NCBI GenBank assembly: GCA_001797615.1
Contig: MGPV01000012.1
Location: 1-56,323, forward strand
Length of the DNA: 56,323 nt
Reading direction: 5' to 3'
Source: Deltaproteobacteria bacterium GWC2_65_14
GTDB taxonomy: Bacteria > Desulfobacterota > Deferrimicrobia > Deferrimicrobiales > Deferrimicrobiaceae
Part shown: piece after piece, positions 1 through 56,323 of the stretch
How the letters are laid out: each line of letters begins with the position of its first letter
Numbering within the stretch: the stretch's first letter is position 1
Position numbers and translations under genes: made by a program
Notes under the pieces: model-generated
Database searches by the model: none
What the model was told of the DNA's origin: nothing
The model's input: the letters and a program-made list of their open reading frames with translations, nothing else

Positions 1-1
1 G

Positions 2-418
2 TATGGGAACATCGTGGGGCGGAAGGCGTTCACGATCAGCGTCCCCTCCGAGGCCCATGCCCGGGAAGCGGATTATATCGGCATCGTATCCGGGAAGAAC
101 GCCGACAAGTTCGCCGCCGCCGGGCTCACCCCCGTCCGGAGCATCCTCGTGGACGCACCGTACGTCGGGGAATTTCCCCTTGTCCTCGAGTGTCGGCTTC
201 TCCATACGCTGGAGATCGGGCTGCACACCCAGTTCGTCGGGGAGATCCTGGACGTGAAGGCCGAGGAATCCGTGCTCGGCGAGAAGGGACTTCCCGACAT
301 CGAGAAGGTGAGGCCGATCCTCTTCGACCCGGAGATCAACACCTACCACGGGGTAGGAAAGCGTCTCGGACGTGCCTACTCGATCGGCAAAGCGATCGGG
401 CAGGGAGGAATCGAATGA
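2..418 (+). CDS. Flavin reductase-like (FMN-binding split barrel) protein, 5'-truncated by the window edge
   Basis: Frame is open from nt 2 (YGNIVGRKAFTISVPS...); EADYIGIVSGK, DAPYVGEFPLVLECRL and HTQFVGEILDV are typical flavoredoxin motifs. Confidence 0.85.
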   Translation, partial: YGNIVGRKAFTISVPSEAHAREADYIGIVSGKNADKFAAAGLTPVRSILVDAPYVGEFPLVLECRLLHTLEIGLHTQFVGEILDVKAEESVLGEKGLPDIEKVRPILFDPEINTYHGVGKRLGRAYSIGKAIGQGGIE

Positions 419-544
419 TTCCCGTCGACATCCTCAGCGACACGACGAGCGAAGTGCTCAAAAGGCATTCGACGAATCGCTTGATGCAGCCCTGCCGGAC
501 CGGCGAGCCGAGCCGGTAGACGGATACTTGAGGGTTATGCGGTC

Positions 545-800
545 ATGTGCGCAAAAAGGAAAGAGGATTCCTTCCGGGACTTCGTGCTCGATCAGCTGCG
601 CTCCCTGGAGGGCGTCACCTGCCGATCCATGTTCGGCGGGTACGGGCTCTACCTGGGGGCGGATTTCTTCGCCATCGTCTACGATGTATTACGAGGTCCC
701 GGAAGAGATCGTCGAGGACGAGGAGCAGCTGGCCTCCTGGGCGAGGGAGGCTGCGGCGCGAAAAGGGAAGGGGCGCGCGCCGGTCAGGAAAAAGAAGTAA
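545..800 (+). pseudogene. TfoX/Sxy N-terminal family gene with internal deletion and frameshift
   Basis: [35 protein letters not shown] in the frame of 545; the family C-terminus [22 protein letters not shown] continues in another frame from ~687 to TAA 800; the usual middle segment is missing. Confidence 0.8.
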
Positions 801-814
801 GCGGCCCCCCGACC

Positions 815-843
815 GCGTGAAGTCACAATTTGTGACTTCACGC
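815..843. repeat. Palindrome copy 1 of the TCRCAA-T-TTGYGA family
   Basis: GCGTGAAGTCACAA-T-TTGTGACTTCACGC, perfect 14-bp arms, overlapping the hicB stop codon. Confidence 0.95.
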
Positions 844-1266
844 CATTTCGACGATTAATTTCTTGCCGACGGCATCAGCCAACTTCGACAGTTGTTTGAG
901 CGTGGGATTGGCGACCTTTGGGTTTTCCCATGCCTGGTAGGACTGGTACGTGATGCGAAGGCGGCGTGCCACCTCTTTTTGGCTCAGTCCCAATTCAGTA
1001 CGAATTTTTCGAATCATCAAAGCGATACATACCTGGGGACTGGGCTCGACCCAGCGAACGTTTTTCCCCTTCAGGGACTTCGCTTCGGGAATCGAAAAAT
1101 TGCGTTCAAAGCGCACCGCAAGCCACCCGGAAAGAGCGTCTTTCGCCATTTTCAGAAGCTCTTCTTCCGTGTCTCCCTCGGTAACGCAACCGGGAAGACC
1201 GGGAAACTCCGCCCAGTATCCTCCTTCTTCGGCTTTGTGGATTTTGAGGGGATATGCAATTTTCAT
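838..1266 (-). CDS. hicB: HicB-family antitoxin with C-terminal XRE HTH
   Basis: YPLKIHKAEEGGYWAEFPGLPGCVTEGDTEEE (HicB fold) plus IRKIRTELGLSQKEVARRL (HTH); overlaps the hicA stop. Confidence 0.92.
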   Translation of the reverse strand: MKIAYPLKIHKAEEGGYWAEFPGLPGCVTEGDTEEELLKMAKDALSGWLAVRFERNFSIPEAKSLKGKNVRWVEPSPQVCIALMIRKIRTELGLSQKEVARRLRITYQSYQAWENPKVANPTLKQLSKLADAVGKKLIVEMA

Positions 1267-1442
1267 TTCAGGCCACCCAGCTTTCGGAGTGCTTCCAATG
1301 TTCCTTTCTTCAGATCTTTCTTCCCGTGTACCGGTACCGATATCGTCCTTGTTCCTTTTACGAGAATGTGATGGGAACCTTCTATCCGGTCCTCAACCCA
1401 TCCGGCGGCCTTCAGTATTCTGACGAGCTCCTTGCCCGTCAT
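1263..1442 (-). CDS. hicA: HicA-family mRNA interferase toxin (59 aa)
   Basis: MTGKELVRILKAAGWVEDRIEGSHHIL...VPVHGKKDLKKGTL with the GSH motif; true start is ATG 1442, since the longer track start lies upstream of the promoter. Confidence 0.92.
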   Translation of the reverse strand: MTGKELVRILKAAGWVEDRIEGSHHILVKGTRTISVPVHGKKDLKKGTLEALRKLGGLK

Positions 1443-1448
1443 ACCTGA

Positions 1449-1477
1449 AGGATACAGGCTATAACCTGTATTGTCAA
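1449..1477 (-). promoter_or_regulatory. Sigma70 promoter of hicAB with overlapping operator
   Basis: Minus strand TTGACA(1477-1472)-N17-TATCCT(1454-1449), then 6 nt and ATG 1442; inverted repeat ATACAGG-N6-CCTGTAT at 1452-1471. Confidence 0.85.
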
Positions 1478-1517
1478 TTCCCGGCCGAAATTCATACAAG
1501 TCCTTTCCGGCGAGGGT

Positions 1518-2087
1518 TCAGAACCCGATCCGCCGACCTGGAATCCTGGGCGGTTCCATGAGCGCCCGGATCGCGTCGAAGACCACGCGAAATTGGGCGT
1601 CATACGTTCCTTCGAGCGCGTCCACCTTTCGTGCCAGTTCCTCGTGGGATACGAGCATGCGCCGCATCCGGACAAACGCGCGCATGATGGCGATGTTGAC
1701 TTGCACGGCGCGCGGGCTGTTGAGGACACCCGATAGCATGGCAACGCCTTGCTCCGTGAAGGCAAAAGGCAAATATTTCCGATACTTGCCTCGTCCGGGC
1801 CTCTCTAAGGTCACAATTTGTGACCTTAGAGAATGGGCTTCGTCCCGCGAGAGTTGGAACATAAAATCTACCGGGAATCGTTCCGCGTTCCGTCTGACAG
1901 CCTGATTAAAGACCTTTGTCGGCACCCTGTACAATCCCGCCAGGTCCGCATCCAGCATTACACGATGACCACGAATTATATGAATTCGTTGAGAAATATC
2001 CTCCGCCCGAATGGGTGGCTTTGATATCGCAATTTGCGATTTCAAATCGGCGCTCATGCCGGATTGCTCATCAATTCTCGTGCCCAT
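1518..2087 (-). CDS. ORF6N-domain DNA-binding protein (start 2087 or 2057)
   Basis: [19 protein letters not shown]...[20 protein letters not shown]...LRSQIVTL...[35 protein letters not shown]; ends in RRIGF. Confidence 0.93.
1802..1832. repeat. Palindrome copy 2, inside the ORF6N CDS
   Basis: TCTCTAAGGTCACAA-T-TTGTGACCTTAGAGA, perfect 15-bp arms; encodes [10 protein letters not shown]. Confidence 0.95.
2021..2045. repeat. Palindrome copy 3, in the 5' part of ORF6N
   Basis: TTGATATCGCAA-T-TTGCGATTTCAA, 12-bp arms with 1 mismatch; encodes LKSQIAIS. Confidence 0.9.
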
Positions 2088-2121
2088 TGGCTCCGGACGT
2101 CACGAAAACAATGAGGTTTTT

Positions 2122-2146
2122 TTGAGGTCACAATTTGCGACCTCAA
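2122..2146. repeat. Palindrome copy 4, upstream of ORF6N
   Basis: TTGAGGTCACAA-T-TTGCGACCTCAA, 12-bp arms with 1 mismatch. Confidence 0.9.
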
Positions 2147-2225
2147 GGTATCGCTTTCCTCCCCTTTCGGCCGGGTCGCTCACATCATTGATGGTCTCGG
2201 TGAATGCGAGGGTATTTCTTGAAGG

Positions 2226-2246
2226 CTGATGGCGATTCGCCATCAG
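2226..2246. repeat. Perfect inverted repeat in the ORF6N/WYL divergent region
   Basis: CTGATGGCGA-T-TCGCCATCAG (10-bp arms). Confidence 0.85.
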
Positions 2247-2297
2247 TTGCGCTGAGAGGCCCCCGGATAGGTTACGGAGTCGACTTCTCTCGCTCCC

Positions 2298-2332
2298 ATG
2301 CGACAGGGACTGTCGCATCCTCCCCGTATCCT
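2298..2332 (+). promoter_or_regulatory. Putative WYL-regulator binding site followed by a -10 element
   Basis: ATGCGAC-N7-GTCGCAT at 2298-2318 (arms extend to 9 bp), with TATCCT at 2327-2332; resembles the DriD box as I recall it (ATACGAC-N7-GTCGTAT). Confidence 0.65.
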
Positions 2333-2396
2333 GACCCAAAAGACGGGGGGGCAGCGGATGCCGCCGCGACGGAGGCCATTGGAACAGGGAAAACTC

Positions 2397-2558
2397 ATGG
2401 CCGTGACGCTTGTGTGCCTCTCCTGCCGGGAGGAGCGGGTGATCCACGTTCCGCGCGAACGGGGCGCGAAGGGAAGGGCGTACTGGGAGTGCTTCGAGTG
2501 CCAGGGCCCCGGAGCGCGCTCCCAAAGGGGCGGATCAAAGGGCCTCGGGAAAGATTAA
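2397..2558 (+). CDS. Small Cys4 (CxxC...CxxC) putative zinc-ribbon protein, 53 aa
   Basis: MAVTLVCLSCREERVIHVPRERGAKGRAYWECFECQG...; purine-rich sequence upstream of the ATG; directly upstream of the WYL gene. Confidence 0.6.
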   Translation: MAVTLVCLSCREERVIHVPRERGAKGRAYWECFECQGPGARSQRGGSKGLGKD

Positions 2559-2669
2559 GGAAATGGCAAAGCGCGATCGAAGCCGGCGGATTCGGCGGAT
2601 GTACCTTCCCGGGGGGATGCGATACATTCGTGGAGTCGGCAGTCAGACAAGTTTGCGCGGAGGGGCGCG

Positions 2670-3668
2670 ATGGCCAAGACCAGGAGATCCTGGTCCGGGG
2701 GGGCGAAGCGGCGGACCAAGCCCCGCCCCATGACCAAGCCGGCCATGATGGACTGGGCGCTTCGGCTCCTGCGGCTCCTGAACGAGCGGAAGGTCCTCAC
2801 CTCGCGGGTCGTGGCCGAGGAGTTCGGCGTGAACATCCGGACGGCCCAGCGGTACCTCCTGTACCTTTCCGCCCTGCCGTGCGTTATCGCGGACGAGGAA
2901 AAGCACAGCTACACGCTCACATCGGACTACGTGGTGAGCGACAAGATCCTGAACGTCTCCGAGATGTCGCTGGTGTGCGCCCTGATCGACTACGCGGTCC
3001 ACATCTTCGGCCCCGAGCACTCCAAATTCCTCACGTCGCTCAAGAACCGGATCTTCCGGATGCCCGACGTCTACCGGATCGTCAAGGACGAGGCGATCGA
3101 CATGGAGAAGGTGGCGGCCGTCCAGCTCGACCTGGAGCGGCACATCAAGAACCGCGAGGTGATCTCCTTCGGCTACCGCAAGTCCGGCAAGCGCTACACG
3201 GTGGAGCCGTACCGGATCCTCTACGCGGGCGGGTTCTGGTACCTTGCGGCGCGGCACGACGGGATGCTGAAGAAATTCCTGCTCGACATGATCGAGGGGG
3301 TGCGGCCCGCGGGGAGGAGCTACGCGGAAGTCCCCGATCCGATCCGCCAAGCCCTGGCCGAGGCGCAGACCGCCTGGTTCCACGACGCCCCGCCCGACCG
3401 GGTGACGGTGGAGTTCGACGCGGAGGTCGCCCACTTCTTCGAGCGGAAGCTCTTCTTCCCCCGCCAGGAGATCGTGGAGCGGAAGGGAAACGGCAACCTC
3501 GTCCTGGCCTTCGACGCCCACAACGAGATGGACCTGCGCGAGCACCTCGCGCGCTGGATGCCGTACTTCCGGGTCATCTCCCCGGACCGATATCGGGAGT
3601 ATGTAGCCCATGTGGCAGGGGAGTGTGCGGGGAAGAACCGGGAGCAGGTCACCTATCCCTCGACTTGA
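2670..3668 (+). CDS. wHTH-WYL-WCX transcriptional regulator
   Basis: GGAGG RBS; HTH LTSRVVAEEFGVNIRTAQRYL; WYL core VEPYRILYAGGFWYLAA; C-terminal LREHLARWMPYFRVISP. Confidence 0.92.
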   Translation: MAKTRRSWSGGAKRRTKPRPMTKPAMMDWALRLLRLLNERKVLTSRVVAEEFGVNIRTAQRYLLYLSALPCVIADEEKHSYTLTSDYVVSDKILNVSEMSLVCALIDYAVHIFGPEHSKFLTSLKNRIFRMPDVYRIVKDEAIDMEKVAAVQLDLERHIKNREVISFGYRKSGKRYTVEPYRILYAGGFWYLAARHDGMLKKFLLDMIEGVRPAGRSYAEVPDPIRQALAEAQTAWFHDAPPDRVTVEFDAEVAHFFERKLFFPRQEIVERKGNGNLVLAFDAHNEMDLREHLARWMPYFRVISPDRYREYVAHVAGECAGKNREQVTYPST

Positions 3669-3716
3669 TGCGAGGGCAGTGATTCAATATGGGGGACCGG
3701 GCAGCGGAGGGGTTTC

Positions 3717-4049
3717 ATGAAGTGCGATTTGGATAAACTTATTTCACGGATTCTTGAATTCCGGGATCGGCGCAACTGGGCCCAGTTCCACAACCCCAAA
3801 GACCTGGCCCTCGGGCTTTCCGTCGAAGCCGCCGAGCTCAACGAACAGTTCCTGTGGAAAAAACCGGAGGACGCTGATCCGAAGCGGGTTCGGGAAGAAC
3901 TGGCCGACGTGCTCATATTCGCCCTGATGCTCCTCGAGAAGTACAAGCTCGACTTCGAGGAAATCGTCCTCGAAAAGCTTGCGGCTAACGAGGAAAAATA
4001 TCCGGTGGACAAGGCCCGCAACCGCGCAGCGAAATATACCGACCTCTGA
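3717..4049 (+). CDS. MazG-like (all-alpha) nucleotide pyrophosphohydrolase
   Basis: FRDRRNWAQFHNPKDLALGLSVEAAELNE...EELADVLIF...KLAANEEKYP. Confidence 0.92.
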   Translation: MKCDLDKLISRILEFRDRRNWAQFHNPKDLALGLSVEAAELNEQFLWKKPEDADPKRVREELADVLIFALMLLEKYKLDFEEIVLEKLAANEEKYPVDKARNRAAKYTDL

Positions 4050-4052
4050 CGA

Positions 4053-5936
4053 ATGAGACTCTACGCCGGCACCTCGGGACAGTTCGTCGAAGACACGGTC
4101 CTGAACCAGATCGCCGGCAAGCTCAGGAATGCCTTCTTCGGTCATTACCGGTACAACCCGCCCCAGGCCGAAGTCCATTCGTGGCAGAACTCTCTCCGGG
4201 CCATGGCCGGGATACTCCAATACGGAGAACTGCTGGACCATGGAGTCATGCTCGAGTACCAGCTTCCTCTCACCTCCCGTCGTCTCGATTTCATGGTCAC
4301 CGGAAAGGGGCAGAGCAACGCCGACAACGCGGTGATCGTCGAGCTCAAGCAGTGGGAGAAGTGCGGCCCTGCGGACGGGGAGAACGAGGTTGCCACATTC
4401 GTTGGGGGAACGACGCGGGAGGTCCTGCATCCGTCGGCGCAGGTAGGACGCTACCGGATGTACCTGTCGGATACCCATACGGCATTCCACGAGGGAAATG
4501 ACCCTGTGTCCCTTGCGGCATGCGCCTATCTCCACAACTATCCCCATGATCCCGATGATGTTCTGTACGATACGAAGTTTGAAGGCGTGCTGAGAAGCGA
4601 TCCGATTTTCACCATGGATGATGCTCCGGCACTCATGGGCTATCTGCAGGAGAGGCTTTGTTCCGGCCGGGGCATGGAGGTCCTGAAGCGGGTCGAAGAA
4701 AGCCGTTACCGGCCCAGCCGAAAGTTGATGGAGCACGTGGGGCAGGTCATCAACGGAAATTCCCGGTATGTCCTCCTGGATGAGCAGGTCGTCGCGTACG
4801 ACAAAGTGCGCGCGTTGGCGAAGAAGGGGTTCCATGACAGGCGCAAGACCGCCATCATCATCAAGGGAGGCCCCGGGACCGGCAAATCGGTGATCGCCAT
4901 CAAGCTCATGGCGGACCTGCTGCTGAACAGCTACAACGCCCACTATGCCACGGGGTCGAGGGCATTCACGGAGACGCTCCGGAACATCATCGGGAACCGG
5001 GGAGCCGTGCAGTTCAAGTACTTCAACAGCTATTCGGCCGCCCAGGCCGATGAGATCGATGTCCTGATCGCGGATGAGTCTCACCGCATCCGCAAGACCA
5101 GCGCCAGCCGCTTCACTGCCTCGGCAGATCGCTCCGACCTCGAGCAAATAGGGGAACTGTTGCGGGCCGCCAAAGTGTGCGTTTTCCTGATCGACGACGT
5201 CCAGGTAGTGCGGCCGAACGAAATCGGCTCCGTGGAGTATATCCGGCGGCACGCGCAGGCGATGAAATGCAGCATCTTCGAATACGAGCTCGAGGCACAG
5301 TTCCGCTGCAGCGGATCGGACGCCTTCGTGAACTGGATAGACAATACCCTAGGCATCCGGCGCACGGTCAACGTCCTGTGGGAAGGGAACGAGTCCTTCG
5401 ACTTCGAGATCTTCGATTCACCCCAGGCGCTTGAGGGAGCCATCCGGGACAAAGCCGCTCAGGGTTACACGGCCCGGATGAGCGCCGGCTTCTGTTGGCA
5501 ATGGTCGAAGCCCAGGCCGGACGGGACCCTGGTGGAGGACGTGGCGATCGGCGATTACCTGCGGCCCTGGAACGCAAGGCCGGAGGCATCCCGGCTGGCG
5601 AAGGGAATTCCCAAAGCATCGCTGTGGGCCCATCAGCCGGGGGGCATCGATCAGATCGGCTGTATCTACACGGCGCAAGGTTTCGAGTTCGATTTCGTGG
5701 GCGTCATATTCGGTGCGGACCTGATCTACAGGTTCGACCGGCAGGAGTGGGTCGGGGACAGACGTCAGTCGTACGATACCGTTGTGAAGAGATCCGGAGA
5801 CAAATTCGTCAACCTGGTAAAAAACACCTACAGGGTCCTTCTTTCAAGGGGTATGAAGGGGTGTTACGTTCATTTCCTCGACAGGGAAACAGAGAACTTT
5901 TTCAGGAGCCGGATGGAGACGGGGAATCGTCCGTAG
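4053..5936 (+). CDS. DUF2075-family protein: PD-(D/E)xK-like nuclease fused to a P-loop helicase (Schlafen group-3 helicase type)
   Basis: LEYQLPLTSRRLDFMV...IVELKQW; Walker A GGPGTGKS; Walker B LIADESHR; GCIYTAQGFEFD; NTYRVLLSRG. Confidence 0.9.
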   Translation: MRLYAGTSGQFVEDTVLNQIAGKLRNAFFGHYRYNPPQAEVHSWQNSLRAMAGILQYGELLDHGVMLEYQLPLTSRRLDFMVTGKGQSNADNAVIVELKQWEKCGPADGENEVATFVGGTTREVLHPSAQVGRYRMYLSDTHTAFHEGNDPVSLAACAYLHNYPHDPDDVLYDTKFEGVLRSDPIFTMDDAPALMGYLQERLCSGRGMEVLKRVEESRYRPSRKLMEHVGQVINGNSRYVLLDEQVVAYDKVRALAKKGFHDRRKTAIIIKGGPGTGKSVIAIKLMADLLLNSYNAHYATGSRAFTETLRNIIGNRGAVQFKYFNSYSAAQADEIDVLIADESHRIRKTSASRFTASADRSDLEQIGELLRAAKVCVFLIDDVQVVRPNEIGSVEYIRRHAQAMKCSIFEYELEAQFRCSGSDAFVNWIDNTLGIRRTVNVLWEGNESFDFEIFDSPQALEGAIRDKAAQGYTARMSAGFCWQWSKPRPDGTLVEDVAIGDYLRPWNARPEASRLAKGIPKASLWAHQPGGIDQIGCIYTAQGFEFDFVGVIFGADLIYRFDRQEWVGDRRQSYDTVVKRSGDKFVNLVKNTYRVLLSRGMKGCYVHFLDRETENFFRSRMETGNRP

Positions 5937-5987
5937 CAGAGAGCAGGAAGGGATCGTCATGAGCCCGCAGGCCAGGCGAGCGAGTGC

Positions 5988-6899
5988 ATGAATGCATTCG
6001 TAGGGATCACCGACTGGGACTGGTTCGATCTGCTGCGCACCCGCCCGGAGCTCGAGGAGGTGAACTTCTGGCAACCTTCCGGCTCCCGCCAGTTCCGTGC
6101 CCTGAACCCCGGCGAGCTGTTCCTCTTCAAGCTGCACAGTCCGCGGAATTACATCGTCGGTGGAGGTCTCTTCGCGCATTCCAGTCTGTTGCCGATCAGC
6201 CTTGCGTGGGAGGCCTTCGGGATGGCAAACGGCGCCGCTGATCTCGTGCAGATGCGGTCCCGCGTCGAACGATATCGCCGTCAAGGGCAGGATCATTCCA
6301 CTGATTACATCATCGGATGCATTCTCCTCGAGCAGCCGTTCTTCCTCCGTGAAGACCAGTGGGTTGGGGTGCCGCACGATTGGAGCCCGAACATCGTCCA
6401 GGGGCGCGGCTACGACCTGACGGTTGAACCCGGCCTGACGCTTTGGGCCCGGTTGCAGACTGCAAGAGGAGCCGCCTTGGAGGTGCGGGAAGAAGAAGCG
6501 AGGTACGGCAGGCCGATCTTGTCACTACCCCGTCTTGGCCAGGGATCCTTTCGCGTGATAGTGACGGATGCGTATGAGCGGCGTTGCGCGCTGACCAATG
6601 AGCGTACTCTTCCTGCTCTGGATGCCGCCCATATCAAGCCGTATTCGGACAGCGGCGGGCACCGGGTCGAAAACGGCCTGCTTCTGCGCAGAGACCTTCA
6701 CGCCCTGTTCGACCGGGGCTACGTGACCGTGACGCCGGACCTTGTCGTCGAGGTCAGCCGCCGCATTCGGGAGGAGTTCGAGAACGGTCGTGACTATTAC
6801 AGGCTGCACGGCGAACCAGTCCGTCCGCCCGGAAACCCGGTGCATCGCCCATCCGCGGAATACCTGAGATGGCACAACGAGTGCGTCTTTCGAGGATAG
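5988..6899 (+). CDS. HNH endonuclease (HNH_2 type) with a possible PUA/EVE-like N-terminal domain
   Basis: C-terminal CALTNERTLPALDAAHIKPY...NGLLLRRDLHALFDRG; N-terminal VNFWQP...LNPGELFLFKLHSPRNYIVGGG. Confidence 0.85.
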   Translation: MNAFVGITDWDWFDLLRTRPELEEVNFWQPSGSRQFRALNPGELFLFKLHSPRNYIVGGGLFAHSSLLPISLAWEAFGMANGAADLVQMRSRVERYRRQGQDHSTDYIIGCILLEQPFFLREDQWVGVPHDWSPNIVQGRGYDLTVEPGLTLWARLQTARGAALEVREEEARYGRPILSLPRLGQGSFRVIVTDAYERRCALTNERTLPALDAAHIKPYSDSGGHRVENGLLLRRDLHALFDRGYVTVTPDLVVEVSRRIREEFENGRDYYRLHGEPVRPPGNPVHRPSAEYLRWHNECVFRG

Positions 6900-6999
6900 C
6901 GAGGCAAGATGCTGCTTTCTGTGGCGTTTCTTAACCTTGTGATGTGGATGAAGTGACGGCGGGAAATATCCCGAAAATAAATTTCGAAATGGAAGAGTA

Positions 7000-7406
7000 A
7001 TGAACAATCCCAGCGCCTTGAGGGTAACCTGCGCCGTCATTGAAAGGGATGGCCACATTCTGGCCGCCCAGCGCAGCAAAACGATGAGCCTGCCGCTCAA
7101 ATGGGAATTCCCCGGCGGCAAGGTTGGAGAGGGAGAGACTCCGGAAACCTGCCTTGTCAGGGAGATCCGGGAGGAGATGGGCGTCGATGTGGAAATCCTC
7201 CGGTCTCTGCCGGCCTCACCGTACAGGTATGCCGACAAGGCCATCGCGCTCCTCCCTTTGGTCTGTAGAATCGCCGGGGGATCCATCGAGCTCTTGGAAC
7301 ACAAGGAGATCTCCTGGGGAGATCTCTGGATCTCGACTGGGCCCCGGCGGACGTCCCGGTCCTCCGGTCTTATATACTCAGCCGGAAAGATTCCGCGCAC
7401 CTGTAG
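7000..7406 (+). pseudogene. MutT-like NUDIX hydrolase, frameshifted near the 3' end
   Basis: Nudix box GGKVGEGETPETCLVREIREEMGV; the expected tail LDWAPADVPVL lies in a different frame from 7332 to TAG 7406; the junction contains GAGATCTC twice. Confidence 0.8.
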
Positions 7407-7461
7407 TCATTCCGCACGGTATTTGACCGTCCGGCTGAGGGCGACGCAACCTGGCGGCGGA

Positions 7462-8109
7462 TCAAACTCTTCTTACGGTTATATTCCCAGCGTGGTGGAT
7501 GATTCGGAACTTTCCGTAACAACCGTTTCTGAAGAGCCCCGTGGCGACGGCCTTGATTCGAGCCGGAAAGCGGGTGATATCCTGGTTGCTCCATATCGCT
7601 TTGAAGGTTCGATTGTTGTCGGGTAGCAAGGTAACCGTCATGTCTCCCGGATAGCCGCCTCTCTCGCCGGTTTCGAAGGTCACTTCCTCTCCATTCATGA
7701 TTTCATCCAGGTTTTCCGCGACGGCCTTTGTAAGGGAATCCGCGTAGGTGGATCGGGCGGTGGCGATGGGAATATCCGTTTCAGCCTCTTTCCGGTAGAA
7801 GTAGCGCGCCAGGGCGTACCTGACCCGGTCGGCGAGCAGGTCCAGGAATCGAGGATCGCCCCAATATTCCCGGCAGTTCATCCGGATCGCAAAGCGGGCC
7901 TTGCCACGGTCCAGTTCAAAGAACTTTTCCCCCGTTCTTGCCATCTTTCCGAGCGGCATGTTGACCAGGTGCCTGGCGGCCCGGTCCAGAGGGAAGTTTT
8001 GCGGGTCGGTTGCCCGCGCCAGTTCGTCCCAATCGGAGCGGCGCTCCGGGTTGGCGAGATACCAGTCGAGGAATTTCCGGGCTATGGCGGAGATGTCCCA
8101 TTCAGTTCC
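7462..8109 (-). pseudogene. Hypothetical protein, probably 5'-truncated
   Basis: Frame of track ORF 7462..7959 stays open and protein-like upstream (GTEWDISAIARKFLDWYLANPERRSDWDEL) to ~8109, with no start codon. Confidence 0.5.
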
Positions 8110-8573
8110 GACTTGCGGCCAAGGTGTTGCGGGCGGAGATCGAGCGGTACCGGGAACGCAGCCAGGGGCCTGTGCTTCGCCGCGCGTCGGAATTGTTTGC
8201 GAGCGTGACGCAAGGGAGGTTCGCAGGTCTTGCCCCCGATTACGACGCCGGGGACACCCCCGTTCTCGTCGGTTTGCGGCCGGGAAGCGAGAAGGTTTCG
8301 GTGCAGGGGATGAGCGACGGCACTCAGGACCAGCTGTATCTCGCCCTACGGGGGGCCTCCCTCGAAAAATTCGGCGGGGAGGGCGAGCCGCTTCCGCTGC
8401 TCGTCGATGACGCCTTGGTGAACTTCGACGATATCCGGGCGAAGGCGGCGCTCAACATCATGGCGGAGCTGGCGAAGAGAACGCAGGTCATCTTCCTCAC
8501 CCACCACAGTCATCTTGTCGAGCTCGCGAAGGACGCCGTCGACGCCGGCATCCTGCATCTCCAATCGCTCTGA
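8106..8573 (+). pseudogene. C-terminal remnant of a YhaN/SbcC-like ABC-ATPase
   Basis: RLAAKVLRAEIERYRERSQGPVLRRASELF...MSDGTQDQLYLALR...PLLVDDALVNFDD...VIFLTHH; no Walker A and no N-terminus. Confidence 0.85.
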
Positions 8574-8957
8574 TCGGTGAAAGGCGAGTAGGGTCTCGAC
8601 AACTCCAGCGTGCCGGACACAGTGGCCAGGGTCGCGTCAAAGCACTCGACAGACCTAAATTCTGAGAACCGCGGCATAGGCATACCAAATTCGCTTGCTG
8701 TTGTCCGTCTCCTGCAAGCGCGTTCAAGTTGTAGCAGTGCGGGACGGAGTCCAAGTGACACGCTGCGTCTGCACGGCCCCCGGCTGGCATTCACCGTGCA
8801 ATATATTCATACAAGACAGGATTTCCTGAGGAAACCTGATGTTTGTGGGGATATACAGGATGGGTCTCGGACTCCTGGTGTTCGGTAAGTGGACCGGCAA
8901 AGGGTTACCCATTCTACTGTGCTCATGTGGGCACTCTGAATTATTCCTTGGAAGGCA

Positions 8958-8986
8958 TTGACAACACATTCCCCCAGAGGCATAAT
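8958..8986 (+). promoter_or_regulatory. Sigma70 promoter of the HigBA-like operon
   Basis: TTGACA-N17-CATAAT, 5 nt before ATG 8992. Confidence 0.85.
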
Positions 8987-8991
8987 CCGGA

Positions 8992-9354
8992 ATGAGGTGG
9001 GCTGTCGAGTACACGAACGAGTTCGGGGCATGGTGGGATTCCCTGGGCGAAGGAGAACAGGAAAGCGTGGATGCGTCGGTCCGATTGTTGGAAGAGCTTG
9101 GTCCTGCGCTTCCGTATCCATACAGCTCGGATGTCAGGGGATCGCGTCACGGGAACATGCGTGAACTGCGGATACAACACGAGGGTGAACCATATCGTGT
9201 GCTTTATGCGTTCGATCCGCGCCGGGTTGCACTCCTGCTCATCGGAGGAAAGAAATTCGGGGATGACAGATGGTACAGGAAGTATGTCCCGAAAGCCGAA
9301 AAGATATATGACGAACACTTGAAGTCATTGGAAGAGGAGAGGAATAAGCCATGA
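8992..9354 (+). CDS. RelE/HigB-like toxin (Gp49-like family)
   Basis: WAVEYTNEFGAWWDSL...LLEELGPALPYPYS...MRELRIQHEGEPYRVLYAFDPRRVALLLIGGKK; toxin-first order. Confidence 0.9.
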   Translation: MRWAVEYTNEFGAWWDSLGEGEQESVDASVRLLEELGPALPYPYSSDVRGSRHGNMRELRIQHEGEPYRVLYAFDPRRVALLLIGGKKFGDDRWYRKYVPKAEKIYDEHLKSLEEERNKP

Positions 9355-9713
9355 AAAAAATCCGGACGCGTCCATATGGGGAACTAAGAGCAAAAATGTC
9401 TCCCGCGTCCAGGGCGAGGGCGGAGACGAGGGCCAAGGAGATGCTGGCCGAGATGCCGCTATACGAGCTGCGGCACGCACGGGAGATGTCCCAGAAGCAT
9501 CTCGCGGAGATCCTCCGGATCAACCAGGCGTCCGTCTCGAAGCTCGAGCGAAGGACGGATATGTACATCAGCACTCTGCGGAATTTCATCGAGGCGATGG
9601 GAGGCCAACTGGAGATCAAGGCCGTCTTCCCGGATGGCGCGGTCCGGATCAGCCAGTTCGAGGAACTGGCTGAGAGCGCTCCAATCCCAGCGGGCCGAAG
9701 AATGTCGACCTGA
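9351..9713 (+). CDS. XRE-family HTH antitoxin (HigA-like)
   Basis: LYELRHAREMSQKHLAEILRINQASVSKLERRTDMYISTLRNFIEAMGG; ATGA overlap with the toxin. Confidence 0.9.
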   Translation: MKKIRTRPYGELRAKMSPASRARAETRAKEMLAEMPLYELRHAREMSQKHLAEILRINQASVSKLERRTDMYISTLRNFIEAMGGQLEIKAVFPDGAVRISQFEELAESAPIPAGRRMST

Positions 9714-9830
9714 GGCTGTTTTCTTTCCCCCCGGCTTTACTGTGAACTTCAACGAACGCATTCGCATGGTATGAACTGCAGGACACCCTGGGCCTCGCCC
9801 GGTTGCTGGGGATTATAGTCCATGTTGCCG

Positions 9831-9871
9831 TTGACATTGCGCAACGATCGTGTACATAATCGTTACACGAT
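9831..9871 (+). promoter_or_regulatory. Promoter and operator of the Phd-PIN operon
   Basis: TTGACA(9831)-N18-CATAAT(9855-9860); inverted repeat ATCGTGTA-N9-TACACGAT (9847-9871) straddles the -10. Confidence 0.8.
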
Positions 9872-9883
9872 GGAGGACGCGAT

Positions 9884-10171
9884 ATGAAATTTCTGAGCGT
9901 GCGCGATTTGCGGGGAAAGGCCGCGAAAGTCTGGAAGGATCTGCCGGGAGAGAAGGAGATGGTCGTCACCAGCAACGGCCGGCCCATCGCCATTCTGTCA
10001 TCGGTCGGTGAGTCGAACGTCGAGGAGTCGTTGGCGGCGATTCGCCAGGCCCGGGCCATCGCAGCGGTAGCGGCCATTCAGCGCCGGTCGGCGGAGCAGG
10101 GAACCGACAGATTGTCTTCCGAAGAGATCGATGCGGAGATCAGGGCGGTCCGGGAAAAGCGCCGCCGTTGA
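9884..10171 (+). CDS. Phd/YefM-family antitoxin
   Basis: MKFLSVRDLRGKAAKVWKDL...VVTSNGRPIAIL; GGAGG RBS. Confidence 0.9.
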   Translation: MKFLSVRDLRGKAAKVWKDLPGEKEMVVTSNGRPIAILSSVGESNVEESLAAIRQARAIAAVAAIQRRSAEQGTDRLSSEEIDAEIRAVREKRRR

Positions 10172-10584
10172 ACATCGTCCTCGACACGAACGTCCTCGTG
10201 GCGGGCCTGTTGTCGCCGTTCGGTCCGTGCGGGGAGATCGTACGGATGGTTTCCTCCGGGGAATTGACCCTCTGTCTCGATGCCCGGATCGTGACCGAAT
10301 ACAGCGAAGTCCTGAAACGGCCGAAATTCCGGTTCGAAGAGGAAAAGGTCGATGCGTTACTGGATTTCATCGACCTCAGGGGGCGGACGGTGGCGTCTTC
10401 GCCCCTGCGGAAAGCCCTTCCCGATCCCGCCGACGAACCGTTCCTTGAGGTCGCAATCGCCGGGCGGGCGGCATGTCTTGTCACGGGGAACCGGGTCCAT
10501 TTTCCCGGCAGGCTGCGCCAACGCGTGATGGTTCTCACGCCGCGGGAATTTCTGGACCGATACAGGAAGCGAACCGTCCTCTAA
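10168..10584 (+). CDS. PIN-domain toxin (VapC-like, PIN_3 type)
   Basis: IVLDTNVLVAGL...EYSEVLKRPKF...DPADEPFLEVA...LVTGN. Confidence 0.9.
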   Translation: MNIVLDTNVLVAGLLSPFGPCGEIVRMVSSGELTLCLDARIVTEYSEVLKRPKFRFEEEKVDALLDFIDLRGRTVASSPLRKALPDPADEPFLEVAIAGRAACLVTGNRVHFPGRLRQRVMVLTPREFLDRYRKRTVL

Positions 10585-10682
10585 GGACGGACGAGAAAAA
10601 TATCAGCAATGCTCTCTGTCGCGACAAGTTCGGAACCCTGTCCGCGATTGGCCGGAATACATGGATCGAGGGCAGGCATCCG

Positions 10683-11309
10683 GTGACACACGGCAAGAGC
10701 CGGTCGAAGCCGGCCGTGACGATGCAGGACGTCCGAACCCGTCTTGCGACAATGGACAAAGGCACGCTTGCCGACATGCTCGTCGATCAGGCGATGGAGG
10801 ACGACCGATTGCGGCAGCGTCTGCTCATGAAGGCGGCGAGGAAAGGCCCAAAGGGGCTTGATGTGGCCACGTATCGTCGGGCCATCGACGAGGCGGTCGA
10901 CGCAGGCGGTTTCGTGGATTACCGCGCCGTCGAAAAGGCGATCGAATCCGTCGACGACTCGGACGGCCACATGGGCGGAATCCTCGAACGTCTCCAGGAA
11001 ATCCATCACGAGGCGTGCAAGAAGGCCAAACCCGAGCCGGAAGCGTTGGCAAGGAGGCTCTTCGAATGGGAATTGCGAACGGATTGGGATACCTTCCACG
11101 GCGCCGCGCAGACGTACGCGCGTATCCTTGGAGAGGAAGGGCTGGCGGTCTACCGGAAGCTCGCCGAGGCGGAATGGGCCAAGGTGCTGGCCGTGGGCCA
11201 TGGAGGGCGGCTCCTGTTCGTCGTGATCGTGGTCAGAAAGGACATGATCCGAGTCATATCGGCGCGGGACATGAATCGGAAGGAAAGGAAGGTGTACGAG
11301 TCATCATGA
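10683..11309 (+). pseudogene. Chimeric ORF: internally deleted helical protein (SWIM-finger-associated type) fused in frame to the C-terminal half of a BrnT toxin
   Basis: Helical part ...GGFVDYR|AVEKAIESVDDSDG...AEAEWAKV, then |LAVGHGGRLLFVVIVVRKDMIRVISARDMNRKERKVYE (BrnT RxISAR motif) from ~11187. Confidence 0.7.
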
Positions 11310-11593
11310 AAAAAGTACCCAAATTTGCATCGGAGGCCGAAGAGAGGCGGTTCTGGGAATCTGCGGATTCGACGGAGTATGTGAACTGGAAGAAAGCGCA
11401 GCGGGTGGTTTTTCCAAATCTTAAACCATCTCTTAGGACCATCTCCGTGCGGCTTCCCGAATCAATGATTGAGGAACTGAAACTCCTGGCGAACAAGCGG
11501 GATGTTCCCTATCAGTCATTGCTCAAGATTTTCTTGGGTGAGCGGATCGAACAAGAGCTTCGGTTGGTTCATCCGAAACGGGCAAAGGCCTAA
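11306..11593 (+). CDS. CopG/BrnA-type antitoxin
   Basis: MKKVPKFASEAEERRFWESADSTEY...TISVRLPESMIEELKLLANKRDVPYQSLLKIFL; ATGA overlap with the BrnT remnant. Confidence 0.88.
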   Translation: MKKVPKFASEAEERRFWESADSTEYVNWKKAQRVVFPNLKPSLRTISVRLPESMIEELKLLANKRDVPYQSLLKIFLGERIEQELRLVHPKRAKA

Positions 11594-11629
11594 CTAATCA
11601 TTAAGGGATAGGTAACGGGTAACGGGTAG

Positions 11630-11658
11630 TTGACATTTGTACGTGAATGGAATATCTT
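11630..11658 (+). promoter_or_regulatory. Sigma70-like promoter
   Basis: TTGACA-N17-TATCTT in an AT-rich patch. Confidence 0.6.
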
Positions 11659-11680
11659 GAAAGTAATTGTTTTATATAAT

Positions 11681-11926
11681 AAATTCGAAATATCTGCCCC
11701 GGAGGCGAAGGAAGTTTCCCTGGCAGGGAGTTTCAACCACTGGAATACCCAGGCGAATCCGATGAAAAAGGATAAGAAGGGAACGTGGAAGGCGACTCTC
11801 TCCCTTGAAACGGGAAGATACGAGTACCGTTTTTTTGCCGACGGCAACCGGGAGAACGATCCATATTGTTCTTGCGGCGTCGCGAATGAATTCGGAGGCC
11901 AGAACTGCGTAAAGATTGTCGCGTAA
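11681..11926 (+). pseudogene. CBM48/early-set glycogen-binding domain protein lacking a credible start
   Basis: KFEISAPEAKEVSLAGSFNHW...WKATLSLETGRYEYRFFADG...NEFGGQNC; the upstream in-frame region is the promoter and has no RBS/ATG. Confidence 0.7.
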
Positions 11927-11967
11927 GGGGTGATCGTGTTCCCTGCGTCTTCGGAAGAGGTTGACCC

Positions 11968-12366
11968 GTGATTCCGATGAAACTCGACCATCGTCACAAG
12001 ACGGAGCCTGTTTTCCTGATAGGCCCCGGGATAGTGGGGGGCCTGTTGGAGGGATTCGCGGGGAGCTGCCGCTCACAGGAAGGCCTTGAATGGGCGGAGG
12101 AGCGCCTGAAGGGAGTTGGTTTCACAAAGCGTGAGGAAGGGAATTGGGTATCGTATCGGAGGGGAATGGATGGCTACCATCTGTATGCGGATCCACGCCC
12201 TGGCACCCGCATCAACATCTACGTGTACCCCGGAGAGAAAGTGGGTGTGAAGAGAATAAGACGATCCAGTTCTCCTTTCCCCTTTCTGGTGGGCATGCCC
12301 AATACATGGAAGCATGATCTTGAGGAAAAACTGGCGTCAAAGATCAGAAAATATTGTTACGAGTGA
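11968..12366 (+). CDS. Hypothetical protein
   Basis: 132-aa ORF with protein-like composition; no recognised motif. Confidence 0.5.
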   Translation: MIPMKLDHRHKTEPVFLIGPGIVGGLLEGFAGSCRSQEGLEWAEERLKGVGFTKREEGNWVSYRRGMDGYHLYADPRPGTRINIYVYPGEKVGVKRIRRSSSPFPFLVGMPNTWKHDLEEKLASKIRKYCYE

Positions 12367-12542
12367 AGAGGGGTTCCTGCAGGGGATCTCCAGAAAGGTA
12401 CTGACCTCCGGGCATATCCCTCCACAGTCCAGTTGGACGTCCCCGTTTCAGCGAGCAACGGAAATACGTTTTCTGCAGGGGCATTCCTCACGTTCCATGC
12501 CCGGGCGATGCCTCCCCGCCGAAGATCGGGGGCAGGTCAGGC

Positions 12543-13292
12543 TCAGGTCATGTGGATCCCGCCGCTTACCGGGAGATATGCCCCCGAGACAAACCGTGCC
12601 TCTTCGGAGGCCAGCAGGACGACCGCCCCCGCCACATCATCGGGGAGACCGATCCGCTTCAAGGGGGTGATCAGGGCGGCTGCGTCCTTTTCCTTTTTCG
12701 AGAGGAAGGCGGTGGCATCGGTCTCGGTAAGGCCCGGCGCCACCACGTTGACCCGGATCCCCTTGGGACCCAGCTCCAGGGCCAGCGATTTCATGAAGGC
12801 GTCCAGGCCGGACTTGGCCGTGCTGTGCGCGCAGAACCCTTCTCCCACAACCCGGGAGAGACCGCTGCTGATCCCGATGATGCATCCTTTTTTTCTCATC
12901 ACCATCGCGGGGACCACGGCCTTGCAGCAGAAGAACGCGGCCTGCAACTCTCCCACGAGTTTCGCCTGGAAGTCCTTCCATGGAATTTTGAGGAAGGGGA
13001 GAACCGGGAACGAGATGGAGGCGTTCAGGACGAGGGTGTCGATCGGGCCCAGCGTTTCCGCCACCTTCCGGGACATCGCTTCCACCTGGTTCATGTTCCT
13101 CACGTCCGCCCGGACGGCGATCGCGTTCCCGCCTTCGTCCACGATCTCCGACACCACCTTGCGGGCGGCGTTCGCGCTCCGGAAGTAGTTCACCGCGACG
13201 GCCGCGCCGTGCCTGGCCAGCATCCTGGCCGTGGCCGCGCCGATTCCCCGGCTTGCACCGGTCACCAGGGCCACTTTGTCTTTCATCGGCAT
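12543..13292 (-). CDS. Short-chain dehydrogenase/reductase (FabG-like)
   Basis: TGASRGIG; LVLNAS; catalytic position reads HSTAK; VNVVAPGLTET. Confidence 0.92.
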   Translation of the reverse strand: MPMKDKVALVTGASRGIGAATARMLARHGAAVAVNYFRSANAARKVVSEIVDEGGNAIAVRADVRNMNQVEAMSRKVAETLGPIDTLVLNASISFPVLPFLKIPWKDFQAKLVGELQAAFFCCKAVVPAMVMRKKGCIIGISSGLSRVVGEGFCAHSTAKSGLDAFMKSLALELGPKGIRVNVVAPGLTETDATAFLSKKEKDAAALITPLKRIGLPDDVAGAVVLLASEEARFVSGAYLPVSGGIHMT

Positions 13293-13340
13293 GACGGTTC
13301 CCTCCTCGTGGAACGAGTTCAGATGCGGTCCGGAAAGCGT

Positions 13341-13967
13341 TTACGGGCCGGACCGGGACTGATTCACCGCATGGATCAGCAGCTCCAGGGGCACGGCCCC
13401 TTCCAGGACGAATTTTTCCCCGACGACGAAGGTGGGGATCCCCGTCACGCCGGTCGCGGAGGCGATCTGTTTCTGCTTCTCCAGCCTCTCTTCGTACGCC
13501 GGGTCGCTCCAGGCGCGGTCCACCGTATCGGCGGGAAGGCCGGCTTCCGACGCGATCCGCCGAAGCACCTCTTCGTCCCCGAGGTTCTTCCCCTCCGAGA
13601 AATAGCCCCGGAACAGCCGTTCGTTCAGCTCCTCGAACCGGTCGGGATCGAGTTCCCTGGCTGCCTCCGCGAGCAAAAGCGCCTTGTGGGAATTTATCAT
13701 AAACGTCCTTTCGGCGAAGACGATATCCTCCTCGGACCCCATCTGCGCGAGGGAGTCCATCATCCGCGCCCATCGTTCCGGTGGATATCCCAGGCTGGAG
13801 ATGGGCGATCCTTGAGGAGGAGTGTCCGGATGGATCTCCGTGAAAACACGTTCGACCTTCAAGGGGACCCGGGTGCCCAGACGGGCGAGACGCCTCTCGC
13901 CCACGTAGCAGAACGGTCAGGTGTAGTCGGTGAAGACCCTGACCGGAAGTTCGCGAGATTCCCGCAT
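13341..13967 (-). CDS. DsbA/FrnE-family oxidoreductase, candidate selenoprotein (UxxC), 208 aa
   Basis: GGAGG RBS, ATG 13967, MRESRELPVRVFTDYT-TGA(13919-13917)-PFCYVGERRL, continuing in frame through TGIPTFVVG to the stop at 13341. Confidence 0.88.
13883..13902 (-). promoter_or_regulatory. Candidate bacterial SECIS hairpin
   Basis: GGGCGAGA-GGCG-UCUCGCCC, 8-bp stem, apical loop starts with G, 22 nt after the UGA. Confidence 0.75.
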
Positions 13968-14026
13968 TTCCGTATCCTCCGAAGGTAAAGGTCTTACGGT
14001 ATGAGTTCTTTTCCGGAGGGAAGGAT

Positions 14027-14812
<786 letters not shown>

Positions 14813-14840
14813 GTCCGGGCCGGGTCTCCGGGAGCCGCGG

Positions 14841-15604
14841 TCAGACCAGCGCCTTCATATACTCCCGGTTCAGATGCGCGATGAACTTCACGTCGATCCC
14901 CTTCGGGCATGCGGCCTGGCACTCGTAGTGGTTCGAGCAGTTCCCGAAGCCGCAGTCCTGCATCGCATCGATCATGGCCTGGACCCGCTCCTTCGCCTCG
15001 ATTCTCCCCTGGGGGAGGGCGGCCAGCTGGGCGACCTTGGCGCTGGTGAAGAGCATCGCCGAGCTGTTCGGGCAGGCCGCCACGCAGGCGCCGCAGCCGA
15101 TGCACTCCGCGGCGTCCATGGAGTACTCCGCGTCGGGCTTCGGGATCGGCAGCGCGTTGGCGTCCGGAACCCCGCCGGTGTGCGCGGAGGTGTAGCCGCC
15201 CGCCTCGATGATACGGTCGAGGGCGTTGCGGTCGACCACGAGGTCCTTGACGACCGGAAACGCGCGGGCGCGCCACGGCTCGATGTAGATCGTGTCGCCG
15301 TCCTTGAACTTGCGCATGTGGAGCTGGCAGACCGTCGTTCGGTCCTGTCCCCCGTGGGGAACGCCGTTGATCACCTGGGAGCAGGTCCCGCAGATCCCCT
15401 CCCGGCAGTCGTGGTCGAAGACGATCGGCTCCTTCCCGCTCTTGATCAGATCCTCGTTCACCACGTCGAGCATCTCCAGGAAGGAGTGGTGCTCGGTGAT
15501 CTCCCTGGCGGTGTAGGTCTCGAACCGCCCGGGGGTCTTCGAGCCGTTCTGCCGCCAGACGATCAGCGTAAGCGTCATCGTCTTGTGTTCGCTGTGTCCG
15601 CTCA

Positions 15605-15605
<1 letters not shown>
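14841..15605 (-). CDS. sdhB: Succinate dehydrogenase/fumarate reductase iron-sulfur subunit
   Basis: [35 protein letters not shown]; ATG 15605 overlaps the sdhA TAA. Confidence 0.95.
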
Positions 15606-17518
<1,913 letters not shown>

Positions 17519-17528
17519 AGGGAACCCC

Positions 17529-18194
17529 CTATCTGCTCAGGATGCCGATGAGAATGAGAACGGGAATGGCGCTGTACCCCACGAAGAAGAGGGCGGAGAG
17601 CAGGTTCGCGAGCACCACGTATTTCGGCAGGGTCCGGTCGTTGGAAAGCCCCAGGGTCTGCAGGAAGCTGTGGATCCCGTGGCGGAGGTGGAGGAAGAGG
17701 ACCACCATGGCGGCCACGTAGGCGGCCGTGATCGGTACGATCCGGAAGCTGCCGATCACCATCGAGAAGACGTCGCCCGGCCGGATCGCCACCGCCTCGG
17801 GGGAGATGTCCGGCGTGACCCGGAGGGTGAACTGGGCCAGGTGGTAGCCGAGGAAGGCCAGGAGCAGGGCACCCGTCCAGATCATCGTCTCGCTGGAAAA
17901 GGTGGCCTTGAGCTTCCGGTTCACCGCATACTTCTTCGGGTTCGCCGCCCAGTTCTCCAGCGTCAGCAGGATGCCGAAGAAGACGTGGATCGCCAGCATG
18001 GCGATCATGAAGAGGCGGAAGATCCAGACCAGCGGGCCCAGGCTGTGGAGCTTCTCCGCGTAAGTGTTCAGCGCGCTCGGGCCGATGAAGATGGAGGAGT
18101 TCCCGAGAAGGTGCACGATGACGAACAGGAGCATGAAGAACCCGGTGATCGCCATCAGCAGCTTCCTTGCTACGGTGTTCGAAAGTACCGACAT
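17529..18194 (-). CDS. sdhC: Succinate dehydrogenase cytochrome b558 subunit
   Basis: RKLLMAITG, five hydrophobic segments, heme His in HLLGN, HVFFG, HLAQF and HLRHG. Confidence 0.93.
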
Positions 18195-18373
18195 GACTCC
18201 ATCCCTTTCGCGGTATCGTGGATTTTTGCTGCCACTTCGAGCATGAATCCGGTTTGAGCCCGGGGAGGGCTGGCTACGAGAGGCGTTTCGATCCCTCCTG
18301 TATCCAGTATCCTGTATACCGGGTGAGAATAGGCCCGCGGATGGGAAAAGTCAATCGTCTGGATGGAGCCTTG

Positions 18374-18415
18374 AAAAAAAAAAGGGCATCCCGTCTTTCA
18401 AAGCGACGGGGGACG
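18374..18415 (-). terminator. Intrinsic terminator downstream of the 18445-18759 gene
   Basis: Hairpin CCCGTC/GACGGG followed on the minus strand by a U10 tract. Confidence 0.7.
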
Positions 18416-18444
18416 CGGCGGGCGCGGGAATCGGGGAGGACGGA

Positions 18445-18759
18445 TCAGGATCGATCGGCGCTTGCGAGGAGGGTTTCTTCCGGGTTCCCGGAGGCGATGC
18501 TTTTCTCCGCCGGGTAGGGCGGATCGTGGTATACGCGGATCCATTGGCCGTCCCGGGGGATGAAGACCTCGGCGGCGGTGACCTTGAGCCCCTGGACTCC
18601 ATGGTACTGCATCAGCCGGGCCGCCTCCTTCTTGGAGAGCCAGCTGGTGATCTCCGGGTCGTCCTGATAGTCATAGGAAACCGGGGATACGGGCTCGGCG
18701 AACAGATACCCGCCCGCGAGCAGGAAAACCATGAGCAGCAACGCAAACAGGGATCTCAT
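18445..18759 (-). CDS. Small exported hypothetical protein
   Basis: GGAGG RBS before ATG 18759; signal-like N-terminus MRSLFALLLMVFLLAGGYLFA. Confidence 0.7.
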   Translation of the reverse strand: MRSLFALLLMVFLLAGGYLFAEPVSPVSYDYQDDPEITSWLSKKEAARLMQYHGVQGLKVTAAEVFIPRDGQWIRVYHDPPYPAEKSIASGNPEETLLASADRS

Positions 18760-18807
18760 CGAAACCCTCCCGTTTGAAAATAAACGGTGTTTCAATATGC
18801 TGTGGTG

Positions 18808-18836
18808 AGTACCCGATTTGTAATCTTTCGGGTACT
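18808..18836. promoter_or_regulatory. Inverted repeat in the divergent intergenic region
   Basis: AGTACCCGA-N11-TCGGGTACT. Confidence 0.5.
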
Positions 18837-19189
18837 ATATGTTGTGTCCATCATGATGTCAAGGGGAAGAGCAATATTGATGCCCTTCCGGGCGTTTTTT
18901 AGGCCATCGTAACCAGTCGAAATGAGAATGCTTCTGAAACTCTATTGATGCGATTGGCTGTCCAGTGAAAACAGACTGGGAAAATTATTACCTATAGTGG
19001 GTAGCTAAACGGACAGGATGAGAGGTCTATCGGGTCGTGACCCTTTCCCTCGTGCTGCGCGGGATCCTTTCAGTCCTCTTCGTCATGATCATGGTCGTTC
19101 ACATCCACTTGACCACGATCGGCAATCCCGGCACCCTGAAAAGCATGATCTACGGCAAGGTGAAAAAAAGATCCGGGCGGGGGAAATAG

Positions 19190-20656
19190 ATGCCGCGTGA
19201 TCCCGGGTCGGGGGGAGCCGGACCGGGATTTCCCGTTTTCCGGTTCGACGGCCGCCGGCTCGCGGCCGCCGACCATCATCCCGTATCGGAGTTCCCGGTC
19301 CACCTCACGGTGAACGGGACCGCGCTCGCCACCCTGATCGCTTCCCCGCACGATCTCGAATATCTCGTGGCGGGATTCCTCCGAATGCAGGGGATGGTCG
19401 GGCGGGCGGACGACATCGTGATGCTCGGGGTCTGCCCGGAATCCGGCGGCGCCAGCGTGAGAATCCGGGGGGAGGTCCCGGAACAGCTGCGGCCGATCCT
19501 GACCTCCGGCTGCGGGGGAGGGGTCGGCTTTCACCTGCCGGAGGCCGGGGAGGCGGGCGGCCGGGAGGAACCGCGGGAACCGGTCGGGGAACACCGGTTT
19601 TCGCCCGGCGCGATCTTCGCCATGATGGATTCTCTCGGGCGGCAGGCGGAGAGGTACAAAAGCCACGGGGGGATCCATTCCGCCGCGGCGGGGGACGGGG
19701 AGAGGATCCTGCTGGCCGCCGAGGATATCGGCCGCCACAACACGATCGACCGGATCGCCGGGGAGGCGCTCCTCAAGGGGATCGACCTCTCCGGGAAGAT
19801 CCTCGTCAGCTCCGGCCGGATCTCCTCGGAGATGGCGGCCAAGGGGGCGGCCTTGCGGATCTCCGTCATCGCCTCGAGGACCTCCCCGACCGACTTGGCG
19901 ATCCGGATCGCCGGGGAGGCGGGGATCACCCTCCTCGGCTACGTGCGGGGGGGACGGTTCACCGTGTACACCCATCCCTGGAGGATCGCGCTTCCTTCCG
20001 AAAGCGAGGGTCCGTTGGAGGGGGTCACGGGAGTGATCCTGGCCGGGGGGCCGTCCACCCGGATGGGGAAAAACAAGGCGCTCCTCCCCTGGCGCGGGGG
20101 AAGGCTCATCGAGGAGGTGTACGGGCGGATGTCCCGGATCTTCCGGGAGGTGATCGTGGTCACGAACAGCCCGGACCTCTACCCGTTCCTTCCCTGCCGG
20201 ATGGTCCCGGATCTCTACCCCGGGATGGGGAGTCTGGCGGGGGTCCATTCGGGACTGAAGCACGCGGGAACCCCCTGGATCTTCGCCGTCGCCTGCGACA
20301 TGCCCTTTCTCGAGGAACGGCTGGTGCGCCGCCTCCTCTCCTTGCGGGAGGGAGCCGACGTGGTGATCCCGGTAGGCCCGCTCGGTCCGGAGCCGCTGCA
20401 CGCGGCCTACGGAGACGGAGCCCTCCGGGCGGTGGAGGAACTCCTTGCGTCCGGCGAACAGAGGGTCCTCTCGATTCACGAACGGGTGCGGGCCCGGAAG
20501 GTTTCCTGCGAGGAGGTCGGGTCGCTGGATCCGGAGGGGCGCTCCTTTCGGAACATCAACACCCCGGAGGACTACTCCCGCCTGCTCGGGGAGGAAACCG
20601 GATCCGGACCCGACGCCCTGGAGTTGGGCGGGGACCGGGGCCGGCCGGATCGATGA
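19190..20656 (+). CDS. fdhD-mobA: FdhD sulfurtransferase fused to MobA (Mo/W-cofactor guanylyltransferase)
   Basis: FdhD: LIASPHDLEYLVAGFL, LTSGCGGG, EDIGRHNTIDRI, SSGRISSEM. MobA: VILAGGPSTRMGKNKALL, GSLAGVHSGL, ACDMPF, NINTPED. Confidence 0.93.
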   Translation: MPRDPGSGGAGPGFPVFRFDGRRLAAADHHPVSEFPVHLTVNGTALATLIASPHDLEYLVAGFLRMQGMVGRADDIVMLGVCPESGGASVRIRGEVPEQLRPILTSGCGGGVGFHLPEAGEAGGREEPREPVGEHRFSPGAIFAMMDSLGRQAERYKSHGGIHSAAAGDGERILLAAEDIGRHNTIDRIAGEALLKGIDLSGKILVSSGRISSEMAAKGAALRISVIASRTSPTDLAIRIAGEAGITLLGYVRGGRFTVYTHPWRIALPSESEGPLEGVTGVILAGGPSTRMGKNKALLPWRGGRLIEEVYGRMSRIFREVIVVTNSPDLYPFLPCRMVPDLYPGMGSLAGVHSGLKHAGTPWIFAVACDMPFLEERLVRRLLSLREGADVVIPVGPLGPEPLHAAYGDGALRAVEELLASGEQRVLSIHERVRARKVSCEEVGSLDPEGRSFRNINTPEDYSRLLGEETGSGPDALELGGDRGRPDR

Positions 20657-21183
20657 GCGCTTCCTCGATCGGGAAGGGGAAGGCCGTCTCCTTCGTCGCG
20701 AAGTCGGGGACGGGGAAAACGACGCTGCTCGAGAAGGTGATCGCGGAGCTGAAAGGGCGCGGATACCGGGTGGGGGTCGTCAAGCACGACGCCCACCGGT
20801 TCGAGATCGATCGTCCCGGGAAGGACAGTCACCGGCTGACCGCCGCGGGGGCGGACACCATGGTGATCGCCTCTGCGGAGAAGCTCGCCATGGTGAAGCG
20901 GCATGCGGAGTCCCCCGGCGTGGAGGAGTTGATCGGGACCTACTTCGCCGACGTGGACATCGTCCTCACGGAGGGGTTCCGGAAAAGCAGGCTCCCCAAG
21001 ATCGAGGTCCACCGGAAAGGGCGCAGCGAGACCCTGCTCTGCCGCGGGGAGGAGCACGACCCGACGCTGGTGGCTGTGGCCAGCGACGCGCCGCTTTCCC
21101 TCGATGTCCCCCGGTTCGACATCGACGATCCCGCCGCCATCGCCGACTTCCTCGTGGAGACCTTCCTCACGCCCGGCGCGTGA
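20653..21183 (+). CDS. mobB: Molybdopterin-guanine dinucleotide biosynthesis protein B
   Basis: VAKSGTGKTTLLEKVI, VKHDAHRFEIDRPGKDS, LTEGFR, PKIEVHR. Confidence 0.95.
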   Translation: MSASSIGKGKAVSFVAKSGTGKTTLLEKVIAELKGRGYRVGVVKHDAHRFEIDRPGKDSHRLTAAGADTMVIASAEKLAMVKRHAESPGVEELIGTYFADVDIVLTEGFRKSRLPKIEVHRKGRSETLLCRGEEHDPTLVAVASDAPLSLDVPRFDIDDPAAIADFLVETFLTPGA

Positions 21184-21195
21184 CCCCGCCGCCGG

Positions 21196-22398
21196 TCAGC
21201 ATCGTCCGTAGAGGAAGAGGACCTCCACGCGCTCGCCGGCCTCGAAATGGGTTCGATCCACGGGCAGGATCGCGATCCCGGTTCCGCGGACCATCGTCCG
21301 GAGGATCCCCGTGTTCTGGTCTCCCGCGGAACGGACCCGGTATTCCCCGTCCGAAATCTCCGACTCCACCCGCAGGAACTGGATCCTCCCCGGTTTCTTC
21401 CGGACCGCCTCCGTGAGAACGGCCTTCACGCAGGGCTTCACCGGGGCGGGATCTCCGGCCATCTTCCGCAGGGCGGGGCGCGCGAGCATTTCGAAGGAGA
21501 TCATGGCCGACACGGGGTTCCCCGGCAGCGAAAACACCGGCCTGCGGCCCTGGAGTCCGAAGGCGAACGGTCGCCCCGGACGCATCTGCACCCTCCAGAA
21601 GATCTCGCGGACCGACAGCCCCGACAACGCCTCCCGGACGAGGTCCCTGTCGCCCGCGGATACCCCCGCCGAGGTGAGGAGGGCGTCCTCCGCGAGCCCG
21701 GCCGACAGCTTTCCCCGAAGCGACGGAAGGGAATCCCTCGCGATTCCGAGCATCACGGGCTCCCCGCCTGCCTCCCGGACCGCCGACGCCAGGGAGAAGC
21801 TGTTGCTGTTTACGATCGCCCCCGGGGGGATCTCCCCGCCCGGCTCCACCAGTTCGTCGCCGGTCGCAAGGATCGCGACCCGAGGCTTCCGGTACACCGG
21901 GATGAGGACCCTCCCGAACGAGGCGAGCAGGCTGATCTCCGGGGGCCTCAGGACCGTTCCGGGCGCCAGGACCCGGTCTCCCTTCCTCACGTCCTCCCCC
22001 CGGACCCGGACGTGGGCGCCGGCCTTCACCGCCCGCTCGATCCGCACCCGCCCACCCTCCTCCAGGGCATCCTCGAACGGGACCACGGCGTCGCACTCCG
22101 CGGGAAGCGGGGCCCCGGTCATGATCCGGACGGCGGACCCCGCCTTCAGCGCGGTTTTTCCGGAAAAGCCGGCGGGGCGATAGCCCGCGATCGCAAGGGT
22201 CACCGGGCCGGTGCACTCGGAACACCGGACGGCGAACCCGTCCATCGCGGAGTTGTCCGCGGAGGGCATGTCGAAGGGGGCGAAGATCGCCTCGGAGAGG
22301 ATCCGGCCGGCCGCCTCGAGCAGGGGGGCATGCTCCGCGGCGAGCGGAAAAACGCTGTCTAGAATCCTCGTCCTAGCCTCTTCGAAGGGGATGTCCAT
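21196..22398 (-). CDS. moeA: Molybdopterin molybdo/tungsto-transferase
   Basis: SAMDGFA, RIMTGAP, ILATGDELV, TSAGVSAGDRD, SLPGNPVS. Confidence 0.96.
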   Translation of the reverse strand: MDIPFEEARTRILDSVFPLAAEHAPLLEAAGRILSEAIFAPFDMPSADNSAMDGFAVRCSECTGPVTLAIAGYRPAGFSGKTALKAGSAVRIMTGAPLPAECDAVVPFEDALEEGGRVRIERAVKAGAHVRVRGEDVRKGDRVLAPGTVLRPPEISLLASFGRVLIPVYRKPRVAILATGDELVEPGGEIPPGAIVNSNSFSLASAVREAGGEPVMLGIARDSLPSLRGKLSAGLAEDALLTSAGVSAGDRDLVREALSGLSVREIFWRVQMRPGRPFAFGLQGRRPVFSLPGNPVSAMISFEMLARPALRKMAGDPAPVKPCVKAVLTEAVRKKPGRIQFLRVESEISDGEYRVRSAGDQNTGILRTMVRGTGIAILPVDRTHFEAGERVEVLFLYGRC

Positions 22399-22402
22399 CC
22401 GC

Positions 22403-23104
22403 TCAGTCTCCGTCCGTTGGATTTGCCGGTTCGGGCCCCGGTTGCGGCGGGGGATCGATCCTGCCGTTGGCGATGCGAAGGAGCTCGCTTCCGGACCATG
22501 CGGGATGGGACGGCCCGTGCGTTGCCAGAATCACCGTGGTCCCCGCCCGGGGAAGCGAAGCGATGACATCCTGTAGCACATCCGCGGTTTCCCTGTCCAC
22601 GTTCGCCAGCGGTTCGTCGAGCAGCAGCACTTTCGGGGAGAGCGCGAGGGCGCGCGCCATCGCGACACGCTGGGCTTCCCCCCCGGAGAGGCCCCGCGCC
22701 TTTCTCCGCTCGAACCCCGCAAGCCCCACCGTCTCCAGCGAACGTCCCGCGGACCGGCGGAGATCTTCCCCCCGGATCCCCCTCGCGGCGAGTCCGAACA
22801 CGAGGTTCCCGAAGACGGTGTCGTCGAACAGGTAGGGCGACTGGTGCAGCAGGGTGACCTCCCTCCGGACGCGGAAGGCGTGCGGAGTTCCCGCAAATAC
22901 CTTCTCTCCCCGGTAATAGAGCGTCCCCTCCGAGGGGGGGAGAAGAAGGGCCAGCAGCGAGAGGAGGGTGCTCTTCCCGGCGCCGTTCTGTCCCGCCAGG
23001 ATGTAGGACCGGCCTTCCGCGATCGAAAGGTCCGGGATTTCCAGCGCGACGACGCCGTTGTAGCGCCGCATCACCGACTCCAGGCGGTAGAGCGGGGGGC
23101 TCAT
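22403..23104 (-). CDS. tupC: Tungstate ABC transporter ATPase
   Basis: GQNGAGKST, LSGGEAQR, LLLDEP; ATG 23104 overlaps the tupB stop. Confidence 0.88.
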   Translation of the reverse strand: MSPPLYRLESVMRRYNGVVALEIPDLSIAEGRSYILAGQNGAGKSTLLSLLALLLPPSEGTLYYRGEKVFAGTPHAFRVRREVTLLHQSPYLFDDTVFGNLVFGLAARGIRGEDLRRSAGRSLETVGLAGFERRKARGLSGGEAQRVAMARALALSPKVLLLDEPLANVDRETADVLQDVIASLPRAGTTVILATHGPSHPAWSGSELLRIANGRIDPPPQPGPEPANPTDGD

Positions 23105-23793
23105 GGCCGCCTCTGCTGGAGGAGGCTCAGGAAGACGTTGACGATCAGGGCGACCGCCATGAGGACCACTCCCAGGGCCATCCCCTCGGCGAACTTCCCC
23201 TTGCTGGTCTCCAGGGCGATCGCGGTGGTCATCGTCCGGGTGTAGCCGCGGATGTTGCCGCCGAGCATCATCGCGATTCCGACCTCCGAGACCACCCGGC
23301 CGAACCCCGCGACGACGGCGGCCAGGATTCCGAAGCGGATCTCGGAGACGAACTTCAGCCAGGCCCGGACGGGGCCGGCCCCCAGGGTCATCGCCGTCGG
23401 GAGGATCCTTGCGTCGGCCCCCTTCGCGGCGACCATGGCATAGTGCGCCACGATCGGGGTGCACAGGATGGTCCCCCCGATCACGATCGCCGCCGGCGTG
23501 AAGAGAAGGCCGAGGGAGCCCAGGGGACCGCGCCGGCTGAGGAAGCCGTAGACGACCAGGCCGACCAGGACCGTCGGAAGGGCGACGAGGCTGTTCAGCA
23601 GCGTCACGGCCGGCCGCTTGAGGGGAAACTCGGAAAGCCCCACCGCCAGCCCCAGTGGGATCCCCATGAGGGAGGCGAGCAGGATCGAGCCGCCCGAGAC
23701 GAGGAGGGAGGTGAGCACCGCATGCAGGATGTCGGGATCCGCCGAGAGAAGGAGCGACAGGGCCGCGTTCATCGAATCGGCGAAAAATTCCAC
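23101..23793 (-). CDS. tupB: Tungstate ABC transporter permease
   Basis: ALPTVLVGL, GFGRVVSEVG, GGNIRGYTRTMTTAIALETSKG. Confidence 0.92.
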   Translation of the reverse strand: MEFFADSMNAALSLLLSADPDILHAVLTSLLVSGGSILLASLMGIPLGLAVGLSEFPLKRPAVTLLNSLVALPTVLVGLVVYGFLSRRGPLGSLGLLFTPAAIVIGGTILCTPIVAHYAMVAAKGADARILPTAMTLGAGPVRAWLKFVSEIRFGILAAVVAGFGRVVSEVGIAMMLGGNIRGYTRTMTTAIALETSKGKFAEGMALGVVLMAVALIVNVFLSLLQQRRP

Positions 23794-24645
23794 TCAGCGC
23801 TCCGCGCCCATGGCGGGGAAGAAGAGCGGCTCCCCGGCGATCCGGTATTCGGCGATGATTCGCTGTCCTTCGGGGCCGGTCAGGAAGTCGGTGAACTTCC
23901 GGGCCAGGCCGTACCGCACGTGCGGATGCCGGGCGGGACTCACGGCGATCACCCCGTAGGGGTTGCGGAGCTGCGCGTCCCCCTGGAACAGGATCGCCAG
24001 GTCGATCCTCGTCCGGAAGGCGACGTAGGTCCCCCGGTCGGACAGGGTGTATCCCCGTTTCTGGAAGGCCATCTCGAGGACCTCGCCCATCCCCTGGCCC
24101 GCCTCCCGGTACCAGGACCCCTTCGGGACGATCCCCGCCGCGCGCCAGAGCTCCTGTTCCTTCCGGTGCGTCCCCGACTCGTCGCCCCGGGAGATGAAGA
24201 GGGCCTTCGACGCGGCAATCCGGCGCAGGGCGTCCGCCGGGCCGACCGCGCCCGACACCTTGGCCGGGTCGGCCCGGGGCCCGAGCAGGACGAAGTCGTT
24301 GTACATCACATCCTTCCTGTCGATCCCGTGCCCCTGGGCCACGAACCGGTCCTCGAGCTCCCGGGCATGGACGAACACGACGTCGACATCCCCCGCCTCC
24401 CCCAGCTTGAGGGCCTTCCCCGTGCCCACCGCGATCACGTTCACGGTGCAGCCGTTGGCCCGCTCGAACGGAGGGAGAAGCGCCGCAAGCAGTCCGGAGC
24501 TCTCCGTGGAGGTGGTGGTCGACATCCGGAGACGTTCCCCTGATTGCACAGCAGAGGAAAGGATCAGGATCGTCGCGGCGAATGCGGAGAGCGTCCTGAT
24601 CAACCGATGCCGCGGGGAGGATTTTCGGACATACGAGGACGCCAT
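23794..24645 (-). CDS. tupA: Tungstate ABC transporter substrate-binding protein
   Basis: Signal-like N-terminus, RMSTTTSTESSGLL (TTTS motif), GTGKAL, FISRGDESGTH, TLSDRGTY; start approximate. Confidence 0.9.
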   Translation of the reverse strand: MASSYVRKSSPRHRLIRTLSAFAATILILSSAVQSGERLRMSTTTSTESSGLLAALLPPFERANGCTVNVIAVGTGKALKLGEAGDVDVVFVHARELEDRFVAQGHGIDRKDVMYNDFVLLGPRADPAKVSGAVGPADALRRIAASKALFISRGDESGTHRKEQELWRAAGIVPKGSWYREAGQGMGEVLEMAFQKRGYTLSDRGTYVAFRTRIDLAILFQGDAQLRNPYGVIAVSPARHPHVRYGLARKFTDFLTGPEGQRIIAEYRIAGEPLFFPAMGAER

Positions 24646-25118
24646 CCGTCTCCGGAACCCTGCCGGGTCATCCATAAAGGAGTTCTGAAAATAGTATACC
24701 GCAACGCCTCTTCCGTCCAGACCGGAACGACCTGGTTCGGCATGGCGGGGAAACCGATCGGTTGGCGGGACGCCATGCGGTGCGCCGCGCTCGCTTCGTG
24801 TTGTAACCCCTTGGAATCCTTGAGATAAAAAAAAGGGAAATCGGCATAAAAATATTAGAAAAGCCATGAAATACAATAGGTTATCCGTGAAAAAACCCGG
24901 ATTCGGGGAGGTTCGTCTGGCGTATAATGTCCCTTCAGAACCGTCCGGCGAAAGAGGGCCATGGCCGGGCGGGGAGATATCCGAGATCGTTTTCCGGAGA
25001 AACGTACGGGGTACGAAAAGGTTCGCACGGTGGTTGCATGGGACATCGGTGCGCTCTTGAAGAAGGAAAATTCCATCCGGCGTCCAGGACGGCCGGAGGT
25101 CGCATCAGGGGAACCGAG

Positions 25119-25844
25119 ATGAAATCCAGGGACGGCTACCGCTACATCATCAAGGTGTTCGAGGCGCAGTGGGACCAGCTCCACGAGGAGACGGTGAAGC
25201 CGTTCTTCGAGCAGCTGAAGCGGGACACCGAGGACACCTATGCCCGGCGCAACGGCTACCGGCGGACCCGGCCGGGGCACGACGCGCTGTTCCGCTACGT
25301 CGTCTTCCAGAACGCGCAGGGGCTCAAGGACGCCCTGTCCCGCCAGGATCAGGGGGTCGACAGCCGGACGAAGATCGCCTACATCGCCTGCCACGGGGAG
25401 CGGGGGAAGATCAGCGCCGTACGCGACATCAGCCGGACGAGGCTGAAGAACATCATCGCGCCTCTTTCCAGCTACGACGGGCTCTTCTTCGGCGCCTGCG
25501 ACTTCGTCGACAGGAAAACGGCGGAGGTATTGCTGGAAAACTCCCCCCACATCAAATGGGTCGCCGGGTATGCCCACTGGATTCCCTGGCTCGAAGGGAT
25601 GATCTGCGACCTGATGTTCTTCCGCCTCCTCCTTTCCGGGAGATTCGTCCGCCCGAGGATCAACGCCCGGTGGGAGCCGGTCGGACGCCCCGAGGATGCC
25701 GCCTTCCGGCTCTACGAGGATTTCTCCCAGGCGCTGGATCTGGGGTTTTCCCTCTTCTTCCGGGGACGGGAGGGAGTCGTTTCGACCCGGGAAAGGTACC
25801 TGGAGCACCAGTCCCACCATCCGGCTCAACGGGCGGTTTCGTAG
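25119..25844 (+). CDS. Caspase/CHAT-fold (clan CD, DUF6642-like) putative cysteine protease
   Basis: Beta-strand + His-Gly (IAYIACHG) and beta-strand + Ala-Cys (LFFGAC) 36 residues apart, followed by WVAGY...IPW. Confidence 0.6.
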   Translation: MKSRDGYRYIIKVFEAQWDQLHEETVKPFFEQLKRDTEDTYARRNGYRRTRPGHDALFRYVVFQNAQGLKDALSRQDQGVDSRTKIAYIACHGERGKISAVRDISRTRLKNIIAPLSSYDGLFFGACDFVDRKTAEVLLENSPHIKWVAGYAHWIPWLEGMICDLMFFRLLLSGRFVRPRINARWEPVGRPEDAAFRLYEDFSQALDLGFSLFFRGREGVVSTRERYLEHQSHHPAQRAVS

Positions 25845-25916
25845 ATCGCTTCCGCTTGAATCCTGCCGAAGTTTTCGGGAATCTTTAGGAAAACGAAAAG
25901 ACACGGGGAGGAACCC

Positions 25917-26963
25917 ATGCGGTACAAGCTGCTCGGCCGGAGCGGACTGCGGGTGTCGGAGATCTGCCTCGGGACGATGACGTTCGGCGAGGAGTGGGGA
26001 TTCGGGGCCACCCGGGAGGAAAGCAGAAGGATCTTCGACGCGTTCGCGGACGCGGGCGGAAACTTCATCGACACCGCGAACATGTACACGAACGGCACGA
26101 GCGAGCGGTTCACGGGGGAGTTTCTCGGGCAGGACCGCGACCGGTTCGTGCTGGCCACCAAGTACACCCTCAGCATGCGGGCGGACGACCCGAACGCGAG
26201 CGGCAATCACCGGAAGAACCTGGTGCAGTCGCTCGAGGCGAGCCTTTCGCGGCTGGGGACCGACTACATCGACCTGTACTGGCTTCACGCCTGGGATTTC
26301 ATGACTCCCGTGGAGGAGGTGATGCGGGCGCTCGACGACGTGGTCCGGGCCGGGAAGGTGCGGTACGTCGGGGTGTCCGACACCCCCGCATGGATCGTGT
26401 CCCGCGCGAACACCCTGGCGGAACTGCGGGGATGGACGCCGTTCATCGGGCTGCAGATCGAGTACAGCCTGATCCAGCGCACGGTCGAGCGCGACCTGAT
26501 CCCGATGGCGAACGCGCTCGACATCGCGGTGACCGCGTGGGGGGCGATCGGCGGCGGCGTCCTTTCCGGGAAATACAGCGGCAAGCCGGGGAAGGTGAAG
26601 GCGACCGATTCCCGAAGGAAGGATTCCAACCTCTGGAGGATCAGCGAGAAGAACCTCGCGATCGCGCGCGACGTCGAGAAGGTCGCCCGCGAGATCGGGC
26701 GGACCCCCTCCCAGGTCGCCCTGACCTGGGTCCGGCAGCAGAAGGGGGTCATGATTCCGATCCTGGGCGTGCGGACCCTCGAGCAGACGATGGACAACCT
26801 GGGCTGCCTCGACTTCGAGCTGAAGGAGGAGCACCTGGAGCGGCTCTCCCGCATCAGCGCCGTCGAGATGGGCTTCCCCTACGACTTCCTGGCCATGGAC
26901 ATGGCGAAGAAGGCGGTGTACGGAGAGACCTTCCCCCGGATCGACAACCACCGGAACCGGTAG
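25917..26963 (+). CDS. Aldo/keto reductase
   Basis: [49 protein letters not shown]. Confidence 0.96.
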
Positions 26964-27006
26964 CTGCCGATCCGGAGGAGGACGCCTTCGGGAAGGAGGA
27001 GAGCGG

Positions 27007-28311
27007 ATGATGGGGTACCAGCCGATCGAGAACTACGGGGTGATCGGCGACCTCCACACGATCGCGCTCGCCGGGATGGACGGCTCGATCGATTTCATGT
27101 GCTTTCCCCACTTCGATTCCCCGACCATCTTCGCGGGGCTCCTGGACCGGGAGCGGGGGGGGGCGTTCCGGATCGCCCCGGCGTTGAAAGGGGCGAGGCA
27201 GAAGCAGCTCTATCTTCCCGACTCGAACATCCTGCTCTCCCGGTTCCTCTCGGACGAGGGGGTGGCCGAGATCACCGACTTCATGACGATCGCGGAGGGG
27301 GAGCACTCGCACGACCTCGTCCGGCAGGTCGGGACGGTCCGCGGGGAGGTCGGATTCCGGCTGCTCTGCGATCCGAGGTTCGACTACGGACGGCGGGGGC
27401 ACCGGGTCGAGAGGTTCGACGGCGGCGTTCTCTTCGTGCCGGAAGGGGAGGGGATCCCCGCGCTCCGGTTCCGGTCCCGGGTCCCGCTCGACATCGTCTC
27501 GGGTGCTGTCACGGCGGAGTTCCGCCTCGGGGCGGGGGAGGCCGCAGCCTTCATCCTGGAAGAGGCGAAGCCGGGCGTGGAATCCCCCTCCGCCGGAGAG
27601 GACTACGTCGCCCGGTCGCTGGAGAAGACCCTGGCCTACTGGCGCCGCTGGATGGCCCGGTCCACGTACCGGGGACGATGGCGGGAGATGGTGAACCGGT
27701 CGGCCCTTGCGCTCAAGCTGCTCACCTCGCATCCGGACGGGTCCATCGTGGCGGCCCCGACCTTCGGGCTCCCGGAGAAGATCGGCGGGGTGCGGAACTG
27801 GGACTACCGGTACACCTGGATCCGGGACGCTTCCTTCACCGTCTACGCGCTGATCCGCCTCGGTTACACGGAGGAGGCGGCGGCCTTCATGCGCTGGATC
27901 GAGGCGCGGTGCGGGGAGCTCCGGGAGGACGGGTCGCTCCAGGTGATGTACGGCATCGACGGACGTCACGACCTCCCCGAAACGGTCCTCTCCCATTTCG
28001 AGGGGTACCGGAAATCGGCCCCGGTGCGGATCGGGAACGCCGCGGCCACGCAGCTCCAGCTCGACATCTACGGGGAGCTGATGGACTCCGTCTACCTCTA
28101 CAACAAGTACGGCGAGCCGATCTCCTACGACCTGTGGACCGACCTGGTCCGGCTGATCGAGTGGGTCTGCAGGAACTGGAGCCGGAAGGACGAGGGGATC
28201 TGGGAGGTGCGCGGGGGGCAGCAGGGAAATTACCCCCAGGCCTTCACCCACCTGGGGCTGATCAGCGCCGCCTACAACCTCGACCGCAACCTGTCGGGAG
28301 AGGGGCGGTAG
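27007..28311 (+). pseudogene. GH15 glucoamylase/trehalase-like hydrolase with a large in-frame internal deletion
   Basis: [12 protein letters not shown] and [10 protein letters not shown] join directly (~28224) to the terminal [13 protein letters not shown] motif; 434 aa versus about 600 aa typical. Confidence 0.8.
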
Positions 28312-28350
28312 CCCCTCCGCCCGCCTCCGGGCCCACGAGACCGCCCGGGT

Positions 28351-29319
28351 CTACGGGATCAGCAGAAGCTTTCCGGTGGTCCCGCGTCCCGCCAGGTCCG
28401 AGTGGGCCCGCGAAGCCATCTCCAGCGGATACTCTCCGCCGATCCGCACCCGGAGCTTTCCCGAAGCCGCCCATCCCAGCAGATCCCCGGCCCGCTGGAG
28501 GAGCTCCTCCCGGGTCGCGGTGTAGTGAGACAGGGAGGGACGGGTCAGGAAGAGCCCCCCCCTGGCGCTCAGGATCTGCGGATCCAGCGGAGCGACCGGA
28601 CCGCTCGACTGGCCGTAGAGCACCAGCATCCCACGGGGGGAAAGGCAGTTCAGGCTCTTGTCGAAGGTGTCCCGGCCGACCGAGTCGTAGACCGCCTGAA
28701 CGCCCCGGCCGCCGGTCAACCGCTTCACCTCGGCCTCGAAATCCTGCGACGTGTAGAGAATCACCTCGTCGGCCCCGAATTGCCTCGCCAGCTCCGCCTT
28801 CCCGGGGGTCGAGACGGTGCCGATCGTCCTGGCCCCCCGCCGCTTCGCCATCTGGAGAAGCAGCAGCCCGACCCCCCCCGCGGCCGCGTGGACGAGGCAG
28901 GCGTCGCCCGGCTTCAACGGGAAGGTGCTGTGCGTGAGGTAGTGCGCGGTCATTCCCTGGAGCATCGCGGCGGCCCCGATCCGGGTGTCGACCCCCGTGG
29001 GAAGCCGGACCAGCCGCCAGGAGGGAACGACCGCATATTCCGCGTAGGCGCCCAGCGATCCGGAGTATGCGACACGGTCGCCCGGCGACACTTCCCGGAC
29101 CCCGGGACCGATCTGCTCGACGACGCCCGCCCCCTCGTTCCCAGGAACCATGGGCAGCGGCACCGGGTATTGTCCCAGGCGCTGGTAGATGTCGATGAAG
29201 TTCACGCCGGCCGCCTCGACCCGGACCAGCGCCTGCCCCTCTCCGGGCGAAGGCCGGGGAACCTCCTCCGGGACCATCACCTCCGGACCTCCGAACGTGT
29301 GCACGCGAATCGCTTTCAA
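28351..29319 (-). CDS. qor: NADPH:quinone oxidoreductase (zeta-crystallin/MDR)
   Basis: AGVNFIDIYQRLG, GMTAHYL, HAAAGGVG, YDSVG, TTGKLLL. Confidence 0.93.
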   Translation of the reverse strand: MKAIRVHTFGGPEVMVPEEVPRPSPGEGQALVRVEAAGVNFIDIYQRLGQYPVPLPMVPGNEGAGVVEQIGPGVREVSPGDRVAYSGSLGAYAEYAVVPSWRLVRLPTGVDTRIGAAAMLQGMTAHYLTHSTFPLKPGDACLVHAAAGGVGLLLLQMAKRRGARTIGTVSTPGKAELARQFGADEVILYTSQDFEAEVKRLTGGRGVQAVYDSVGRDTFDKSLNCLSPRGMLVLYGQSSGPVAPLDPQILSARGGLFLTRPSLSHYTATREELLQRAGDLLGWAASGKLRVRIGGEYPLEMASRAHSDLAGRGTTGKLLLIP

Positions 29320-29352
29320 CGTATCCTCCGTGGAATATTATACTGCTGAAAC

Positions 29353-29451
29353 ACGGTCCGGCTGCTCCTCGATCTTCGGACCCCGATTGCCGGAAAGGAT
29401 GTGCTCGTCGTCGAGGACATCGTCGATACCGGTTCCACCCTTCGTTTCCTG
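29353..29451 (+). pseudogene. hpt: 33-codon relic of hypoxanthine phosphoribosyltransferase
   Basis: TVRLLLDLRTPIAGKDVLVVEDIVDTGSTLRFL contains the PRPP-binding motif; flanks are unrelated. Confidence 0.75.
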
Positions 29452-29572
29452 TGGGCCGTCGGGGAGGAACGGGATTATTTTTGTCACTCCGACAGGCGAT
29501 CAGGTAAAGTAGGAGGCATTCCTTTATTACCCCGCGATCCACACCATCTCAGGAACCAGGGAGGAAGCGTAG

Positions 29573-30076
29573 ATGAAGCCGAAGACGAAAAAGAACATCC
29601 AGGCGGCCTTCGCCGGCGAAAGCCAGGCCCACATGAAGTACTCGATCTTCGCGGACGCGGCGAAGCAGGAAGGGTTCAAGAACATTTGTCGGCTCTTCAC
29701 CGCGATCTCCTTCGCGGAGAAGGTCCATGCCAGCAACCATTTCCGCGTCGTGTACGGCGCAGGCCCGACGACGGAGAACCTGCAGTCGGCGATCGACGGC
29801 GAGACCTACGAAGTGAAGAAGATGTACCCGGAGTTCATGGCGGCGGCGAAAAAGGACAAGGAGCCGGACGCCATCCGCTCCATCCACTTCGCCTTCGAAG
29901 CGGAAAAGACCCACGCGAAGATGTACGCCGACGCGAAGCGGTCGGCGAAAGCCGGGAAGGACATCCGGGTCTCGAGCGTCTACATCTGCTCCGTGTGCGG
30001 ACACACGGTTTTCGGGAAGGCGCCGGTCAACTGCCCCGTCTGCGGCGTGAAAAGGAACCGCTTCAAGAAGTTCTAA
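29573..30076 (+). CDS. rbr: Rubrerythrin
   Basis: FAGESQA, FAEKVHA, GETYE, AEKTHA diiron ligands; C-terminal CSVCGH...CPVCG. Confidence 0.93.
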   Translation: MKPKTKKNIQAAFAGESQAHMKYSIFADAAKQEGFKNICRLFTAISFAEKVHASNHFRVVYGAGPTTENLQSAIDGETYEVKKMYPEFMAAAKKDKEPDAIRSIHFAFEAEKTHAKMYADAKRSAKAGKDIRVSSVYICSVCGHTVFGKAPVNCPVCGVKRNRFKKF

Positions 30077-30111
30077 CGAGGGGCGACATCCACTTCGAAA
30101 GGGGGGACAGT

Positions 30112-30525
30112 ATGGCGGACAGGATCCGGAAGGTCGATTACTACAAGGCGGAGATCGCGAACCGTGTCGGGGAGGGGGCGAGAGTCCTCGGTGCCCTGAA
30201 GGCGGCGAAGGTGGACCTGCTGGCCTTCACCGGATTCCCGAGCGGGCGACGCGTGCAGCTGGACTTCGTTCCGAAGAACGCGGCCCTCTTCCGGAAGGCG
30301 GCGAAGAAGGCGGGACTGAAGGTCGCCCTGAAGAAGGGGTGCTTCCTGGCGCAGGGACGGGACCGGGCCGGCGCGGTCGCCACGATCCTGGAGACGCTCG
30401 CGAAGGCGAAGGTGAGCGTCGTGGCGCTCAACGGGGTCTCCGCGGGGAACGGAAGATTCGGCGCCTTCTTCTGGGTCAAGCCCAAGGACGTGGCGAAGGC
30501 CGCGAAGGCGCTCAAGGCTTCCTGA
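30112..30525 (+). CDS. Basic tandem ACT-like domain protein
   Basis: Two beta-alpha-beta repeats (IANRVGEGARVLGALKAAKVDLLAF; QGRDRAGAVATILETLAKAKVSV). Confidence 0.7.
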   Translation: MADRIRKVDYYKAEIANRVGEGARVLGALKAAKVDLLAFTGFPSGRRVQLDFVPKNAALFRKAAKKAGLKVALKKGCFLAQGRDRAGAVATILETLAKAKVSVVALNGVSAGNGRFGAFFWVKPKDVAKAAKALKAS

Positions 30526-30528
30526 TTC

Positions 30529-31986
30529 TTACGGGGGGTGCTCTCCGCCCAGCGATCCGGCCGGGACCGGTCCGGGAACGGGGAGGAGGTGCGCGATCGA
30601 ATTGGCGTAGTACCGGAGCAGCGGGACCTCCCCGGGGCGGACGAAGAAGAGCCCCTCCCGGTCCTCGACGAGATGGCGGAGGGTGAGCATCCGCAGCCCG
30701 ACCGAGACGGAGTAGTCCTGGTCGGCCCGGGGCAGATAGATGTGGGCGCCCGCCTCCCGGAGGGCCTGCATCAGCCGGTGAACCTCGCCCTTCAGTTCGA
30801 GTTCGCCCGTCCCGGATTCCCCGCGCCGGAGAAGGACGGTCGCCACCAGGGAAACGGGCAGGACCGGGATCACCCGGCCCACCGCCTCCATCAGTTCGTG
30901 GGCCATCGCTTCCACCCGGCGGAACCGCTCCTCCCGGTCGGGGGTCCCGAAACCGGCTCCGGTCCGCCGGCAGTATTCCCGCATCGAGATCGGCGTGCCG
31001 AAGTTCACGCAGGCGTACCCGAACCGGTACCAGCGTCCGGTCAGCATCATGCCGAACTGTCGCAGGGCGAACGCCAGGGTGGTCCACGTGACGAATCCCG
31101 CGCTTTTCCGCTTCGCGCCCGGATCCAGGGAGTGGAGCTGGCTTCGATCCTCCAGCGTCCTGTCGTAGTTGATCCCCACCGGGACGAAGACGAGGTCCCT
31201 CTCCCCGTCCGGCCGGAACCCCTTGACCATGTAGGAAAGAAGGCCGAGTTTCGCTTTCCGCATCCCTCCGTCGCGGCTCAACCCCCCTTCCGGGTAGACC
31301 GCCTGCACCACCCCTCCCTCCGTCGCCATGGCGACGTACCGCTCGAGGACGACCCGGTAGAGGGGATCGGCCGAATTCCTCCGGATGAAATAGGCCCCCA
31401 TCGCGCGGATGAGCGTGTGCAGCGGCCAGATCCGGGCCCACTCCCCGACCGCGTAGCTCAGGGCGGTCCGGGTCGCCGCGAGGTAGGCCACCAGGATGTA
31501 GTCCATGTTGCTCCGGTGGTTCATGACGAAGACGACCGTAGACTTCGGGTCGATCGCGGAGATCCCCGCCTCGTCCGTGAACCCGACCCGCACGCGGTAG
31601 AGGACCCGGGCGGTTCGCCGGGCCAGCCAGTACCCCACCCGGAAATAGGCGTAGGCGTTGAAGGAGGGGACGATCTCCTTCGCGAACCGCTCCACCTCGG
31701 CCATCGTCAGGTCCCGGGGGACGTTGCGGTCCCGCGCGCGCTCCCCGGCCGCTTCCAGGACCGCGGGATCGTACATCAGCCGGTCGATCAGGACCTGGCG
31801 CTTGGTCAGCGAGAAGGGGCGGATCTCGAGGTGGAGGCGCTTGCCGATCTCCTCGATCGCACGGCTCACCCGCCGCCGGAGAAACCAGCGCACGCTGGGG
31901 ATCAGCATCCGTTCGAGGATCGCCCAGCCCGCCAGGAGGGCGAGAATCGCGGCAAGCCAGACGGGGAGGGTCACGTTCGCGGACAT
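30529..31986 (-). CDS. Glycerol-3-phosphate/phospholipid acyltransferase (PlsB-like)
   Basis: HRSNMD (HxxxxD), GAYFIRR, YPEGGLSRDG; N-terminal TM segment. Confidence 0.88.
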   Translation of the reverse strand: MSANVTLPVWLAAILALLAGWAILERMLIPSVRWFLRRRVSRAIEEIGKRLHLEIRPFSLTKRQVLIDRLMYDPAVLEAAGERARDRNVPRDLTMAEVERFAKEIVPSFNAYAYFRVGYWLARRTARVLYRVRVGFTDEAGISAIDPKSTVVFVMNHRSNMDYILVAYLAATRTALSYAVGEWARIWPLHTLIRAMGAYFIRRNSADPLYRVVLERYVAMATEGGVVQAVYPEGGLSRDGGMRKAKLGLLSYMVKGFRPDGERDLVFVPVGINYDRTLEDRSQLHSLDPGAKRKSAGFVTWTTLAFALRQFGMMLTGRWYRFGYACVNFGTPISMREYCRRTGAGFGTPDREERFRRVEAMAHELMEAVGRVIPVLPVSLVATVLLRRGESGTGELELKGEVHRLMQALREAGAHIYLPRADQDYSVSVGLRMLTLRHLVEDREGLFFVRPGEVPLLRYYANSIAHLLPVPGPVPAGSLGGEHPP

Positions 31987-32179
31987 CGGACCTTCTCCAT
32001 TCCCGTATTCTAAACCGACACCCGGATTTTCCGGAGCGATCCTTTGGGGAGGGGTCGCGCAGGATCCCCTGGTCATCCCCGTGCTGGCCGCACCCCCGGT
32101 TTCCATGTATCATTGGAGGAATGCCGGGGAGGGCCGTCCCCCCCCCCCGGACGCATCTCCCTTGGACCGGAGGAGGTCG

Positions 32180-32500
32180 TTGAACACGGGAAAGGGATCC
32201 TGGAAAGTTTCCGCCGCACTGTTATTCTCAGCCGCCTTGCTGATCCTGTCCGCGTCAGCTTCCTTCGCCTCGACCGCCGGGGAGATCTGGAACCACGAAC
32301 TGTACGAGATCGACAATCACGTCATCCGGGTCAGGCAGGTGACCGTCTCCCTCGGGTTCCTGGTCGTCGGCATCCTGCTGCTCAACCAGGGGATCCGCCT
32401 GTTCCGCAAGCGCGTGCTTCCGCGCACCACCCTGAAGCCGATCGAGCTCCGGCTGCTCGGGTCTTCCGGAATCCCGGGCTTGAAGGGGGAGGACGGGTGA
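32180..32500 (+). pseudogene. Remnant of an MscS/MscK-type channel gene (N-terminus joined to a C-terminal tail)
   Basis: GGAGG RBS and TTG start; signal-like segment; IWNHELYEIDNHVIRVRQVTVSLGFLVVGILL..RVLPRT then an abrupt PIELRLL tail. Confidence 0.5.
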
Positions 32501-33693
32501 GGACCGACCCGCCCGGAAAGTCCTCCCTCGTCTCGCGTGCGGCCCGGGAATCGAGGAAGCTTCTCCGGGGGAACCTGACCCCGCGCGGGATCATGGCGGC
32601 GGCGAAAACCCCCTCCTCGGTCAAGAGGAACTATGCCCGGATCTTCTGCCGGGACGCCTCCATCTGCGCCCTGGGGATGGCCGGTTCCGGGGATTCGCTG
32701 CTGGAGGAGATGGCGGGCCAGGGCCTTCGGACCCTGGCGGAGCGCCAGGCGGACAACGGGCAGATGCCGAATTACGTCGACCCCGATTCCGGGGAAACCG
32801 ACTTCTGGTATGTCGGCTGCATCGACGCCACCCTCTGGTGGCTGATCGCCTTGGAATATTGCGAGCGGCGCATTCCGGGCGTGGGGCTTCGCGCAGGCCT
32901 CCGCGCAAACGTCGAAAGGGCGATCGCGTGGCTGCGCTGCCAGGAGCACCCGGAGCACCTCCTCCTCCAGCAGAACGAGGCGAGCGACTGGGCCGACATC
33001 ATGCCGCGGTCGGGGTATGTGCTCTACACGAACGCCCTGTGGCATCGGGTGAAGCGGCTCTATTCGCTTCCCCGGGCGGAGGAGACGCGGGAGAACGGGG
33101 ACAGGCTCTTTTCCTCCGGATCCAACGGGCGGCCGTCGCCGCGGCGCCTTTGCCTCCTTTCCCGCTACATGCGCAACGGGAGGGGGAAGGAGAATCCCGG
33201 GGAGCTGTATGCGAGCTTCGTCAATTTCTCCTTCTGGGGAGGGGAAGGGGATGTGTTCGGGAACCTGCTGGCCGTCCTCTTCGGCCTTGCTTCCGGGGAA
33301 CGCTCCCACCGGATCGTCTCTTCGCTTCAGGAGGAGGGGGTCGACGTTCCCTTCCCCGTTCGCGCGGTGTGCGATCCGATCCGAAGGCAGGATCCCCTCT
33401 GGCGCCCCTACATGAACCGGCACCGTCAGAACGGCGCATACCGGTACCACAACGGGGGAGCCTGGCCCTTTCTCGGGGGTTTCTGGGTCGCCGCCCTGGC
33501 CCGCACGGGAAGGGAGCGGGAGGCGCGGGAGGCGCTGGAGAGGCTGGCGCGGATGAACGAGACGAACGGCTGGGCGTTCCAGGAGTGGTTCCACGGGCGC
33601 ACCGGCCTTCCCCGCGGCATGCCCGGCCAGTCGTGGAACGCCGCGATGTTCCTGCTGGCGCGGCGCTCGCTGGAGGAGGATCCCTTCCGATGA
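32497..33693 (+). CDS. (alpha/alpha)6 glycoside hydrolase, GH100 invertase/amylo-alpha-1,6-glucosidase-like
   Basis: NYARIFCRD, DATLWWL, QNEASDWAD, YHNGGAWPFLGGFW, FQEWFHG...QSWNAA. Confidence 0.82.
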   Translation: MRTDPPGKSSLVSRAARESRKLLRGNLTPRGIMAAAKTPSSVKRNYARIFCRDASICALGMAGSGDSLLEEMAGQGLRTLAERQADNGQMPNYVDPDSGETDFWYVGCIDATLWWLIALEYCERRIPGVGLRAGLRANVERAIAWLRCQEHPEHLLLQQNEASDWADIMPRSGYVLYTNALWHRVKRLYSLPRAEETRENGDRLFSSGSNGRPSPRRLCLLSRYMRNGRGKENPGELYASFVNFSFWGGEGDVFGNLLAVLFGLASGERSHRIVSSLQEEGVDVPFPVRAVCDPIRRQDPLWRPYMNRHRQNGAYRYHNGGAWPFLGGFWVAALARTGREREAREALERLARMNETNGWAFQEWFHGRTGLPRGMPGQSWNAAMFLLARRSLEEDPFR

Positions 33694-34400
33694 TCTTCCG
33701 CCGGTCCGCCGGATGGGCGTTTCCCGTCGTGCTGCTCCTGGCGGCCGTTCCGCGCGCAGGCGCGGAAGATCCGTACCTTGCGGCGCGTCTCGCGATGGTG
33801 GAGGAGCAGATCGCAGGGGAGGGGGTCGTCGATTCCCGTGTGCTCACGGCGATGCGGGAGGTCCCCAGGCACCGGTTCGTCCCCGCGGAGTACCGCCATC
33901 TCGCCTACATCCCCCGCCCGCTTCCGATCGGGGAGGGGCAGACGATCTCCCAGCCCTACATCGTCGGGTTCATGACGGAGATCCTCCGGCTTCGGGACAC
34001 GGACCGGGTGCTGGAGGTGGGGACCGGCTCCGGGTACCAGGCGGCGATCGCCGCGAAAATCGCCGCCGAGGTCTACAGCGTCGAGATCTTCGAGGTGCTG
34101 GCCGACCGTTCCCGCCGGACCCTCGACGAGCTGAAGTTTCCCAACGTGGTCACGAAGCAGGGGGACGGCTACTACGGGTGGGAAGAGAAGGCGCCCTTCG
34201 ACGCGATCATCGTGACCTGCGCAGGGGGGCATGTCCCTCCGCCGCTCCTGCGGCAGCTGAAGCCGGGAGGGAGGATGATCATGCCGGTGGGCGGTCCGTT
34301 CATGACCCAGAACCTGGTGTTCCTGGAAAAGCATGCGGACGGATCGTTGTCCCAGAAGAATGTCCTCCCCGTCGCATTCGTACGGCTTCTCGGCCACTGA
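33690..34400 (+). CDS. pcm: Protein-L-isoaspartate O-methyltransferase with a signal-peptide-like N-terminus
   Basis: VPRHRFVP, IGEGQTISQPYIV, VLEVGTGSGYQAA, APFDAIIVT, QLKPGGRMIMPVG. Confidence 0.93.
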   Translation: MIFRRSAGWAFPVVLLLAAVPRAGAEDPYLAARLAMVEEQIAGEGVVDSRVLTAMREVPRHRFVPAEYRHLAYIPRPLPIGEGQTISQPYIVGFMTEILRLRDTDRVLEVGTGSGYQAAIAAKIAAEVYSVEIFEVLADRSRRTLDELKFPNVVTKQGDGYYGWEEKAPFDAIIVTCAGGHVPPPLLRQLKPGGRMIMPVGGPFMTQNLVFLEKHADGSLSQKNVLPVAFVRLLGH

Positions 34401-36774
34401 TCCCCGGCCCTCCTCGGTCCTCCCCGCCGTCTTCCTGGTTTCGGCGGCGGCGATCGCGGACGAGATCTTCCTGATCCGCCTTCTTTCCGTCCGCTTCTGG
34501 CCCCACTTCGTACCGCTGATCCTCTCCCAGGCGATGCTCGGATTCGGCGCGTCCGGCATCGCGATCCACCTGCTCCGGGAGCCGATCGGACGGTCCCCGG
34601 GGAGGGTCTTCCCCTGGCTGGTCCTCCTCGCCGCTCCGGCGTTCGACCTCGCCTTCCGGGCGTCGCTGCTCGTCCCGTTCGACCCCTATATCCTGCTGTG
34701 GGATCCGTTCGCCTGGCTTCCCTTCGCCCTCTTCTTTCTCCTGCTCTCCGTTCCGTTTTTCCTCGTGGGGAGCGCGGTCGGCCTGCCGCTCTCCTTCCGG
34801 ATCGGGAACCCGGGGGTCGTCTACGGGGCGAGCTTCGCAGGCTCTGCCGCGGGAGCCCTGATCGCGCTTCCGGCCCTTTCGCTCCTTCCCACGGAAAGCC
34901 TGCTGAAAGGGGCGACCGCGCTGGGATTCGCGGGGGCACTGTTCGTGGTGCCGCGAGCCCGCGGGGGGATATCGGTGAGCCGGGCGGCGGCCGCGGCGGC
35001 GTCGCTGGCGCTGATCCTCCTTCCTGCGCCGGACCTTCGGCTCTCCCCCTACAAGGATCTGGCCGTCGCCGGACGGCTCCCCGGCGCCCGCATGCTGGGA
35101 GTCCGGGCGGGCCCGTCGGGCGACTTCCGCGCCCTGTCCGCCCCGGGCCTGCACATCGCCCCCGGCCTTTCGTTCCGGTTCGACGGGGAGATCCCTTCCC
35201 AGGCCGCTCTCTTCGCGGACGGCGAGTTCCGGGGCGTCATCCCGCAAGGGGGCGGGGCGGATCCTCCCCGGTATCTCTCCTGGTTCCCGTCGTCTCTGCC
35301 GTACCGTCTGGCGGCCCGCCCCGAGGTCCTGCAGCTTTCGCTCCGCGGAACGGAAGGGATCCTGGAGGCCGCCGCGAACGGCGCCTCCTCATTGACGGTG
35401 GTCGAACCGGCGGGCGAGGCGGCGGCGCTCCTCGGGAATCTTCGATCCTTTTCCGGAGACCCTCCGGCCTCCCTTCGTCTTTCGATCCGGGAGGAAGGGG
35501 CCAGAAATTATCTCGCCCGGGGGGAAGGGCGGTTCGACATCGTGGAAATCCACGGGGTTTCCTCCTCGACCTTCTCTTCCGTCGGAATCCACGCGGCGGG
35601 GGAGGCCTTCCTGCTGACGAGGGAAGGGATCGGGGCTGCGCTCTCCGGGACGAAGCCGGACGGGATGCTCGCCGTCTCCGGGTGGCTGAAGAGCCCGGCC
35701 CGGGAGAGCGTCAAGATCCTGCGGACCCTACGGGAGGAGATGGAGGGGATGGGGCTGCGCCCCGTTCCGGAGCGGGTCCTGATGGTGAGGGGATGGGGTT
35801 CCTTCACGATCGTCGCGAAGAGGATCCCACTGACCCCGGCGGAGCGTGAGGCGGCGGATCGCTTCTGCGCGGAAACCGGGTTCGAGGTCGTCTGGCCGCC
35901 TGCGCGGGGGAGGAGCGAGGAGCCCGGGGAACGGGCTCTCGCCGCCGCGGTGCAGGCCGCTCTCATCGGAGGGGCGGAGAAGGAGGGCGCGTTGTTCGAT
36001 CTGCGCCCGGCCACGGACGACTCCCCCTACTTCTACCGGTTTCTGCGGCTCGGGGCGATCGGGGAATTCCGAAGGTCTCTCGGGAGCCAGTGGGTCCCCT
36101 TCCTGGAGTGGGGGGTCCTCTTCCTCCTGATTTCCCTGGCGGTCTCGTCGGCGGTGGCGGCCGTGTTGCTCCTGCCGCCCGTACTGTTCGGAGGCGGGAA
36201 AGGGGGCAGGCCGCCGGTTTCCCTCGCGGGCTACTTCTCGGCGCTCGGATTCGGGTACATGCTGGTCGAGCTGACCTTCCTCAAGACCGGGATCCTGTTG
36301 CTGGGAGATCCGGTGGGGGCGGCGAGCGCCGCGATCGGCGGGTTCTCCTTCTGTTCCGGGGCGGGAAGCATGCTGTCCGGCCGGATCGGCGGGGACGAGG
36401 CGATGCGGCGGTGGATCTTTCCCGGGATCGCGATCCTTTCCGCGGGGGGATACCTCTTCCTTTCGATTGCCGCGCCGCGGATCCTTCCCCTCCCGGCGGG
36501 AGTGCGGGTGGCGTTGTTCCTCGCCGCCATGGCGCCGGCCGGATTCCTCATGGGGATCCCGTTTCCCGCGGGGCTCTCCCGGCTTTCGGCCGCCGGTTCC
36601 CGGGCGATCCCGTTCGCATGGGGGGTCAACGGGTTCTGCTCCGTCGCCGGGGCGTCGCTCGCCGCCGCGGGAGCCCTCTGGTTCGGCCTCCGGGGAACCC
36701 TGCTCGCGGGGTCGCTGCTCTACCTGCTCGCGGGGGCCCTGTTCCGCCGCCTGGGGGAGGGGCAGCAAATTTGA
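34360..36774 (+). CDS. Multi-pass membrane protein with a central spermidine-synthase-like domain (start uncertain)
   Basis: N- and C-terminal TM bundles; central LTVVEP...RNYL...FDIVEI...AFLLTREG and RPATDDSPYF; ends FAWGVNGFCSV. Confidence 0.8.
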   Translation: MSSPSHSYGFSATDPRPSSVLPAVFLVSAAAIADEIFLIRLLSVRFWPHFVPLILSQAMLGFGASGIAIHLLREPIGRSPGRVFPWLVLLAAPAFDLAFRASLLVPFDPYILLWDPFAWLPFALFFLLLSVPFFLVGSAVGLPLSFRIGNPGVVYGASFAGSAAGALIALPALSLLPTESLLKGATALGFAGALFVVPRARGGISVSRAAAAAASLALILLPAPDLRLSPYKDLAVAGRLPGARMLGVRAGPSGDFRALSAPGLHIAPGLSFRFDGEIPSQAALFADGEFRGVIPQGGGADPPRYLSWFPSSLPYRLAARPEVLQLSLRGTEGILEAAANGASSLTVVEPAGEAAALLGNLRSFSGDPPASLRLSIREEGARNYLARGEGRFDIVEIHGVSSSTFSSVGIHAAGEAFLLTREGIGAALSGTKPDGMLAVSGWLKSPARESVKILRTLREEMEGMGLRPVPERVLMVRGWGSFTIVAKRIPLTPAEREAADRFCAETGFEVVWPPARGRSEEPGERALAAAVQAALIGGAEKEGALFDLRPATDDSPYFYRFLRLGAIGEFRRSLGSQWVPFLEWGVLFLLISLAVSSAVAAVLLLPPVLFGGGKGGRPPVSLAGYFSALGFGYMLVELTFLKTGILLLGDPVGAASAAIGGFSFCSGAGSMLSGRIGGDEAMRRWIFPGIAILSAGGYLFLSIAAPRILPLPAGVRVALFLAAMAPAGFLMGIPFPAGLSRLSAAGSRAIPFAWGVNGFCSVAGASLAAAGALWFGLRGTLLAGSLLYLLAGALFRRLGEGQQI

Positions 36775-36934
36775 TTTTTCCGGTAAACCTTTGTATGGTA
36801 GGCGCATAGAGTTCGACGGACATCCCCGACCGCCAACGGTTTTTCGACGTTTCGTCCGATGGGGACCGCACGGTGCCCCGCCGCCGTGTCCGGACGCCTT
36901 TTCGATCGCCCACGCCCTGGAGGGAGGAGCCCCG

Positions 36935-38422
36935 GTGACATCCGGTGATCTGTCGGAGATCGTGGCCCGCGTCGCCGCGGGGGCGAAGCTGATCGTGGTT
37001 TCCAACCGGGAGCCGTACCTCCACGAGCGGGTCGCGGAAGGGGTGAAGGTCATCCGGCCGGCGAGCGGGATGGCGTCGGCGCTTTCCCCCATCGTCCGGG
37101 CCGTCGGGGGGACCTGGATCGCCCACGGGGCCGGCTCCGCGGACCGCCTCGTCGTGGACGAGAAGGGCCGGGTCGCGCTGCCGGCGGAGGATCCGAAGTT
37201 CGTGCTCCGGAGGGTCTGGCTGACCCGGAAGGAGGAGCAGGGATACTACCACGGCATGTCGAACACCGCCCTCTGGCCGCTGTGCCACACCGTCTACAAG
37301 AGGCCGTTCTTTTCCCGGAGCGACTGGGAGACCTACCGGAGCGTCAACCGGAAGTTCGCCGACGTCGTCCTGGAGGAGGCCGGGAGCGACCCCGCGATCG
37401 TCTTCGTCCAGGACTATCACCTGGCGCTGCTTCCCCGCTACGTGAAGACGGGACGGCCCGACATCAAGGTGATCCATTTCTGGCACATTCCCTGGCCGAA
37501 CCCGGAGTCCTTCCGGATCTTCCCCTGGGGGGAGGAACTGCTGGACGGCCTTCTGGGGAACGACCTGCTCGGCTTCCACATCCAGTACCATTGCAACAAT
37601 TTCCTGGAGACGGTGGAGCGCAGCATCGAGGCGATGGTCGATCACGAGAGTTTCCGGATCTTCCGGGGGGGGCGCCCCACCTATGTGCGGCCGTTCCCCA
37701 TCAGCGTGAACTACGAGCAGATCGGGCGGGACGTCCTGTCGCCGACGGTGGAGAAGCGCACCGACGGGTTCATGAAGGAGCTGGGGGACATCGACGGGGT
37801 CTTCCTCTTCGTCGGGGCCGACCGGATCGATTACACGAAGGGGATCCTGGAGAGGCTCCGCGCGTTCGACCTCATGCTTCAGCGCCATCCGGACCTCTGC
37901 GGGAAGGTGGCCCTCGTCCAGCTCGCCGCTCCCAGCCGCACCCACGTGGAGGCCTACCGGAAGCTGAACGACGCCATGGACGATCTGGTGGACGAGATCA
38001 ACTGGCGCCACCAGACCGAGGAGTGGTCTCCCATCCGGTTCCTCCGGGCGCACCATGACTATTACGCCGTTCTCTCCGCCTACCGAATGGCCCATGTCGT
38101 CCTCGTAACCTCCCTCCACGACGGAATGAACCTCGTGGCGAAGGAGTTCATCTCCGCCCGGATCGACGGAGACGGGATCCTGGTGCTCTCCCAGTATACG
38201 GGCGCGGCCCGCGAACTGGGCGAGGCGACGCTCCTGGTGAACCCCTACGATCTCGACAGCATGGCGGACGCGATGGTCCGGGCCTTCCGCATGCCGGAAG
38301 AGGAGCGCCGCCTGCGGATGGAGCGGATGCGCGCCCAGGTCGAGAAGAGCAACGTGTACGACTGGGGTGGGAAGGTGTTCGAAGAGCTGGAGCGGATCCT
38401 CTTGATGAAAGCCTCCCAGTGA
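36935..38422 (+). CDS. otsA: Trehalose-6-phosphate synthase (GT20)
   Basis: VVSNREP, VFVQDYHL, FWHIPWP, DRIDYTKGI, TSLHDGMNLVAKEF. Confidence 0.95.
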   Translation: MTSGDLSEIVARVAAGAKLIVVSNREPYLHERVAEGVKVIRPASGMASALSPIVRAVGGTWIAHGAGSADRLVVDEKGRVALPAEDPKFVLRRVWLTRKEEQGYYHGMSNTALWPLCHTVYKRPFFSRSDWETYRSVNRKFADVVLEEAGSDPAIVFVQDYHLALLPRYVKTGRPDIKVIHFWHIPWPNPESFRIFPWGEELLDGLLGNDLLGFHIQYHCNNFLETVERSIEAMVDHESFRIFRGGRPTYVRPFPISVNYEQIGRDVLSPTVEKRTDGFMKELGDIDGVFLFVGADRIDYTKGILERLRAFDLMLQRHPDLCGKVALVQLAAPSRTHVEAYRKLNDAMDDLVDEINWRHQTEEWSPIRFLRAHHDYYAVLSAYRMAHVVLVTSLHDGMNLVAKEFISARIDGDGILVLSQYTGAARELGEATLLVNPYDLDSMADAMVRAFRMPEEERRLRMERMRAQVEKSNVYDWGGKVFEELERILLMKASQ

Positions 38423-39195
38423 GGGGAGGAACCGCGCCCGGGCGGCTCTGGGTGTTCGATTTCGACGGGACCCTCTCCCCGATCGTGCCCGACCGGAACG
38501 CGGCGGGGCTCCACCCGGCCTCCCGCGGCCTGCTCCGGGACCTTTCGGCGCAGGACGGGGATCGGGTGGCTGTCCTCTCCAGCCGCGCGCTGCCCGACCT
38601 GGTACCGAGGGTTCCGGTCCCCGGGGTGTACCTGGGAGGGGGAAGCGGAGTCGAGTGGCGGTTTCCAGGAGGGCATCGGGCCGGGATGGGAAACGAGGCG
38701 GTGAGGCGTGCGGAATCGGCGCGCGCTGCGCTTCTCCCCCTGCTCGCGGAGTGTGCAAAGGTTCCGGGGGTGGAGATCGAGGACAAGTACTGGTCGGCGG
38801 CGGTCCATCATCGGAAGGTCTCCCCGGACGGTTGGGGGGTGCTGGAGCCGCTGCTGATGCGGCTTCGGTCTAACCTAAATATACATTCAACATCAGGGCC
38901 TTGTGTCGAAGAATATCAGGTTCTTCGTGAAGTAAACAAGGCGATGGGGATCCAGCGGCTTTGCCGCCTGCTCCGGTTCGACCCCACCCGGGGCGGGGTC
39001 CTGTACGCCGGAGACGACGAGAACGACGGGATCGCCATGCGCTGGGTCCTGGCCAGAAGGGGGAGGGCTTTCGCGGTCGGCGGAAGGGGTTGGGTACCCG
39101 GGGCACGGGTCGTCGCGGGACCGTCGGGTCTGGCACGGGCCGTCCGGGCCCTTGCGGAAAACGGAGGAACGGGGTGTGTCCTGGGATGGCGTTGA
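38419..39195 (+). CDS. otsB: Trehalose-6-phosphate phosphatase (HAD)
   Basis: FDFDGTLSPIV, EDKYWSAAVHHR, VNKAMGI, YAGDDEND. Confidence 0.92.
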   Translation: MRGGTAPGRLWVFDFDGTLSPIVPDRNAAGLHPASRGLLRDLSAQDGDRVAVLSSRALPDLVPRVPVPGVYLGGGSGVEWRFPGGHRAGMGNEAVRRAESARAALLPLLAECAKVPGVEIEDKYWSAAVHHRKVSPDGWGVLEPLLMRLRSNLNIHSTSGPCVEEYQVLREVNKAMGIQRLCRLLRFDPTRGGVLYAGDDENDGIAMRWVLARRGRAFAVGGRGWVPGARVVAGPSGLARAVRALAENGGTGCVLGWR

Positions 39196-39845
39196 CGCCG
39201 TTCGAGATCAAGGATTGCGCCCTCCTGGTGCGGATGAGCGGGCTTCCCCCCGCGTTCAACCTGCGGGAGCTGCGGATGCGGGTCGCCGCCTGCAGCGAAT
39301 CGGTCCTCTTCCATCATTTCTGCGAGACGCCGATCCGTCCCACCTTCGACAACCCGGACTACCGGAACGACTTCGCCGTCTGGGCGAAGCTGTATCTGGG
39401 CGACCGGGTTCTCGCGGAGCGTTTGGGGATCATCGACCCCTATTCCATGGCCTCCCTCGAGGATCTGCGCGCCGCCGCTCTGGAGATCCTCGAGGACCGG
39501 CTGAGCGAAATCACCGATATCCCCTCGGTGTCCCGCGGGGACGAGTTCTATTTCCTGGAAGCGACGACGGTGACCTTCGACACGGGAGAGAGGATCGCCC
39601 ATCCTCGCGACCTGGCTGCGGCGATCCGGGGGATGACGAACGGGAGCGTCTACTATCATTTCCTGGAGGCCCGGCGGCGGCAGGTCGTCGGAAAAGACGA
39701 TTTTTCGGCGTGGCTCCGGGGGGACCCGGAAACCTACAGGACCTTCATCGCCGCGCTGGAGTCGATCGACTTCTACTTCTACAGCCTTCCCGAGCTGAGA
39801 CGGCAGATCGTGGAAGCGCTCACCCAGGGAGGAAAGCGGAAATGA
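39186..39845 (+). CDS. DUF5752-family protein (TreT-associated)
   Basis: Two internal repeats, SVLFHHF...NDFAVW and SVYYHFLEA...DDFSAW; lies directly upstream of treT. Confidence 0.8.
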   Translation: MALTPFEIKDCALLVRMSGLPPAFNLRELRMRVAACSESVLFHHFCETPIRPTFDNPDYRNDFAVWAKLYLGDRVLAERLGIIDPYSMASLEDLRAAALEILEDRLSEITDIPSVSRGDEFYFLEATTVTFDTGERIAHPRDLAAAIRGMTNGSVYYHFLEARRRQVVGKDDFSAWLRGDPETYRTFIAALESIDFYFYSLPELRRQIVEALTQGGKRK

Positions 39846-41080
39846 GCTCCCCCCTGTCGGAGTATGAAAAGATCGTCGGCGCCTCGGCGGTCACCCAGCT
39901 GCGGCGCCTCGGAGAGAAGCTCGGGAGGATCCGGGTCGTCCACGTGAACTCCACCCGGGAAGGCGGGGGGGTCGCCGAGATCCTGGAGTGGATGGTCCCC
40001 CTGATGCGCGACGTCGGGCTGGAGGCCTCCTGGGAGGTCATCCAGGGGACTCCCCGCTTCTACCGGATCACCAAGGCGATCCACAACGGCCTGCAGGGGC
40101 GCCCGGTGGAGCTTTCCCGGAGGGACTGGAGCGTCTACCGGGAGGTGAACGAGCAGAATGCCCGGCGTCTCCGCCCGGTCCTGGAGGAAGCCGATATCGT
40201 GGTCGTGCACGACCCCCAGCCGGCCCCGCTCCTCTCGATGTTCCCGAAGCGGAGGGGGAAGTGGATCTGGAGAGGGCATATCGACATCAGCCGGCCCCAC
40301 CGCCCGGTGTGGAAGGGGCTCCATCCGATCGTGAAGGAGTACGACGCGAGCATCTTCTCGATGTGCGAATTCGCCCAGCCGCTCCCGCACCCGCAGTTCC
40401 TCGTTCCGCCGAGCATCGATCCGCTGAGCGAGAAGAATGTCGAGATCGGCGCGGAGGAACTGGACCGGGTCCGGAAGGAATTCGGGATCGACCGGAAGCA
40501 GCCGCTCCTGGTGCAGGTTTCCCGGTTCGACCGGTTCAAGGACCCCATCGGGGTGATCCAGGCCTACCGGCTGGTCCGCACGGTCTCCCCCGTACAGCTC
40601 CTGCTCGCCGGAGGAGGGGCGGCGGACGACCCGGAGGGGAAGGCGGTGCTCGAGGAGGTGAGGGAGGCGGCGGAGGGGGATCCCGGCATCCATGTCATCC
40701 TCCTTCCCGCGAACGCCCACCGGACGATCAACGCCTTCCAGCGGATCGCCGACATCATCCTGCAGAAGTCCACGAAGGAAGGGTTCGGGCTGACGGTGAC
40801 CGAGGGAATGTGGAAGGGGAAGCCGGTGATCGGCGGGGACGTGGGGGGGATCCGCCTGCAGGTGTTCAACCACCATACCGGGTTTCTCGTGAACACCCCG
40901 GAGGGGGCCGCCCACCGGATCCGGTACTTCCTCCATCACCGGGAACGGATCCGGGAGATGGGGGAGGAGGCGCGGGAGTTCGTCCGGGAGAACTTCCTGC
41001 TGACCCGCCACCTGCGGGAATACCTGACCCTCTTCCTGTCGGTCCTCCGGGGCGGGACCGGGGGAGTCCTCTCGATTTAG
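39842..41080 (+). CDS. treT: Trehalose glycosyltransferring synthase (GT4)
   Basis: HVNSTREGGGVAEIL, VHDPQP, WIWRGHID, QVSRFDRFKDP, QKSTKEGFGLTVTEGMWK. Confidence 0.93.
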   Translation: MSSPLSEYEKIVGASAVTQLRRLGEKLGRIRVVHVNSTREGGGVAEILEWMVPLMRDVGLEASWEVIQGTPRFYRITKAIHNGLQGRPVELSRRDWSVYREVNEQNARRLRPVLEEADIVVVHDPQPAPLLSMFPKRRGKWIWRGHIDISRPHRPVWKGLHPIVKEYDASIFSMCEFAQPLPHPQFLVPPSIDPLSEKNVEIGAEELDRVRKEFGIDRKQPLLVQVSRFDRFKDPIGVIQAYRLVRTVSPVQLLLAGGGAADDPEGKAVLEEVREAAEGDPGIHVILLPANAHRTINAFQRIADIILQKSTKEGFGLTVTEGMWKGKPVIGGDVGGIRLQVFNHHTGFLVNTPEGAAHRIRYFLHHRERIREMGEEAREFVRENFLLTRHLREYLTLFLSVLRGGTGGVLSI

Positions 41081-41095
41081 GTGGGGAAGAACCTT

Positions 41096-41659
41096 CTACT
41101 TTACCGCTTCGTAGATCCGCATCGGGGGGATGTTCAGCATCTCGTAATCCACCCGAACCGACCGGAACACCGACTCCAGCGGCTCCTTGAGGTGGGTTTT
41201 CGCCTGGTAGAAGGTCTGGTAGGCGAGGAACTTCCCTCCCTCCCGCAGGGCGGCGTGCGACTTCCTCAAGATTTTCACCCTCGTCTCGTCCGGCAGGAAG
41301 GAGAAGGGGATCCCGGAGAGGATGCAGTCGGCGGCCTGCATCCCGCAGGCCGTGAGGACCTCGAGCACGTTCGAGGCGCAGTCGTTTCGAATGGCCACGC
41401 GGCGGTCCCGGAACCGCTTCCCCAGCATCCTGGAGAAGTCGGGGTTCCGCTCGATCAGGATCAGCCGGGAGTCGCTCCCCATCTTCTCCAGGAGGTGCTT
41501 CGTGAAGACCCCCGTCCCCGGCCCGTATTCCACGACGACGTCGGCCCGCCCGAAGTCGATCTTCCCGCAGACCCTCCGCACGCCGAACTCGGAGGTCGGC
41601 GTGATGGACGCGATGTACTTGTCCTTCGCGAAATGCTTCATATAGGAGAAGGTGCTCAC
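41096..41659 (-). CDS. Class I SAM methyltransferase (PmtA-like)
   Basis: IASITPTS, VVEYGPGTGVFT, ILSGIPFS, FLAYQ. Confidence 0.88.
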   Translation of the reverse strand: MSTFSYMKHFAKDKYIASITPTSEFGVRRVCGKIDFGRADVVVEYGPGTGVFTKHLLEKMGSDSRLILIERNPDFSRMLGKRFRDRRVAIRNDCASNVLEVLTACGMQAADCILSGIPFSFLPDETRVKILRKSHAALREGGKFLAYQTFYQAKTHLKEPLESVFRSVRVDYEMLNIPPMRIYEAVK

Positions 41660-41766
41660 CGTGGGATCCTTACGAAGGAATTTCCCATCCGTTTCCCCGG
41701 GACGGCCGCAGGGCCCCCCTGCACCTGGGATGGCGTGATCGCCCAGTCTGATTCGGCCCTGGCATG

Positions 41767-41796
41767 AAAAAACCCCGGCAACGTTCGCCGGGGTTT
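41767..41796 (-). terminator. Intrinsic terminator of cspA
   Basis: AAACCCCGGC-N7-GCCGGGGTTT with U-tracts on both strands. Confidence 0.85.
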
Positions 41797-41834
41797 GTTT
41801 CCGTCATCGGAACTGCGGCCTTCGGGCTCCCGCC

Positions 41835-42038
41835 TCAGGCGATCTTCGTGACGTTCGAAGCCTGCGGACCTTTGGGGCCCTGGGTGATCTCAAACTGGAC
41901 GCGGTCGCCCTCCGCCAGCGATTTGAAGCCTTCGCCGGAGATGGCGCTGAAGTGCACGAATACGTCAGGACCTCCCTCCTGGGAGATGAAGCCGTACCCT
42001 TTCGCGTCGTTGAACCATTTTACGCTGCCTTGAACCAC
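41835..42038 (-). CDS. cspA: Cold-shock protein
   Basis: [15 protein letters not shown]...DVFVHFSAI. Confidence 0.97.
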
Positions 42039-42251
42039 TTCGTGTTACCTCCAAACTGGAAATTTGCCGCAGGAAACAGGAGCCGAACCCCCGAATGCCG
42101 CAACGCGGTACAACGTATCAGGACGCCGGGGTTGCGTCAAGGAAATAAAATGGAAAGAAAATGATTCCAGGGGCCCCCGGAAGGGCCGGTTTTCTTGATC
42201 GCCCCGATTGACTATACTGCGGATATCCGTGCGCCCGAGGGAGGATCCCAA

Positions 42252-43310
42252 ATGCTCCACGATCTTCTGAACCAGGAATTCCTGCGGAACCGGGTGGCGG
42301 ACTACGCGGTCTTCCTGGCGGTCGTCCTCGGCGGCATCCTCGCGGTCGTCGTCATCCGCCGGATCGTGCTGCACCGGCTCCGGGTCCTGGCGGAGAAGAC
42401 CGAAACGACGCTGGACGACTTCGCGATCGACATCTTCCGGAAGCAGCTCGTCCCGCTCGCCTATTACGGGATCTTCTACATGGCGTCGACCACCCTCGTC
42501 CTGAGCCCCTTCCTTACGAAGGCGATCCACGTCGGAGGGATGGCCCTGCTCACCTTCCTGACGATCCAGTTCGTGATCGCCTTCTCCCGCTACGGCATCC
42601 GGACCTACGCGGAGAAGCAGGGGAGGGACGCGGAGAGGGACCACGCGGTGTCCGGTTTCCTGACGGTGATCCGGGTGGTCGCCTGGATCCTGGGGAGCGT
42701 GTTCCTTCTGGACAACCTCGGATTCAGGATCAACACCGTGGTCGCCGGCCTCGGGATCGGCGGGATCGCCGTGGCCCTGGCGGCCCAGGCGATCCTGGGC
42801 GACCTGTTCGCCTACTTCACGATCCTGTTCGACCGCCCCTTCGAGATCGGGGACTTCATCATCGCGGGGGACACCATGGGGGTCGTGGAGCGCCTCGGAA
42901 TCAAGTCCACGAGGATCAGCAGCCTGAGCGGGGAGCAGATCATCCTGTCGAACAAGGATCTCACCGATTCCCGGGTCCGGAATTTCAAGCGGATGGGGCG
43001 GCGCAGGGTCCTGTTCCGGCTGGGGGTCACCTACCAGACTTCCCTGGAGCGGCTGAGGGAGATCCCGGGCCTGATCCGGGAGATCGTCGGGGAGATCGAG
43101 GACGCCGCCTTCGACCGGGCGCACTTCTCCTCCTACGGGGACTTCAGCCTGGTCATCGAGGTGGTCTACTACGTGATCGGGAACGACTACGCGAAGTACA
43201 TGGATACCCAGCAGCGGATCAACTTTCGGATCCACGAGGAATTCGGCAGGCGGGGGATCGAGTTCGCCTACCCGACGCAGACCCTCTTTCTGCAGAAGAC
43301 CCCGGAGTAG
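42252..43310 (+). CDS. MscS-family mechanosensitive channel
   Basis: AGLGIGGIAVALAAQ, DRPFEIGDFI, GVVERLGIKST, GIEFAYPTQTL. Confidence 0.94.
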   Translation: MLHDLLNQEFLRNRVADYAVFLAVVLGGILAVVVIRRIVLHRLRVLAEKTETTLDDFAIDIFRKQLVPLAYYGIFYMASTTLVLSPFLTKAIHVGGMALLTFLTIQFVIAFSRYGIRTYAEKQGRDAERDHAVSGFLTVIRVVAWILGSVFLLDNLGFRINTVVAGLGIGGIAVALAAQAILGDLFAYFTILFDRPFEIGDFIIAGDTMGVVERLGIKSTRISSLSGEQIILSNKDLTDSRVRNFKRMGRRRVLFRLGVTYQTSLERLREIPGLIREIVGEIEDAAFDRAHFSSYGDFSLVIEVVYYVIGNDYAKYMDTQQRINFRIHEEFGRRGIEFAYPTQTLFLQKTPE

Positions 43311-43337
43311 GGCACGTTCCCCGGGAACCCGGGCCGG

Positions 43338-44264
43338 CTACCGGGACTCCCGGGCCTCGAGCCACCTCTCGGCGTCGATCGCCGCGCGGCATCCGCATCC
43401 CGCGGCGGTGATCGCCTGCCGGTAGACGAAATCGTGCACGTCGCCCGCGGCGAACACCCCCTCGACGCTGGTCTTCGAGCCCTCGTGGACCCGAATGTAA
43501 CCCTTCTCCATCCCGATCTGCCCCTCGAAGATCTTCGTGTTGGGCTCGTGGCCGATCGCGACGAAGAGGCCGTCGATCTTCCGGGTCGATTCCTTCCCGT
43601 CGACGGTGTTCCGGATCCGGACCGAGGTCACCTCCTTCTTCGAAGGATCGTGGATCTCCGTGACCACGCTGTTCCAGAGGAACTCGATTTTTTCGTTCTT
43701 CCTCGCCCGGTCGGACATGATCCGGGAGGCCCGCAGCTGCTCCCGCCGGTGCACGACCACCACGTTCGAAGCGAACCTCGTGAGGAAGAGCGCCTCCTCG
43801 AGCGCGGTGTCGCCGCCTCCGACCACCATGACCTCCTTCTCCCGGAAGAAGGCGCCGTCGCAGGTGGCGCAGGTGGAGACCCCGCGGCCGAGAAGCGGTT
43901 TCTCGGAGGGAAGCCCCAGCATCTTGGCCGATGCGCCGGTCGCGAGGATGAGGGCCTCCGCTTCGTAGCTTCCCTCCCCGGTTTTCACCACGAACGGCTT
44001 TCTTCCCAATACCACCGAGGTGGCGACTTCCATCCGGTATTCCGCGCCGAACCGCTGGGCCTGCCGCTTCATCATCTCCACGAGGTCCGGACCCTGCACC
44101 CCCTCGGGGAAGCCGGGGAAGTTCTCCACGCCGGTCGTGAGGGAGAGCTGGCCGCCAGGCTCGTGGCCTTCCAGCACGAGGGGAGCGAGATTGGCTCTGG
44201 CCGTGTAGATGGCCGCCGTGGATCCGGCGCAGCCCGATCCGAGGATGATGACGTTGCGCGTCAT
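43338..44264 (-). CDS. trxB: Thioredoxin reductase
   Basis: GGQLSLTTGVENFPGF, STCATCDG, GGGDTALEE, HRREQLRA, FAAGDV, YRQAITAAG. Confidence 0.96.
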   Translation of the reverse strand: MTRNVIILGSGCAGSTAAIYTARANLAPLVLEGHEPGGQLSLTTGVENFPGFPEGVQGPDLVEMMKRQAQRFGAEYRMEVATSVVLGRKPFVVKTGEGSYEAEALILATGASAKMLGLPSEKPLLGRGVSTCATCDGAFFREKEVMVVGGGDTALEEALFLTRFASNVVVVHRREQLRASRIMSDRARKNEKIEFLWNSVVTEIHDPSKKEVTSVRIRNTVDGKESTRKIDGLFVAIGHEPNTKIFEGQIGMEKGYIRVHEGSKTSVEGVFAAGDVHDFVYRQAITAAGCGCRAAIDAERWLEARESR

Positions 44265-44434
44265 GGGGATCCCTCCGTCGTTCTTCTGGGATGGAAAAAG
44301 TGTCGCCTTCCGCAGCGGGAGTTGTCAAGCCCGCCCGCCTTGTCCCGCGCGGCGAAACCTGCGCCGGATCCGCGGCATCTCTACCTATGAAAAGGAAAAG
44401 AACGCTGAAATACGTTACGAGAGGAGGAAGCGAC

Positions 44435-44470
44435 ATGTGCAAGACTTGTGGTTGCGGGGGCAAAAAGTAG
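44435..44470 (+). CDS. 11-aa micro-ORF MCKTCGCGGKK (CxxCGC metal-binding motif)
   Basis: Strong RBS GAGGAGG 7 nt upstream; TAG at 44468-44470; terminator 23 nt downstream. Confidence 0.6.
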   Translation: MCKTCGCGGKK

Positions 44471-44492
44471 TCTGGGAACGAAGACCGAAATG

Positions 44493-44520
44493 AAAGGGAG
44501 AGGCTGTCCTCTCCCTTTTT
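44493..44520 (+). terminator. Intrinsic terminator after the micro-ORF
   Basis: AAAGGGAGAGG-CTGT-CCTCTCCCTTTTT. Confidence 0.88.
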
Positions 44521-44554
44521 CTCGCGGGGAGCGGAACCGAAAAGGAGGAGCGGA

Positions 44555-44926
44555 ATGAAAACGATCGACCCGTTCAAGCCGGGAGGCAGGGGGGTGATGG
44601 CGACGGCGGACGCCAGCGGAGCGGTGAACACCGCGATCTACGCTTCCCCGAGGATCATCGACGAGCACACCGTCGCATGGGGGATGACCGAACGACGCAC
44701 CTACCAAAACGTCCGGGAGAATCCCAACGCCTCCTACCTCTACATCGATCCCGGGGGAGGGTTCCTGGGGGTCCGGCTCAGCCTCCGCCTGAAGGAGCTG
44801 AAGGACTCCGGGCCGCTGCTGGAGGAGATCCGGGAAAATACCCGGACGGTCTCCAGTCCGTCGGCGGCGGAGGCGGTCAAGTACGTCGCCTATTTCACGA
44901 TCGTCGAGAAGAGACCTCTCGTCTGA
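44555..44926 (+). CDS. Pyridoxamine 5'-phosphate oxidase-like FMN-binding protein
   Basis: GVMATADASGAVNTAIYASP...TYQNVRENPNASYL; own AGGAGG RBS. Confidence 0.85.
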   Translation: MKTIDPFKPGGRGVMATADASGAVNTAIYASPRIIDEHTVAWGMTERRTYQNVRENPNASYLYIDPGGGFLGVRLSLRLKELKDSGPLLEEIRENTRTVSSPSAAEAVKYVAYFTIVEKRPLV

Positions 44927-44987
44927 CGGCCTGCCGGGCTTCCGCGTCCCGTTCGGTCCGGCGCAACCTTCGAGGGGGCGAAAGACC

Positions 44988-46103
44988 ATGCGGCATGTTT
45001 TCCCGTCGGTCGCGGCGATTCCGATCCTGATCTGGGTTCTTGCGTTCCCTTCCGGCGCGGGCGCCATGGGCGCGAAGCCGGGCGCGATCCGTCTTCCCGC
45101 AGGATTTCACCTCGAGCTGTATTCCGGGGAGGTCCCCGGCGCGCGATCGATGGCGCTGGGCGACCGGGGGACCCTGTTCGTGGGGACCCGGAAAGAGGGA
45201 GTCGTCTATGCGGTGCGGGATGAGGACGGCGACGGGAAGGCGGAGCGGGTCGTCGTCCTTGCCCGAGGGCTCGACCTTCCCAACGGAGTGGCTTTTCGCG
45301 ACGGCGCTCTGTACGTGGCCGAGAAAAGCCGCGTGCTCCGGTACGACCGGATCGAGTCCCGCCTCGAGAACCCGCCCCGCCCCGTCGTGGTCAACGACTC
45401 TTTTCCCCGGGATGCCCATCACGGGTGGAAGTTCATCCGGTTCGGGCCGGACGGGCTTCTCTATGTCCCGGTCGGCGCCCCCTGTAACGTCTGCGAGCGG
45501 GAGGATCCGCGCTATGCCTCAATCCTCCGGATGAACGCGGACGGAACCGGGCTGGAGCCGTTTGCCCGGGGGGTCCGCAACACCGTGGGGTTCGACTGGC
45601 ACCCGGAAACCGGGGAGATGTGGTTCACGGACAACGGGCGGGACTGGATGGGGGACAACGTTCCGCCGGACGAACTGAACCGCGCTCCACGGCAGGGGCT
45701 CCACTTCGGCTTCCCGTACTGGCATGGAGCGAAGATTCCGGACCCGGAGTTCGGGGGGAAGATGGCGAAGGATGCGTTCGTTCCCCCCGAGATGGAACTG
45801 GGGCCCCACGTCGCCTCCCTGGGGATGCGCTATTACACGGGACGCATGTTCCCGCAACGGTACCGGAACCAGATCTTCATCGCGGAGCACGGCTCCTGGA
45901 ACCGCAGCGAACCGATCGGATACCGGGTGACCGTGGCCCGCTTCGAGAACGGCAGGCCCGCCGGGTACGAACCCTTCGCGGAAGGGTGGCTCACGGAGAA
46001 CGGAGCGTGGGGCCGCCCTGTCGACGTGCAGGTAATGCCGGACGGCGCCCTGCTCGTATCCGACGACAGGAAGGGGGCGATCTACCGCATCGTCTACCGA
46101 TAA
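44988..46103 (+). CDS. Exported PQQ-dependent sugar/sorbosone dehydrogenase (beta-propeller)
   Basis: Signal peptide; HHGWKFIRFGPDG, GAPCNVC, GVRNTVG, IAEHGSWNR, GRPVDV, SDD. Confidence 0.9.
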   Translation: MRHVFPSVAAIPILIWVLAFPSGAGAMGAKPGAIRLPAGFHLELYSGEVPGARSMALGDRGTLFVGTRKEGVVYAVRDEDGDGKAERVVVLARGLDLPNGVAFRDGALYVAEKSRVLRYDRIESRLENPPRPVVVNDSFPRDAHHGWKFIRFGPDGLLYVPVGAPCNVCEREDPRYASILRMNADGTGLEPFARGVRNTVGFDWHPETGEMWFTDNGRDWMGDNVPPDELNRAPRQGLHFGFPYWHGAKIPDPEFGGKMAKDAFVPPEMELGPHVASLGMRYYTGRMFPQRYRNQIFIAEHGSWNRSEPIGYRVTVARFENGRPAGYEPFAEGWLTENGAWGRPVDVQVMPDGALLVSDDRKGAIYRIVYR

Positions 46104-46184
46104 AAAAAAGTATGGCGGAGGGAGCCACTCGGAATAGAATTGGGTTGCGGAATCCGACATCCCCGGCAAGGAAAGGAGAAAAAC

Positions 46185-47330
46185 GTGAGAAGGGAATGGG
46201 TGCTCCTTACAGGGTGTCTTTTTCTCCTGGGGCCGATCGCCGGCTGCAAGGCTCCTCCCGCGAAGGAAATCAAGATCGGCCTGATCACGCCGATCTCCGG
46301 AGACGTAAAAACGTACGGGGAATCGGTGAAAAACGCCTTCGAGATCGCGGTGCAGGAGGCGAACGCCTCCGGGGGGGCCGCGGGCCTTACGATCGCGACG
46401 GTGGTCGTGGACGACAAGAACGACCCCACGGAGGCGAGCAACGCGGCGAACCTGCTGATCAACCAGCACCGGGTGCGGGCGATCGTGGGGTCGGTCACCT
46501 CGAAGGCCACCATCCCGGTGTCCGACATGGCACAATCCTACAAAATTCCGACGATCACGGGGACGGCGACCAACCCGAAGGTGACGGTCGCGGACGGCAA
46601 GCGGAAGGACTACATGTTCCGCGCCTGCTACACCGATTCCTTCCAGGGAACGGTCATGGCGAAATTCGCCCGGGAGACGCTGAAGGCCGGATCGGCGGCC
46701 GTGCTCTACGACGCCTCCAACGACTACTCCCTGGGGATCGCCGAGGTCTTCCGGGACGCTTTCGGAAAAATGGGAGGCCGGATCGCGGCCTACGAGTCCT
46801 ACGGGAAGGACGACGTCGACTTCTCGGCCCTCCTGACCAAGCTGAAAGCGGCGAAACCGGATGTCCTCTTTCTCCCGGACTATTACGGCAAGGTGGGGCT
46901 GATCGCCAAGCAGGCGAGGGAAAAGGGGATCCAGGCCGCCCTGATCGGACCCGACGGGTGGGATTCCCCCGAACTGGTGAAGATCGCCGGGAGCGCGATC
47001 GAGGGGGGGTACTTCTCGAACCACTACTCGCCGGAAGACACGCGGCCGGAGGTGGTTCACTGGGTGAAGAAGTACCAGGAGAAGCACAAGCAGACACCGG
47101 ACGCCCTCGCGAGCCTCGCGTACGACGCGACGAACATGCTGATCGAGGCGATCCGGAAGGCCAACAGCGACGACCCCGGGAAGATCCGGGACGCCCTGGC
47201 GTCGATGCAGGGATACACGGGGGTCACGGGGACCTTCACGATGGACCGGAACGGCGACCCGGTGAAAAGCGCCGTCATCCTCCAGATCCGGGACGGCAAG
47301 CAGAAATTCCTCCAGGTCGTGAACCCCTGA
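46185..47330 (+). CDS. livK: Branched-chain amino acid ABC transporter substrate-binding lipoprotein
   Basis: Lipobox IAGC; IKIGLITPISG, FRACYTDSFQG, GPDGWDS, ALASLAYDA. Confidence 0.9.
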   Translation: MRREWVLLTGCLFLLGPIAGCKAPPAKEIKIGLITPISGDVKTYGESVKNAFEIAVQEANASGGAAGLTIATVVVDDKNDPTEASNAANLLINQHRVRAIVGSVTSKATIPVSDMAQSYKIPTITGTATNPKVTVADGKRKDYMFRACYTDSFQGTVMAKFARETLKAGSAAVLYDASNDYSLGIAEVFRDAFGKMGGRIAAYESYGKDDVDFSALLTKLKAAKPDVLFLPDYYGKVGLIAKQAREKGIQAALIGPDGWDSPELVKIAGSAIEGGYFSNHYSPEDTRPEVVHWVKKYQEKHKQTPDALASLAYDATNMLIEAIRKANSDDPGKIRDALASMQGYTGVTGTFTMDRNGDPVKSAVILQIRDGKQKFLQVVNP

Positions 47331-47355
47331 GAGCGGGACGGAAGGGATCGGACAG

Positions 47356-47387
47356 GGGCCGGGCGGGAGCTTCCCCCCCGGCCCTTT
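47356..47387 (+). terminator. GC hairpin with U4 tail between livK and livH
   Basis: GGGCCGGG...CCCGGCCC-TTTT. Confidence 0.55.
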
Positions 47388-47431
47388 TCGCGAGGCTTCC
47401 GTCGGGCACCCTTCCGTAAGCGGGCCGAGTC

Positions 47432-48316
47432 ATGGAGTACTTCGCCCAGCAGCTGGTCAACGGGCTCCAGATCGGATTCGTGTACGCCCTGATCGCCCTG
47501 GGGTACACCATGGTGTACGGGATCGTCCGCCTGATCAACTTCGCGCACGGCGACGTCTTCATGGTGGGGGCGTTCATCGGGCTCTACGGGATCGGAACGT
47601 ACCACCTTCCTTTCGCGGTCGTCCTGCTCCTCGCGGCGGTCGGCTGCACCCTTTTGGGTGTGCTCATCGAGCAGCTCGCCTACCGGCCCCTTCGCGACGC
47701 ACCCAAGATCGCTGCGCTGATCACCGCGATCGGCGTCTCCCTGTTCCTGGAATACTTCACCAGCCTGAAGCCGCTGTTCGGCCCGAACTTCTATTCCTTC
47801 CCCCGTCCCTTCGAGGTCGTCTCCCGCGAGGTGTGGGGGATCACCGTGACGAACATCCAGGGGATCATCCTGGTCACGACCGTCCTGTGCCTCGCGCTGC
47901 TCCAGTTCGTCGTCTTCCGGACCCGGATCGGGAAGGCGATGCGGGCCGTCTCGCACGACCATGTCACCGCCGGGCTGATGGGGGTGAACGTGAACCTGGT
48001 GATCTCCTTCACCTTCGGCATCGGCGCGGCGCTCGCGGGGGTGGGAGGGATCCTCTACGGGATCGCCTACCCGCAGGTGAACACCTTCATGGGGTTCATG
48101 CCGGGGCTGAAGGCGTTCACCGCCGCGGTCCTCGGGGGGATCGGGAGCATCCCCGGGGCTTTTCTCGGTGCGCTCATCATGGGACAGGCGGAGACGCTGA
48201 CCACGGCCTACCTCTCCTCGACCTACCGGGACGGAATCGCCTTCGTCATCCTGATCCTGGTCCTGCTCTGGAGACCCACCGGCATTCTCGGGGTCTCCAG
48301 GACGGAAAAGGTGTGA
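47432..48316 (+). CDS. livH: Branched-chain amino acid ABC permease
   Basis: YALIALGYTMVYGIVRLINFAHGD, GLKAFTAAVLGGIGS. Confidence 0.95.
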   Translation: MEYFAQQLVNGLQIGFVYALIALGYTMVYGIVRLINFAHGDVFMVGAFIGLYGIGTYHLPFAVVLLLAAVGCTLLGVLIEQLAYRPLRDAPKIAALITAIGVSLFLEYFTSLKPLFGPNFYSFPRPFEVVSREVWGITVTNIQGIILVTTVLCLALLQFVVFRTRIGKAMRAVSHDHVTAGLMGVNVNLVISFTFGIGAALAGVGGILYGIAYPQVNTFMGFMPGLKAFTAAVLGGIGSIPGAFLGALIMGQAETLTTAYLSSTYRDGIAFVILILVLLWRPTGILGVSRTEKV

Positions 48317-49287
48317 CCGGGGTGAGAACGGGTCGGAACCTCGCTGCGCTCCTCCTCGCCTTCGCGGCCGCCGTGGGAGGGATCTCCCTGCTGGAGGGGC
48401 ACGGGATCCTGAATCCGTACTGGATCCAGATCCTCCAGCTTGCCTGCATCGTGACCATCTCCGCGCAGGGGCTGAACGTCGTCTACGGGCACACGGGCCT
48501 CTTTTCGCTCGGCCATGCCGCCTTCTACGGGATCGGGGCCTACACGGCGGCCTACTTGATGAAAGGCTGGGGAGGCGATTCCCAGCTCCTGTTCGTCTGC
48601 GCGCTGCTCGCCGGAGGGGGGGCGGCGGCGACCGTCGCCTTCCTGATCGGACTGCCGACCCTCCGGCTGACTTCCGATTACCTCGGGATCGCCACGCTGG
48701 GGTTCGGCGTCATCATGAAGGTGGTCTTCGACAACATGGACGGATTCCTCCCTGCACTGGGGGGAGCCAGGGGGATGACCGGCATCGCGAAGATGACCAC
48801 CGTCCCGTGGGCCCTGTTCGGGCTTCTCGTCTCCACCCTGGTCGTCCGCAACCTGGTCCACTCCAGCTACGGCCGGGCTCTCACCTCCATCCGGGAGGAC
48901 GAGATCGCGGCGGAGTCGATGGGAATCGACACCTTCCGGTACAAGATGATCGGGTTCGTGACCGGGTGCGCCTTCGCCGGCGTGGCCGGGGGGCTCTACG
49001 CGCATCTGTACCGCTTTCTCCACCCGAGCAATTTCGACTTCTTCAAGTCGATCGACGTCCTGATGATCGTCGTCATCGGCGGGCTCGGGAACATGACCGG
49101 GACGGTGGCCGCCTCCTTCGGGTGGATCTTCCTCCTCGAGGGGCTTCGCTTCCTGCTCCCTCCCGAATATGTCGAGCTCCGGTGGGTCGTGATCCCGGTC
49201 CTGCTCGTCGTCACGATGCTTTTGCGGCCGCAGGGGCTGTTCGGCCGGTGGGAGTTTTTCCTCCTGCGGGCGCGGGGGGAGCGATGA
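48313..49287 (+). CDS. livM: Branched-chain amino acid ABC permease
   Basis: GLFSLGHAAFYGIGAY, LRLTSDYLGIATLGF, IREDEIAA, VVIGGLG; start approximate. Confidence 0.93.
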   Translation: MTGVRTGRNLAALLLAFAAAVGGISLLEGHGILNPYWIQILQLACIVTISAQGLNVVYGHTGLFSLGHAAFYGIGAYTAAYLMKGWGGDSQLLFVCALLAGGGAAATVAFLIGLPTLRLTSDYLGIATLGFGVIMKVVFDNMDGFLPALGGARGMTGIAKMTTVPWALFGLLVSTLVVRNLVHSSYGRALTSIREDEIAAESMGIDTFRYKMIGFVTGCAFAGVAGGLYAHLYRFLHPSNFDFFKSIDVLMIVVIGGLGNMTGTVAASFGWIFLLEGLRFLLPPEYVELRWVVIPVLLVVTMLLRPQGLFGRWEFFLLRARGER

Positions 49288-50066
49288 TCCTCGAGGTCCG
49301 GGGGCTGACAAGGCATTTCGGGGGGATCCGGGCGCTGGACGGAATCGACCTGGGGATCTCCGCGGGGGAGCTGGTCGGGCTGATCGGCCCGAACGGGTCG
49401 GGGAAGACCACCCTGTTCAACGTCGTCACCGGCATCTATCGTCCGGACCGCGGGGAGGTCCTCCTGGAAGGAGAGGATATCGCCGGCCTGCCCCCCCATC
49501 GGATCAACCATCTCGGGGTCGCGAGGACCTTCCAGAACATCCGCCTGTTCCGGAACCTCTCGGTGCTGGACAACGTCCGGGTCGCCTATCACCGGCATAT
49601 CCCCTACGGCCCCCTGTCCGCCGTGTCCCGCACCGGGAAGTTCCTCCGGGGAGAACGGGAGCTGCTCGACCGGGCGCAGCAGCTTCTCTCCATCGTCGGC
49701 CTGGAGGACCGGAAGGAGGAGCTGGCCGCGGGCCTCGCCTACGGGGCCCAGCGCAGGCTCGAGATCGCGAGGGCGCTCGCCTCCGGGCCGAAGGTCCTCC
49801 TGCTGGACGAGCCGGCGGCGGGAATGAACCCGTACGAGGTGGGACGGCTGAAGGAGTTCCTCCTGGAGATCCGGGAGCGGTTCCGGCTGACCGTCCTGCT
49901 GATCGAGCACCAGATGAGCCTCGTGATGAGCCTGTGCGAGCGGATCGCCGTGATGGACTTCGGCCAGCTGATCGCCCGGGGGAGCCCCGGGGAGATCCGG
50001 AAAAACCCGGCCGTGATCGAAGCGTACCTCGGGGAATCAATACCCGCCAACGGGGCGGAAGGGTAG
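49284..50066 (+). CDS. livG: Branched-chain amino acid ABC ATPase
   Basis: GPNGSGKTT, RTFQNIRLF, LAYGAQRRLE, LLDEPAAG, IEHQM. Confidence 0.95.
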   Translation: MILEVRGLTRHFGGIRALDGIDLGISAGELVGLIGPNGSGKTTLFNVVTGIYRPDRGEVLLEGEDIAGLPPHRINHLGVARTFQNIRLFRNLSVLDNVRVAYHRHIPYGPLSAVSRTGKFLRGERELLDRAQQLLSIVGLEDRKEELAAGLAYGAQRRLEIARALASGPKVLLLDEPAAGMNPYEVGRLKEFLLEIRERFRLTVLLIEHQMSLVMSLCERIAVMDFGQLIARGSPGEIRKNPAVIEAYLGESIPANGAEG

Positions 50067-50077
50067 GAGCCGGGGCG

Positions 50078-50809
50078 ATGCTCTCCGTCGAATCGATCGA
50101 GGTCTTCTACGGGAACATCCAGGCGCTGCGCGGGGTCTCCTTCACCGTGCGCCGGGGGGAGATCGTCTCGCTCGTCGGGGCGAACGGCGCGGGGAAGAGC
50201 ACGACGCTGAAAGCGCTTGCCGGGATCCTCTCCCCCCGGTCGGGATCCATCGTCTTCGAAGGAAAGCGACTGCGCGGAGTCCCCCAGCACCGGATCGCCC
50301 GGATGGGGATCTCCCTGGTGCCGGAGGGGAGGGGGATCTTCGCGAACATGACGGTGCGCGAGAATCTCGAAATGGGGGGATACATCCGGCGCTCCGAACG
50401 GGAGATCGAAGAGGGGATCGCCTGGGTGGTGTCGCTGTTCCCGCGTCTGAAGGAACGGATCCGCCAGCCGGCGGGGACCCTTTCCGGGGGAGAGCAGCAG
50501 ATGCTGGCCATCGGAAGGGCGCTGGTGGCTTCCTCGAGGCTCCTGCTGCTCGACGAGCCGTCGATGGGACTCGCGCCGCTGCTGGTCCGGGAGATCTTCC
50601 GGCTGATCGGGGAGATCCACCGGGCGGGGACGACCATCCTGCTCGTGGAGCAGAACGCCTACATGGCCCTGTCGATCGCGTCCCGGGCCTACGTGCTGGA
50701 GAACGGATCGATCGCTCTGGCGGGGGATGCCGCCGACCTCATGCGGAACCCGAAAGTGCGCTCGGCCTACCTCGGAGAGGCGCCGCAGGAGGGCTCCGGG
50801 AGGGGATGA
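50078..50809 (+). CDS. livF: Branched-chain amino acid ABC ATPase
   Basis: GANGAGKST, LSGGEQQMLAIGRAL, LDEPSMGLAP, VEQNA. Confidence 0.95.
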   Translation: MLSVESIEVFYGNIQALRGVSFTVRRGEIVSLVGANGAGKSTTLKALAGILSPRSGSIVFEGKRLRGVPQHRIARMGISLVPEGRGIFANMTVRENLEMGGYIRRSEREIEEGIAWVVSLFPRLKERIRQPAGTLSGGEQQMLAIGRALVASSRLLLLDEPSMGLAPLLVREIFRLIGEIHRAGTTILLVEQNAYMALSIASRAYVLENGSIALAGDAADLMRNPKVRSAYLGEAPQEGSGRG

Positions 50810-50846
50810 CTCTCCGGGAACGGGAGGATGCTCTCCCGTCCCCGGG

Positions 50847-53800
50847 TCAGGGCCGGGTCGGACCGACCGGAACCGGCTCGACTACCGGAGGGGCCTGGCC
50901 GGAGAGGATCTCCAGGACCTTCCGGAGGAACTCCTTTTCTCCCCGCTCCTCCGGTTCGGGGATCAGGCTGATTCGCACCCGTTTTCCCCCGACCAGGAAA
51001 TGCTGCTCCGCGAGGGCGGTCCGGACCATCTGGCGGAGGGCGGCCCGGATCGCCTGTCCCTCTTCCGTCCGGGGGGAAGGGGCGGTCACGACGAGGCTTC
51101 CGTCTTCCTGGATCGAGCGCATCGCCTCCGTGAACGCGGACAGAATTTTCCCGAGGTGCGACAAAAACCGCTCCCTGTCCTCCGCGTCGAACCGGAGGAG
51201 GGAGGGTTCGGCGGACGACCGGCCCGCGAAGAGGACCGCCCCGGAGTGGGGCGGGCCGCCCAGGAGCGAGGGATCCAGCCAGGGCTCGAGGACCCGCGGG
51301 TCGGAGAGATCCATTTCCCGTGAAATCGGCTCGGAACCGCCTTTCCGCCGCGCTCCCCCCGGGTCGGGGGAGGTTCTCCCGATCTCGACCTTTCCCGGCT
51401 CGCCGGCCGATTCGACGATCGTCGTCACCCCGGCTCCCTCGCGCAGCAGCGCCTGCGCGCATCCGGTCGCGGCGCCGTTCCTCTGCACCGGACCGATGGA
51501 GAGCACGAGAAAGGAGGCGCCCGCCAGCGGCCCCTTCCTGGCCGCCGCGGATGGAGGGAACGAGGAAAAGGCGGGAAGGGAGGTCACCCCGAGGAAGGGG
51601 TCCTCCAGAAAGGAGGCATTCTTGGCCCCGAAAAGCACCGCGTCGGCCACCTGCTCGTTCGTGGGAGGAGCGGCCGGAACGGTGGAACGGAACCATTCCT
51701 TCGCACGGCCGTACCAGGATTCCATCTCGGAGCGGACCGCCTTCGGCATCCGGCTTTCCGCGACGGCGGAGAGGAACGCCGCCGCCGCCTTCTCCCGCCG
51801 GGACGCGGGAGAGGACCGGTCGAACGATTCGATGAACAGCTCCTCGATCTTCTTCCGCTCCGCCGCCCCCATCTCCCGGATCCGTCCGAACTGCGCGGCG
51901 AACTGGACGGCGTAGTTCCGCATCACCCAGTCCATCCGGGGTCCGGCGATCAGGCTCGGCGCGACATCCACGATCCGGATCCCGTCTGCCGCAAGTCCTT
52001 TCCGGAGGCAGAAGGAGAGCGACTTCAGCAGGATTTTCGACACCGTGTAGATGGTCCGGAAGATGTAGGGGTGGTCGGCGTAATGGGTCGACACGTTCAC
52101 GATCGCGCCTCCCCCGGTCTGCTTCCGGAGGATTTCCCGAAGCAGGGAAATGGCCGTCCAGGGACCGAGAAAGTTCGCGCGCAGGACCTGCTCCCAGCTC
52201 TTCCGGTGCTCCCGCAGGACGTCCCCGATGAGGGAAAACTCCCCCCCCGCGCCGGCGTTGTTCACGAAGGCGTCGATCCGGCCGAAGCGGTTGCGGGTCT
52301 CCTCGATCAGGGCGCGGACCCTGGCGGGTCGGGAGACGTCCGCGTCGACCCAGATGGAGCGGGCGCCCAGGCGCCGGATCGCGGACAGTACCGCGTCACC
52401 CGCCTCCAGGTCCGCTTTCGCCCGGGCGGCCTCCTCTCCGGAGAGCCCGGCGGCGGTGGGGCGCCGGCTGGCAATGACGACGGTCGCCCGTTCCGCGGCG
52501 AAGCGGAGAGAGATCTCCTTGCCGAGGTTCCGGATCCCCCCGGTGACGACCACGACCTTCCCGGCCATCGAGCCCGGCGCCTCCGCCGGCTCGGCCGGAA
52601 GACGTGCGATGGCGTTCACCTCGTCGGGAAGGAGGGTGACCCCCGACACGTTCTTTCCCTCCTCGAGCAGCCAGAGGACCGATGCGGCGGTCCGTTCCGG
52701 GTCCGGCTGGCGGTTCCGGCCGTCGGTCCTTCCGGGAAGGATCAATCCGATGTTCACCGCGCTCACCCGGGAAGGGGCGGTCCCGTCGGCCTGCGCCTTC
52801 CGCATGAGGGCGCGCTCCATCGCCTCGGTGGCCACCGCCGGGCGCAGCATCGACTGGAACACCTGGACCAGGTTGCGCTCCCGGATCGAGGGAACGCCGG
52901 AGAGGTCGGGGCCGACCAGGACGATGCTCCCGTCGACGCCGCCCCGGTCCATTTTCCGCTCGGCCTGCCAGCAAAGGAGCCGGGGAACGTATCCGAACCG
53001 GTCGACCGCAGCCGTCCACTCCTCGAAGGGGATCGTGGTCAGCGGACGCTTCCAGTCCGCGCTGCCGGTGAAGTGGAGCAGCAGGTCCAGTCGCGGGAGG
53101 CCGTCGAAGAGCTCCTGGACCTCCGCGAGGTTTCCCAGCTGCGCGGGAAACACGGTCGCCATCCCCTCGCCGCCGCCGGCGTTGATCTTCATGGCCAGCG
53201 CCTCCATGTCGTCCGTGCGGCTTCCGGCCAGCACGACGTTCGCTCCGGCCCGGGCCAGCGCCTGGACGGTCGCCGAGAACAGGGTGATGTCGTACCCTTG
53301 CGGGCTGTGCAGCGTGGCCAGGGCGACCTTCCCGACCATGTCCGGGTAGCGGGAGAGAAGAGCGGGGGAGGGAATCACGCCGGGAGGCTGTTCGTAGGTG
53401 ACCCCGCCCATGGGAAAGCGGTGTCCCCCTTCCGTGCGGCGGAACTCGACCCTTCCCATGTCGAGGGCGACGCGGGCGAAGTCCCGCGGGAGCACGAACT
53501 CCCGGGTCACCGTCCTGTCGAGGGTGTCCCGCTCCAGCGACTCGGGGGACACCTCCCTCCCGATCCTCGCCCTGGCCTTCGAGCCCTTGTCGAAGACGCC
53601 GGACCCCCGTTCGATCCGCTCCGTGGAGACCGCGGCCGGATTCAGGGAGAAGACGGTGATCTGTTTTTCCGCCAGCATCCAGGCGAGGTAGTCCCCCAGC
53701 GCCAGCTTCGCGGACTGGGCGGAGGTGTAGGGGAGGCGGCCGGGATAGGCGTGGAGCACGTGCCGGTGGATGCTTTCGCTGTAGAAGGTTCCCACCATGA

Positions 53801-55862
53801 CGATGACCCCGCCGTCCTTCTGGTTCTCCATCATCCGCGCCGCCTCGAGGCTGGCGAGCCAGGATCCGGTCAGGTGGATCGCCACCGCTTCCCGGTAGAG
53901 ATCGAAGTGGGATTCCCGGTAGGCCGATCCGAACTCCACCGGCCCCGACACTCCCGCGTTGTTGTAGAGGATGTCGATCCGGCCGAAGGCGCGCCCGATC
54001 TGCTCGAACATCTCGCCGACATATTTCGGATCCCCGACGTCCCCCTGCACGATGAGCGTCTGGTTCGTGAGGCCCAGGTGGCGGATCAGGTCGTCCATGT
54101 CGGTCTTCGTTTCCTCGAGCGGGGTGTGTCGCCTCCCGGTGATCACCACGTTTCCCCCGCGGACCGCCGCCTCCAGCGCGAGTGCCCGCCCCATCCCGGT
54201 GCCGCCGCCGGTGATGACCACCACCTTTCCGGCGAGCGAGGTGTCCGGGTACCGGACGTGGTTGAAGGAGTGGGTCCTCGCCACCTCCTTCCGGATGAGG
54301 TGGCTCGCCCGCGCCGGGTTCGTTTCCTCCCCGAGGGAGAGGAAGAGAAGGTAGAGGGGATCGCCCGTTCCGGCCGATTCGTAGAAGGCGGCCATCTCCG
54401 CACGGGCCTCGTCCGGCAGCGCCTGGTAGAACCGGTACCCTTCGATCGCCCCCTTCACCGCCACCGCGAACTGCCGGTCGAGCTTCAGCTTCTCGTCCGG
54501 AAAGGCTCCGTCGCGGACGAACCGGCAGGCCAGGATGGCCGGAATCCCCAGCGGAGCGGACCCCTCGGCGCTCCCCTTCAGGAGCGCCTCCACGAAGGAG
54601 CGCTCGAACACCCAGTGGACCCGGTCGTGCCCGTCGATGAACTTTGCGGAGGGCCGCTCGAGGTCGGGGAGGACATGGAGGATCCGGGCGCCCCCGGTCT
54701 CGCCGAGGGGATCGGGACCCCCTTCTGCCGGAGCGGGGAGGTCCGCCTTCTTCCGGATCTTCCGGAAGAGTTCGATCGATCCGTTCAGCAGCCCCGCCAG
54801 CTCCTTCGCCTTCCTGCCCGCCCACCCCTCGGCCTTTACGGCCCCGGATTCCAGGCGAAGCCCCTCGTAGGCCGGGTCGGCTCCCAGCGCGTAGGACCGT
54901 ATCGCGACTCCCGTGAGGAGCTCCGCTTCCTTCCGGACCGATTCCGGAGCCCCGGAATCCTTCTCCACCTTGCGCAGGTAGGTCAGGGCGCGCTCGGAAT
55001 CCCCCTCTTCGAGCGATCTTCGCGCAGACGCGATGCGATCGCGGGCCTCCTCCTCCCGCACCGATGCGCGCACTTCCTCCACCAGGTTCCGGTAGCGGGA
55101 CCCCATGCTCCGGGCCAGATCCACCACGCGCGTCTTCCGGGCCTGGTCTGCGCCGAACCGCGCCTCGAGCTCCTCCATGCGGAATTCGTCAGGCTCGTAG
55201 GAGGTGCCGAGGATCCGGTCGAAATAGGCCTCGTCGCGGTCCCGGCCCGCCTCCTCCGCGATGAAGCGGTTCAGGTCGCTCACCTCGGTCCCGTCCGGAC
55301 CCGGTGGGGAGGCGTTGTAGCCCGACTCGCAGAGAACGGCGACCATGTGGGGCAGCCCCAGGACCCATTCGAGGAGGGGATGGAGCACGGCCTGCAGGAG
55401 CAGGTGCGGCCGCGTTTCCGCCTTTGCGACAAACGCCCGGGGGAGGAAGATCCGGACCTTCGCCCCTCCCAGGGAGAGCAGCCCCTTTTTCCCCTCCCAG
55501 AGAAGCTCCCCGTCCCGCTCCACGAGGAGCACCTCGCAGGCCGGGCGGGCGTTCTCCCTGGGGAAGCCGGTATCCTCCCCAAGGTCCACGACCCGGACGC
55601 CGACCTCCCCGCTTTCCAGGGTTCGGAGGATGCGCGTCCGGATCTCTTTCGCGGCGGCCGGATCGATCTCCCGGAGGATGGGGGAAACGGGACGCTTCTT
55701 CAGGATCGACAGAATCCGGTCGAGCGTGGAGGCGGGAAGATCGGCAATCCTCCCCTCGTTACCTTTTTCCCGGATGAGGGAGGCGATCCGCCGGATCTCC
55801 TCGAAGGAGATCGAACGGTCCCCCGGGGCTTTTTTCGCGATCGGTCCGGCCGGTTCTTCCAT
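50847..55862 (-). CDS. 1671-aa multi-SDR protein: ~540-aa orphan domain, Mcr-C-like SDR pair, Mcr-N-like SDR pair (domain-permuted malonyl-CoA reductase-like)
   Basis: TGGGTGMG/YNNAG from aa ~543; TGGIRNLG/VNNAG from aa ~1099; YxxRxxY motifs at aa 706-712 and 1266-1272; two degenerate Rossmann domains. Mcr similarity is judged from my memory of the Chloroflexus sequence. Confidence 0.75.
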   Translation of the reverse strand: MEEPAGPIAKKAPGDRSISFEEIRRIASLIREKGNEGRIADLPASTLDRILSILKKRPVSPILREIDPAAAKEIRTRILRTLESGEVGVRVVDLGEDTGFPRENARPACEVLLVERDGELLWEGKKGLLSLGGAKVRIFLPRAFVAKAETRPHLLLQAVLHPLLEWVLGLPHMVAVLCESGYNASPPGPDGTEVSDLNRFIAEEAGRDRDEAYFDRILGTSYEPDEFRMEELEARFGADQARKTRVVDLARSMGSRYRNLVEEVRASVREEEARDRIASARRSLEEGDSERALTYLRKVEKDSGAPESVRKEAELLTGVAIRSYALGADPAYEGLRLESGAVKAEGWAGRKAKELAGLLNGSIELFRKIRKKADLPAPAEGGPDPLGETGGARILHVLPDLERPSAKFIDGHDRVHWVFERSFVEALLKGSAEGSAPLGIPAILACRFVRDGAFPDEKLKLDRQFAVAVKGAIEGYRFYQALPDEARAEMAAFYESAGTGDPLYLLFLSLGEETNPARASHLIRKEVARTHSFNHVRYPDTSLAGKVVVITGGGTGMGRALALEAAVRGGNVVITGRRHTPLEETKTDMDDLIRHLGLTNQTLIVQGDVGDPKYVGEMFEQIGRAFGRIDILYNNAGVSGPVEFGSAYRESHFDLYREAVAIHLTGSWLASLEAARMMENQKDGGVIVMVGTFYSESIHRHVLHAYPGRLPYTSAQSAKLALGDYLAWMLAEKQITVFSLNPAAVSTERIERGSGVFDKGSKARARIGREVSPESLERDTLDRTVTREFVLPRDFARVALDMGRVEFRRTEGGHRFPMGGVTYEQPPGVIPSPALLSRYPDMVGKVALATLHSPQGYDITLFSATVQALARAGANVVLAGSRTDDMEALAMKINAGGGEGMATVFPAQLGNLAEVQELFDGLPRLDLLLHFTGSADWKRPLTTIPFEEWTAAVDRFGYVPRLLCWQAERKMDRGGVDGSIVLVGPDLSGVPSIRERNLVQVFQSMLRPAVATEAMERALMRKAQADGTAPSRVSAVNIGLILPGRTDGRNRQPDPERTAASVLWLLEEGKNVSGVTLLPDEVNAIARLPAEPAEAPGSMAGKVVVVTGGIRNLGKEISLRFAAERATVVIASRRPTAAGLSGEEAARAKADLEAGDAVLSAIRRLGARSIWVDADVSRPARVRALIEETRNRFGRIDAFVNNAGAGGEFSLIGDVLREHRKSWEQVLRANFLGPWTAISLLREILRKQTGGGAIVNVSTHYADHPYIFRTIYTVSKILLKSLSFCLRKGLAADGIRIVDVAPSLIAGPRMDWVMRNYAVQFAAQFGRIREMGAAERKKIEELFIESFDRSSPASRREKAAAAFLSAVAESRMPKAVRSEMESWYGRAKEWFRSTVPAAPPTNEQVADAVLFGAKNASFLEDPFLGVTSLPAFSSFPPSAAARKGPLAGASFLVLSIGPVQRNGAATGCAQALLREGAGVTTIVESAGEPGKVEIGRTSPDPGGARRKGGSEPISREMDLSDPRVLEPWLDPSLLGGPPHSGAVLFAGRSSAEPSLLRFDAEDRERFLSHLGKILSAFTEAMRSIQEDGSLVVTAPSPRTEEGQAIRAALRQMVRTALAEQHFLVGGKRVRISLIPEPEERGEKEFLRKVLEILSGQAPPVVEPVPVGPTRP

Positions 55863-55863
55863 G

Positions 55864-56323
55864 CTATCTCTCCCCGGCCGGCAGCAGCTCGAGGAACGAG
55901 GACTGGAGGGGGTCCTTTTTCAAAAAGCGTCCGACCCATTCCTGTCCTCCGGGAGACGCCGTCACCTTCCCGAAGATCCGGGCGTCGTTCTCGAGGCCGG
56001 AGGCGAACCCGTGCTCGTATCCGTGGCGCATCGCAAGCAGCGCCTCCCGGGCGGCCGCCATCCGCGCGGTCCGAAGATCCGCCGCACGTTCCTTGTCCGG
56101 CGCGGCGCAGGCCAGGATTTCCCGGACTTCCGGGCGGGCCAGGACCGCGGAGAGCTCCGCGGACTGTGTCCCCGCGATTCCGTCCCAGTGCTTCGGGGAC
56201 CTCGCCCGTTCCCCGGAGGCGAACTCGCGGGCTCGGCGGACGGCGGTCGAAAGCGCGGTGGCGGAGGAGGAAAACTCGTCCGCCAGGCCGGCCTCGACGG
56301 CCGCGTAGCCGTCCACCGGCTCG
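55864..56323 (-). CDS. 3' end of a crotonase/enoyl-CoA hydratase-domain protein (runs off the window)
   Basis: VDGYAAVEAGLADE and AMRHGYEHGFASGLENDARIFGKV...GGQEWVGRFLKK are crotonase C-terminal helices; stop lies 1 nt before the next ATG. Confidence 0.75.
   Translation of the reverse strand, partial: EPVDGYAAVEAGLADEFSSSATALSTAVRRAREFASGERARSPKHWDGIAGTQSAELSAVLARPEVREILACAAPDKERAADLRTARMAAAREALLAMRHGYEHGFASGLENDARIFGKVTASPGGQEWVGRFLKKDPLQSSFLELLPAGER

Follow-up and report, generated by a model that had tools for sequence, protein, structure and literature searches.

Palindromes in ORF6N genes that co-vary with a predicted DNA-reading helix: candidate operators within the coding sequence

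Binding sites and palindromes inside genes

The O protein of bacteriophage lambda binds to ori-lambda, a replication origin with four iterons that lie within gene O itself and are translated into a flexible segment of the protein. In lambdoid phages, the specificities of the protein and its site change together. In Bacillus subtilis, parS is located within spo0J, the gene of its own binder, and the PurR operator located within purB blocks elongation as a roadblock. The ORF6N locus described here resembles gene O in having dyad-symmetric sites in the coding sequence of a predicted DNA-binding protein. Unlike gene O, however, ORF6N genes have one, rarely two, in-gene sites together with flanking copies and show no sign of a replication function, and the DNA of the site is read in two frames by different subfamilies. 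The likeness to parS/spo0J and PurR/purB lies in a palindromic, putatively protein-binding site inside a coding region. These two are single cases, whereas the ORF6N site is family-wide, is fixed in position, overrides the choice of codons and amino acids and appears to switch its specificity often.

Rickettsia palindromic elements are about 100–150 bp long, occur in many unrelated genes and have no link to the function of the host protein. They resemble the ORF6N element in that a palindrome adds a translated passenger peptide to a protein where this is tolerated. In contrast to them, the ORF6N element belongs to one gene family and one position, and it co-varies with the predicted DNA-reading helix of the protein. 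REP/RAYT systems also have short palindromes that flank the gene of the presumed acting protein, but REPs are extragenic, number tens to hundreds per genome, are tagged with GTAG or CGTC and are associated with a Y1 HUH transposase (PMC3733652 and general knowledge). A REP/RAYT assignment was rejected because all copies in the window, the whole stretch of 56,323 bases analysed here, lie at the ORF6N locus and have no tag, and the sole Pfam domain of the protein is ORF6N. Integron attC sites were rejected as well, because the sites are perfect palindromes of 25–31 nt instead of imperfect ones of 57–141 nt, have a CAA-W-TTG centre instead of RYYYAAC/GTTRRRY and have no intI nearby.

The window protein matches three models of the PADLOC family PDC-S05 (E = 8.5e-55, 1.5e-51 and 4.7e-36) and has WYL, MazG-like, SLFN-type helicase, HNH, NUDIX and toxin-antitoxin genes in its neighbourhood. 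Another PDC-S05 gene caused a roughly 1000-fold drop in plating of T7 and T5 on E. coli B (bioRxiv 10.1101/2024.09.26.614923). The assayed gene is described with a Virulence_RhuM domain, whereas the window protein has only PF10543 in Pfam. The literature found on PDC-S05 describes neither a mechanism nor a cis element, and searches with ORF6N, with KilA-N plus palindrome and with the literal sequences returned nothing relevant.

Palindromes and genes of the window

The core TCRCAATTTGYGA occurs at positions 823, 1811, 2027 and 2128, with no further exact copy in the whole window, and none is expected by chance in 100 dinucleotide-preserving shuffles. The sequence-only reading had listed four palindromes with the core TCRCAA-T-TTGYGA, and these are confirmed, all within 815–2146 and none elsewhere in the 56 kb (Table 1). 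The central base is T on the plus strand in all four. A generic scan of the whole window found seven odd-centred palindromes against 0.6 in shuffles, and five of the seven fall within 815–2246. Pal0, which has another core, was absent from that first list.

Table 1 Features of the ORF6N locus in the window
Feature	Position	Strand	Description
P1, downstream palindrome	815–843		14+1+14, perfect; GCGTGAAGTCACAA-T-TTGTGACTTCACGC; A-type
P2, in-gene palindrome	1802–1832		15+1+15, perfect; TCTCTAAGGTCACAA-T-TTGTGACCTTAGAGA; A-type (A.T at ±4)
P3	2020–2046		13+1+13, one mismatch; G-type (TCGCAA/TTGCGA)
P4, upstream palindrome	2122–2146		12+1+12, one mismatch; one A-type and one G-type arm
Pal0, fifth palindrome	2226–2246		CTGATGGCGA-T-TCGCCATCAG
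ORF6N gene	1518–2057	−	179 aa from conserved ATG at 2057; frame open up to ATG at 2087
Predicted recognition helix codons	1890–1919	−	residues 47–56, including K48, V49 and Q52
GGCAC-N5-TTGA element	2071–2085	−	13 nt before ATG; conserved; resembles sigma-54 −24/−12 promoter
hicA toxin	1263–1442	−	PF07927, 65.3 bits; between ORF6N and P1
hicB antitoxin	838–1266	−	PF15919 (HicB_lk_antitox), 40.7 bits; HTH_3, 46.8 bits
hicAB sigma-70-like promoter	1449–1477	−	TTGACA-17-TATCCT, 10/12 matches

P2 encodes residues 76–85 of ORF6N on the minus strand and is centred on the first base of the I81 codon (1817). The A-type of P2 agrees with Q52 of the window protein. P3 encodes D-L-K-S-Q-I-A-I-S, codons 4–12 from the conserved start, which fall within the low-confidence N-terminus of the structural model. 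The centre of P4 lies 77 nt upstream of the ORF6N start codon, and P1 overlaps the hicB stop codon (838–840). A separate terminator-like hairpin is located at 801–816.

The ORF6N protein matches PF10543 with 109.3 bits against a gathering cut-off of 27.8, residues 34–121 of the 189-aa frame being aligned with profile positions 2–86 of 86. It also matches PHROG 4792, annotated as anti-repressor. A structural model of modest confidence (pLDDT 65) has a helix at 36–43, a turn, a helix at 47–56 and long C-terminal helices. On this model, the in-gene palindrome extends from the end of a helix at 71–80 into a loop of low confidence that accommodates insertions. Foldseek returned weak matches to MarR-type and Ski-DHD winged-helix folds. 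The GGCAC-N5-TTGA element before the gene is a candidate promoter only.

The minus-strand order is ORF6N, hicA and hicB, and the coordinates bear out the earlier statement that the outer palindromes bracket these three genes. The adjacent HicA_toxin and HicB with a helix-turn-helix domain make up a HicAB type II toxin-antitoxin pair. The promoter-like site of hicAB overlaps an inverted repeat, ATACAGGCTA/TAACCTGTAT (1452–1471), which differs from the palindromes of the ORF6N locus. Elsewhere, hicAB is upstream of ORF6N at one locus (L012), is present as remnants at L081 and L082 and is absent from nearly all palindrome loci. As a partner of the palindromes, hicAB was therefore rejected; it is cargo of this clade and outside the family-wide unit.

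At the related loci L081, L082 and L084, most of hicAB is missing and P1 is invariant. The missing stretch begins at 1479/1480, and only the last 26 codons of hicB are left at L081 and L082. The proposal of a mobile cassette of ORF6N and toxin-antitoxin genes bounded by 829 and 2134 is not upheld, since hicAB is confined to the clade and has its own promoter-like site, and the relatives keep P1 without most of hicAB. The unit of the ORF6N locus also reaches beyond P4, upstream to 2246. Pal0 recurs at the corresponding position of L081, L082 and L084 with a compensatory change (GATGGAGA..TCTCCATC), and L237 has a one-mismatch copy (GATGTCGA..TCGCCATC). P1, P3 and P4 are kept in the relatives while their flanks diverge. 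The idea that P1 is a remnant of a second ORF6N gene was rejected, the similarity to ORF6N being limited to the palindrome itself. Neighbours differ at every locus, and ORF6N is the only constant gene.

Conservation and covariation across the ORF6N family

The palindrome characterises the ORF6N family as a whole. It is present at one shared codon position in 79 of 81 ORF6N genes from many phyla, and it also occurs in viral contigs. Cultured carriers of the in-gene palindrome include Legionella, Bacteroides, Butyrivibrio, Treponema, Sulfuricurvum and Segatella plasmids, among them the Legionella pneumophila plasmid NZ_CP048619 and Butyrivibrio pCY186. It persists between phyla and in ORF6N proteins down to about 35% identity. 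A count of copies, suggested by the sequence-only reading, places all window copies at the ORF6N locus, and an unbiased metagenome scan found 88 of 132 copies inside an ORF6N frame and another 22 within 300 bp (110/132).

Selection acts on the symmetry of the DNA and not on the peptide, as had been proposed from the four window copies. When codons were resampled with the peptide unchanged, 4.5 of 12 Watson-Crick pairs were expected, whereas 11.4 are seen. Across 80 genes, 227 double-sided changes were counted against 90 in shuffles, a value reached by none of 500 shuffles. The palindrome is translated in a second reading frame in 19 of 192 genes (VANCD, VTNCD subfamily), and some ORF6N genes have two copies, both in frame. 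The encoded peptide is variable (SQIVT, SQIAT, FQIGI, CQFGT). What had been taken for a conserved peptide motif of the ORF6N protein arises by translating a DNA element that is itself conserved. As judged from these comparisons, the needs of the in-gene element decide which codons, and even which amino acids, are used.

Residues of the predicted recognition helix co-vary with bases of the putative operator, residues 52, 49 and 48 with base pairs ±4, ±5 and ±7. Gln52 is found with A.T at ±4 in all 69 A-type genes, Glu52 together with Arg49 goes with G.C at ±4 (31 of 33) and Lys or Arg52 with C.G (13 of 15), and K48 goes with G.C at ±7 in 85 of 87. Mutual information is maximal at columns 49 (0.71) and 52 (0.77), and columns 54–78 are all at or below 0.17. 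A general rule of residue-to-base chemistry would pair Gln with Ade, Arg with Gua, Glu with Cyt and Lys with Gua. Mapped on a tree of the remaining protein sequence, there are 36 changes of the palindrome state, 34 of residue 52 and 37 of the two combined. More than one type is present in 6 of 16 tight clusters, and every member obeys the code in 4 of those 6. The code is also kept in 16 of 17 frame-2 genes, in which the same bases encode different residues. By this sequence covariation, the code holds in both frames and independently of the rest of the protein.

Because the co-varying pairs are ±4, ±5 and ±7, the centres of the putatively recognised blocks are separated by about 11 bp and flank an AT-rich centre, as in a dyad spaced by one helical turn. 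Symmetry is near-perfect at ±10 and ±13 too, where the only co-varying residues are 88–94; this may reflect linkage because residues 88–94 adjoin the palindrome. Agreement of type is not general among all sites of a locus. Flanking copies match the type of the neighbouring protein no better than chance, the counts for upstream copies being Q/A.T 10, Q/G.C 7, E/A.T 4 and E/G.C 3. In the window, the Q-type protein adjoins the G-type P3 and the hybrid P4. The arms of P1 are those of the in-gene palindrome of a viral subfamily, and Butyrivibrio has identical arms at −29 and within the gene. Conservation, selection at the DNA level, use of two frames, association with ORF6N and covariation with helix residues are established for the palindrome.

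Possible functions of the palindromes

The palindrome is most likely the binding site of ORF6N itself because its bases co-vary with two residues of the predicted DNA-reading helix. On balance, the palindromes are probably dimeric operator sites of ORF6N, one of which is embedded in its own gene. We infer that ORF6N physically binds to these sites, that it does so in a dimeric state and that binding has a regulatory outcome. The earlier suggestion that ORF6N binds to sites within its own gene thus gains specific computational support from the covariation of ±4, ±5 and ±7 with residues 52, 49 and 48. ORF6N would be a homodimer held together by its long C-terminal helices, and its helix-turn-helix (36–43, turn, 47–56) would read ±4 to ±7 in a pair of major grooves separated by one helical turn, with the AT-rich CAA-W-TTG centre between the half-sites. 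Besides one obligatory site in the coding sequence, there would be optional copies, some in the 5′ region and others immediately downstream of the gene or of a cargo gene. The likely outcome would be that the gene carries its own control, through a roadblock to transcription at the in-gene palindrome, looping between sites, or both. Such control would travel with the gene on transfer, which would suit a horizontally mobile family listed by PADLOC as a defence candidate.

ORF6N homologues are numerous (at least 8000 matches in one search) and are found in phages, plasmids, integrative elements and defence islands. The palindrome offers a candidate DNA target for this whole family. The candidate recognition code relates residue 52 (Gln, Glu or Lys/Arg), with Arg at residue 49, to base pair ±4, and a swap of two residues would suffice to probe it. 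The mechanism of the candidate single-gene defence PDC-S05 becomes directly testable. ORF6N also clearly exemplifies a "conserved peptide motif" that is set by a cis-acting DNA element instead of by the protein, even in two frames, and it cautions that Pfam-style motifs can be translated DNA signals.

An alternative, which is rather unlikely, is that the palindromes form DNA hairpins or cruciforms that serve as sites of recombination, breakage or gene conversion, shuffling ORF6N modules and cargo, with the structure recognised by ORF6N or a host enzyme. The symmetry, near-perfect at all positions with Watson-Crick pairs only, would serve such structures equally well, and extrusion would be favoured by the AT-rich centre. 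As single-stranded DNA, the sites fold into stable hairpins (−8.9 to −15.5 kcal/mol, with z-scores of −4 to −8). In keeping with this reading, palindrome types occupy swapped positions at related loci, P4 has hybrid arms, a truncated second gene copy at L186 begins exactly at a palindrome, and in-frame double copies occur in some genes. Downstream cargo differs, being hicAB here and an unknown protein of 276–293 aa at L235 and L237, and the similarity of the window, L081, L082 and L084 ends about 9 nt beyond P1. However, a PDB sequence search with ORF6N returned no match, and no nuclease or recombinase fold was among the Foldseek matches. The endpoints of the hicAB gap in the relatives lie away from the palindromes. 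The sequence-only reading had suggested looking for empty-site alleles or circles joining 829 to 2134, and none was found in a search via the neighbouring WYL gene, the material being two assemblies with the same arrangement and a 1.4-kb contig with the WYL gene alone. Nor does a pure structure model predict the code of residues 52, 49 and 48.

The operator reading can be extended to immunity groups, an unlikely proposal. ORF6N would bind to the operator in its own gene and in incoming relatives of the same type, blocking their expression. The roadblock site could not be mutated without changing the gene, and coupled switches of residues 49/52 and ±4 among the A, G and C types would be an escape from cross-repression. 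Through flanking sites of another type, paralogues would be linked in a network of cross-regulation or exclusion. Should PDC-S05 defence work in this way, it would target palindromes of this kind in invading DNA.

RNA hairpins in the ORF6N transcript, acting on mRNA stability, RNase III processing or translation, seem improbable. The stems are long, and the 5′, in-gene and 3′ copies would all be transcribed if the promoter lay far enough upstream. However, the promoter-like element of this clade is 13 nt before the ATG, so P4 and Pal0 would be untranscribed. G.U pairs are almost absent from the palindromes across the family and are not tolerated; in pairs 2–13, the sense strand has 6 G.T against 22 A.C mismatches, which lends no support to a sense-strand RNA, and most of the A.C excess arises at pair 7, at a fixed Thr. 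An Rfam scan of 600–2500 gave no match at E ≤ 1, and a scan for intrinsic terminators, defined by a GC-rich stem and a following T run, reported none of the five palindromes. Reading of base identity by a helix-turn-helix fits duplex DNA better than A-form RNA.

Template-switch correction of quasi-palindromes is a known mutational process. It is very doubtful that it alone keeps functionless palindromes here, with the 49/52 link due to contacts of these residues with the encoded ones inside the protein. The bases linked to 49/52 also determine residue 82 (V, A or G), and compensation in packing between residues 82 and 52 is conceivable. Against this, the code is kept in frame 2 with different encoded residues, extragenic copies are conserved where their flanks are not, and the palindrome persists in many phyla at identities as low as that given above, with most metagenomic copies tied to ORF6N. 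It is highly improbable that the sites serve as operators for a different protein encoded at the locus or by the host, such as HicB, which has a helix-turn-helix domain and a stop codon overlapped by P1, or a WYL regulator, since hicAB is missing from nearly all palindrome loci and its promoter-like site carries another inverted repeat, and since the neighbours change from locus to locus around a constant ORF6N.

A tRNA scan of the related loci returned no genes. The integrases of some loci adjoin repeated tRNA fragments, and at L227 only, tRNA 3′ fragments flank ORF6N as att-like direct repeats.

Palindromes and genes of the ORF6N locus

The core TCRCAATTTGYGA occurs in the whole 56,323-base window only at 823, 1811, 2027 and 2128, against none expected from 100 shuffles. 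The sequence-only reading had described four palindromes sharing this core around the ORF6N gene; all four are confirmed (P1 to P4), their core is confined within the 56 kb to the ORF6N locus, and a fifth palindrome (Pal0) had been overlooked. A generic scan for odd-centred palindromes finds 7 in the window versus 0.6 in shuffles, 5 of the 7 lying within 815-2246. Three related loci (L081, L082 and L084) have Pal0 in the corresponding position, altered by a compensatory change (GATGGAGA..TCTCCATC), and L237 carries a one-mismatch copy.

Features of the ORF6N locus and its surroundings (A-type, A.T at the fourth base pair from the palindrome centre; G-type, G.C at that pair)
Feature	Position	Strand	Details
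P1 palindrome	815-843		14+1+14, perfect; A-type
hicB	838-1266	minus	
hicA	1263-1442	minus	
hicAB sigma-70-like promoter	1449-1477		TTGACA-17-TATCCT
hicAB inverted repeat	1452-1471		ATACAGGCTA/TAACCTGTAT; overlaps promoter; differs from ORF6N palindromes
ORF6N	1518-2057	minus	PF10543, 109 bits
P2 palindrome (in gene)	1802-1832		15+1+15, perfect; A-type
P3 palindrome	2020-2046		13+1+13, one mismatch; G-type
P4 palindrome	2122-2146		12+1+12, one mismatch; one half A-type, other half G-type
Pal0 palindrome	2226-2246		CTGATGGCGA-T-TCGCCATCAG; core unlike P1-P4; ~100 nt upstream of P4
Small zinc-ribbon ORF	2298-2558		
WYL/WCX regulator gene	2670-3668		
MazG-like gene	3717-4049		
SLFN-type/DUF2075 helicase gene	4053-5936		AbiO, Nhi and PDC-S41 matches

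The window, part of a 64.6-kb contig from a groundwater metagenome, contains one ORF6N gene. G+C content is 0.48-0.55 across about 800-2300 versus 0.60-0.70 on both sides. The neighbours of the gene are ParE, WYL, MazG-like, SLFN-type helicase, HNH and NUDIX genes; the ParE toxin gene lies on the contig immediately upstream of the window start, and the HNH and NUDIX genes follow the helicase gene. The region 2298-5936 and beyond looks like a defence island. PHROGs labels the ORF6N family 'anti-repressor', and PADLOC assigns it to the single-gene defence candidate PDC-S05, for one member of which, described with a RhuM domain, a ~1000-fold reduction in T7 and T5 plating has been reported (bioRxiv 10.1101/2024.09.26.614923).

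On the minus strand, a GGCAC-N5-TTGA element at 2071-2085 lies 13 nt before the ORF6N ATG. It is kept in the window, L081 and L083, and occurs as TGGCAT-N5-TTGA in L237 and, at the same place, as GGCAC-N5-TTCA in L084; conservation upstream of the gene in these relatives is restricted to this element and the palindromes. The element resembles a sigma-54 -24/-12 promoter, from which the mRNA would be nearly leaderless, and no Shine-Dalgarno sequence is evident before the ATG. At the other end of the locus, a TfoX_N gene (545-800) is broken: profile positions 1-32 and 64-88 lie in different frames, so that the middle third is gone and the frame is shifted. Directly after P1, a terminator-like hairpin (GCGGTCGGGGGGCCGC) with a T-rich tail at 801-816 on the minus strand could end the hicB transcript.

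The palindrome across ORF6N genes

The window ORF6N has at least 8000 protein homologues. In 80 loci sampled from Planctomycetota, Nitrospirota, Chloroflexota, Desulfobacterota, Acidobacteriota, Omnitrophota, Patescibacteria, a Methanobacteriaceae bin and others, the palindrome occupies a constant codon position, L044 excepted (that of L050 lies at 3223). It is also present in the ORF6N genes of 22 viral contigs (38-65% protein identity) and of plasmids of cultured Legionella pneumophila, Bacteroides ovatus, Butyrivibrio proteoclasticus, Treponema saccharophilum, Sulfuricurvum kujiense and Segatella copri. The most distant members have a changed core (TCGAAA-A-TTTCGA, ATCAAAA-A-ATTTGAT) but retain the symmetry.

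A protein-independent metagenome scan with GGTCRCAAWTTGYGACC returned 132 occurrences on 120 contigs: 88 inside an ORF6N reading frame, 22 no more than 300 bp from an ORF6N gene, one at 912 bp, six at a contig edge and 15 without a detected ORF6N, some of which adjoin decayed ORF6N remnants. Copies cluster at -150 to +30 from the ORF6N start, at +240 to +270 (the in-gene site) and 9-130 nt past the stop. Extragenic copies retrieved by the 11-nt core alone pair well above expectation as far as ±13 (the thirteenth base pair out from the centre). The palindrome is a property of the ORF6N gene family and not of the window locus, and the first observation is confirmed and greatly extended.

One ORF6N gene, in L111 (1448-1506), carries two differing in-frame palindromes in the same loop, such pairs being 42-75 nt apart; two-palindrome genes also occur in L022, L033, L039, L078, L155 and L215.

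DNA symmetry and its coupling to the predicted recognition helix

In an ungapped 49-nt alignment of 80 ORF6N genes, 82.7% of cells are complementary to their partners, versus 69.4% in shuffles and 29-43% with partners slid by 1-3 columns. Double-sided changes number 227 versus 90 in shuffles, and 0 of 500 shuffles are as high. The pairs are almost all Watson-Crick: ±4 is A.T in 44 genes, C.G in 17 and G.C in 16, and ±10 is G.C in 51 and A.T in 27, the remaining two genes having a different standard pair and a mismatch. When codons are resampled with the peptide fixed and each gene's own codon usage, 4.5 of 12 pairs form on average, against an observed mean of 11.4 (p <= 0.05 for every gene). 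The encoded peptide is variable (SQIVT, SQFAT, FQIGI, CQFGT, YHFGT, LQIAT), and its flanks shift jointly (L..S, L..L, W..SN, M..AS, N..GS). Furthermore, 19 of 192 genes translate the palindrome in a second frame, in which its central base is the second of a codon and the aligned residues are VANCD, VTNCD or VPIWH. Covariation, codon resampling, the variable peptide and the two frames and double copies agree that selection acts on the DNA and not on the peptide. The earlier claim of selected DNA symmetry is therefore borne out, symmetry being kept and codons constrained in every resampled gene, and that of a conserved ORF6N peptide motif does not hold. In the moderately confident AlphaFold model of ORF6N (mean pLDDT 65), the left arm of P2 maps to the end of helix 71-80 and the right arm into the stretch of residues 81-93 (pLDDT < 50); the P3-encoded peptide falls in the low-confidence N-terminus.

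Among 117 non-identical proteins of the first frame, mutual information with base pair ±4 peaks sharply at columns 49 (0.71) and 52 (0.77), apart from residues 79 and 82, which the ±4 bases themselves encode. Because each of columns 54-78, between helix and palindrome, reaches at most 0.17, a co-inherited block is ruled out. The correspondence is close to one-to-one: core TCACAA (A.T at ±4) goes with Gln52 in 69 of 69 genes, TCGCAA (G.C) with Glu52 in 31 of 33 (Arg49 in 32 of 33), and TTCCAA or TGCCAA (C.G) with Lys52 or Arg52 in 13 of 15. All five Lys52 genes have TTCCAA/TTGGAA, the arm in Arg52 genes is TGCCAA or its partner TTGGCA, and ±7 is G.C in 85 of 87 Lys48 genes. Residues 48, 49 and 52 lie within helix 47-56, the second helix of the predicted helix-turn-helix.

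A tree from the remaining protein columns requires 36 changes of the palindrome state, 34 of residue 52 and only 37 of the two combined. Six of 16 tight clusters are mixed in type, and in four of these all members fit the code, the only departures being L235 and L188. The coupling between residue and palindrome does not follow the rest of the protein. The code is also obeyed in 16 of 17 second-frame genes, whose palindrome bases encode other amino acids, which favours DNA readout over a contact within the protein. Gln-Ade, Arg-Gua, Glu-Cyt and Lys/Arg-Gua are classical residue-base pairings. The recognised blocks lie ~11 bp apart with an AT-rich centre between them, which is the geometry of a dimeric helix-turn-helix operator.

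On balance, and with moderate confidence, the palindromes are best explained as putative operators of ORF6N itself, one of them embedded in its gene. As a dimeric helix-turn-helix protein, ORF6N would read operators including one within its own coding sequence. However, flanking copies match the adjacent protein type no better than chance; in the window, the protein is Q-type and P2 and P1 are A-type, but P3 is G-type and P4 mixed. The pairs at ±10 and ±13 are as strictly symmetric as that at ±4, and the only residues co-varying with these pairs are 88-94, so that this covariation may be linkage, since they adjoin the palindrome. In related loci palindrome types stand at swapped positions, and one truncated gene copy begins exactly at a palindrome. 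It is therefore possible that the palindromes form hairpins or cruciforms, or serve recombination, alongside ORF6N binding. A role in RNA is disfavoured because G.U pairs are not tolerated, Rfam gives no match and the transcript probably does not include the upstream copies. The palindromes do not fit the definition of REP/RAYT elements, attC sites, intrinsic terminators or Rfam families.

A literature search found no palindrome linked to ORF6N or KilA-N-type proteins, and the palindrome sequences in no relevant context. The nearest precedents are lambda O, whose gene contains ori; spo0J, which contains parS; and purB, where PurR acts as a roadblock. In contrast to these three, the ORF6N palindrome is family-wide and at one fixed position, dominates the coding sequence in two frames and has switched specificity repeatedly.

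hicAB and other cargo of ORF6N loci

The proteins closest to the window ORF6N are P0001 (L081 and L082; 80% identity), P0011 (L084) and P0026 (L083; both 81%), and the palindrome layout of these relatives is like that of the window. L081 has, in order, Pal0, a further degenerate site, P4, a site missing from the window (~35 nt before the ATG), P3, P2 and P1. The counterpart of window 917-1479, which comprises hicA, hicB codons 1-116 and the promoter-like site of hicAB, is missing from L081 and L082. The gap starts at 1479/1480, just upstream of the hicAB -35 hexamer; the last 26 hicB codons and P1 are retained (91% identity versus 78% for ORF6N), and similarity ends ~9 nt beyond P1. The inverted repeat ATACAGGCTA/TAACCTGTAT is a likely HicB operator. 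Elsewhere hicAB lies beside ORF6N only in L012, upstream of it. The proposal that hicAB belongs to an ORF6N cassette is thus not supported; with a promoter-like site of its own and near absence from other ORF6N loci, hicAB is clade-specific cargo, and ORF6N and its palindromes are the constant unit.

In L235 (1-2100) and L237 (1-2185), ORF6N units stand in tandem: Pal0, P4, P3 and the gene with P2 are followed by a cargo gene (276-293 aa, without a Pfam match), a palindrome and the start of a second unit. In L227, L228, L231 and L232, ORF6N (P0081) is flanked by two ~90-nt direct repeats, which in L227 (2349-2438, 3100-3186) read as tRNA gene 3' fragments plus a terminator; the arrangement suggests tandem integration at a tRNA site. 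An integrase/HTH_17/AAA_25 element follows ORF6N in L227, L229 and L230, and the downstream genes of L228 differ.

In L248, plasmid pTS1 of Treponema saccharophilum, a palindrome-bearing ORF6N gene (1471-2367) lies within a type I restriction-modification operon; on one side is the methyltransferase gene, with a small wHTH gene after it, and on the other the gene for the specificity subunit. Two very small plasmids of Segatella copri, L243 (4.1 kb) and L251 (3.0 kb), have as annotated genes only a replication initiator and ORF6N, with the palindrome in the second frame; they would be handy experimental material.

Follow-up and report, generated by a model that had tools for sequence, protein, structure and literature searches.

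What drives the small cysteine-rich reading frame and the WYL-domain regulator gene that follow one another near the start of this 56,323-nucleotide stretch (the window), and does the regulator act on its own promoter? A preliminary description had proposed that the WYL protein controls a promoter built on a palindrome resembling the box of the Caulobacter activator DriD, and that the small protein is a damage or infection effector. The answer turns on the following features.

2226..2246, no strand: second palindrome, CTGATGGCGA-T-TCGCCATCAG, 52 nt upstream of the box
2298..2318, no strand: WYL box, a 21-bp 9-3-9 palindrome, ATGCGACAG GGA CTGTCGCAT, with core CGAC-N7-GTCG
2327..2332, plus strand: -10 hexamer TATCCT (TAnnnT), 8 nt past the 21-bp box and 10 nt past GTCGC
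2339, plus strand: predicted transcription start, an A, the 7th nucleotide after the -10
2358..2558, plus strand: zinc-ribbon micro-gene, probably 66 aa, core VTLVCLSC...VPRERG...YWECFECQ
2670..3668, plus strand: WYL regulator gene, 332 aa (Pfam WYL 8.6e-11 and WCX 1.4e-9; family alignment; AF2 model)

The palindromic box and its one-sided -10

The sequence carries what was first described, ATGCGAC-N7-GTCGCAT lying 8 nt before TATCCT and followed by a reading frame with CLSC...CFEC that ends at 2558. The arms read ATGCGAC (2298-2304) and GTCGCAT (2312-2318) around AGGGACT (2305-2311), and the core CGAC-N7-GTCG at 2301-2315 is CGACAGGGACTGTCG. The 7-N7-7 symmetry holds, but the true extent of the palindrome is longer, 9-3-9. 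Position 2298, which had been taken as a start coordinate, is an ATG inside the box, and the 86-aa frame that it opens arises artefactually, from translation across the operator.

Perfect 7-N7-7 palindromes are not rare as such: the window holds 13, against 7.7 +/- 2.4 in simulated sequence. With that excess, and with 2.4 occurrences of a 3-mismatch version of the pattern expected by chance, the box might be a chance inverted repeat, or the hairpin or terminator of a neighboring gene, and its likeness to DriD boxes a coincidence. However, a position weight matrix (PWM) made independently from 25 sites at other loci, with the window left out, gives the box 43.0 bits, against 3.7 for the runner-up in 56 kb and maxima of -0.4 to 7.3 in eight simulated windows. 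The same scan finds no further boxes in the 56-kb window, and CGAC-N7-GTCG occurs only once more, at 23562, with a score no better than noise. In an alignment of intergenic DNA from seven related loci, otherwise diverged, the box is the sole long invariant block, and its one-sided -10 recurs with it in dozens of loci. No T-run follows the palindrome, and the DNA from the box to the WYL gene holds no intrinsic terminator; the sole Rfam match, RsmV, reaches 12.6 bits where the gathering score is 100, and folding of the 5' UTR is unremarkable (z-score -0.38). On these last grounds a terminator or structured RNA at the box was rejected. The match goes beyond chance, being a particular sequence at a particular place; coincidence is refuted by conservation, and we give it next to no credence.

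The box is also asymmetric in its surroundings. GCGACAG-N3-CTGTCGC occurs about 38 times in loci with homologues of the adjacent WYL gene, and TAnnnT follows GTCGC at exactly 10 nt in 29 of these sites, on the strand of the WYL gene; on the other side of the symmetric box it is found at one. All 21 PWM matches of at least 14 bits near a mapped WYL gene lie on the WYL strand, either upstream of that gene (0.16-7.2 kb) or downstream of it (1.6-3.1 kb). The distance from box to -10 does not vary by a single base pair among non-homologous targets, namely the micro-gene, a 160-aa family, a WG-repeat protein and the WYL gene itself. The box stands beside WYL homologues as remote as about 32% identity (L086, L087), a co-occurrence that is partly built in, the loci having been gathered by WYL or micro-protein homology. 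At the locus of the closest WYL homologue (L032, 91% identity) it lies immediately 5' of the WYL gene, without the micro-gene. Since WYL identities range from 32 to 92% and neighboring genes differ, the related loci are not copies of one recent mobile element. The preliminary description had staked its proposal on conservation beside homologous WYL genes, and there box, spacing and micro-gene are all kept.

These boxes were found by whole-locus scans, a 900-nt upstream scan being too short for those 1.3-7.2 kb upstream. Several loci, among them L002-L006, L037 and L058, have no box in the flank examined, which was 5 kb for L002-L006. L002-L006 and L076 alike have an AddA-like gene ahead of the WYL gene, and the box of L076 lies 7.2 kb upstream of its WYL gene, farther than that 5-kb flank. 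A box-first scan of viral contigs gave two matches. The first belongs to the same module, there bordering an integrase/terminase element; the second lacks a WYL gene in the surrounding 2 kb or so and is about what chance would give. The second palindrome at 2226..2246 is kept in four loci (L114, L032, L085, L096) and deleted in two (L112, L115), and it is dispensable for the box promoter.

With the -10 set at -12..-7, the box spans about -41 to -21 and its proximal GTCGC falls at -27..-23, separated from TATCCT by the 8-nt spacer CCTCCCCG. No -35 hexamer is present, CAGGGA occupying its position, and a search of 1900-4100 gave no canonical sigma-70 promoter. Homologous promoters belonging to two unrelated classes of target carry an ATG 6-7 nt past the -10, which implies leaderless transcripts starting at that ATG. 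The transcription start that had been placed near 2339 coincides with this ATG position.

The WYL protein and its proposed mode of action

The WYL gene has GGAGG 6 nt before its ATG at 2670; ATG 2730 (MTKPAMMDW) is a possible alternative start. Its AF2 model and Pfam together give the order wHTH (helices 24-66, wing 72-83), three-helix bundle (96-113, 119-130, 145-160), WYL (beta 163-217) and WCX (243-324). Foldseek matches the model to DriD (8e-15, chains aligned over 325-335 columns), PafBC (4e-11), CapW (4e-9) and BrxR (6e-9). A PDB profile search with the protein likewise puts DriD on top, and BrxR and CapW are absent from its PDB sequence and profile matches at E<=1. Among PADLOC models it matches only generic CRISPR-associated WYL models, and none for BrxR or CapW. 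Identity to DriD is about 20%, the phmmer match (E 2e-3) covers the WYL-WCX region only, and a search of the PDB with the wHTH alone returned no DriD match. Because of this low identity and weak E-value, and because 352 nt and an intervening gene separate the box from the WYL start downstream, the protein is a remote relative of DriD, not its orthologue.

Two sets of residues bear on what the protein may bind. The recognition helix reads N-I-R57-T58-A-Q-R61-Y, with R57, T58 and R61 invariant in 29 homologues; R57-T58-A-Q-R61 falls within predicted helix 56-66 and is likened to the arginines of DriD and PafB by pattern and helix position only. An R-T-x-x-R pattern may well be common in related HTH regulators and may therefore be unspecific. 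The residues with which DriD contacts ssDNA, Y168, R204 and W206, have putative partial counterparts in Y169, K201 and F203, the last being W in some homologues. We infer that the protein binds the box and that ssDNA may be its signal.

The closest likeness is to DriD. The DriD consensus of the preliminary description, ATACGAC(X)7GTCGTAT, agrees with the published one (PMC10853764), and the Caulobacter driD-promoter site, ATACGACAGTTACTGTCGTAT, is also 9-3-9 and identical to the window box at 17 of 21 positions. Both regulators have the homodimer-type arrangement of wHTH, three-helix bundle, WYL and WCX, DriD being the top Foldseek and PDB-profile match, and Caulobacter likewise has a box beside the regulator gene that drives a small gene, CCNA_03891, whose function is unknown. 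Box-to--10 geometry is the same, the DriD distance being read from the promoter oligonucleotides given in Methods, GTCGCAA-TGCGCGGA-CAATCT and GGCGCAT-GGCTCGGC-CAAGGT (PMC13004042). Several points differ. The center here is G+C-rich (GGA/GAA), whereas DriD sites are usually A+T-rich and a GC-rich center was tested in DriD as a rigidifying mutant (PMC10853764). The wHTH has no detectable sequence similarity to that of DriD. The Caulobacter box lies about 17 nt upstream of the CCNA_01151 start codon, in contrast to 352 nt upstream of the WYL start here. The target promoter in Caulobacter is divergent, whereas the promoter here is co-directional with the regulator gene; since the transcription unit goes on to include the WYL gene, regulation of that gene would be autoregulatory, unlike that of driD. 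Finally, the targets here are ARPP-1, an AddAB-like nuclease-helicase, MazG, helicase and HNH genes, many of them apparently leaderless, rather than didA, recA, recJ and bapE.

PafBC of Actinobacteria, which works by "sigma adaptation", offers a second comparison and is the second-best structural match. Its promoters also have no -35, and the proximal half-box here agrees with their consensus, tGTCgg(N10)tA(N3)T (PMC8635444), both in its letters and in its exact distance to TAnnnT. In PafB and DriD a pair of arginines spaced by four residues (R46/R50 and R37/R41, respectively) reads two guanines, and by pattern R57/R61 would be their equivalent. PafBC is, however, a heterodimer or fusion with a non-palindromic element and no DNA binding without polymerase, in contrast to the single gene and perfect palindrome seen here, as for DriD. 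The WYL activator DdaA of Acinetobacter acts on aciT and recA through CGACNNNNNNNGTCG, with the same CGAC-N7-GTCG core, and it too activates the gene of a small protein, the division inhibitor AciT, upon DNA damage (PMC13010146). The DdaA site is placed about 160 bp upstream of aciT, with no fixed box-to--10 geometry reported (PMC13010146). Unlike the protein here, DdaA controls a chromosomal DNA-damage regulon.

Taken with this background, the reading we favor, with somewhat better than even confidence, is that the box is the operator of the downstream WYL regulator and forms with TATCCT an activator-dependent promoter of the DriD/PafBC type. A WYL dimer would bind the two CGAC half-sites through R57 and R61 of its recognition helices, spaced like the DriD and PafB pairs. 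The proximal half-site at -27..-23 would replace the -35 element, so that the WYL protein would recruit housekeeping RNA polymerase to a -10-only promoter. Transcription would run from about 2339 through the micro-gene (2358-2558) and the WYL gene itself, giving positive feedback. It is the promoter anatomy that points to activation rather than repression.

The opposite sign of regulation has precedents in just this genomic setting. BrxR and CapW, wHTH-WYL-WCX proteins at the head of variable defense cargo (BREX, CBASS and others), are repressors (PMC9122601, PMC11662680), and the present locus is a low-GC toxin-antitoxin/defense island in a window that is G+C-rich overall, the kind of place where described WYL regulators repress. 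The WYL protein could then be a BrxR/CapW-type repressor on the -35 region, released by ssDNA, and the operon negatively autoregulated. A site over the -35 region would occlude polymerase too. In sister loci L112 and L115 the WYL gene is broken by a 328-bp internal deletion, yet box, micro-gene and cargo are retained, which is easier to tolerate with a repressor. The ssDNA ligand does not discriminate, since CapW senses ssDNA and binds it in the way that DriD does. However, BrxR and CapW repress canonical promoters, and with no recognizable -35 there is no such promoter here to repress. The base-pair-fixed distance from box to -10 across non-homologous targets is that of the activators PafBC and DriD, both of which rank ahead of CapW and BrxR in structure and profile searches. 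The BrxR operator, with 10-11-bp arms and a 5-bp spacer downstream of the -10 (PMC9122601), differs in format and position from a 9-3-9 box upstream of it, and PADLOC models of BrxR and CapW find no match. We therefore regard repression as rather unlikely and retain the activator-dependent promoter as the preferred reading.

The zinc-ribbon micro-gene and its lost partner

The remaining features concern what the promoter would serve.

2590..2598, no strand: deletion junction, at which about 1.0 kb of L114 (2084-3093, the ARPP-1 gene) is missing from the window
3717..4049, plus strand: MazG-like NTP pyrophosphohydrolase gene (Pfam PF12643, 5e-15), syntenic in L115
4053..5936, plus strand: Schlafen group 3/DUF2075-type helicase gene (Pfam PF09848, 3e-83), 3 nt after the MazG-like stop
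5988..6899, plus strand: HNH_2 endonuclease gene (Pfam PF13391, 3e-12)

The micro-gene is real, being both conserved and coding. Its family, with the core CxxC...PRER...WECxxCQ, comprises about 60 clusters, a profile search collects 77 representatives at E<=1e-3, and differences by codon position (271/191/477) show a third-position bias. Its database members are all "hypothetical protein" or unnamed. AF2 predicts a three-stranded Cys4 ribbon (pLDDT 69). For this model the best Foldseek E is 0.42, with no solved fold matched; the best Pfam entry, Zn_ribbon_GRF_2, reaches 17.5-18.2 bits against a cut-off of 27 in only 2 of 32 members, and NCBIfam and PADLOC give no match. The Cys4 micro-protein of the preliminary description stands as a conserved, coding frame; its length of 53 aa, from ATG 2397, does not stand so well. 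The start is probably ATG 2358 (66 aa), since the N-terminus MPPRRRPLEQGKL is conserved in four relatives (P0149, P0150, P0152, P0155) and relatives carry GGGAGG 7 nt before that ATG.

In related loci the operon runs micro-gene, ARPP-1, (cargo), WYL, with the micro-gene as first cistron; in L114, L116, L117 and L118 the WYL gene follows it in the same operon. In nearly all other loci the micro-gene and the start of ARPP-1 overlap, as ATGA in relatives, where the two are translationally coupled. Comparison of the window with L114, L115 and L112 by blastn, read against the L114 gene table, shows that ARPP-1 has been deleted from the window and the peptide orphaned. The papers searched gave nothing usable on ARPP-1. 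As a rule the micro-gene comes first in a translationally coupled pair with ARPP-1.

Is the orphan still of use? It could be a decaying remnant, the promoter serving the WYL gene and cargo only, which would be compatible with either mode of regulation. Its usual partner, whose start it nearly always overlaps elsewhere, is gone; relative to L114 its stop is a nonsense change (AAG to TAA) that leaves a tail 17 aa shorter than in 83-aa relatives, and its Shine-Dalgarno sequence is weakened (GGGAGG to GGGGGG). In L032, moreover, the box directly precedes the WYL gene and there is no micro-gene. Against decay, the micro-gene retains its Cys4 core and every nearly invariant residue, and the frame stays open in each of the four relatives that lack ARPP-1 or resemble the window (P0146, P0149, P0150, P0152), in two of which the WYL gene itself is broken. 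About half of the differences among these four are synonymous, in counts too small to decide. Decay therefore seems to us doubtful, if far from negligible. The suggested role as a damage or infection effector is conjecture; the peptide matches no Pfam family or solved fold.

Downstream, the WYL gene heads a variable defense-island cargo, which in the window consists of the MazG-like, SLFN-type helicase and HNH genes. Because the MazG-like gene follows the WYL gene after a 48-nt gap without a terminator, the two are probably co-transcribed. The transcript would probably continue into the Schlafen-type helicase and HNH genes. The helicase has weak PADLOC matches to PDC-S41, AbiO and Nhi. The HNH_2 gene, likely the last of the operon, is partially similar to a phosphorothioate-DNA restriction family, with NCBIfam NF045808 below its cut-off. 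Cargo elsewhere includes an SNF2/NOV_C helicase (L111-L114), an AddAB-like nuclease-helicase with Peptidase_U49 (L076) and, in further loci, REase-ARP, Nmad3 and others.

Implications for WYL circuits

WYL regulators have been known either as chromosomal DNA-damage activators (DriD, PafBC, DdaA) or as defense-island repressors (BrxR, CapW). The window, together with some 40 related promoters, suggests a third arrangement, in which an activator-type anatomy, with a geometry identical to the base pair to that of PafBC and DriD, heads mobile conflict operons in a distant lineage. As a tentative extension, which we hold to be less probable than not, an ssDNA-sensing activator of the DriD/PafBC type, rather than a repressor of the BrxR/CapW type, could be the master switch of a family of mobile conflict or defense operons in uncultivated Desulfobacterota-like bacteria, amplifying its own expression and giving mostly leaderless transcripts from promoters without a -35. 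The first product would be an undescribed zinc-ribbon family (CxxC-PRER-WECxxCQ) with its own role, perhaps binding nucleic acid or polymerase in partnership with ARPP-1, that survives here as an orphan.

If confirmed, these findings would have several consequences. First, the DriD/PafBC circuit would extend to a defense island of an uncultivated deltaproteobacterium-like lineage, and the mechanism of a box at -26 plus a -10, with no -35, would be ancient and widespread. Second, GCGACAG-N3-CTGTCGC-N10-TAnnnT (in scan form, GCGACAGNNNCTGTCGC-N10-TANNNT) would provide a rule for recognizing regulon members in metagenomes. Finally, the unannotated 55-85-aa zinc-ribbon family and the ARPP-1 system would be damage- or infection-induced genes.

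The WYL box and its conservation

The preliminary description had placed a DriD-box-like palindrome a short way ahead of a −10 element and of an ORF holding CLSC...CFEC, and box, spacing, −10 and ORF are all borne out by the sequence.

2298-2318, WYL box, ATGCGAC AGGGACT GTCGCAT
2327-2332, −10 element TATCCT, separated from the box by the spacer CCTCCCCG

The inverted repeat has the form 9-3-9, ATGCGACAG GGA CTGTCGCAT. Perfect 7-N7-7 palindromes are not unusual alone (13 in the window against 7.7 ± 2.4 in simulations), and the pattern first put forward is expected 2.4 times by chance with three mismatches. The box's specific sequence, unlike the bare palindrome, exceeds chance: a position weight matrix derived from 25 sites of other loci, window excluded, gives 2298-2332 a score of 43.0 bits; no other place in the window exceeds 3.7, and eight simulated windows peak at values between −0.4 and 7.3.

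Databases hold 95 relatives of the WYL protein, ∼70 of them at 45–92% identity, unnamed or called YafY-like, from Deltaproteobacteria, Desulfobacteria or Deferrimicrobium-type assemblies. In the 843 kb of homologous loci (L numbers) gathered for comparison, comprising 31 genome loci, 79 metagenome loci and 9 found via micro-protein look-ups, GCGACAG-N3-CTGTCGC occurs in ∼38 places with ≤2 mismatches. Although the box is symmetric, TAnnnT stands exactly 10 nt past GTCGC on the WYL-gene strand at 29 of these sites and on the other side at only 1. Near a mapped WYL gene, all 21 matrix matches of ≥14 bits lie on the WYL strand, 0.16–7.2 kb upstream or 1.6–3.1 kb downstream of the gene. No long block other than the box is invariant when the intergenic regions of seven close relatives are aligned, and box and spacing persist at a WYL identity of only ∼32% (L086, L087). 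Conservation of box and micro-gene beside homologous WYL genes, named beforehand as a point on which the proposal could fail, is found: the box recurs at these ∼38 sites, and the micro-gene in the many loci where it is in an operon with WYL. The box–WYL link is partly built in, because loci were gathered via the WYL gene or the micro-protein; a box-first scan of viral contigs gave 2 hits, one of them of the order that chance would produce. In about half of the long-flank loci the box is absent from the flanks examined; for AddAB-type operons, a box ∼7 kb upstream probably explains this.

A second palindrome, a perfect 10-1-10 repeat (CTGATGGCGA-T-TCGCCATCAG), lies at 2226-2246, 52 nt ahead of the WYL box. 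It is kept in L114, L032, L085 and L096 and deleted in L112 and L115. An intrinsic terminator is ruled out because no T-run follows it; it may be a second regulator's site.

The zinc-ribbon micro-protein and other targets

The micro-gene ORF ends at 2558 and has possible starts at 2298 (within the box), 2358 and 2397. Its product most probably starts at 2358 and has 66 aa, to judge from the N-terminal MPPRRRPLEQGKL, conserved in four relatives; of the initial interpretation, the size of 53 aa is therefore revised, the evidence for an operator/promoter and for a real gene is good, and the effector role proposed for the peptide is conjectural. A profile from ten loci-derived sequences retrieved 60 clusters among 5.8 billion proteins, all "hypothetical" or unnamed and without Pfam domains, and a full HMMER pass over 1.84 billion representatives gave 77 matches at E ≤ 1e-3, nearly all of 57–120 aa and sharing [VI]xLxCxxC-x8-10-PRER-x7-8-WECxxCQ. 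Differences at codon positions 1, 2 and 3 number 271, 191 and 477 (homologue pairs, not independent), a third-position bias that, at the level of sequence, is that of a translated gene. AF2 predicts a small ribbon of three strands (pLDDT 69), and no significant match was found to this model in the PDB or to the protein in Pfam.

Three classes of target follow the box.

Target classes of the WYL box
(a) Zinc-ribbon micro-gene, usually with an ATGA overlap with the ARPP-1 gene (PF20208), followed either by DUF2779 or by a nuclease-helicase pair (AddB-like plus AddA-like), with the WYL gene last: L001, L009, L049, L053, L060, L076, L088, L090, L104, L114, L116-L118
(b) 160-aa family without a Pfam match, conserved in NVFNTNHGMFIF...EIEMYFSTPQxPPFFEEL, followed by or fused to WG-repeat proteins, with the ATG 7 nt past the −10 of a second WYL-box promoter that lies downstream of WYL: L049 5483-6005; L065 1612-2134; L102 1221-1743; L066 1351-2929; L048 4952-5492; L051 5692-6814
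(c) WYL gene directly: L032 and probably L007

In classes (a) and (b) the ATG lies 6–7 nt past the −10, which implies leaderless mRNAs starting at that ATG; the transcription start predicted at 2339 coincides with this position in the homologous promoters. The window's own subgroup has instead a 25-nt leader with a Shine-Dalgarno sequence, GGGAGG in L114 and GGGGGG in the window.

The tight coupling of micro-gene and ARPP-1 elsewhere suggests that the peptide works together with ARPP-1. By blastn, the window lacks L114 2084-3093, the entire ARPP-1 gene, a deletion shared by L112 and L115, which keep the micro-gene. In the window a TAA stop replaces the L114-type AAG, leaving a tail 17 residues shorter, and the micro-protein there may be an orphan or a relic.

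Between ARPP-1 and WYL, L076 (2036-7983) carries as cargo an AddB-like PD-(D/E)XK protein (922 aa) and an AddA-like UvrD/PD-(D/E)XK helicase-nuclease (1060 aa), a pair also found upstream of the WYL gene in L002-L006; it would itself produce ssDNA, the presumed inducer. In L116 (8863-12330) and L120 (7736-8149) the micro-gene/ARPP-1/WYL module directly follows, with slight overlap, the phage-type integrase gene at the end of a block that also holds terminase, Prim-Pol and DEAD helicase, and the same junction is catalogued in IMG/VR as a viral contig. The module may travel with an integrative element or sit at its attachment site.

The surrounding island

The first 13 kb of the window is a toxin-antitoxin/defence island, with a G+C content of 57–61% over 1-13000 vs 65–69% beyond; the window contains no tRNA gene.

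838-1499, opposite strand, upstream of the box, HicA/HicB genes
1518-2087, opposite strand, upstream of the box, ORF6N gene
2670-3668, same strand as the micro-gene, WYL+WCX protein
3717-4049, same strand, MazG-like protein
4053-5936, same strand, Schlafen-group-3/DUF2075 helicase
5988-6899, same strand, HNH_2 nuclease
7000-7626, low-GC block, NUDIX gene
8992-9713, low-GC block, Gp49+HTH_37
9884-10171, low-GC block, Phd
10473-11593, low-GC block, BrnT/CopG

Four palindrome copies centred on TC(A/G)CAATTTG(T/C)GA, with arms of ≤15 nt, lie at 815-843, 1802-1832, 2021-2046 and 2121-2146. Two are within the ORF6N gene, encoding SQIVT and SQIAIS, and the other two border the HicAB-ORF6N block. All are conserved in L114 and could be sites of protein binding or of recombination, or fragments of ORF6N genes. 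At 545-800, the ORFs 545-820 and 372-800 overlap and have the appearance of a single gene that changes frame near 685, its C-terminal part continuing in another frame; the first half of its product presumably resembles TfoX-N.

Proposed mode of action of the WYL regulator

The regulator matches Pfam WYL and WCX, and its AF2 model (pLDDT 75) adds a winged helix (residues 24-83) followed by three helices (96-160). Foldseek ranks DriD first among solved structures (8e-15, ∼20% identity, 325–335 aligned columns), ahead of PafBC (4e-11), CapW (4e-9) and BrxR (6e-9). DriD chains also come out best when the PDB is searched by sequence and by profile, with PafBC marginal and in the profile search only; the repressors BrxR and CapW are absent from these matches. 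The recognition helix R57-T58-A-Q-R61 is invariant in the family with the spacing of DriD R37/R41, and some DriD ssDNA-contact residues have counterparts; the equivalence of R57/R61 to R37/R41 is only suggestive, because no sequence match to DriD is detectable with the wHTH alone. The ORF opens with a 20-residue Lys/Arg-rich extension (2670-2729) ahead of MTKPAMMDW, where many homologues start. Since similarly basic extensions occur in many homologues and GGAGG precedes the ATG at 2670, translation may include it, and it might touch DNA; the start codon is tentative.

DriD binds ATACGAC(X)7GTCGTAT, as correctly given in the preliminary description; in the driD promoter region it occupies ATACGACAGTTACTGTCGTAT, and R37 and R41 read the two guanines of each half-site (PMC10853764). 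The window box shares 17 of the 21 positions of that site and the entire CGAC-N7-GTCG core. According to a 2026 cryo-EM study, DriD sites overlap the region where a −35 would lie, always equally far from the −10, and the one beside driD drives a divergent operon, CCNA_03891/CCNA_01149, that opens with a gene of unknown function; the promoter oligonucleotides in the Methods of that study, by our own reading, run 21-bp site, 8 nt, CAAnnn (CAATCT, CAAGGT, CAAGCC) (PMC13004042). The L087 promoter is divergent from its WYL gene, as in Caulobacter. Promoters of PafBC conform to tGTCgg(N10)tA(N3)T and have no −35 (PMC8635444), and the window's TGTCGC, ATCCTCCCCG (10 nt) and TATCCT reproduce this geometry to the base pair. 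In Acinetobacter, the WYL activator DdaA also uses CGACNNNNNNNGTCG and turns on AciT, a small inhibitor of division (PMC13010146).

In the main rival reading the WYL protein represses, as BrxR and CapW do, which would suit a defence island and the loss of WYL in two sister loci. The missing −35, the rigid box-to-−10 spacing across unrelated targets and the structural ranking fit it poorly, and the BrxR operator is unlike the box in format and position. The most economical reading is an activated promoter bound by the WYL protein. Acting like DriD and PafBC, the protein would bind the box, centred near −31 with its proximal half at −27 to −23, and in response to ssDNA would recruit RNA polymerase to a promoter with a −10 only. 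Because the WYL gene shares the transcription unit, induction would be self-amplifying. An extra weak promoter may precede the WYL gene, where none was detected.

The sister loci are L112 and L115, which lost 328 bp inside the WYL gene (L112 1738-1742 and L115 1024-1030, equivalent to window 2890-3217); only a WCX fragment remains, and box, micro-gene and downstream cargo are kept.

The kind of promoter, DriD/PafBC-type, is itself known. What appears new, from the sequence comparisons, is that it leads mobile conflict operons of another, new lineage, and the micro-protein family that is its first product is previously undescribed.

Follow-up and report, generated by a model that had tools for sequence, protein, structure and literature searches.

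A probable selenocysteine-containing FrnE/DsbA-like oxidoreductase with a SECIS hairpin inside its coding region in Deltaproteobacteria bacterium GWC2_65_14

In a 56,323-nt stretch of DNA from Deltaproteobacteria bacterium GWC2_65_14, analysed here as a whole and termed the window, a minus-strand gene interrupted by an in-frame TGA very probably encodes a genuine selenocysteine (Sec)-containing FrnE/DsbA-like oxidoreductase, with a SECIS element located in the coding region. The structure of the gene, the pairing of Sec and Cys forms, the specificity, constraint and covariation of the hairpin, and the assignment to a protein family were all computed here. From sequence, we infer that Sec is inserted at the UGA. 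That the enzyme would act as a reductase or isomerase on physiological substrates is suggested by analogy with the Cys-containing Deinococcus FrnE, as characterized in vitro.

Translation of positions 13341–13967 gave the minus-strand frame MRESRELPVRVFTDYT-TGA-PFCYVGERRL..., which stays open to the TAA (Table 1). The predicted active site reads U17-P-F-C20, with T-U-P-F-C occupying residues 16–20, and Cys20 is the sole Cys in the 208-residue protein. An earlier note, made from the letters of the sequence, had proposed that a ribosome-binding site and an ATG at 13967 open a frame reading FTDYT-UGA-PFC, and that the open-reading-frame track splits this gene. All of these elements are present on the minus strand where the note had placed them. 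ORF and gene callers take GTG 13904 as the start, for a product of 187 aa.

Table 1. Positions of the predicted selenoprotein gene, its recoding elements and neighbouring genes in the window
Feature	Position	Strand	Basis or remark
Full predicted selenoprotein CDS (FrnE/DsbA-like thiol-disulfide oxidoreductase)	13341–13967	-	Translation; 208 residues plus TAA
Shine–Dalgarno GGAGG	13976–13980	-	Read from sequence; 8 nt before the proposed true ATG
Start codon ATG of the predicted selenoprotein CDS	13965–13967	-	Translation
In-frame TGA, putative Sec codon (codon/residue 17)	13917–13919	-	Aligned with the first Cys of CPFC/CPWC
TGC, predicted resolving Cys20 of the UxxC motif	13908–13910	-	Translation; invariant across all homologues
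GTG (Val22), taken as start by ORF and gene callers	13902–13904	-	ORF listing 13341–13904, giving a 187-aa product
Predicted SECIS hairpin inside the CDS, 22 nt	13882–13903	-	9-bp stem: outer U-G plus GGGCGAGA/UCUCGCCC; RNAfold
Hairpin arms	5′ arm U13903 to A13895; 3′ arm U13890 to G13882	-	8 Watson–Crick pairs plus outer U-G
Apical loop GGCG	13891–13894	-	4 nt
Stop codon TAA	13341–13343	-	209 codons counting the stop
sdhB-like	14841–15992	-	Upstream of the selenoprotein gene, same strand
sdhA	15605–17518	-	Upstream, same strand
sdhC	17529–18194	-	Upstream, same strand
FdhD–MobA fusion	19190–20656	+	488-aa ORF: FdhD/NarQ (formate dehydrogenase sulfurtransferase) plus MobA-like NTP transferase; Pfam
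MoeA	21196–22398		Pfam

With Cys put in place of the stop, the protein matched the Pfam DSBA domain (PF01323) over residues 9–200 with an E-value of 1.9e-33 and a score of 116 bits, against a cut-off of 25.6. This match covers profile positions 2–189 of 191; as it spans the UGA, the 16 codons ahead of that triplet lie within the DSBA domain. Comparison with the sequences of solved structures identified Deinococcus radiodurans FrnE (5cnw/5cp1; E = 3e-20, residues 4–203) as the closest. Streptomyces SCO1869 matched with E = 4e-14 and some other DsbA or thioredoxin-domain chains with ~2e-7; classical periplasmic DsbA chains matched weakly, with E-values of about 1e-3 to 1e-4 and in the C-terminal half only. 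In the FrnE alignment, DIWSDIACPWCYIGKRRF stands opposite RVFTDYT-U-PFCYVGERRL and, over a shorter stretch, SDIACPWCYIGKRRF lies over TDYT-U-PFCYVGERRL. The cis-Pro loop is conserved in this alignment (GIPTF versus GVPFF), and P178 is invariant in the alignment of homologues. The N terminus, MRESRELPVRVF, leads directly into strand β1 and, by eye, carries no hydrophobic leader. With no signal peptide visible by such inspection and strand β1 running from about residue 8, the protein is probably cytoplasmic.

The D. radiodurans protein (FrnE, DR_0659) is a cytoplasmic DsbA-family disulfide reductase/isomerase that shares with the window protein the position of a CP(W/F)C-type motif, the cis-Pro loop and, as judged by eye for the window protein, the absence of a signal peptide, but has Cys where the window protein is predicted to have Sec. 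FrnE displays disulfide isomerase activity, insulin reduction and TrxR-linked reduction of DTNB, and its mutant is sensitive to cadmium and diamide (PMC8945050). The two proteins also differ at the C terminus. The CxxxxC tail of D. radiodurans FrnE has been implicated in regeneration of the active site, whereas the window protein stops at residue 208 without such a tail. This tail is optional among FrnE proteins, being present in many although not all of them, and is needed for TrxR-linked regeneration in the D. radiodurans enzyme (PMC8945050). Because the window protein has neither the tail nor a Cys besides C20, its route of re-reduction would have to differ from that of D. radiodurans FrnE, as has been suggested for the FrnE proteins of D. 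maricopensis and S. roseofulvus. E. coli-type periplasmic DsbA, a DsbB-dependent oxidase, has the thioredoxin fold with an inserted helical domain in common with the window protein, but bears a signal peptide and a CPHC motif. We rejected assignment to this periplasmic oxidase because the window protein has no leader visible by eye, carries UPFC and is far less similar to DsbA than to FrnE, which points to another subfamily. No DsbB-like gene was found among the window ORFs scanned with Pfam.

The homologues pair Sec and Cys at the position of the UGA. A search of 5.8 billion proteins returned 341 matches at E ≤ 1e-10, which fall into two length classes: one of ~207 aa that covers the whole query and one of ~187–188 aa that covers 85–90% of it. 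Proteins of the long class carry F(S/T)DYICPFCYIG, and full-length Cys homologues align from residue 1; those of the short class always start with MGERRLAR, which corresponds to the GTG after the UGA. When a single genome of each GTDB species was scanned, 80 loci were recovered; the aligned codon is TGC or TGT in 58 of them and TGA in 22 (L001–L015, L023, L024, L026, L031, L041, L076 and L078), the latter preceded in frame by LPVTVFTDYI. The earlier note had placed the UGA at the first Cys of CPFC and had named a Cys at this position in homologues as a check; the 58 Cys-codon loci, in which this residue is the nucleophilic Cys, bear it out. Codons before the UGA vary synonymously while their amino acids (Leu, Val, Thr, Phe and Ile) are kept, so the segment before the UGA is translated in the same frame as the part that follows it.

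Sec loci derive mostly from metagenome-assembled genomes (MAGs) that bear the label Deltaproteobacteria, Candidatus Deferrimicrobium or Candidatus Deferrimicrobiaceae, together with one Nitrospirota; the window copy has its nearest relatives in MAGs with the first or the last of these three labels. Cys forms are found in this lineage too, as well as in many Gammaproteobacteria. The Cys-form paralogues or orthologues of the lineage (for example, L016–L022, L025 and L027, from Candidatus Deferrimicrobiaceae MAGs; ~207 aa, FSDYICPFCYIGDRRLARL) are 51–57% identical to the window protein over the full length and have the same architecture, with TGC where the Sec clade has TGA. After the active site, the Cys clade has Ile-Gly-Asp and the Sec clade Val-Gly-Glu, which is consistent with an RNA stem that dictates the codons. 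A metagenome scan used the pattern GAYTAYNNNTGACCNTTYTGYTA, which stops before the hairpin, and matched at least 120 contigs; among the matches listed, at least about 107 contigs hold genuine Sec-form DsbA-like ORFs, from many clades. As a separate observation, near-identical Deferrimicrobiaceae-type Sec or Cys forms (L012, L022 and L024) occur in MAGs labelled Actinomycetota, Limnocylindria and Nitrospirae; these odd labels probably reflect errors of binning or labelling rather than transfer.

Downstream of the UGA lies a hairpin with the properties of a bacterial SECIS (bSECIS). It starts 14 nt after the UGA, its first Watson–Crick pair is at the 15th nucleotide and the first base of its loop is at +23; its codons specify V-G-E-R-R-L-A-R. 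In isolation it folds with –16.3 kcal/mol (z = –3.75), and none of 200 dinucleotide shuffles was as stable. The 66-nt context around the UGA is unexceptional against shuffles (z = –1.39), so the signal is that of the local 22-nt hairpin. The 8-bp stem beginning 15 nt downstream and the G-initiated 4-nt loop at +23 that the earlier note had described are exact, and an outer U-G pair extends the stem to 9 bp. Published bSECIS criteria specify a loop of 3–9 nt, an upper stem of 4–16 bp, G in the first two loop positions, a distance of 16–37 nt from UGA to loop and a minimum free energy of –7.5 kcal/mol or lower (PMC13188914). The hairpin lies within all of these ranges, with its 4-nt GGCG loop, 9 bp, loop at +23 and –16.3 kcal/mol, and agrees with the SECIS model (G in the first loop positions, 16–37 nt) on which that note had relied. 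A scan of the whole window with Rfam at gathering thresholds gave no match.

Within the clade of the window gene, the hairpin is constrained at the level of RNA. Across 22 sequences (21 Sec loci, with L078 excluded, plus the window), the 22-nt element is nearly invariant, synonymous sites included, and the rare Arg codons AGG and CGT do not vary. Synonymous diversity averages 0.052 in hairpin codons versus 0.249 in other codons (Mann–Whitney p = 0.001, this p-value being indicative only, as the compared sequences are phylogenetically related). The GGCG loop is present in all 28 unique clade sequences from genomes and metagenomes; of the stem variants among these, four keep pairing by G-U wobble and three touch terminal pairs only. 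By contrast, the Cys-form relatives of the lineage (YIGDRRLARL) use other codons for IGDRRLA and have no hairpin. This specificity extends beyond the clade: among the matches listed, a hairpin of at least 6 bp with a loop in the SECIS window was found in 101 of the 118 unique Sec sequences versus 11 of the 56 Cys sequences, and 100 of those 101 Sec-form hairpins have G in the first two loop positions.

Because the hairpin of the window's own clade is invariant, covariation comes only from sister clades, in which the size of the hairpin differs: the window's clade has a larger, sequence-frozen element (9 bp with a GGCG tetraloop), and in most other Sec clades the stem has 7 bp and the loop 5 nt. 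In a gapless alignment of 86 Sec sequences outside the window's clade, the 7-bp helix, which begins at the same nucleotide (columns 17–23 with 29–35), has 91.7% of its cells paired, compared with 76.2% in shuffles and 26–52% for slid partners. It contains 82 double-sided changes versus 30.5 expected, and its covariation score is 0.405 versus 0.137 when shuffled (0/500 shuffles reach 0.405) and 0.04–0.22 for slid partners. One helix position shows five pair types (AU, CG, UG, GC and UA). On the strength of this compensatory covariation in the 86 aligned sequences, the hairpin structure is conserved by compensatory change across the family, and the window's clade carries an extended version of it.

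We propose the following course of expression and catalysis. Translation would start at ATG 13967 behind the GGAGG, and the hairpin 14 nt past the UGA would act as a bacterial SECIS, recruiting SelB–GTP–Sec-tRNA(Sec) to the ribosome. Sec would then be inserted at UGA 13919–13917 instead of termination, and translation would continue to the TAA at 13341. The predicted product is one 208-residue cytoplasmic FrnE-type DsbA-like enzyme in which the nucleophilic N-terminal residue of the CxxC motif is Sec17. Such an enzyme would cycle between the selenol/thiol and selenenylsulfide states, thereby reducing or isomerizing disulfides of cytoplasmic substrates.

The machinery for Sec insertion is not encoded alongside the gene. 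ARAGORN found no tRNA-Sec (selC) in the 56-kb window, in the 22 Sec loci or in 205 loci, and the window is without any tRNA gene. E. coli SelA, SelB and SelD queries (NC_000913.3) had no tblastn match in the window, and no homologues of these proteins were found by Pfam over 50 window ORFs. Run against all loci as well, the tblastn search revealed no selA, selB or selD in any of them; its only SelB match there, a weak one in L139, is LepA/EF4 and was discarded. An in-frame TGA scan for coding signal on both sides detected gene junctions only, so the window yielded no second candidate selenoprotein gene. TGA ends 11 of the 25 Pfam-supported window genes and is therefore an ordinary stop here, which excludes a reassigned genetic code and makes the proposed recoding site-specific.

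Other readings of the interrupted gene have to be weighed against a genuine selenoprotein. The gene could be a pseudogene, or the product of a sequencing or assembly error, in which a Cys codon had mutated to, or been misread as, TGA: one base change turns TGC or TGT into TGA, and the 56-kb window contains no Sec machinery. Such a change would not explain why the same TGA recurs in 22 independent species-level genomes and the metagenome contigs described above, why the frames on both sides of it are intact and conserved, or why a hairpin under RNA-level constraint is absent from the Cys forms; in the window copy itself the ribosome-binding site and the frame are intact, and the SECIS matches the consensus. 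We consider decay or error highly improbable here and, judged by the comparative data, effectively refuted as a general explanation. It is also conceivable that the short product is the real one; that is, that translation starts at GTG 13904 to give a 187-aa DsbA-domain protein without a redox motif, the 16-codon ORF being unrelated or a leader peptide. ORF and gene callers do output this product, here and in all relatives. However, GTG 13904 lies in the hairpin stem without a Shine–Dalgarno sequence, the region upstream of it having no purine-rich motif comparable to GGAGG, whereas ATG 13967 has GGAGG 8 nt before it. The short product would lose strand β1 and the entire UxxC site, to which both Pfam DSBA and FrnE align, and the 16 codons upstream show synonymous changes that leave a conserved protein sequence. 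We regard this reading as extremely improbable.

A third reading accepts recoding and changes its outcome, the UGA being decoded as Cys or another residue by a SelB-dependent Cys-charged tRNA or a suppressor tRNA. SelB-dependent Cys-tRNAs have been proposed in some anaerobes. The hairpin and the comparative data prove at most recoding and SelB-type recruitment, rather than the identity of the residue, and here too the lack of visible Sec machinery in the 56-kb window can be counted in its favour. Against it, catalogues list the family as one with Sec in a UxxC motif, and a costly UGA and SECIS would be an unparsimonious means of encoding Cys in a lineage that also has Cys-codon paralogues; moreover, TGA serves as a normal stop codon in the window. 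There is in our view only a very slight chance that a residue other than Sec is inserted, and a Sec-containing enzyme remains the preferred reading.

As a selenoprotein, the gene is an ordinary, previously unannotated member of a family known since 2005. In that year, a 'DsbA-like protein' (COG2761, UxxC, 9 sequences) with a predicted SECIS was described as a new selenoprotein family in the Sargasso Sea metagenome (PMC1088965), in agreement with the earlier note's statement that Sec-containing DsbA-like proteins are known. DsbA-like selenoproteins were later found in Anaeromyxobacter dehalogenans, Desulfovibrio desulfuricans and Desulfotomaculum reducens (PMC1794560), were counted in 2016 as 45 genes in 41 organisms (PMC5029168) and are listed in a 2026 review as 'DsbA-like protein form 1, PF01323, UxxC' (PMC13188914). 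The window gene has in common with form 1 (PF01323/COG2761) the same Pfam domain, a UxxC motif with Sec in the first place, a downstream bSECIS with a loop G and widespread Cys homologues; each of the testable defining features of the family (the PF01323 domain, UxxC, bSECIS and the Sec/Cys pair) was found. The family, its motif and the recoding mechanism are already established, and the gene raises no new biological question.

Its practical value lies in annotation and in a record of Sec use in the lineage. All Sec-form database relatives examined are called as proteins of 187–193 aa starting from MGERRLAR, including NCBI entries under the name 'DsbA family oxidoreductase [Candidatus Deferrimicrobium sp.]'. 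Read against the frames described here, the whole predicted selenoprotein clade is systematically mis-annotated, the catalytic Sec-x-x-Cys site having been lost from the entries. As a consequence of these truncated entries, selenium use by these sediment and groundwater bacteria would be under-counted in functional and selenoproteome inventories. A literature search on Sec use in the Deferrimicrobium/MBNT15/Deferrimicrobiaceae lineage found nothing relevant, although the supplement of a large selenoproteome survey may include it. We tentatively suggest that the gene and its at least 22 orthologues could be the first evidence of Sec use in this Candidatus Deferrimicrobiaceae or MBNT15-type lineage and, as part of the same tentative reading, that a clade-specific frozen SECIS may force the Val-Gly-Glu-Arg-Arg-Leu-Ala codons of helix α1. 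The data set of 118 Sec-form and 56 Cys-form sequences, in which the position of the hairpin is fixed, offers a clean natural case of an RNA element that constrains coding sequence.

The genes around the selenoprotein gene appear to carry no functional weight. An alpha/beta hydrolase gene also lies upstream on the same strand and an SDR gene downstream, and the FdhD–MobA fusion and MoeA are 5–8 kb away. The same-strand run with sdh genes and the nearby Mo/W-cofactor genes to which the earlier note had drawn attention are real, but this neighbourhood is not conserved in relatives, where the neighbours are genes for cytochrome bd oxidase and a Zn-dependent dehydrogenase (Zn-ADH), or for YjbQ and an aldo-keto reductase. 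We therefore regard the sdh, hydrolase, SDR and Mo-cofactor context as incidental, and a functional link to succinate dehydrogenase or to the Mo/W-cofactor genes was dropped. In its own right, the FdhD–MobA fusion implies that the genome encodes, at another site, a formate dehydrogenase of the molybdo- or tungsto-pterin type; this enzyme is often itself a selenoprotein. A thioredoxin-reductase-like flavoprotein is encoded at 43338–44264 and could be a redox partner of the selenoprotein, though 30 kb from its gene.

Several other loci of the window were recorded. Four abutting same-frame ORFs on the plus strand (2559–6899) encode a WYL/WCX-domain protein, a MazG-like protein, a Schlafen-group-3 (SLFN-g3) helicase and an HNH endonuclease; this cluster looks like a defence island, and the pair of MazG-like and SLFN-helicase genes is found again, within a few kb of the Sec-DsbA gene, in the genome of a close relative with shared local synteny (GCA_040960625.1; L204, 2855–5081). 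A 278-aa ORF on the plus strand (10473–11309) has a DUF6880 match and a C-terminal BrnT-toxin-like segment just under the Pfam cut-off, and a 71%-identical copy of it lies near the Sec-DsbA gene in L002 (187–843). On the minus strand, a 1671-aa ORF (50847–55862) contains three separate adh_short/KR domains and nothing else detected by Pfam, an unusual multi-SDR architecture. Finally, positions 25917–41080 hold a cluster related to compatible solutes and trehalose, with genes for an aldo-keto reductase, a GH15/trehalase-like protein, rubrerythrin, a GT20 (OtsA-like) protein, a TreT-like trehalose synthase and a GH100/GDE-like hydrolase.

Follow-up and report, generated by a model that had tools for sequence, protein, structure and literature searches.

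An 11-codon open reading frame (ORF) encoding MCKTCGCGGKK, located between trxB and a gene for a PNPOx-like protein, is very probably a genuine coding gene, as judged from its pattern of conservation. The favored interpretation, to which a probability of roughly 0.6 is assigned, is that it is translated into a soluble micropeptide that binds metal at one mononuclear, HypB-type site and functions as a buffer or mini-chaperone. The gene would then be a case of a known metal site that has become a micro-gene in its own right, with wide conservation, and no prior description of such an arrangement was found: a literature search, with subscription journals outside its scope, returned neither a stand-alone CxxCGC micropeptide nor a split HypB. 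The ORF is unannotated and its size falls under gene-caller thresholds, and the micro-gene would clearly illustrate that a gene much shorter than annotation accepts can be functional.

Organization of the micro-gene

The window, by which is meant the whole 56,323-nucleotide stretch of DNA that was analysed, contains the following features in and around the intergenic region:

43338-44264, minus strand: trxB, thioredoxin reductase (Pfam Pyr_redox_2, E = 5e-52; CATC in the translation)
44299-44327, minus strand: likely sigma-70-type trxB promoter, TTGACA (44327-44322), 17-nt spacer, GACACT (44304-44299)
44354-44379, plus strand: bipartite motif GAAACC-N15-GCATC, candidate micro-gene promoter (upstream alignment and motif search)
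44421-44427, plus strand: Shine-Dalgarno (SD) sequence GAGGAGG (direct read; a purine-rich SD is equally spaced in high-GC members)
44435-44470, plus strand: 11-codon ORF MCKTCGCGGKK and stop codon TAG (direct read and codon-position pattern)
44493-44520, plus strand: Rho-independent terminator (terminator scan, local fold, shuffle test)
44542-44926, plus strand: ribosome-binding site (RBS) AAGGAGGAG and 123-aa PNPOx-like split-barrel gene, ORF 44555-44926 (Pfam PNPOx_N)

The original prediction had described GAGGAGG-N7-ATG, 11 codons with three cysteines and a TAG, and each of these elements is in place. The SD is followed by a 7-nt spacer and the ATG at 44435, after which the codons read TGC AAG ACT TGT GGT TGC GGG GGC AAA AAG up to the stop TAG at 44468-44470. 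The strong intrinsic terminator and the divergent orientation of trxB, on the minus strand, are likewise as described. Nucleotides 44435-44458 encode MCKTCGCG, which positions Cys2, Cys5 and Cys7 immediately after the initiator methionine, and the placement of CxxCGC directly behind Met1 is kept across all family members. The pattern ATG-TGY-N6-TGY-GGN-TGY matches once in the 56-kb window, where dinucleotide-preserving shuffles give an expectation of 0.00. Methionine aminopeptidase would accept a small residue such as Cys at position 2, and the predicted mature peptide is CKTCGCGGKK. With 11 residues and three cysteines, the peptide can provide one metal site at most.

The micro-gene had also been described as stand-alone, with a downstream neighbor possessing its own RBS. 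The peptide and the RBS are borne out; the independence of the neighbor is not. The T-run of the terminator lies about 32-34 nt from the PNPOx-like ATG in the window, and because so short a gap leaves no room for a promoter, the PNPOx-like gene is probably co-transcribed by read-through of the micro-gene terminator. The corresponding gap is 17-50 nt in several clades and 116-140 nt in others. The PNPOx-like protein matches Pfam PNPOx_N with E = 1.7e-4, below the curated cutoff, and 55 homologues of it were found.

Sequence accuracy and coding evidence

The original prediction had recommended checking GGGGG/AAAAA for an indel. Seven contigs from separate assemblies (ENA, JGI, Logan, NCBI) share one and the same 290-nt sequence between trxB and the PNPOx-like gene, and an eighth contig differs at one base of the region, outside the ORF. 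In a 94% identical strain the ORF carries three substitutions, at 44446 (T>C), 44458 (G>C) and 44464 (A>G), each in a third codon position and each synonymous; several indels occur in the non-coding part and none in the ORF.

As a guard against circularity, relatives were first reached through the PNPOx-like protein and not through the peptide. All five lineages reached in this way (67-74% identical) carry an 11-codon ORF upstream, and the lineages with MscS-trxB / PNPOx synteny (L009/10, L011/12, L013/14 and L036) have the ORF and a purine-rich SD in the same place. The encoded peptides in the five synteny lineages are MCKTCGCGGKK, MCKSCGCGGKK and MCRTCGCGGKK. Counted by codon position, 0, 2 and 7 of the 11 ORF columns vary at the first, second and third positions, respectively, and the two second-position (non-synonymous) changes both fall on the 'x' residues of CxxC. 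On the two sides of the ORF, 24 and 33 of the 33 flanking columns vary, and a comparison of codon positions 1 and 2 with these flanks gives Fisher p = 6e-11 in the five lineages. The position of the stop codon, mostly TAG and in a few cases TAA, is conserved over the family. The comparison with relatives at the trxB locus, as originally proposed, found the cysteines and the stop preserved; the relatives retain the 11-codon length and show no extended frame, and conservation of the peptide is strong. Distant PNPOx-like homologues in rearranged contexts (L037, Geotalea L015/16, L038 and L039) have no micro-ORF.

Distribution and genomic context

A scan for M-C-x-x-C-G-C-G-G-K-K in one genome per GTDB species identified 19 loci, for which the chance expectation is about 0.1 matches by our own estimate. 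Eleven of these are Deferrimicrobiaceae-type loci with synteny as in the window, and five others are the Parasutterella/Sutterellaceae loci with a longer protein described below. Elsewhere the surroundings of the unit differ. An identical 11-mer is found between a CheB-like gene and a hybrid histidine kinase in L026 and L032, and versions of 16 aa (L020) and 12 aa (L022, labelled Bacillota) are located upstream of a PGM/PMM gene. A 28-aa Lys-rich version (L018) lies between rpsJ and a LarA-like (Lar_N) gene. In L078 and L061 the unit is 3' of an ankyrin gene and faces a convergent MCP gene, with no downstream gene; in L077 it is upstream of ferritin; and in L103 it directly precedes a CsoR/RcnR-family repressor (PF02583) and a P1B ATPase with two HMA domains. 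The metal-related neighbors are single instances each. The neighborhood is heterogeneous as a whole, with PGM/PMM, histidine kinase and PNPOx-like genes having no metal link.

In a metagenome scan any residue was allowed at codons 9-11 and a stop was demanded at codon 12; it yielded 94 loci, with 72 matches parsed. Of the 72, 22 were accepted as members, with the tails GGKK (19), GKKK (1), GNKK (2) and GKKD (1), all of which fit G-[G/N/K]-K-[K/D]. An SD and a terminator accompany the ORF in 20 of the 22 accepted members by our own scan. The locus with the GKKD tail has an SD and no detected terminator, and the two GNKK loci are of low G+C content and without an SD. These last two (L100 and L103, 40-42% G+C) have ORFs one synonymous base apart and flanks with nothing in common. 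The 50 remaining matches have unrelated tails; a terminator was found in 0/50 and an SD in 9/50, and in most of them the frame is open upstream. Because codons 9-11 were free, the Gly-(Gly/Asn/Lys)-Lys-(Lys/Asp) tail is a product of selection and not of the search design.

In total, the micro-gene is conserved in more than 30 distinct loci, including at least 12 species-level Deferrimicrobiaceae-type genomes, and also occurs on contigs of very different G+C content. It is near-unchanged in dozens of groundwater and sediment bacteria. An exact-sequence look-up in the protein collection did not return the 60-aa, 28-aa or 59-aa (in-frame extension) forms.

Terminator, upstream motif and transcripts

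The terminator stem AAAGGGAGAGG / CCTCTCCCTTT (44493-44518) comprises 11-12 G+C-rich base pairs closed by the loop CTGT, and its T5 run ends at 44520. The hairpin has a folding energy of -20.1 kcal/mol (z = -4.7), with 0/200 shuffles folding equally well; it dominates the local fold and stands isolated in both the MFE and centroid folds. The stop codon and the stem are separated by 24 nt in the window and by 12-44 nt over the family. Nearly all family members have an intrinsic terminator 3' of the stop codon, and the stems vary in sequence: GGGAGAGG/CCTCTCCC, GGGGGGAGGG/CCCTCCCC, GCGGGGGGAGGA/TCTTCCCCCCGC and, in L028, GGGGTGTG/CGCACCCC. The terminator is conserved as a structure, not as a sequence. 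RNAalifold applied to a MAFFT alignment of the terminators found no more than 5 pairs, the stems being too dissimilar in sequence to align, and per-sequence hairpin detection was used in place of formal covariation. An Rfam scan of 43500-45500 at E <= 10 gave sub-threshold chance matches only, with no riboswitch or leader family; the best of them, Termite-leu, lies on the terminator and scores 30 bits against a gathering score of 51.

Upstream of the ORF, the strict motif G[AG]A[AT][ACT]C-N14/15-GCATC is present in 25 of 38 distinct loci, 44-74 nt 5' of the ATG, and within 44-59 nt in all but one of them. Several loci without the strict motif show near-matches by eye. The motif accompanies the micro-ORF outside the window's type of neighborhood as well, in strict form in L032, L061 and L078 and as a near-match in L026. 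A looser form, G[AG]AA[ACT]C-N13-18-GCATC, has five other matches in the window, all inside genes, which were judged uninformative. ECF-type promoters combine an AAC-containing -35 element with a short C/T-rich -10 element, and the upstream motif resembles these; it is a candidate alternative-sigma (ECF-like) promoter of the micro-gene. A sigma-54 reading of the motif was rejected by eye, as the GG-N10-GC spacing does not fit. The sigma-70 consensus scan called no promoter for either the micro-gene or trxB. The most conserved block of the upstream alignment is TTGTCAA, i.e. TTGACA on the minus strand, and TTGACA-N17-GACACT is likely the trxB promoter.

The metatranscriptome material consisted of Logan contigs, which are unstranded, of low depth and possibly include DNA. 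In at least five runs such contigs cover the micro-ORF of relatives. Two contigs of L070 (583-690 and 397-704) both end at or just past the T-run (685-692), with zero depth from 705 to about 790 in three runs, and a 184-nt contig of L082 ends at the terminator. These ends fit a short terminated transcript and are suggestive of one. Contigs also run 5' of the candidate promoter toward the trxB side, and in one relative a contig crosses the terminator into the PNPOx-like gene. The groundwater RNA runs from the window's own sample gave no coverage of the micro-gene.

Relationship to HypB

The original prediction equated the N-terminal MCxxCGC with the high-affinity Ni/Zn site of HypB, in agreement with published work (PMC12284835). 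The CxxCGC site at the HypB N-terminus is reported to bind Ni(II) with picomolar affinity; Cys2, Cys5, Cys7 and the N-terminal amine make up a square-planar site, and a short maquette peptide of it binds both Ni and Zn (PMC12284835). In E. coli the site is essential for hydrogenase maturation, which fails in HypB variants that have CxxCGC and lack the remaining N-terminal extension; Glu9 is reported to be involved in metal selectivity, and nickel from the high-affinity site is reported not to be passed to HypA (PMC12284835).

The segment Met1-Cys2-x-x-Cys5-Gly6-Cys7-Gly8 is identical in motif and position in the micro-ORF peptide and in HypB (E. coli MCTTCGCG). The HypB site needs a free N-terminal amine, and the motif of the micro-ORF sits right at the start codon. 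In contrast to HypB, the 11-aa product has no disordered extension, His-rich stretch or GTPase domain, is not part of a hyp operon, and has Gly at the position of E. coli Glu9. No hyp, hydrogenase, urease, LarA or nickel-transport gene was found in the 56-kb window. Convergence with HypB is possible because seven or eight residues cannot prove homology.

A longer counterpart exists in five Parasutterella/Sutterellaceae loci, where a 60-68 aa His-rich protein starting MCVTCGCGGKK is encoded between hypA and a 224-aa HypB, with hypF next. Against the E. coli HypB model the 224-aa protein aligns at positions 75-286 alone, the N-terminal 74 being missing. Scores of the small protein against the NCBIfam HypB_prefix models (NF053667, NF053668) lie near the cutoffs, with 28.9 bits for the 60-aa form against HypB_prefix_1 (cutoff 30) and 26.0 for the 68-aa form against a HypB_prefix model (cutoff 35). 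A fused relative, P0089 (286 aa), starts MCTTCGCGHSG and continues into a His-rich stretch, and other relatives start MCTTCGCG(N/S/Q)GE. By these sequence comparisons the Parasutterella protein is a naturally split-off HypB N-terminus, and its role in hydrogenase maturation is evident from the His-rich region and the placement between hypA and hypB. Like the micro-gene, it has an ORF and an RBS to itself and a hairpin behind the ORF, and one 'x' position differs in the first 11 residues; unlike the 11-aa form, it has a 50-aa His-rich continuation and the hyp placement. A tblastn search with HypA and the HypB G-domain over the collected loci gave matches at the Parasutterella loci alone, and in a protein search with the Parasutterella G-domain, aimed at the HypB of Deferrimicrobiaceae, the best 120 of 8000 candidates were all relatives from proteobacteria.

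Proposed function and alternative explanations

In the proposed mechanism, 44354-44520 would form a self-contained micro-gene consisting of the candidate promoter, a leader of ~50 nt, the SD, 11 codons and the terminator. The terminator would make the short transcript dominant, with the PNPOx-like gene of the window's clade fed by residual read-through. After removal of Met1, the free amine together with the Cys2, Cys5 and Cys7 thiolates would create a HypB-type tetradentate site, and the Gly-Gly-Lys-Lys tail may provide flexibility, solubility and charge balance. The peptide would bind one thiophilic metal ion in a 1:1 complex and act as a soluble metal buffer or mini-chaperone. That it binds a thiophilic metal is probable, the prediction being based on the match to the HypB site. 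The split HypB of Parasutterella, the metal-related neighbors in L103, L018 and L077, and the [NiFe] hydrogenase of Ca. Deferrimicrobium as a sign of nickel use in the lineage (PMC9386147) also speak for it. Ni(II) would be the likeliest metal, with Zn(II) and Cu(I) as possibilities; the assignment of nickel as the physiological metal is tentative and somewhat less than an even bet.

A narrower role has to be weighed, in which the peptide serves [NiFe]-hydrogenase maturation only, as a trans-acting N-terminal module for a HypB without CxxCGC. The Parasutterella HypB N-terminus, already separate and alike in its first 11 residues, is a precedent for such a module; Ca. Deferrimicrobium has a group 1b [NiFe] hydrogenase in its genome (PMC9386147), and CxxCGC is indispensable for maturation in E. 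coli (PMC12284835). This role is nonetheless unlikely. In roughly 40 short-form loci no hyp gene is found beside the micro-gene, and the CsoR/CopA-type and ferritin contexts point to broader metal handling. Moreover, E. coli HypB needs the rest of its N-terminal extension (PMC12284835), and the 11-mer alone may not suffice because the E. coli variants with only CxxCGC fail in maturation. A link to thiol chemistry, with the peptide as a dithiol/disulfide buffer or a thioredoxin-system substrate tied to the divergent trxB, has still less to recommend it and is considered very improbable. The CxxC pair is present and trxB adjacency is kept throughout the Deferrimicrobiaceae-type loci, but this adjacency carries little weight because the entire neighborhood (TreT, methyltransferase, MscS, trxB, PNPOx-like and Liv genes) is syntenic. 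The unit is also found without trxB, and the CxxCGC spacing right after Met1 is the signature of the HypB metal site and not a redox motif.

The original prediction had hedged between a functional peptide (metallochaperone, metal buffer or redox peptide) and a translation-coupled leader. A cis-regulatory role of the ORF and terminator is possible because, in the window's clade, the space before the downstream gene is too short to hold a promoter. Translation of the Cys-rich ORF would then sense Cys-tRNA, metal or redox state and tune read-through into the PNPOx-like gene, leaving the peptide as a by-product. Three cysteines in 11 codons followed by a terminator suit such a leader, as do the gap of only 17-50 nt between the T-run and the PNPOx-like ATG in the window's clade and several others, and the metatranscriptome contig of one relative that spans the terminator. 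Leader peptides such as trpL and hisL share with the micro-gene a very short ORF rich in one amino acid, a terminator and then a gene; the micro-gene differs in having no antiterminator, in keeping its non-regulatory residues, and in downstream genes that are inconstant or absent. A ribosome-mediated attenuator was rejected, there being no antiterminator in the MFE or centroid folds, no conserved complementary block in the alignment and no constant downstream operon. In most loci the stop codon, 12-44 nt before the stem, places the stem beyond the reach of a terminating ribosome, and in other clades the terminator is 116-140 nt from the gene. A functional peptide is favored over a leader because the non-Cys residues G6, G8, G9, K10 and K11 are conserved and the downstream genes vary, with L078 and L061 facing a convergent gene and having nothing to regulate. 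The cis-acting explanation is therefore rather improbable, and a pure leader is disfavored. Least credible of all, to the point of being nearly negligible, is the view that the ORF is an artefact or a relic, be it a longer gene that was truncated or frameshifted, the decaying 5' end of a hypB gene, or an ORF present by chance within a small RNA. The lack of annotation at this sub-threshold size and the absence of the 59-aa in-frame extension from the collection would be compatible with it. Against it stand the seven identical assemblies, the preserved 11-codon length and stop position, the purifying-selection pattern, an upstream open frame that is variable in length and not conserved, and a motif expected 0.00 times by chance in the window.

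If the metal-binding micropeptide reading is correct and Ni, Zn or Cu is bound, the product would rank with the smallest metallochaperones or metal buffers known to be encoded by a gene, and the synthetic HypB peptide maquettes used in bioinorganic chemistry would have an equivalent in nature. It would also mean that the HypB high-affinity site can occur, and be kept by selection, as a module on its own, which bears on the purpose of this site, since its nickel is reported not to reach HypA (PMC12284835).

Comparison with other small metal-binding systems

CopZ/HMA MxCxxC chaperones, SmtA/BmtA, MymT and Hpn are small Cys/His-rich buffers or carriers of thiophilic metals, and the micro-ORF peptide is likewise Cys-rich. 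In L103 the genes directly 3' encode a CsoR-type repressor and a P1B ATPase with HMA domains, which adds to the resemblance. In contrast, those proteins have 50-70 aa, are folded or cluster-forming, and show no sequence relationship to the peptide, which has 10-11 aa and one predicted mononuclear site. Bacterial metallothioneins (SmtA/BmtA, MymT) are defined by a multi-metal cluster in ~50 aa, which sets them apart from an 11-aa peptide with three cysteines.

Another comparison is offered by the NiSOD 'nickel hook', an N-terminal HCxxPC motif in which the amine and Cys thiolates bind square-planar Ni within the first 6-7 residues, and of which short maquettes are active. A far-reaching extension of the metal-binding proposal, regarded as highly improbable, would make the peptide a Ni- or Cu-thiolate mini-cofactor with redox or catalytic activity of its own, e.g. 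a NiSOD-hook-like scavenger of superoxide or peroxide. The stress-type (ECF-like) candidate promoter and the proximity to trxB, ferritin or rubrerythrin-type genes would suit such an activity, and widespread unannotated 'micro-metalloenzymes' might then be envisaged. The parallel with the nickel hook is an analogy only, as the peptide is without His1, has three cysteines versus two, and has no enzyme remainder.

Occurrence of the micropeptide motif beside metal-related genes

HypB occurs in two pieces in Parasutterella/Sutterellaceae, as seen in locus L019:3613-7321 and also in L021, L024, L025 and L030. The first piece is an ORF of 60-68 aa with its own RBS, which encodes MCVTCGCGGKK and a His-rich region and is followed by a hairpin. 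The second, a 224-aa hypB comprising the G-domain only, comes after this ORF, between hypA and hypF. There is also a fused relative, the 286-aa protein P0089. No description of the Parasutterella/Sutterellaceae split was found in the literature searched.

Metal-related genes also lie downstream of the micro-ORF of L103:574-4621 (minus strand), which is located on a contig of 40% G+C and encodes MCKTCGCGNKK without a Shine-Dalgarno sequence (SD). A gene for a CsoR/RcnR-family repressor is located immediately downstream, succeeded by those for a lycopene-cyclase-domain membrane protein, a DUF5676 protein and a P1B ATPase with two HMA domains. The sequence TATACCCCTACC... after the hairpin is a candidate CsoR-type operator. 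A Lys-rich 28-aa form of the micropeptide, MCGKCGCGGKKKKTAKKKAVKKKVAKKK, was encountered once, in L018:4055-5881, with a lone rpsJ on one side and a LarA-like (Lar_N domain) gene on the other.

Related lineages and the upstream motif

Contig L017 (DATHRT010000233.1) bears the name 'Candidatus Limnocylindria bacterium', probably an incorrect bin label, because it exhibits the complete Deferrimicrobiaceae-type synteny, with proteins 63-81% identical to their window counterparts. The micro-ORF is absent from one related lineage (L037:1-2869), in which genes for ferritin/rubrerythrin, rhodanese and MutY come after trxB and precede the PNPOx-like gene. This lineage would provide a useful natural 'minus' comparison for the micro-ORF.

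The two conserved upstream blocks are separated by a spacer (44360-44374 in the window, with equivalents in relatives) that frequently contains a G+C-rich near-palindrome, such as CCGGATCCGC in the window and CTCCCGGGAG in L023, L033, L035 and L070. It could be an operator or a chance product of G+C-rich DNA.

Six metagenome loci (L080, L087, L099, L110, L131 and L133) share a recurring DNA element, ATGTGCAAA-NNN-TGCGGYTGYGGTCAACTCCTGTAG, followed by ...CCCTTAATTCGCAGCAAAGTGAGCAAAA..., that is conserved together with its flanks between contigs of ~46% G+C. Neither an SD nor a terminator accompanies the element in these loci, and it is probably unrelated to the micropeptide, being more likely a repeat or an RNA element.

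Other features of the window

50847-55919, minus strand: very long ORF of ~1690 aa, in which short-chain dehydrogenase/KR domains occur at least twice and large stretches lack a Pfam match
2559-6899: series of genes of the WYL/WCX regulator, MazG-like, Schlafen-group-3 helicase and HNH endonuclease types, with a NUDIX gene next after it and a BrnT-like toxin match at 10449-11309

The 2559-6899 series resembles a defence or mobile island.

Follow-up and report, generated by a model that had tools for sequence, protein, structure and literature searches.

The question raised by this locus is whether a giant gene in a non-Chloroflexi genome encodes a malonyl-CoA reductase (MCR) with swapped halves, as a preliminary description had proposed, or a reductase of another lineage. 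The window, i.e., the whole stretch of DNA analysed, comprises 56,323 nucleotides of contig MGPV01000012.1 (Deltaproteobacteria bacterium GWC2_65_14). The gene occupies positions 50847..55862 on the minus strand and encodes 1671 aa plus stop, as read from the ORF list and its translation and as reported before; an identical public gene call is present on the ENA contig scaffold_871. The full length is conserved in about 110 homologues (59-77% identity), which marks the gene as genuine and under constraint rather than as an ORF arisen by chance from GC-rich sequence. The relatives are Candidatus Deferrimicrobiota MAGs, in line with the placement outside the Chloroflexi. A scan for promoters and terminators at the 3' end yielded nothing.

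The protein begins with a 535-aa orphan domain. Four SDR-fold domains, here called a, b, c and d, come after it, catalytic and degenerate ones alternating. Two adh_short domains were found with Pfam at about residues 545-775 and 1102-1306 (E 9e-63), the E-values for adh_short and adh_short_C2 ranging from 1e-54 to 1e-63. For aa 536-1671, AF2 predicted four alternating beta/alpha domains (pLDDT 80, pTM 0.73). Motifs of the TGxxxGxG type and Tyr motifs are present in domains a and c; b and d have neither. The AF2 model, hhalign and the motifs thus agree with the preliminary description, which had named four Rossmann-like domains, two of them with SDR motifs and two degenerate, and the peptide strings that it quoted were located at their residues. 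By the classical SDR criteria (Rossmann fold, Gly-rich motif, Ser/Thr-Tyr-Lys) domain c is fully canonical, and domain a is without Lys at Tyr+4. A basic residue follows strand beta2 in both catalytic domains (GRR in a, SRR in c), which indicates NADPH as the probable cofactor.

MCR provides by far the best structural match of the giant protein. When the predicted structure was compared with the PDB using Foldseek, the top 25 matches were all MCR, and the first non-MCR entry followed at 2.7e-15. Full-length MCR (8hjw) was aligned with E 1.8e-39 over about 1300 columns, the MCR-N fragments gave a TM of 0.70 (normalised by target length), and the aligned identity with MCR structures was about 17-22%. 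Full-length MCR chains also ranked top for both halves in a sequence search of the PDB. The claim of an MCR-like architecture is borne out by these matches, and the Chloroflexus MCR strings that had been quoted in its support agree with the alignments to 8hjw.

Domain c extends over aa 1096-1425 (51588..52577, minus strand; Pfam adh_short 1102-1306). It carries the motifs TGGIRNLG (1107-1114), VIASRR and NVST (1256-1259), the Tyr motif YIFRTIYTVSK (aa 1266-1276, nt 52035-52067), and a poorly conserved helical insertion of about 100 aa at about 1309-1400. The ligands of malonate semialdehyde and NADP were defined in the crystal structure of Roseiflexus MCR-N (PMC10470521). Eight of these nine ligands are kept in domain c with identical spacing: Thr165, Tyr172, Arg175, Tyr178 and Lys182 of Roseiflexus correspond to T1259, Y1266, R1269, Y1272 and K1276, and the NADP ligands Arg41, Asp70 and Arg215 are conserved, while Ser213 is replaced by Gly. 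The Y..R..Y...K motif was found in 30 of 31 MCR-N fragments and in one of 89 generic SDRs. Position 6 of the Gly motif is occupied by Asn, a rare non-Gly residue which is shared with MCR-N. In phmmer, the best stretch of MCR for domain c was SDR1 (4-213), with 61.3 bits vs 48.3 for SDR3. Domain c is proposed to be the domain that converts malonate semialdehyde to 3-hydroxypropionate.

Domain a extends over aa 536-838 (53349..54257, minus strand; Pfam adh_short_C2) and contains TGGGTGMG (551-558), the NADPH-type VITGRR, T692 and the Tyr motif YPGRLPYTSAQSAK (aa 706-719, nt 53706-53747). Its best stretch of Chloroflexus MCR in phmmer was SDR3 (571-781), with 47.4 bits vs 35.0 for SDR1. The spacing from the catalytic Ser/Thr to Tyr is 20 in domain a and 18 in MCR SDR3, as against 13 in MCR-N, domain c and generic SDRs. 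T692, Y706, R709 and Y712 are the counterparts of MCR Ser731, the pair Tyr743-Arg746, and Tyr749. At the position of MCR Lys753 domain a has Gln716, followed by Lys719 three residues on, and both are conserved across the family and in the a-type intermediate proteins examined; in MCR, mutating the Lys replaced here by Gln716 abolishes activity. The thioester-reducing SDR of MCR also has an extra domain of about 150 aa (eight helices) with the CoA-binding residues Arg785, Leu795 and Arg799. Extra domain and CoA-binding residues are both missing from domain a, where just about 40 residues separate NPAAVST (741-747) from LPRDFARV (791-798), and hhalign against the extra-domain profile gave a probability of 0.2% or less in either SDR insertion region. 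A conserved Arg-rich lid is present at 745-790. Around the active site of domain a, it is exactly the loops that AF2 models with low confidence. Domain a is proposed to be the domain that reduces the thioester malonyl-CoA.

The degenerate domains b (aa 839-1095; 52578..53348, minus strand) and d (aa 1426-1671; 50850..51587, minus strand) were recognized from the AF2 model together with hhalign for b and broadened profiles for d. Both display a Rossmann-like beta/alpha pattern in the model. Domain b lacks both the Gly-rich motif and the catalytic Tyr/Lys; in hhalign it matched domain a with 97.5% probability. A narrow profile had suggested a preference of d for MCR SDR2 and of b for SDR4. With broadened profiles this difference was nearly gone, b reaching 96.1% against SDR4 and 95.6% against SDR2, and d 94.5% against SDR2, 86.8% against SDR4 and 99.1% against domain b.

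The claim that the halves are swapped fared less uniformly. It agrees with the active-site signatures, which are of the MCR-N type in c and of the MCR-C type in a. Profile comparison was rejected as a means of deciding the matter, with catalytic cores that came out ambiguous or contrary (domain a scored 225 against MCR SDR1 and 175 against SDR3). Core-by-core orthology obtained no support from an NJ tree with 200 bootstraps, in which a grouped with SDR3 in 5/200 replicates, c with SDR1 in 0/200, and a with c in 131/200. The catalytic cores share about 20% identity with MCR. With the HMMs of MCR SDR1 and SDR3 the family cores scored 83-91 bits vs 94-101 bits for generic SDRs; the cores are thus matched no better than generic SDRs, an outcome that the preliminary description had counted against its own proposal. 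The resemblances 'GG..YE' and 'PTNEQVADAVLF' do align where they had been reported, yet with a probability of 1-4%, and neither is informative; 'GG..YE' occurs in just 3/16 MCRs and no intermediate has it. The full-length MCRs were taken from a representative search; a search of a large collection with Chloroflexus MCR 4-213 gave only fragments of up to 352 aa and generic SDRs. Because profiles, tree, HMMs, the missing extra domain and Gln716 speak against a permutation, the family looks like a separate, wider tetra-SDR lineage with reversed functional order, and not like a permuted MCR. The reversed order itself is partly supported, by the signatures, and is not settled by the tree and the profile scores.

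For the orphan N-terminal domain (aa 1-535; 54258..55862, minus strand) the AF2 model is confident (pLDDT 87.5) and displays a mixed alpha/beta fold. Invariant residues include a His/Glu cluster (H161, E165, H172, E179) and many Arg and Lys. No match was found among PDB sequences, nor in Pfam even at E<=1, and no fold match among PDB structures with Foldseek (best E 0.25, TM <=0.17); a homologue search retrieved relatives exclusively inside the giant's own family. The extra N-terminal domain of about 535 aa therefore keeps the orphan status first given to it. Weak Foldseek rows pointing to nucleotidyltransferase-like, 14-3-3 or TPR folds were dismissed (probabilities 0.3 or less), as was a relocated MCR extra domain (hhalign probability 0.1%). 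The C-terminal part of the domain (HMM positions 388-533) is also found N-terminal to the a-type SDR in the giant fusion P0252.

The preliminary description did not cover the partner gene and its fusions. The 3' end of this gene lies upstream of the giant at the window edge (55864..56323, minus strand). The full gene (918 aa; positions 819-3575 of locus L001) encodes an ECR/Ccr-type enoyl-CoA reductase (ER), then an enoyl-CoA hydratase (ECH), and no ligase. Its TAG stop (55864-55866) is located one base ahead of the giant's ATG, and a Shine-Dalgarno-like GGGGAGAG (55868..55875, minus strand), 5-12 nt upstream of the ATG, falls within the end of the partner gene, which indicates that the two genes are translationally coupled. 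Against the PDB, the top match of the partner was 6eqo, a propionyl-CoA synthase (Pcs) which we take to be that of Erythrobacter sp. NAP1. Both domains were matched (ECH 100 bits, ER 80 bits), and 6eqo was the sole PDB protein to match both in one chain; its residues 906-1203 and 1232-1730 are covered, and its ligase part is unmatched.

In nearly all related loci the partner is directly upstream of the giant or fused to it. It adjoins the giant in nearly all of 45 related loci with enough flanking sequence, and in about half of the homologues the two form one protein of about 2580 aa. An ADP-forming acyl-CoA synthetase is located near the giant in 8 loci; its relatives include the thaumarchaeal CoA ligases for 3-hydroxypropionate and 4-hydroxybutyrate. 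In distant giants the tetra-SDR module is joined both to ER-ECH and to an AMP ligase resembling acetyl-CoA synthetase, so that all domains of Pcs are present there; AMP-binding domains were found exclusively in these distant giants. Free-standing didomain proteins also exist (P0251, a+b; P0257, c+d). The wider a/c-type tetra-SDR clade includes giants of 4.5-6.9 kaa. Genes for acetyl-CoA or propionyl-CoA carboxylase, mutase and malyl-CoA lyase were not found in the window.

On balance, and with limited confidence, the giant, so far without annotation, is probably a very distant relative of MCR, namely a bifunctional NADPH-dependent reductase of the MCR type, which would convert malonyl-CoA to 3-hydroxypropionate and thereby feed propionyl-CoA. 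Architecture, motifs, fold similarity, gene linkage and fusions are observed; the substrates, the step assigned to each domain and the physiological role that we infer are as follows. The protein is built as two didomains, each of a catalytic SDR and a pseudo-SDR, behind the family-specific N-terminal domain. In domain a, the thioester might be reduced with the help of the Tyr706-Arg709 pair, Tyr712, Thr692 and the Arg-rich lid. In domain c, the aldehyde would be reduced to 3-hydroxypropionate by the triad Thr1259-Tyr1272-Lys1276, with Tyr1266 and Arg1269 as a carboxylate clamp. A candidate for the conversion of 3-hydroxypropionate to its CoA ester is the neighbouring ADP-forming acyl-CoA synthetase, where relatives have one; the orphan domain is another, if a less certain one. 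Dehydration of the CoA ester (ECH) and reduction of the product to propionyl-CoA (ECR-type) could then fall to the partner, whether co-translated or fused. The likely role would be a partial 3-hydroxypropionate route from acetyl-CoA and CO2 via malonyl-CoA to propionyl-CoA and further to succinyl-CoA, in assimilation or redox balance.

It is doubtful that ER-ECH, orphan and tetra-SDR together form a self-contained machine from malonyl-CoA to propionyl-CoA, in which the orphan would be a new 3-hydroxypropionate-activating (CoA ligase/transferase) or channelling domain. Should the Ccr-like reductase of this machine carboxylate, the product would be methylmalonyl-CoA. If such a machine existed, with or without carboxylation, it would constitute an unrecognised CO2- or acetate-assimilating route in Deferrimicrobiota that standard marker-gene surveys would miss.

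The SDR domains and ER-ECH could instead form a reductive module for CoA esters of C4 or longer (acetoacetyl-CoA reductase, crotonase and crotonyl-CoA reductase/carboxylase), as an ethylmalonyl-CoA-like or reverse beta-oxidation entry. The ER domain, taken alone, is nearer to crotonyl-CoA carboxylase/reductases (Ccr) than to the Pcs reductase (4gi2, 133 bits; TIGR01751, 185 bits, below its cut-off), and C4 substrates are thus conceivable. The Asn and Glu positions of the CO2 pocket of Ccr look conserved in it, but the Ccr motif 'GSH' reads 'FRR'. The ECH domain matches generic short-chain crotonases as well as Pcs, and the SDR cores score equally against FabG, glucose dehydrogenase and MCR. 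Such a module would, however, need one keto-reductase only, whereas the four-SDR layout, and a clamp in each catalytic domain, suit a substrate that bears a free carboxylate. A pathway staying on CoA esters also needs no acyl-CoA ligase, yet the distant fusions add one, and Pcs alone in the PDB combines both partner domains. We regard the C4 module as improbable.

An equally poor prospect is given to the view that the tetra-SDR arose when an SDR/pseudo-SDR didomain was duplicated independently, has an unrelated substrate (e.g. in secondary metabolism or lipid modification) and resembles MCR by convergence. Within the family a is indeed nearest to c in the tree, and b to d (tC-tE 99.1%); the two free-standing didomains and the lack of excess MCR similarity over generic SDRs point the same way. 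Convergence would nevertheless have to account for MCR-specific signatures (clamp, loop length, position 6 of the Gly motif) that are shared domain by domain, and the Pcs-like partner and the ligase in giant fusions point to the pathway of MCR. A conversion of succinyl-CoA via succinate semialdehyde to 4-hydroxybutyrate, as in promiscuous archaeal malonyl/succinyl-CoA reductases, with the ADP-forming ligase as 4-hydroxybutyrate-CoA ligase, is very unlikely: a C4 omega-carboxylate could fit the Tyr/Arg clamp no less than a C3 one, and the ligase slightly favours the 4-hydroxybutyrate-CoA ligase model (455 bits vs 433 for the 3-hydroxypropionate one, both far below the cut-offs), but a 4-hydroxybutyryl-CoA dehydratase was seen at none of the loci, the tightly linked ECH and ECR would be without an obvious role after 4-hydroxybutyrate, and the clamp residues are spaced exactly as in MCR-N, whose substrate is the C3 aldehyde.

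Carbon-fixation surveys depend on markers such as MCR and Pcs, which are diagnostic of the 3-hydroxypropionate bicycle as its signature enzymes; one such survey uses the MCR orthologue group K14468. In the sole genome paper on Deferrimicrobiota, key enzymes of the 3-hydroxypropionate pathway were not found; the giant gene would probably have escaped standard markers. A literature search retrieved nothing on this architecture or on MCR in Deferrimicrobiota/MBNT15. It seems likely that a divergent MCR-type enzyme and a ligase-less Pcs-type enzyme are invisible to such markers, because no NCBIfam model reaches its own cut-off with the giant protein. If the predicted MCR-type activity is real, the malonyl-CoA to propionyl-CoA segment would reach a new phylum, whose iron-reducing members live in sediments and aquifers and are widespread in the environment. 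Nature would then offer an MCR that functions with its domain order reversed and the extra domain missing, and also fusions that combine up to five steps of the pathway, of interest for substrate channelling and for 3-hydroxypropionate/propionate engineering.

Among proteins of similar layout, the uncharacterised tetra-SDR proteins P0240, P0241 and P0243 (1105-1137 aa) and the giant fusions P0245 (Chlamydiota MAG, MBI1869808.1), P0234, P0252 and P0255 have the same order, a-type then c-type, and the same four domains. They score 230-390 bits against the query, true MCRs 90-110 bits. The a-type motif of the P0240 group and the giants is YxxRxxYTxAQxxK, with a spacing of 19. The stand-alone proteins lack the orphan domain. 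Additional parts of the giants are ECH_2, an ACS-like ligase, ER-ECH and long stretches of unknown nature. A described function was found for none of them.

With Pcs (6eqo) the partner shares a hydratase domain, including its C-terminal extension, and an ECR-type reductase in one polypeptide. The domain order is ligase-ECH-ER in Pcs and ER-ECH in the partner, which has no AMP-forming ligase; such a ligase appears only in the distant giant fusions, and the partner ER is nearer to Ccr than to the Pcs reductase.

The closest known system is MCR of Chloroflexus aurantiacus, Roseiflexus castenholzii and Porphyrobacter dokdonensis (8hjw, 8hi4, 6k8s/6k8v; EC 1.2.1.75 and 1.1.1.298). Both have four tandem SDR-fold domains, catalytic (SDR1 and SDR3 in MCR) and degenerate by turns, a Tyr-x-x-Arg-x-x-Tyr clamp in both catalytic domains and NADPH-type cofactor motifs. 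Domain c has the full malonate-semialdehyde site of MCR-N type, and domain a the expanded Ser-to-Tyr loop with the Tyr-Arg pair. In MCR the alcohol-forming MCR-N precedes the aldehyde-forming MCR-C, whereas in the giant the signatures suggest that the thioester half comes first. Unlike MCR, the giant has no extra domain in its putative thioester-reducing SDR. It further differs by Gln at the canonical Lys of a with Lys three residues on, the helical insertion in c, the 535-aa orphan domain at its N-terminus, frequent fusion to ER-ECH, and a host among the Deferrimicrobiota.

The minus-strand ORF at 50847..55862 is real and encodes a giant protein of 1671 aa; an identical gene call is present on a public aquifer-metagenome contig (ENA ERZ28564412, scaffold_871). 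The protein is conserved from end to end in ~110 homologues (59-77% identity), whose annotations read hypothetical protein, SDR family oxidoreductase or enoyl-CoA hydratase. Named homologues come mostly from MAGs labelled Candidatus Deferrimicrobium, Deferrimicrobiaceae or 'Deltaproteobacteria', as do the 45 loci found when one genome of each GTDB species was scanned (exceptions: MAGs labelled Actinomycetota (two), Gemmatimonadota (one), and several only 'bacterium' or 'uncultured bacterium'). Because of this distribution, the placement of the gene in a non-Chloroflexi genome by the preliminary description is borne out. The giant-protein peptides quoted there were all found at their positions, and the strings it gave for Chloroflexus malonyl-CoA reductase (MCR) match the sequence of PDB 8hjw in HMMER alignments.

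Two Pfam adh_short domains are recognized in the protein, at about residues 545-775 and 1102-1306. The AlphaFold2 model of residues 536-1671 (pLDDT 80, pTM 0.73) consists of four successive beta/alpha domains, of which a (aa 536-838) and c (aa 1096-1425) carry catalytic SDR motifs, and b (aa 839-1095) and d (aa 1426-1671) are degenerate. The Gly-rich dinucleotide motif and the catalytic Tyr motif occur in a and c and in neither b nor d; the same holds for the basic pair after strand 2 (GRR / SRR, NADPH type). Profile comparison connects a with b (97.5%) and, with broadened profiles, b with d (99.1%) and d with SDR2 of MCR (94.5%); by this comparison b and d are degenerate SDRs. Motifs, model and profiles thus confirm the earlier count of two active and two degenerate Rossmann-like domains. 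Within domain a, pLDDT is <50 at aa 639-647, 693-710, 743-756, 777-790 and 805-827 (nt ~53380-53950). These segments are exactly the active-site loops, yet their residues rank with the best conserved in the family; it may take a partner, e.g. the orphan domain or the substrate, to order them.

The orphan domain, residues 1-535, corresponds to the ~540-aa extra N-terminal domain proposed at the outset. It matched no PDB sequence and nothing in Pfam, even at E<=1, and its confident model (pLDDT 87.5) matched no PDB fold (best E 0.25, TM <=0.17). A homologue search found it within the giant's own family only. Invariant residues include a His/Glu cluster (H161, E165, H172, E179) and many Arg/Lys, and look more like a putative functional site than a linker.

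When the four-domain model was used as query, the first 25 Foldseek places in the PDB were taken by MCR structures only. Full-length Chloroflexus MCR matched with E 1.8e-39 over ~1300 columns, and TM normalised by target reached 0.70 for fragments of the N-terminal half (MCR-N, SDR1 and SDR2) and about 0.55 for those of the C-terminal half (MCR-C, SDR3 and SDR4). The next matches were a yeast tandem-SDR dehydrogenase (2.7e-15) and single SDRs (near 1e-12), and no other solved protein in the PDB showed the same four-domain layout. The pairing of SDR and pseudo-SDR typical of MCR is clearly present in the structure. The claim that the two halves are nearer to MCR than to generic SDRs did not hold: by HMM bits and phmmer, single generic SDRs are as good a match to each catalytic domain as its MCR counterpart. 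HMMs of MCR SDR1/SDR3 score the family cores at 83-91 bits versus 94-101 bits for ordinary SDRs, and the giant protein reached no NCBIfam cut-off. Judged from sequence, the relation to MCR is remote, and the catalytic cores have no excess similarity to MCR; the architecture is of MCR type, and orthology is not supported by core scores or tree. A convergent tetra-SDR acting on an unrelated substrate is considered improbable.

The proposal that the halves are swapped relative to MCR stands in part. In phmmer searches of Chloroflexus MCR, the better match to domain a is SDR3 (47.4 bits, SDR1 35.0), and the better match to domain c is SDR1 (61.3 bits, SDR3 48.3). The residues binding malonate semialdehyde and NADP were shown in the crystal structure of Roseiflexus MCR-N (PMC10470521). 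T1259, Y1266, R1269, Y1272 and K1276 of domain c correspond, with identical spacing, to Roseiflexus Thr165, Tyr172, Arg175, Tyr178 and Lys182, and the equivalents of Arg41, Asp70 and Arg215 are likewise conserved. The Y..R..Y...K clamp is found in 30 of 31 MCR-N fragments versus 1 of 89 generic SDRs. Every c-type domain has Asn at Gly-motif position 6, a residue seen there in 1/153 generic SDRs. MCR SDR1 has Asn or Glu at this position in 13/18 domains; a-type domains and MCR SDR3 have Gly. The catalytic Ser/Thr-to-Tyr distance is 13 in MCR SDR1 and c-type domains, 13-14 in generic SDRs, 18 in 18/18 MCR SDR3 and 19-20 in a-type domains; the flanks of the expanded loop are alike in MCR SDR3 and a-type domains (V-x-[ST]-Y-F ... 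P-Y-P-x-R).

Other evidence speaks against a swap. By hhalign, domain a scores higher with SDR1 (225) than with SDR3 (175), and domain c about equally with both (222 and 213, respectively); core-only profiles behave in the same way. In the NJ bootstrap tree a groups with c in 131/200 replicates, a with SDR3 in 5/200 and c with SDR1 in 0/200, and pseudo-domains b and d are closer to each other than to either MCR counterpart. The 150-aa extra domain of MCR SDR3, which binds CoA, has no counterpart in domain a, where Gln716 takes the Lys position of the canonical Tyr-x3-Lys and Lys719 lies three positions further along; the whole wider clade shares this Lys-to-Gln change. The 'GG..YE' similarity cited earlier occurs in just 3 of 16 MCRs. 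The active-site signatures suggest a functional order that is probably the reverse of that in MCR, with the thioester-reducing domain first and the alcohol-forming domain second. The family looks like a separate lineage, not a rearranged MCR, and may have arisen when a didomain was duplicated independently.

A second minus-strand gene lies upstream of the giant gene (3' end at 55864..56323, last ~150 codons), and the window ends inside it; the full gene (918 aa) occupies 819-3575 of the related locus L001. It encodes an ECR-type enoyl-CoA reductase (ER) followed by an enoyl-CoA hydratase (ECH). Its TAG stop precedes the ATG of the giant gene by one base, the Shine-Dalgarno sequence GGGGAGAG of the giant gene sits inside its end, and translation of the two genes is coupled. 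They are neighbours in almost every related locus whose flank is long enough (exceptions L006 and L028), and roughly half of the homologues have a single ~2580-aa frame, ER-ECH-orphan-a-b-c-d. In two split genomes the split is genuine, since the two genes are in different frames. The top PDB match of the partner protein is 6eqo, the propionyl-CoA synthase (Pcs) of Erythrobacter sp. NAP1, which both domains match (ECH 100 bits, ER 80 bits); this Pcs-like context at the window edge adds to the preliminary description, which lacked it. The ER domain alone is nearest to crotonyl-CoA carboxylase/reductases. With this affinity beside the match of both domains to Pcs, a C4 acetoacetyl/crotonyl-CoA module is regarded as unlikely.

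An ADP-forming acyl-CoA synthetase is encoded upstream, at a distance of a few genes, in eight Deferrimicrobiota loci; its relationship to the thaumarchaeal 3-hydroxypropionate and 4-hydroxybutyrate CoA ligases is distant, with scores well below their cut-offs. A YciA-type thioesterase gene is near it in three of the eight (L002, L003, L020). An alanine dehydrogenase (TIGR00518, above cut-off) is encoded upstream of the pair on the opposite strand in L002 (2347-3462), and about 25 related loci keep this gene at the corresponding place. A Liv-type ABC transporter operon (46185-50809, plus strand; substrate-binding protein, two permeases, two ATPases) is convergent with the 3' end of the giant gene across a 37-bp gap, and this neighbour also occurs in L001, L002 and L004, the three related loci with inspected gene calls.

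Elsewhere in the window, ~3700-11600 has a lower GC (0.57-0.61 vs ~0.65-0.69), encodes MazG-like, Schlafen-type helicase, HNH, NUDIX, PIN and BrnT/CopG toxin-antitoxin proteins, and resembles a defence or mobile island. The region ~14800-24500 contains a succinate dehydrogenase/fumarate reductase operon, then molybdenum-cofactor genes (FdhD/MobA, MobB, MoeA), and an ABC transporter (ATPase, Pfam-negative protein, PBP_like_2-type substrate-binding protein), with trehalose-related genes (GH15, GT20, TreT) further along. The plus-strand ORF at 34333-36774 (about 804-813 aa), also a gene call on the public contig, belongs to no Pfam family.

The wider clade was searched exhaustively with HMMER among 1.84 billion cluster representatives. 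True MCRs score just 90-110 bits, and several uncharacterised proteins are much closer, such as the tetra-SDRs P0240, P0241 and P0243 (1105-1137 aa, 230-280 bits), which have no orphan domain. Free didomains occur as a+b (P0251) and c+d (P0257), and giant members span 4553-6910 aa. The a-type motif precedes the c-type in all examined clade members carrying both. P0245 (6910 aa; Chlamydiota MAG, MBI1869808.1) contains, in order, ECH_2, an AMP ligase of acetyl-CoA-synthetase type (ACAS_N, AMP-binding, AMP-binding_C), ER-ECH and the tetra-SDR; in P0255 (4553 aa), ECH and an AMP-binding ligase accompany the two SDRs, and the resemblance to ER is only weak. P0252 (5572 aa) and P0234 (5945 aa; JGI label PEPCK), checked for the family's own domains only, contain the a-type/c-type SDR module. 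These four proteins come from other lineages, and large stretches of them have no recognised domain. By domain content, P0245 and P0255 appear to combine all the domain types found in MCR and Pcs.

From the observed architecture, residue signatures, fold match, and gene coupling and fusion we infer substrates, role and the assignment of steps to domains. Conversion of malonyl-CoA via 3-hydroxypropionate to propionyl-CoA by the giant protein and its partner is rated somewhat better than even. Domain a would reduce malonyl-CoA to malonate semialdehyde and domain c the latter to 3-hydroxypropionate, with 2 NADPH for both reductions. The product would be CoA-activated by the ADP-forming synthetase where present, by another ligase or, conceivably, by the orphan domain; the partner would then dehydrate and reduce it to propionyl-CoA. 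A variant from succinyl-CoA to 4-hydroxybutyrate is rated very unlikely. The window contains no carboxylase, mutase or malyl-CoA lyase genes and therefore does not show a complete cycle. The conservative reading of the malonyl-CoA to propionyl-CoA conversion is a partial route that would serve assimilation or redox balance, a role previously proposed for bacteria having only mcr and pcs. In the Candidatus Deferrimicrobium genome paper, key 3-hydroxypropionate pathway enzymes were not identified. A literature search found no paper on the giant's family, on MCR-like genes in Deferrimicrobiota/MBNT15 or on natural MCR-Pcs fusions. A recent global survey used the MCR orthologue group K14468 as marker, and the giant protein is predicted probably to escape it. 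With its predicted function, the system would be of high interest to those who work on autotrophic pathways or engineer enzymes.

Compared with MCR, the giant protein presumably has its two functions in reverse order, lacks the extra domain, shows a changed catalytic motif and carries an additional orphan domain; compared with Pcs (6eqo), the partner has an inverted domain order and no ligase domain. Together they are an MCR-type tetra-SDR coupled or, in relatives, fused to a ligase-less, inverted Pcs-like protein.
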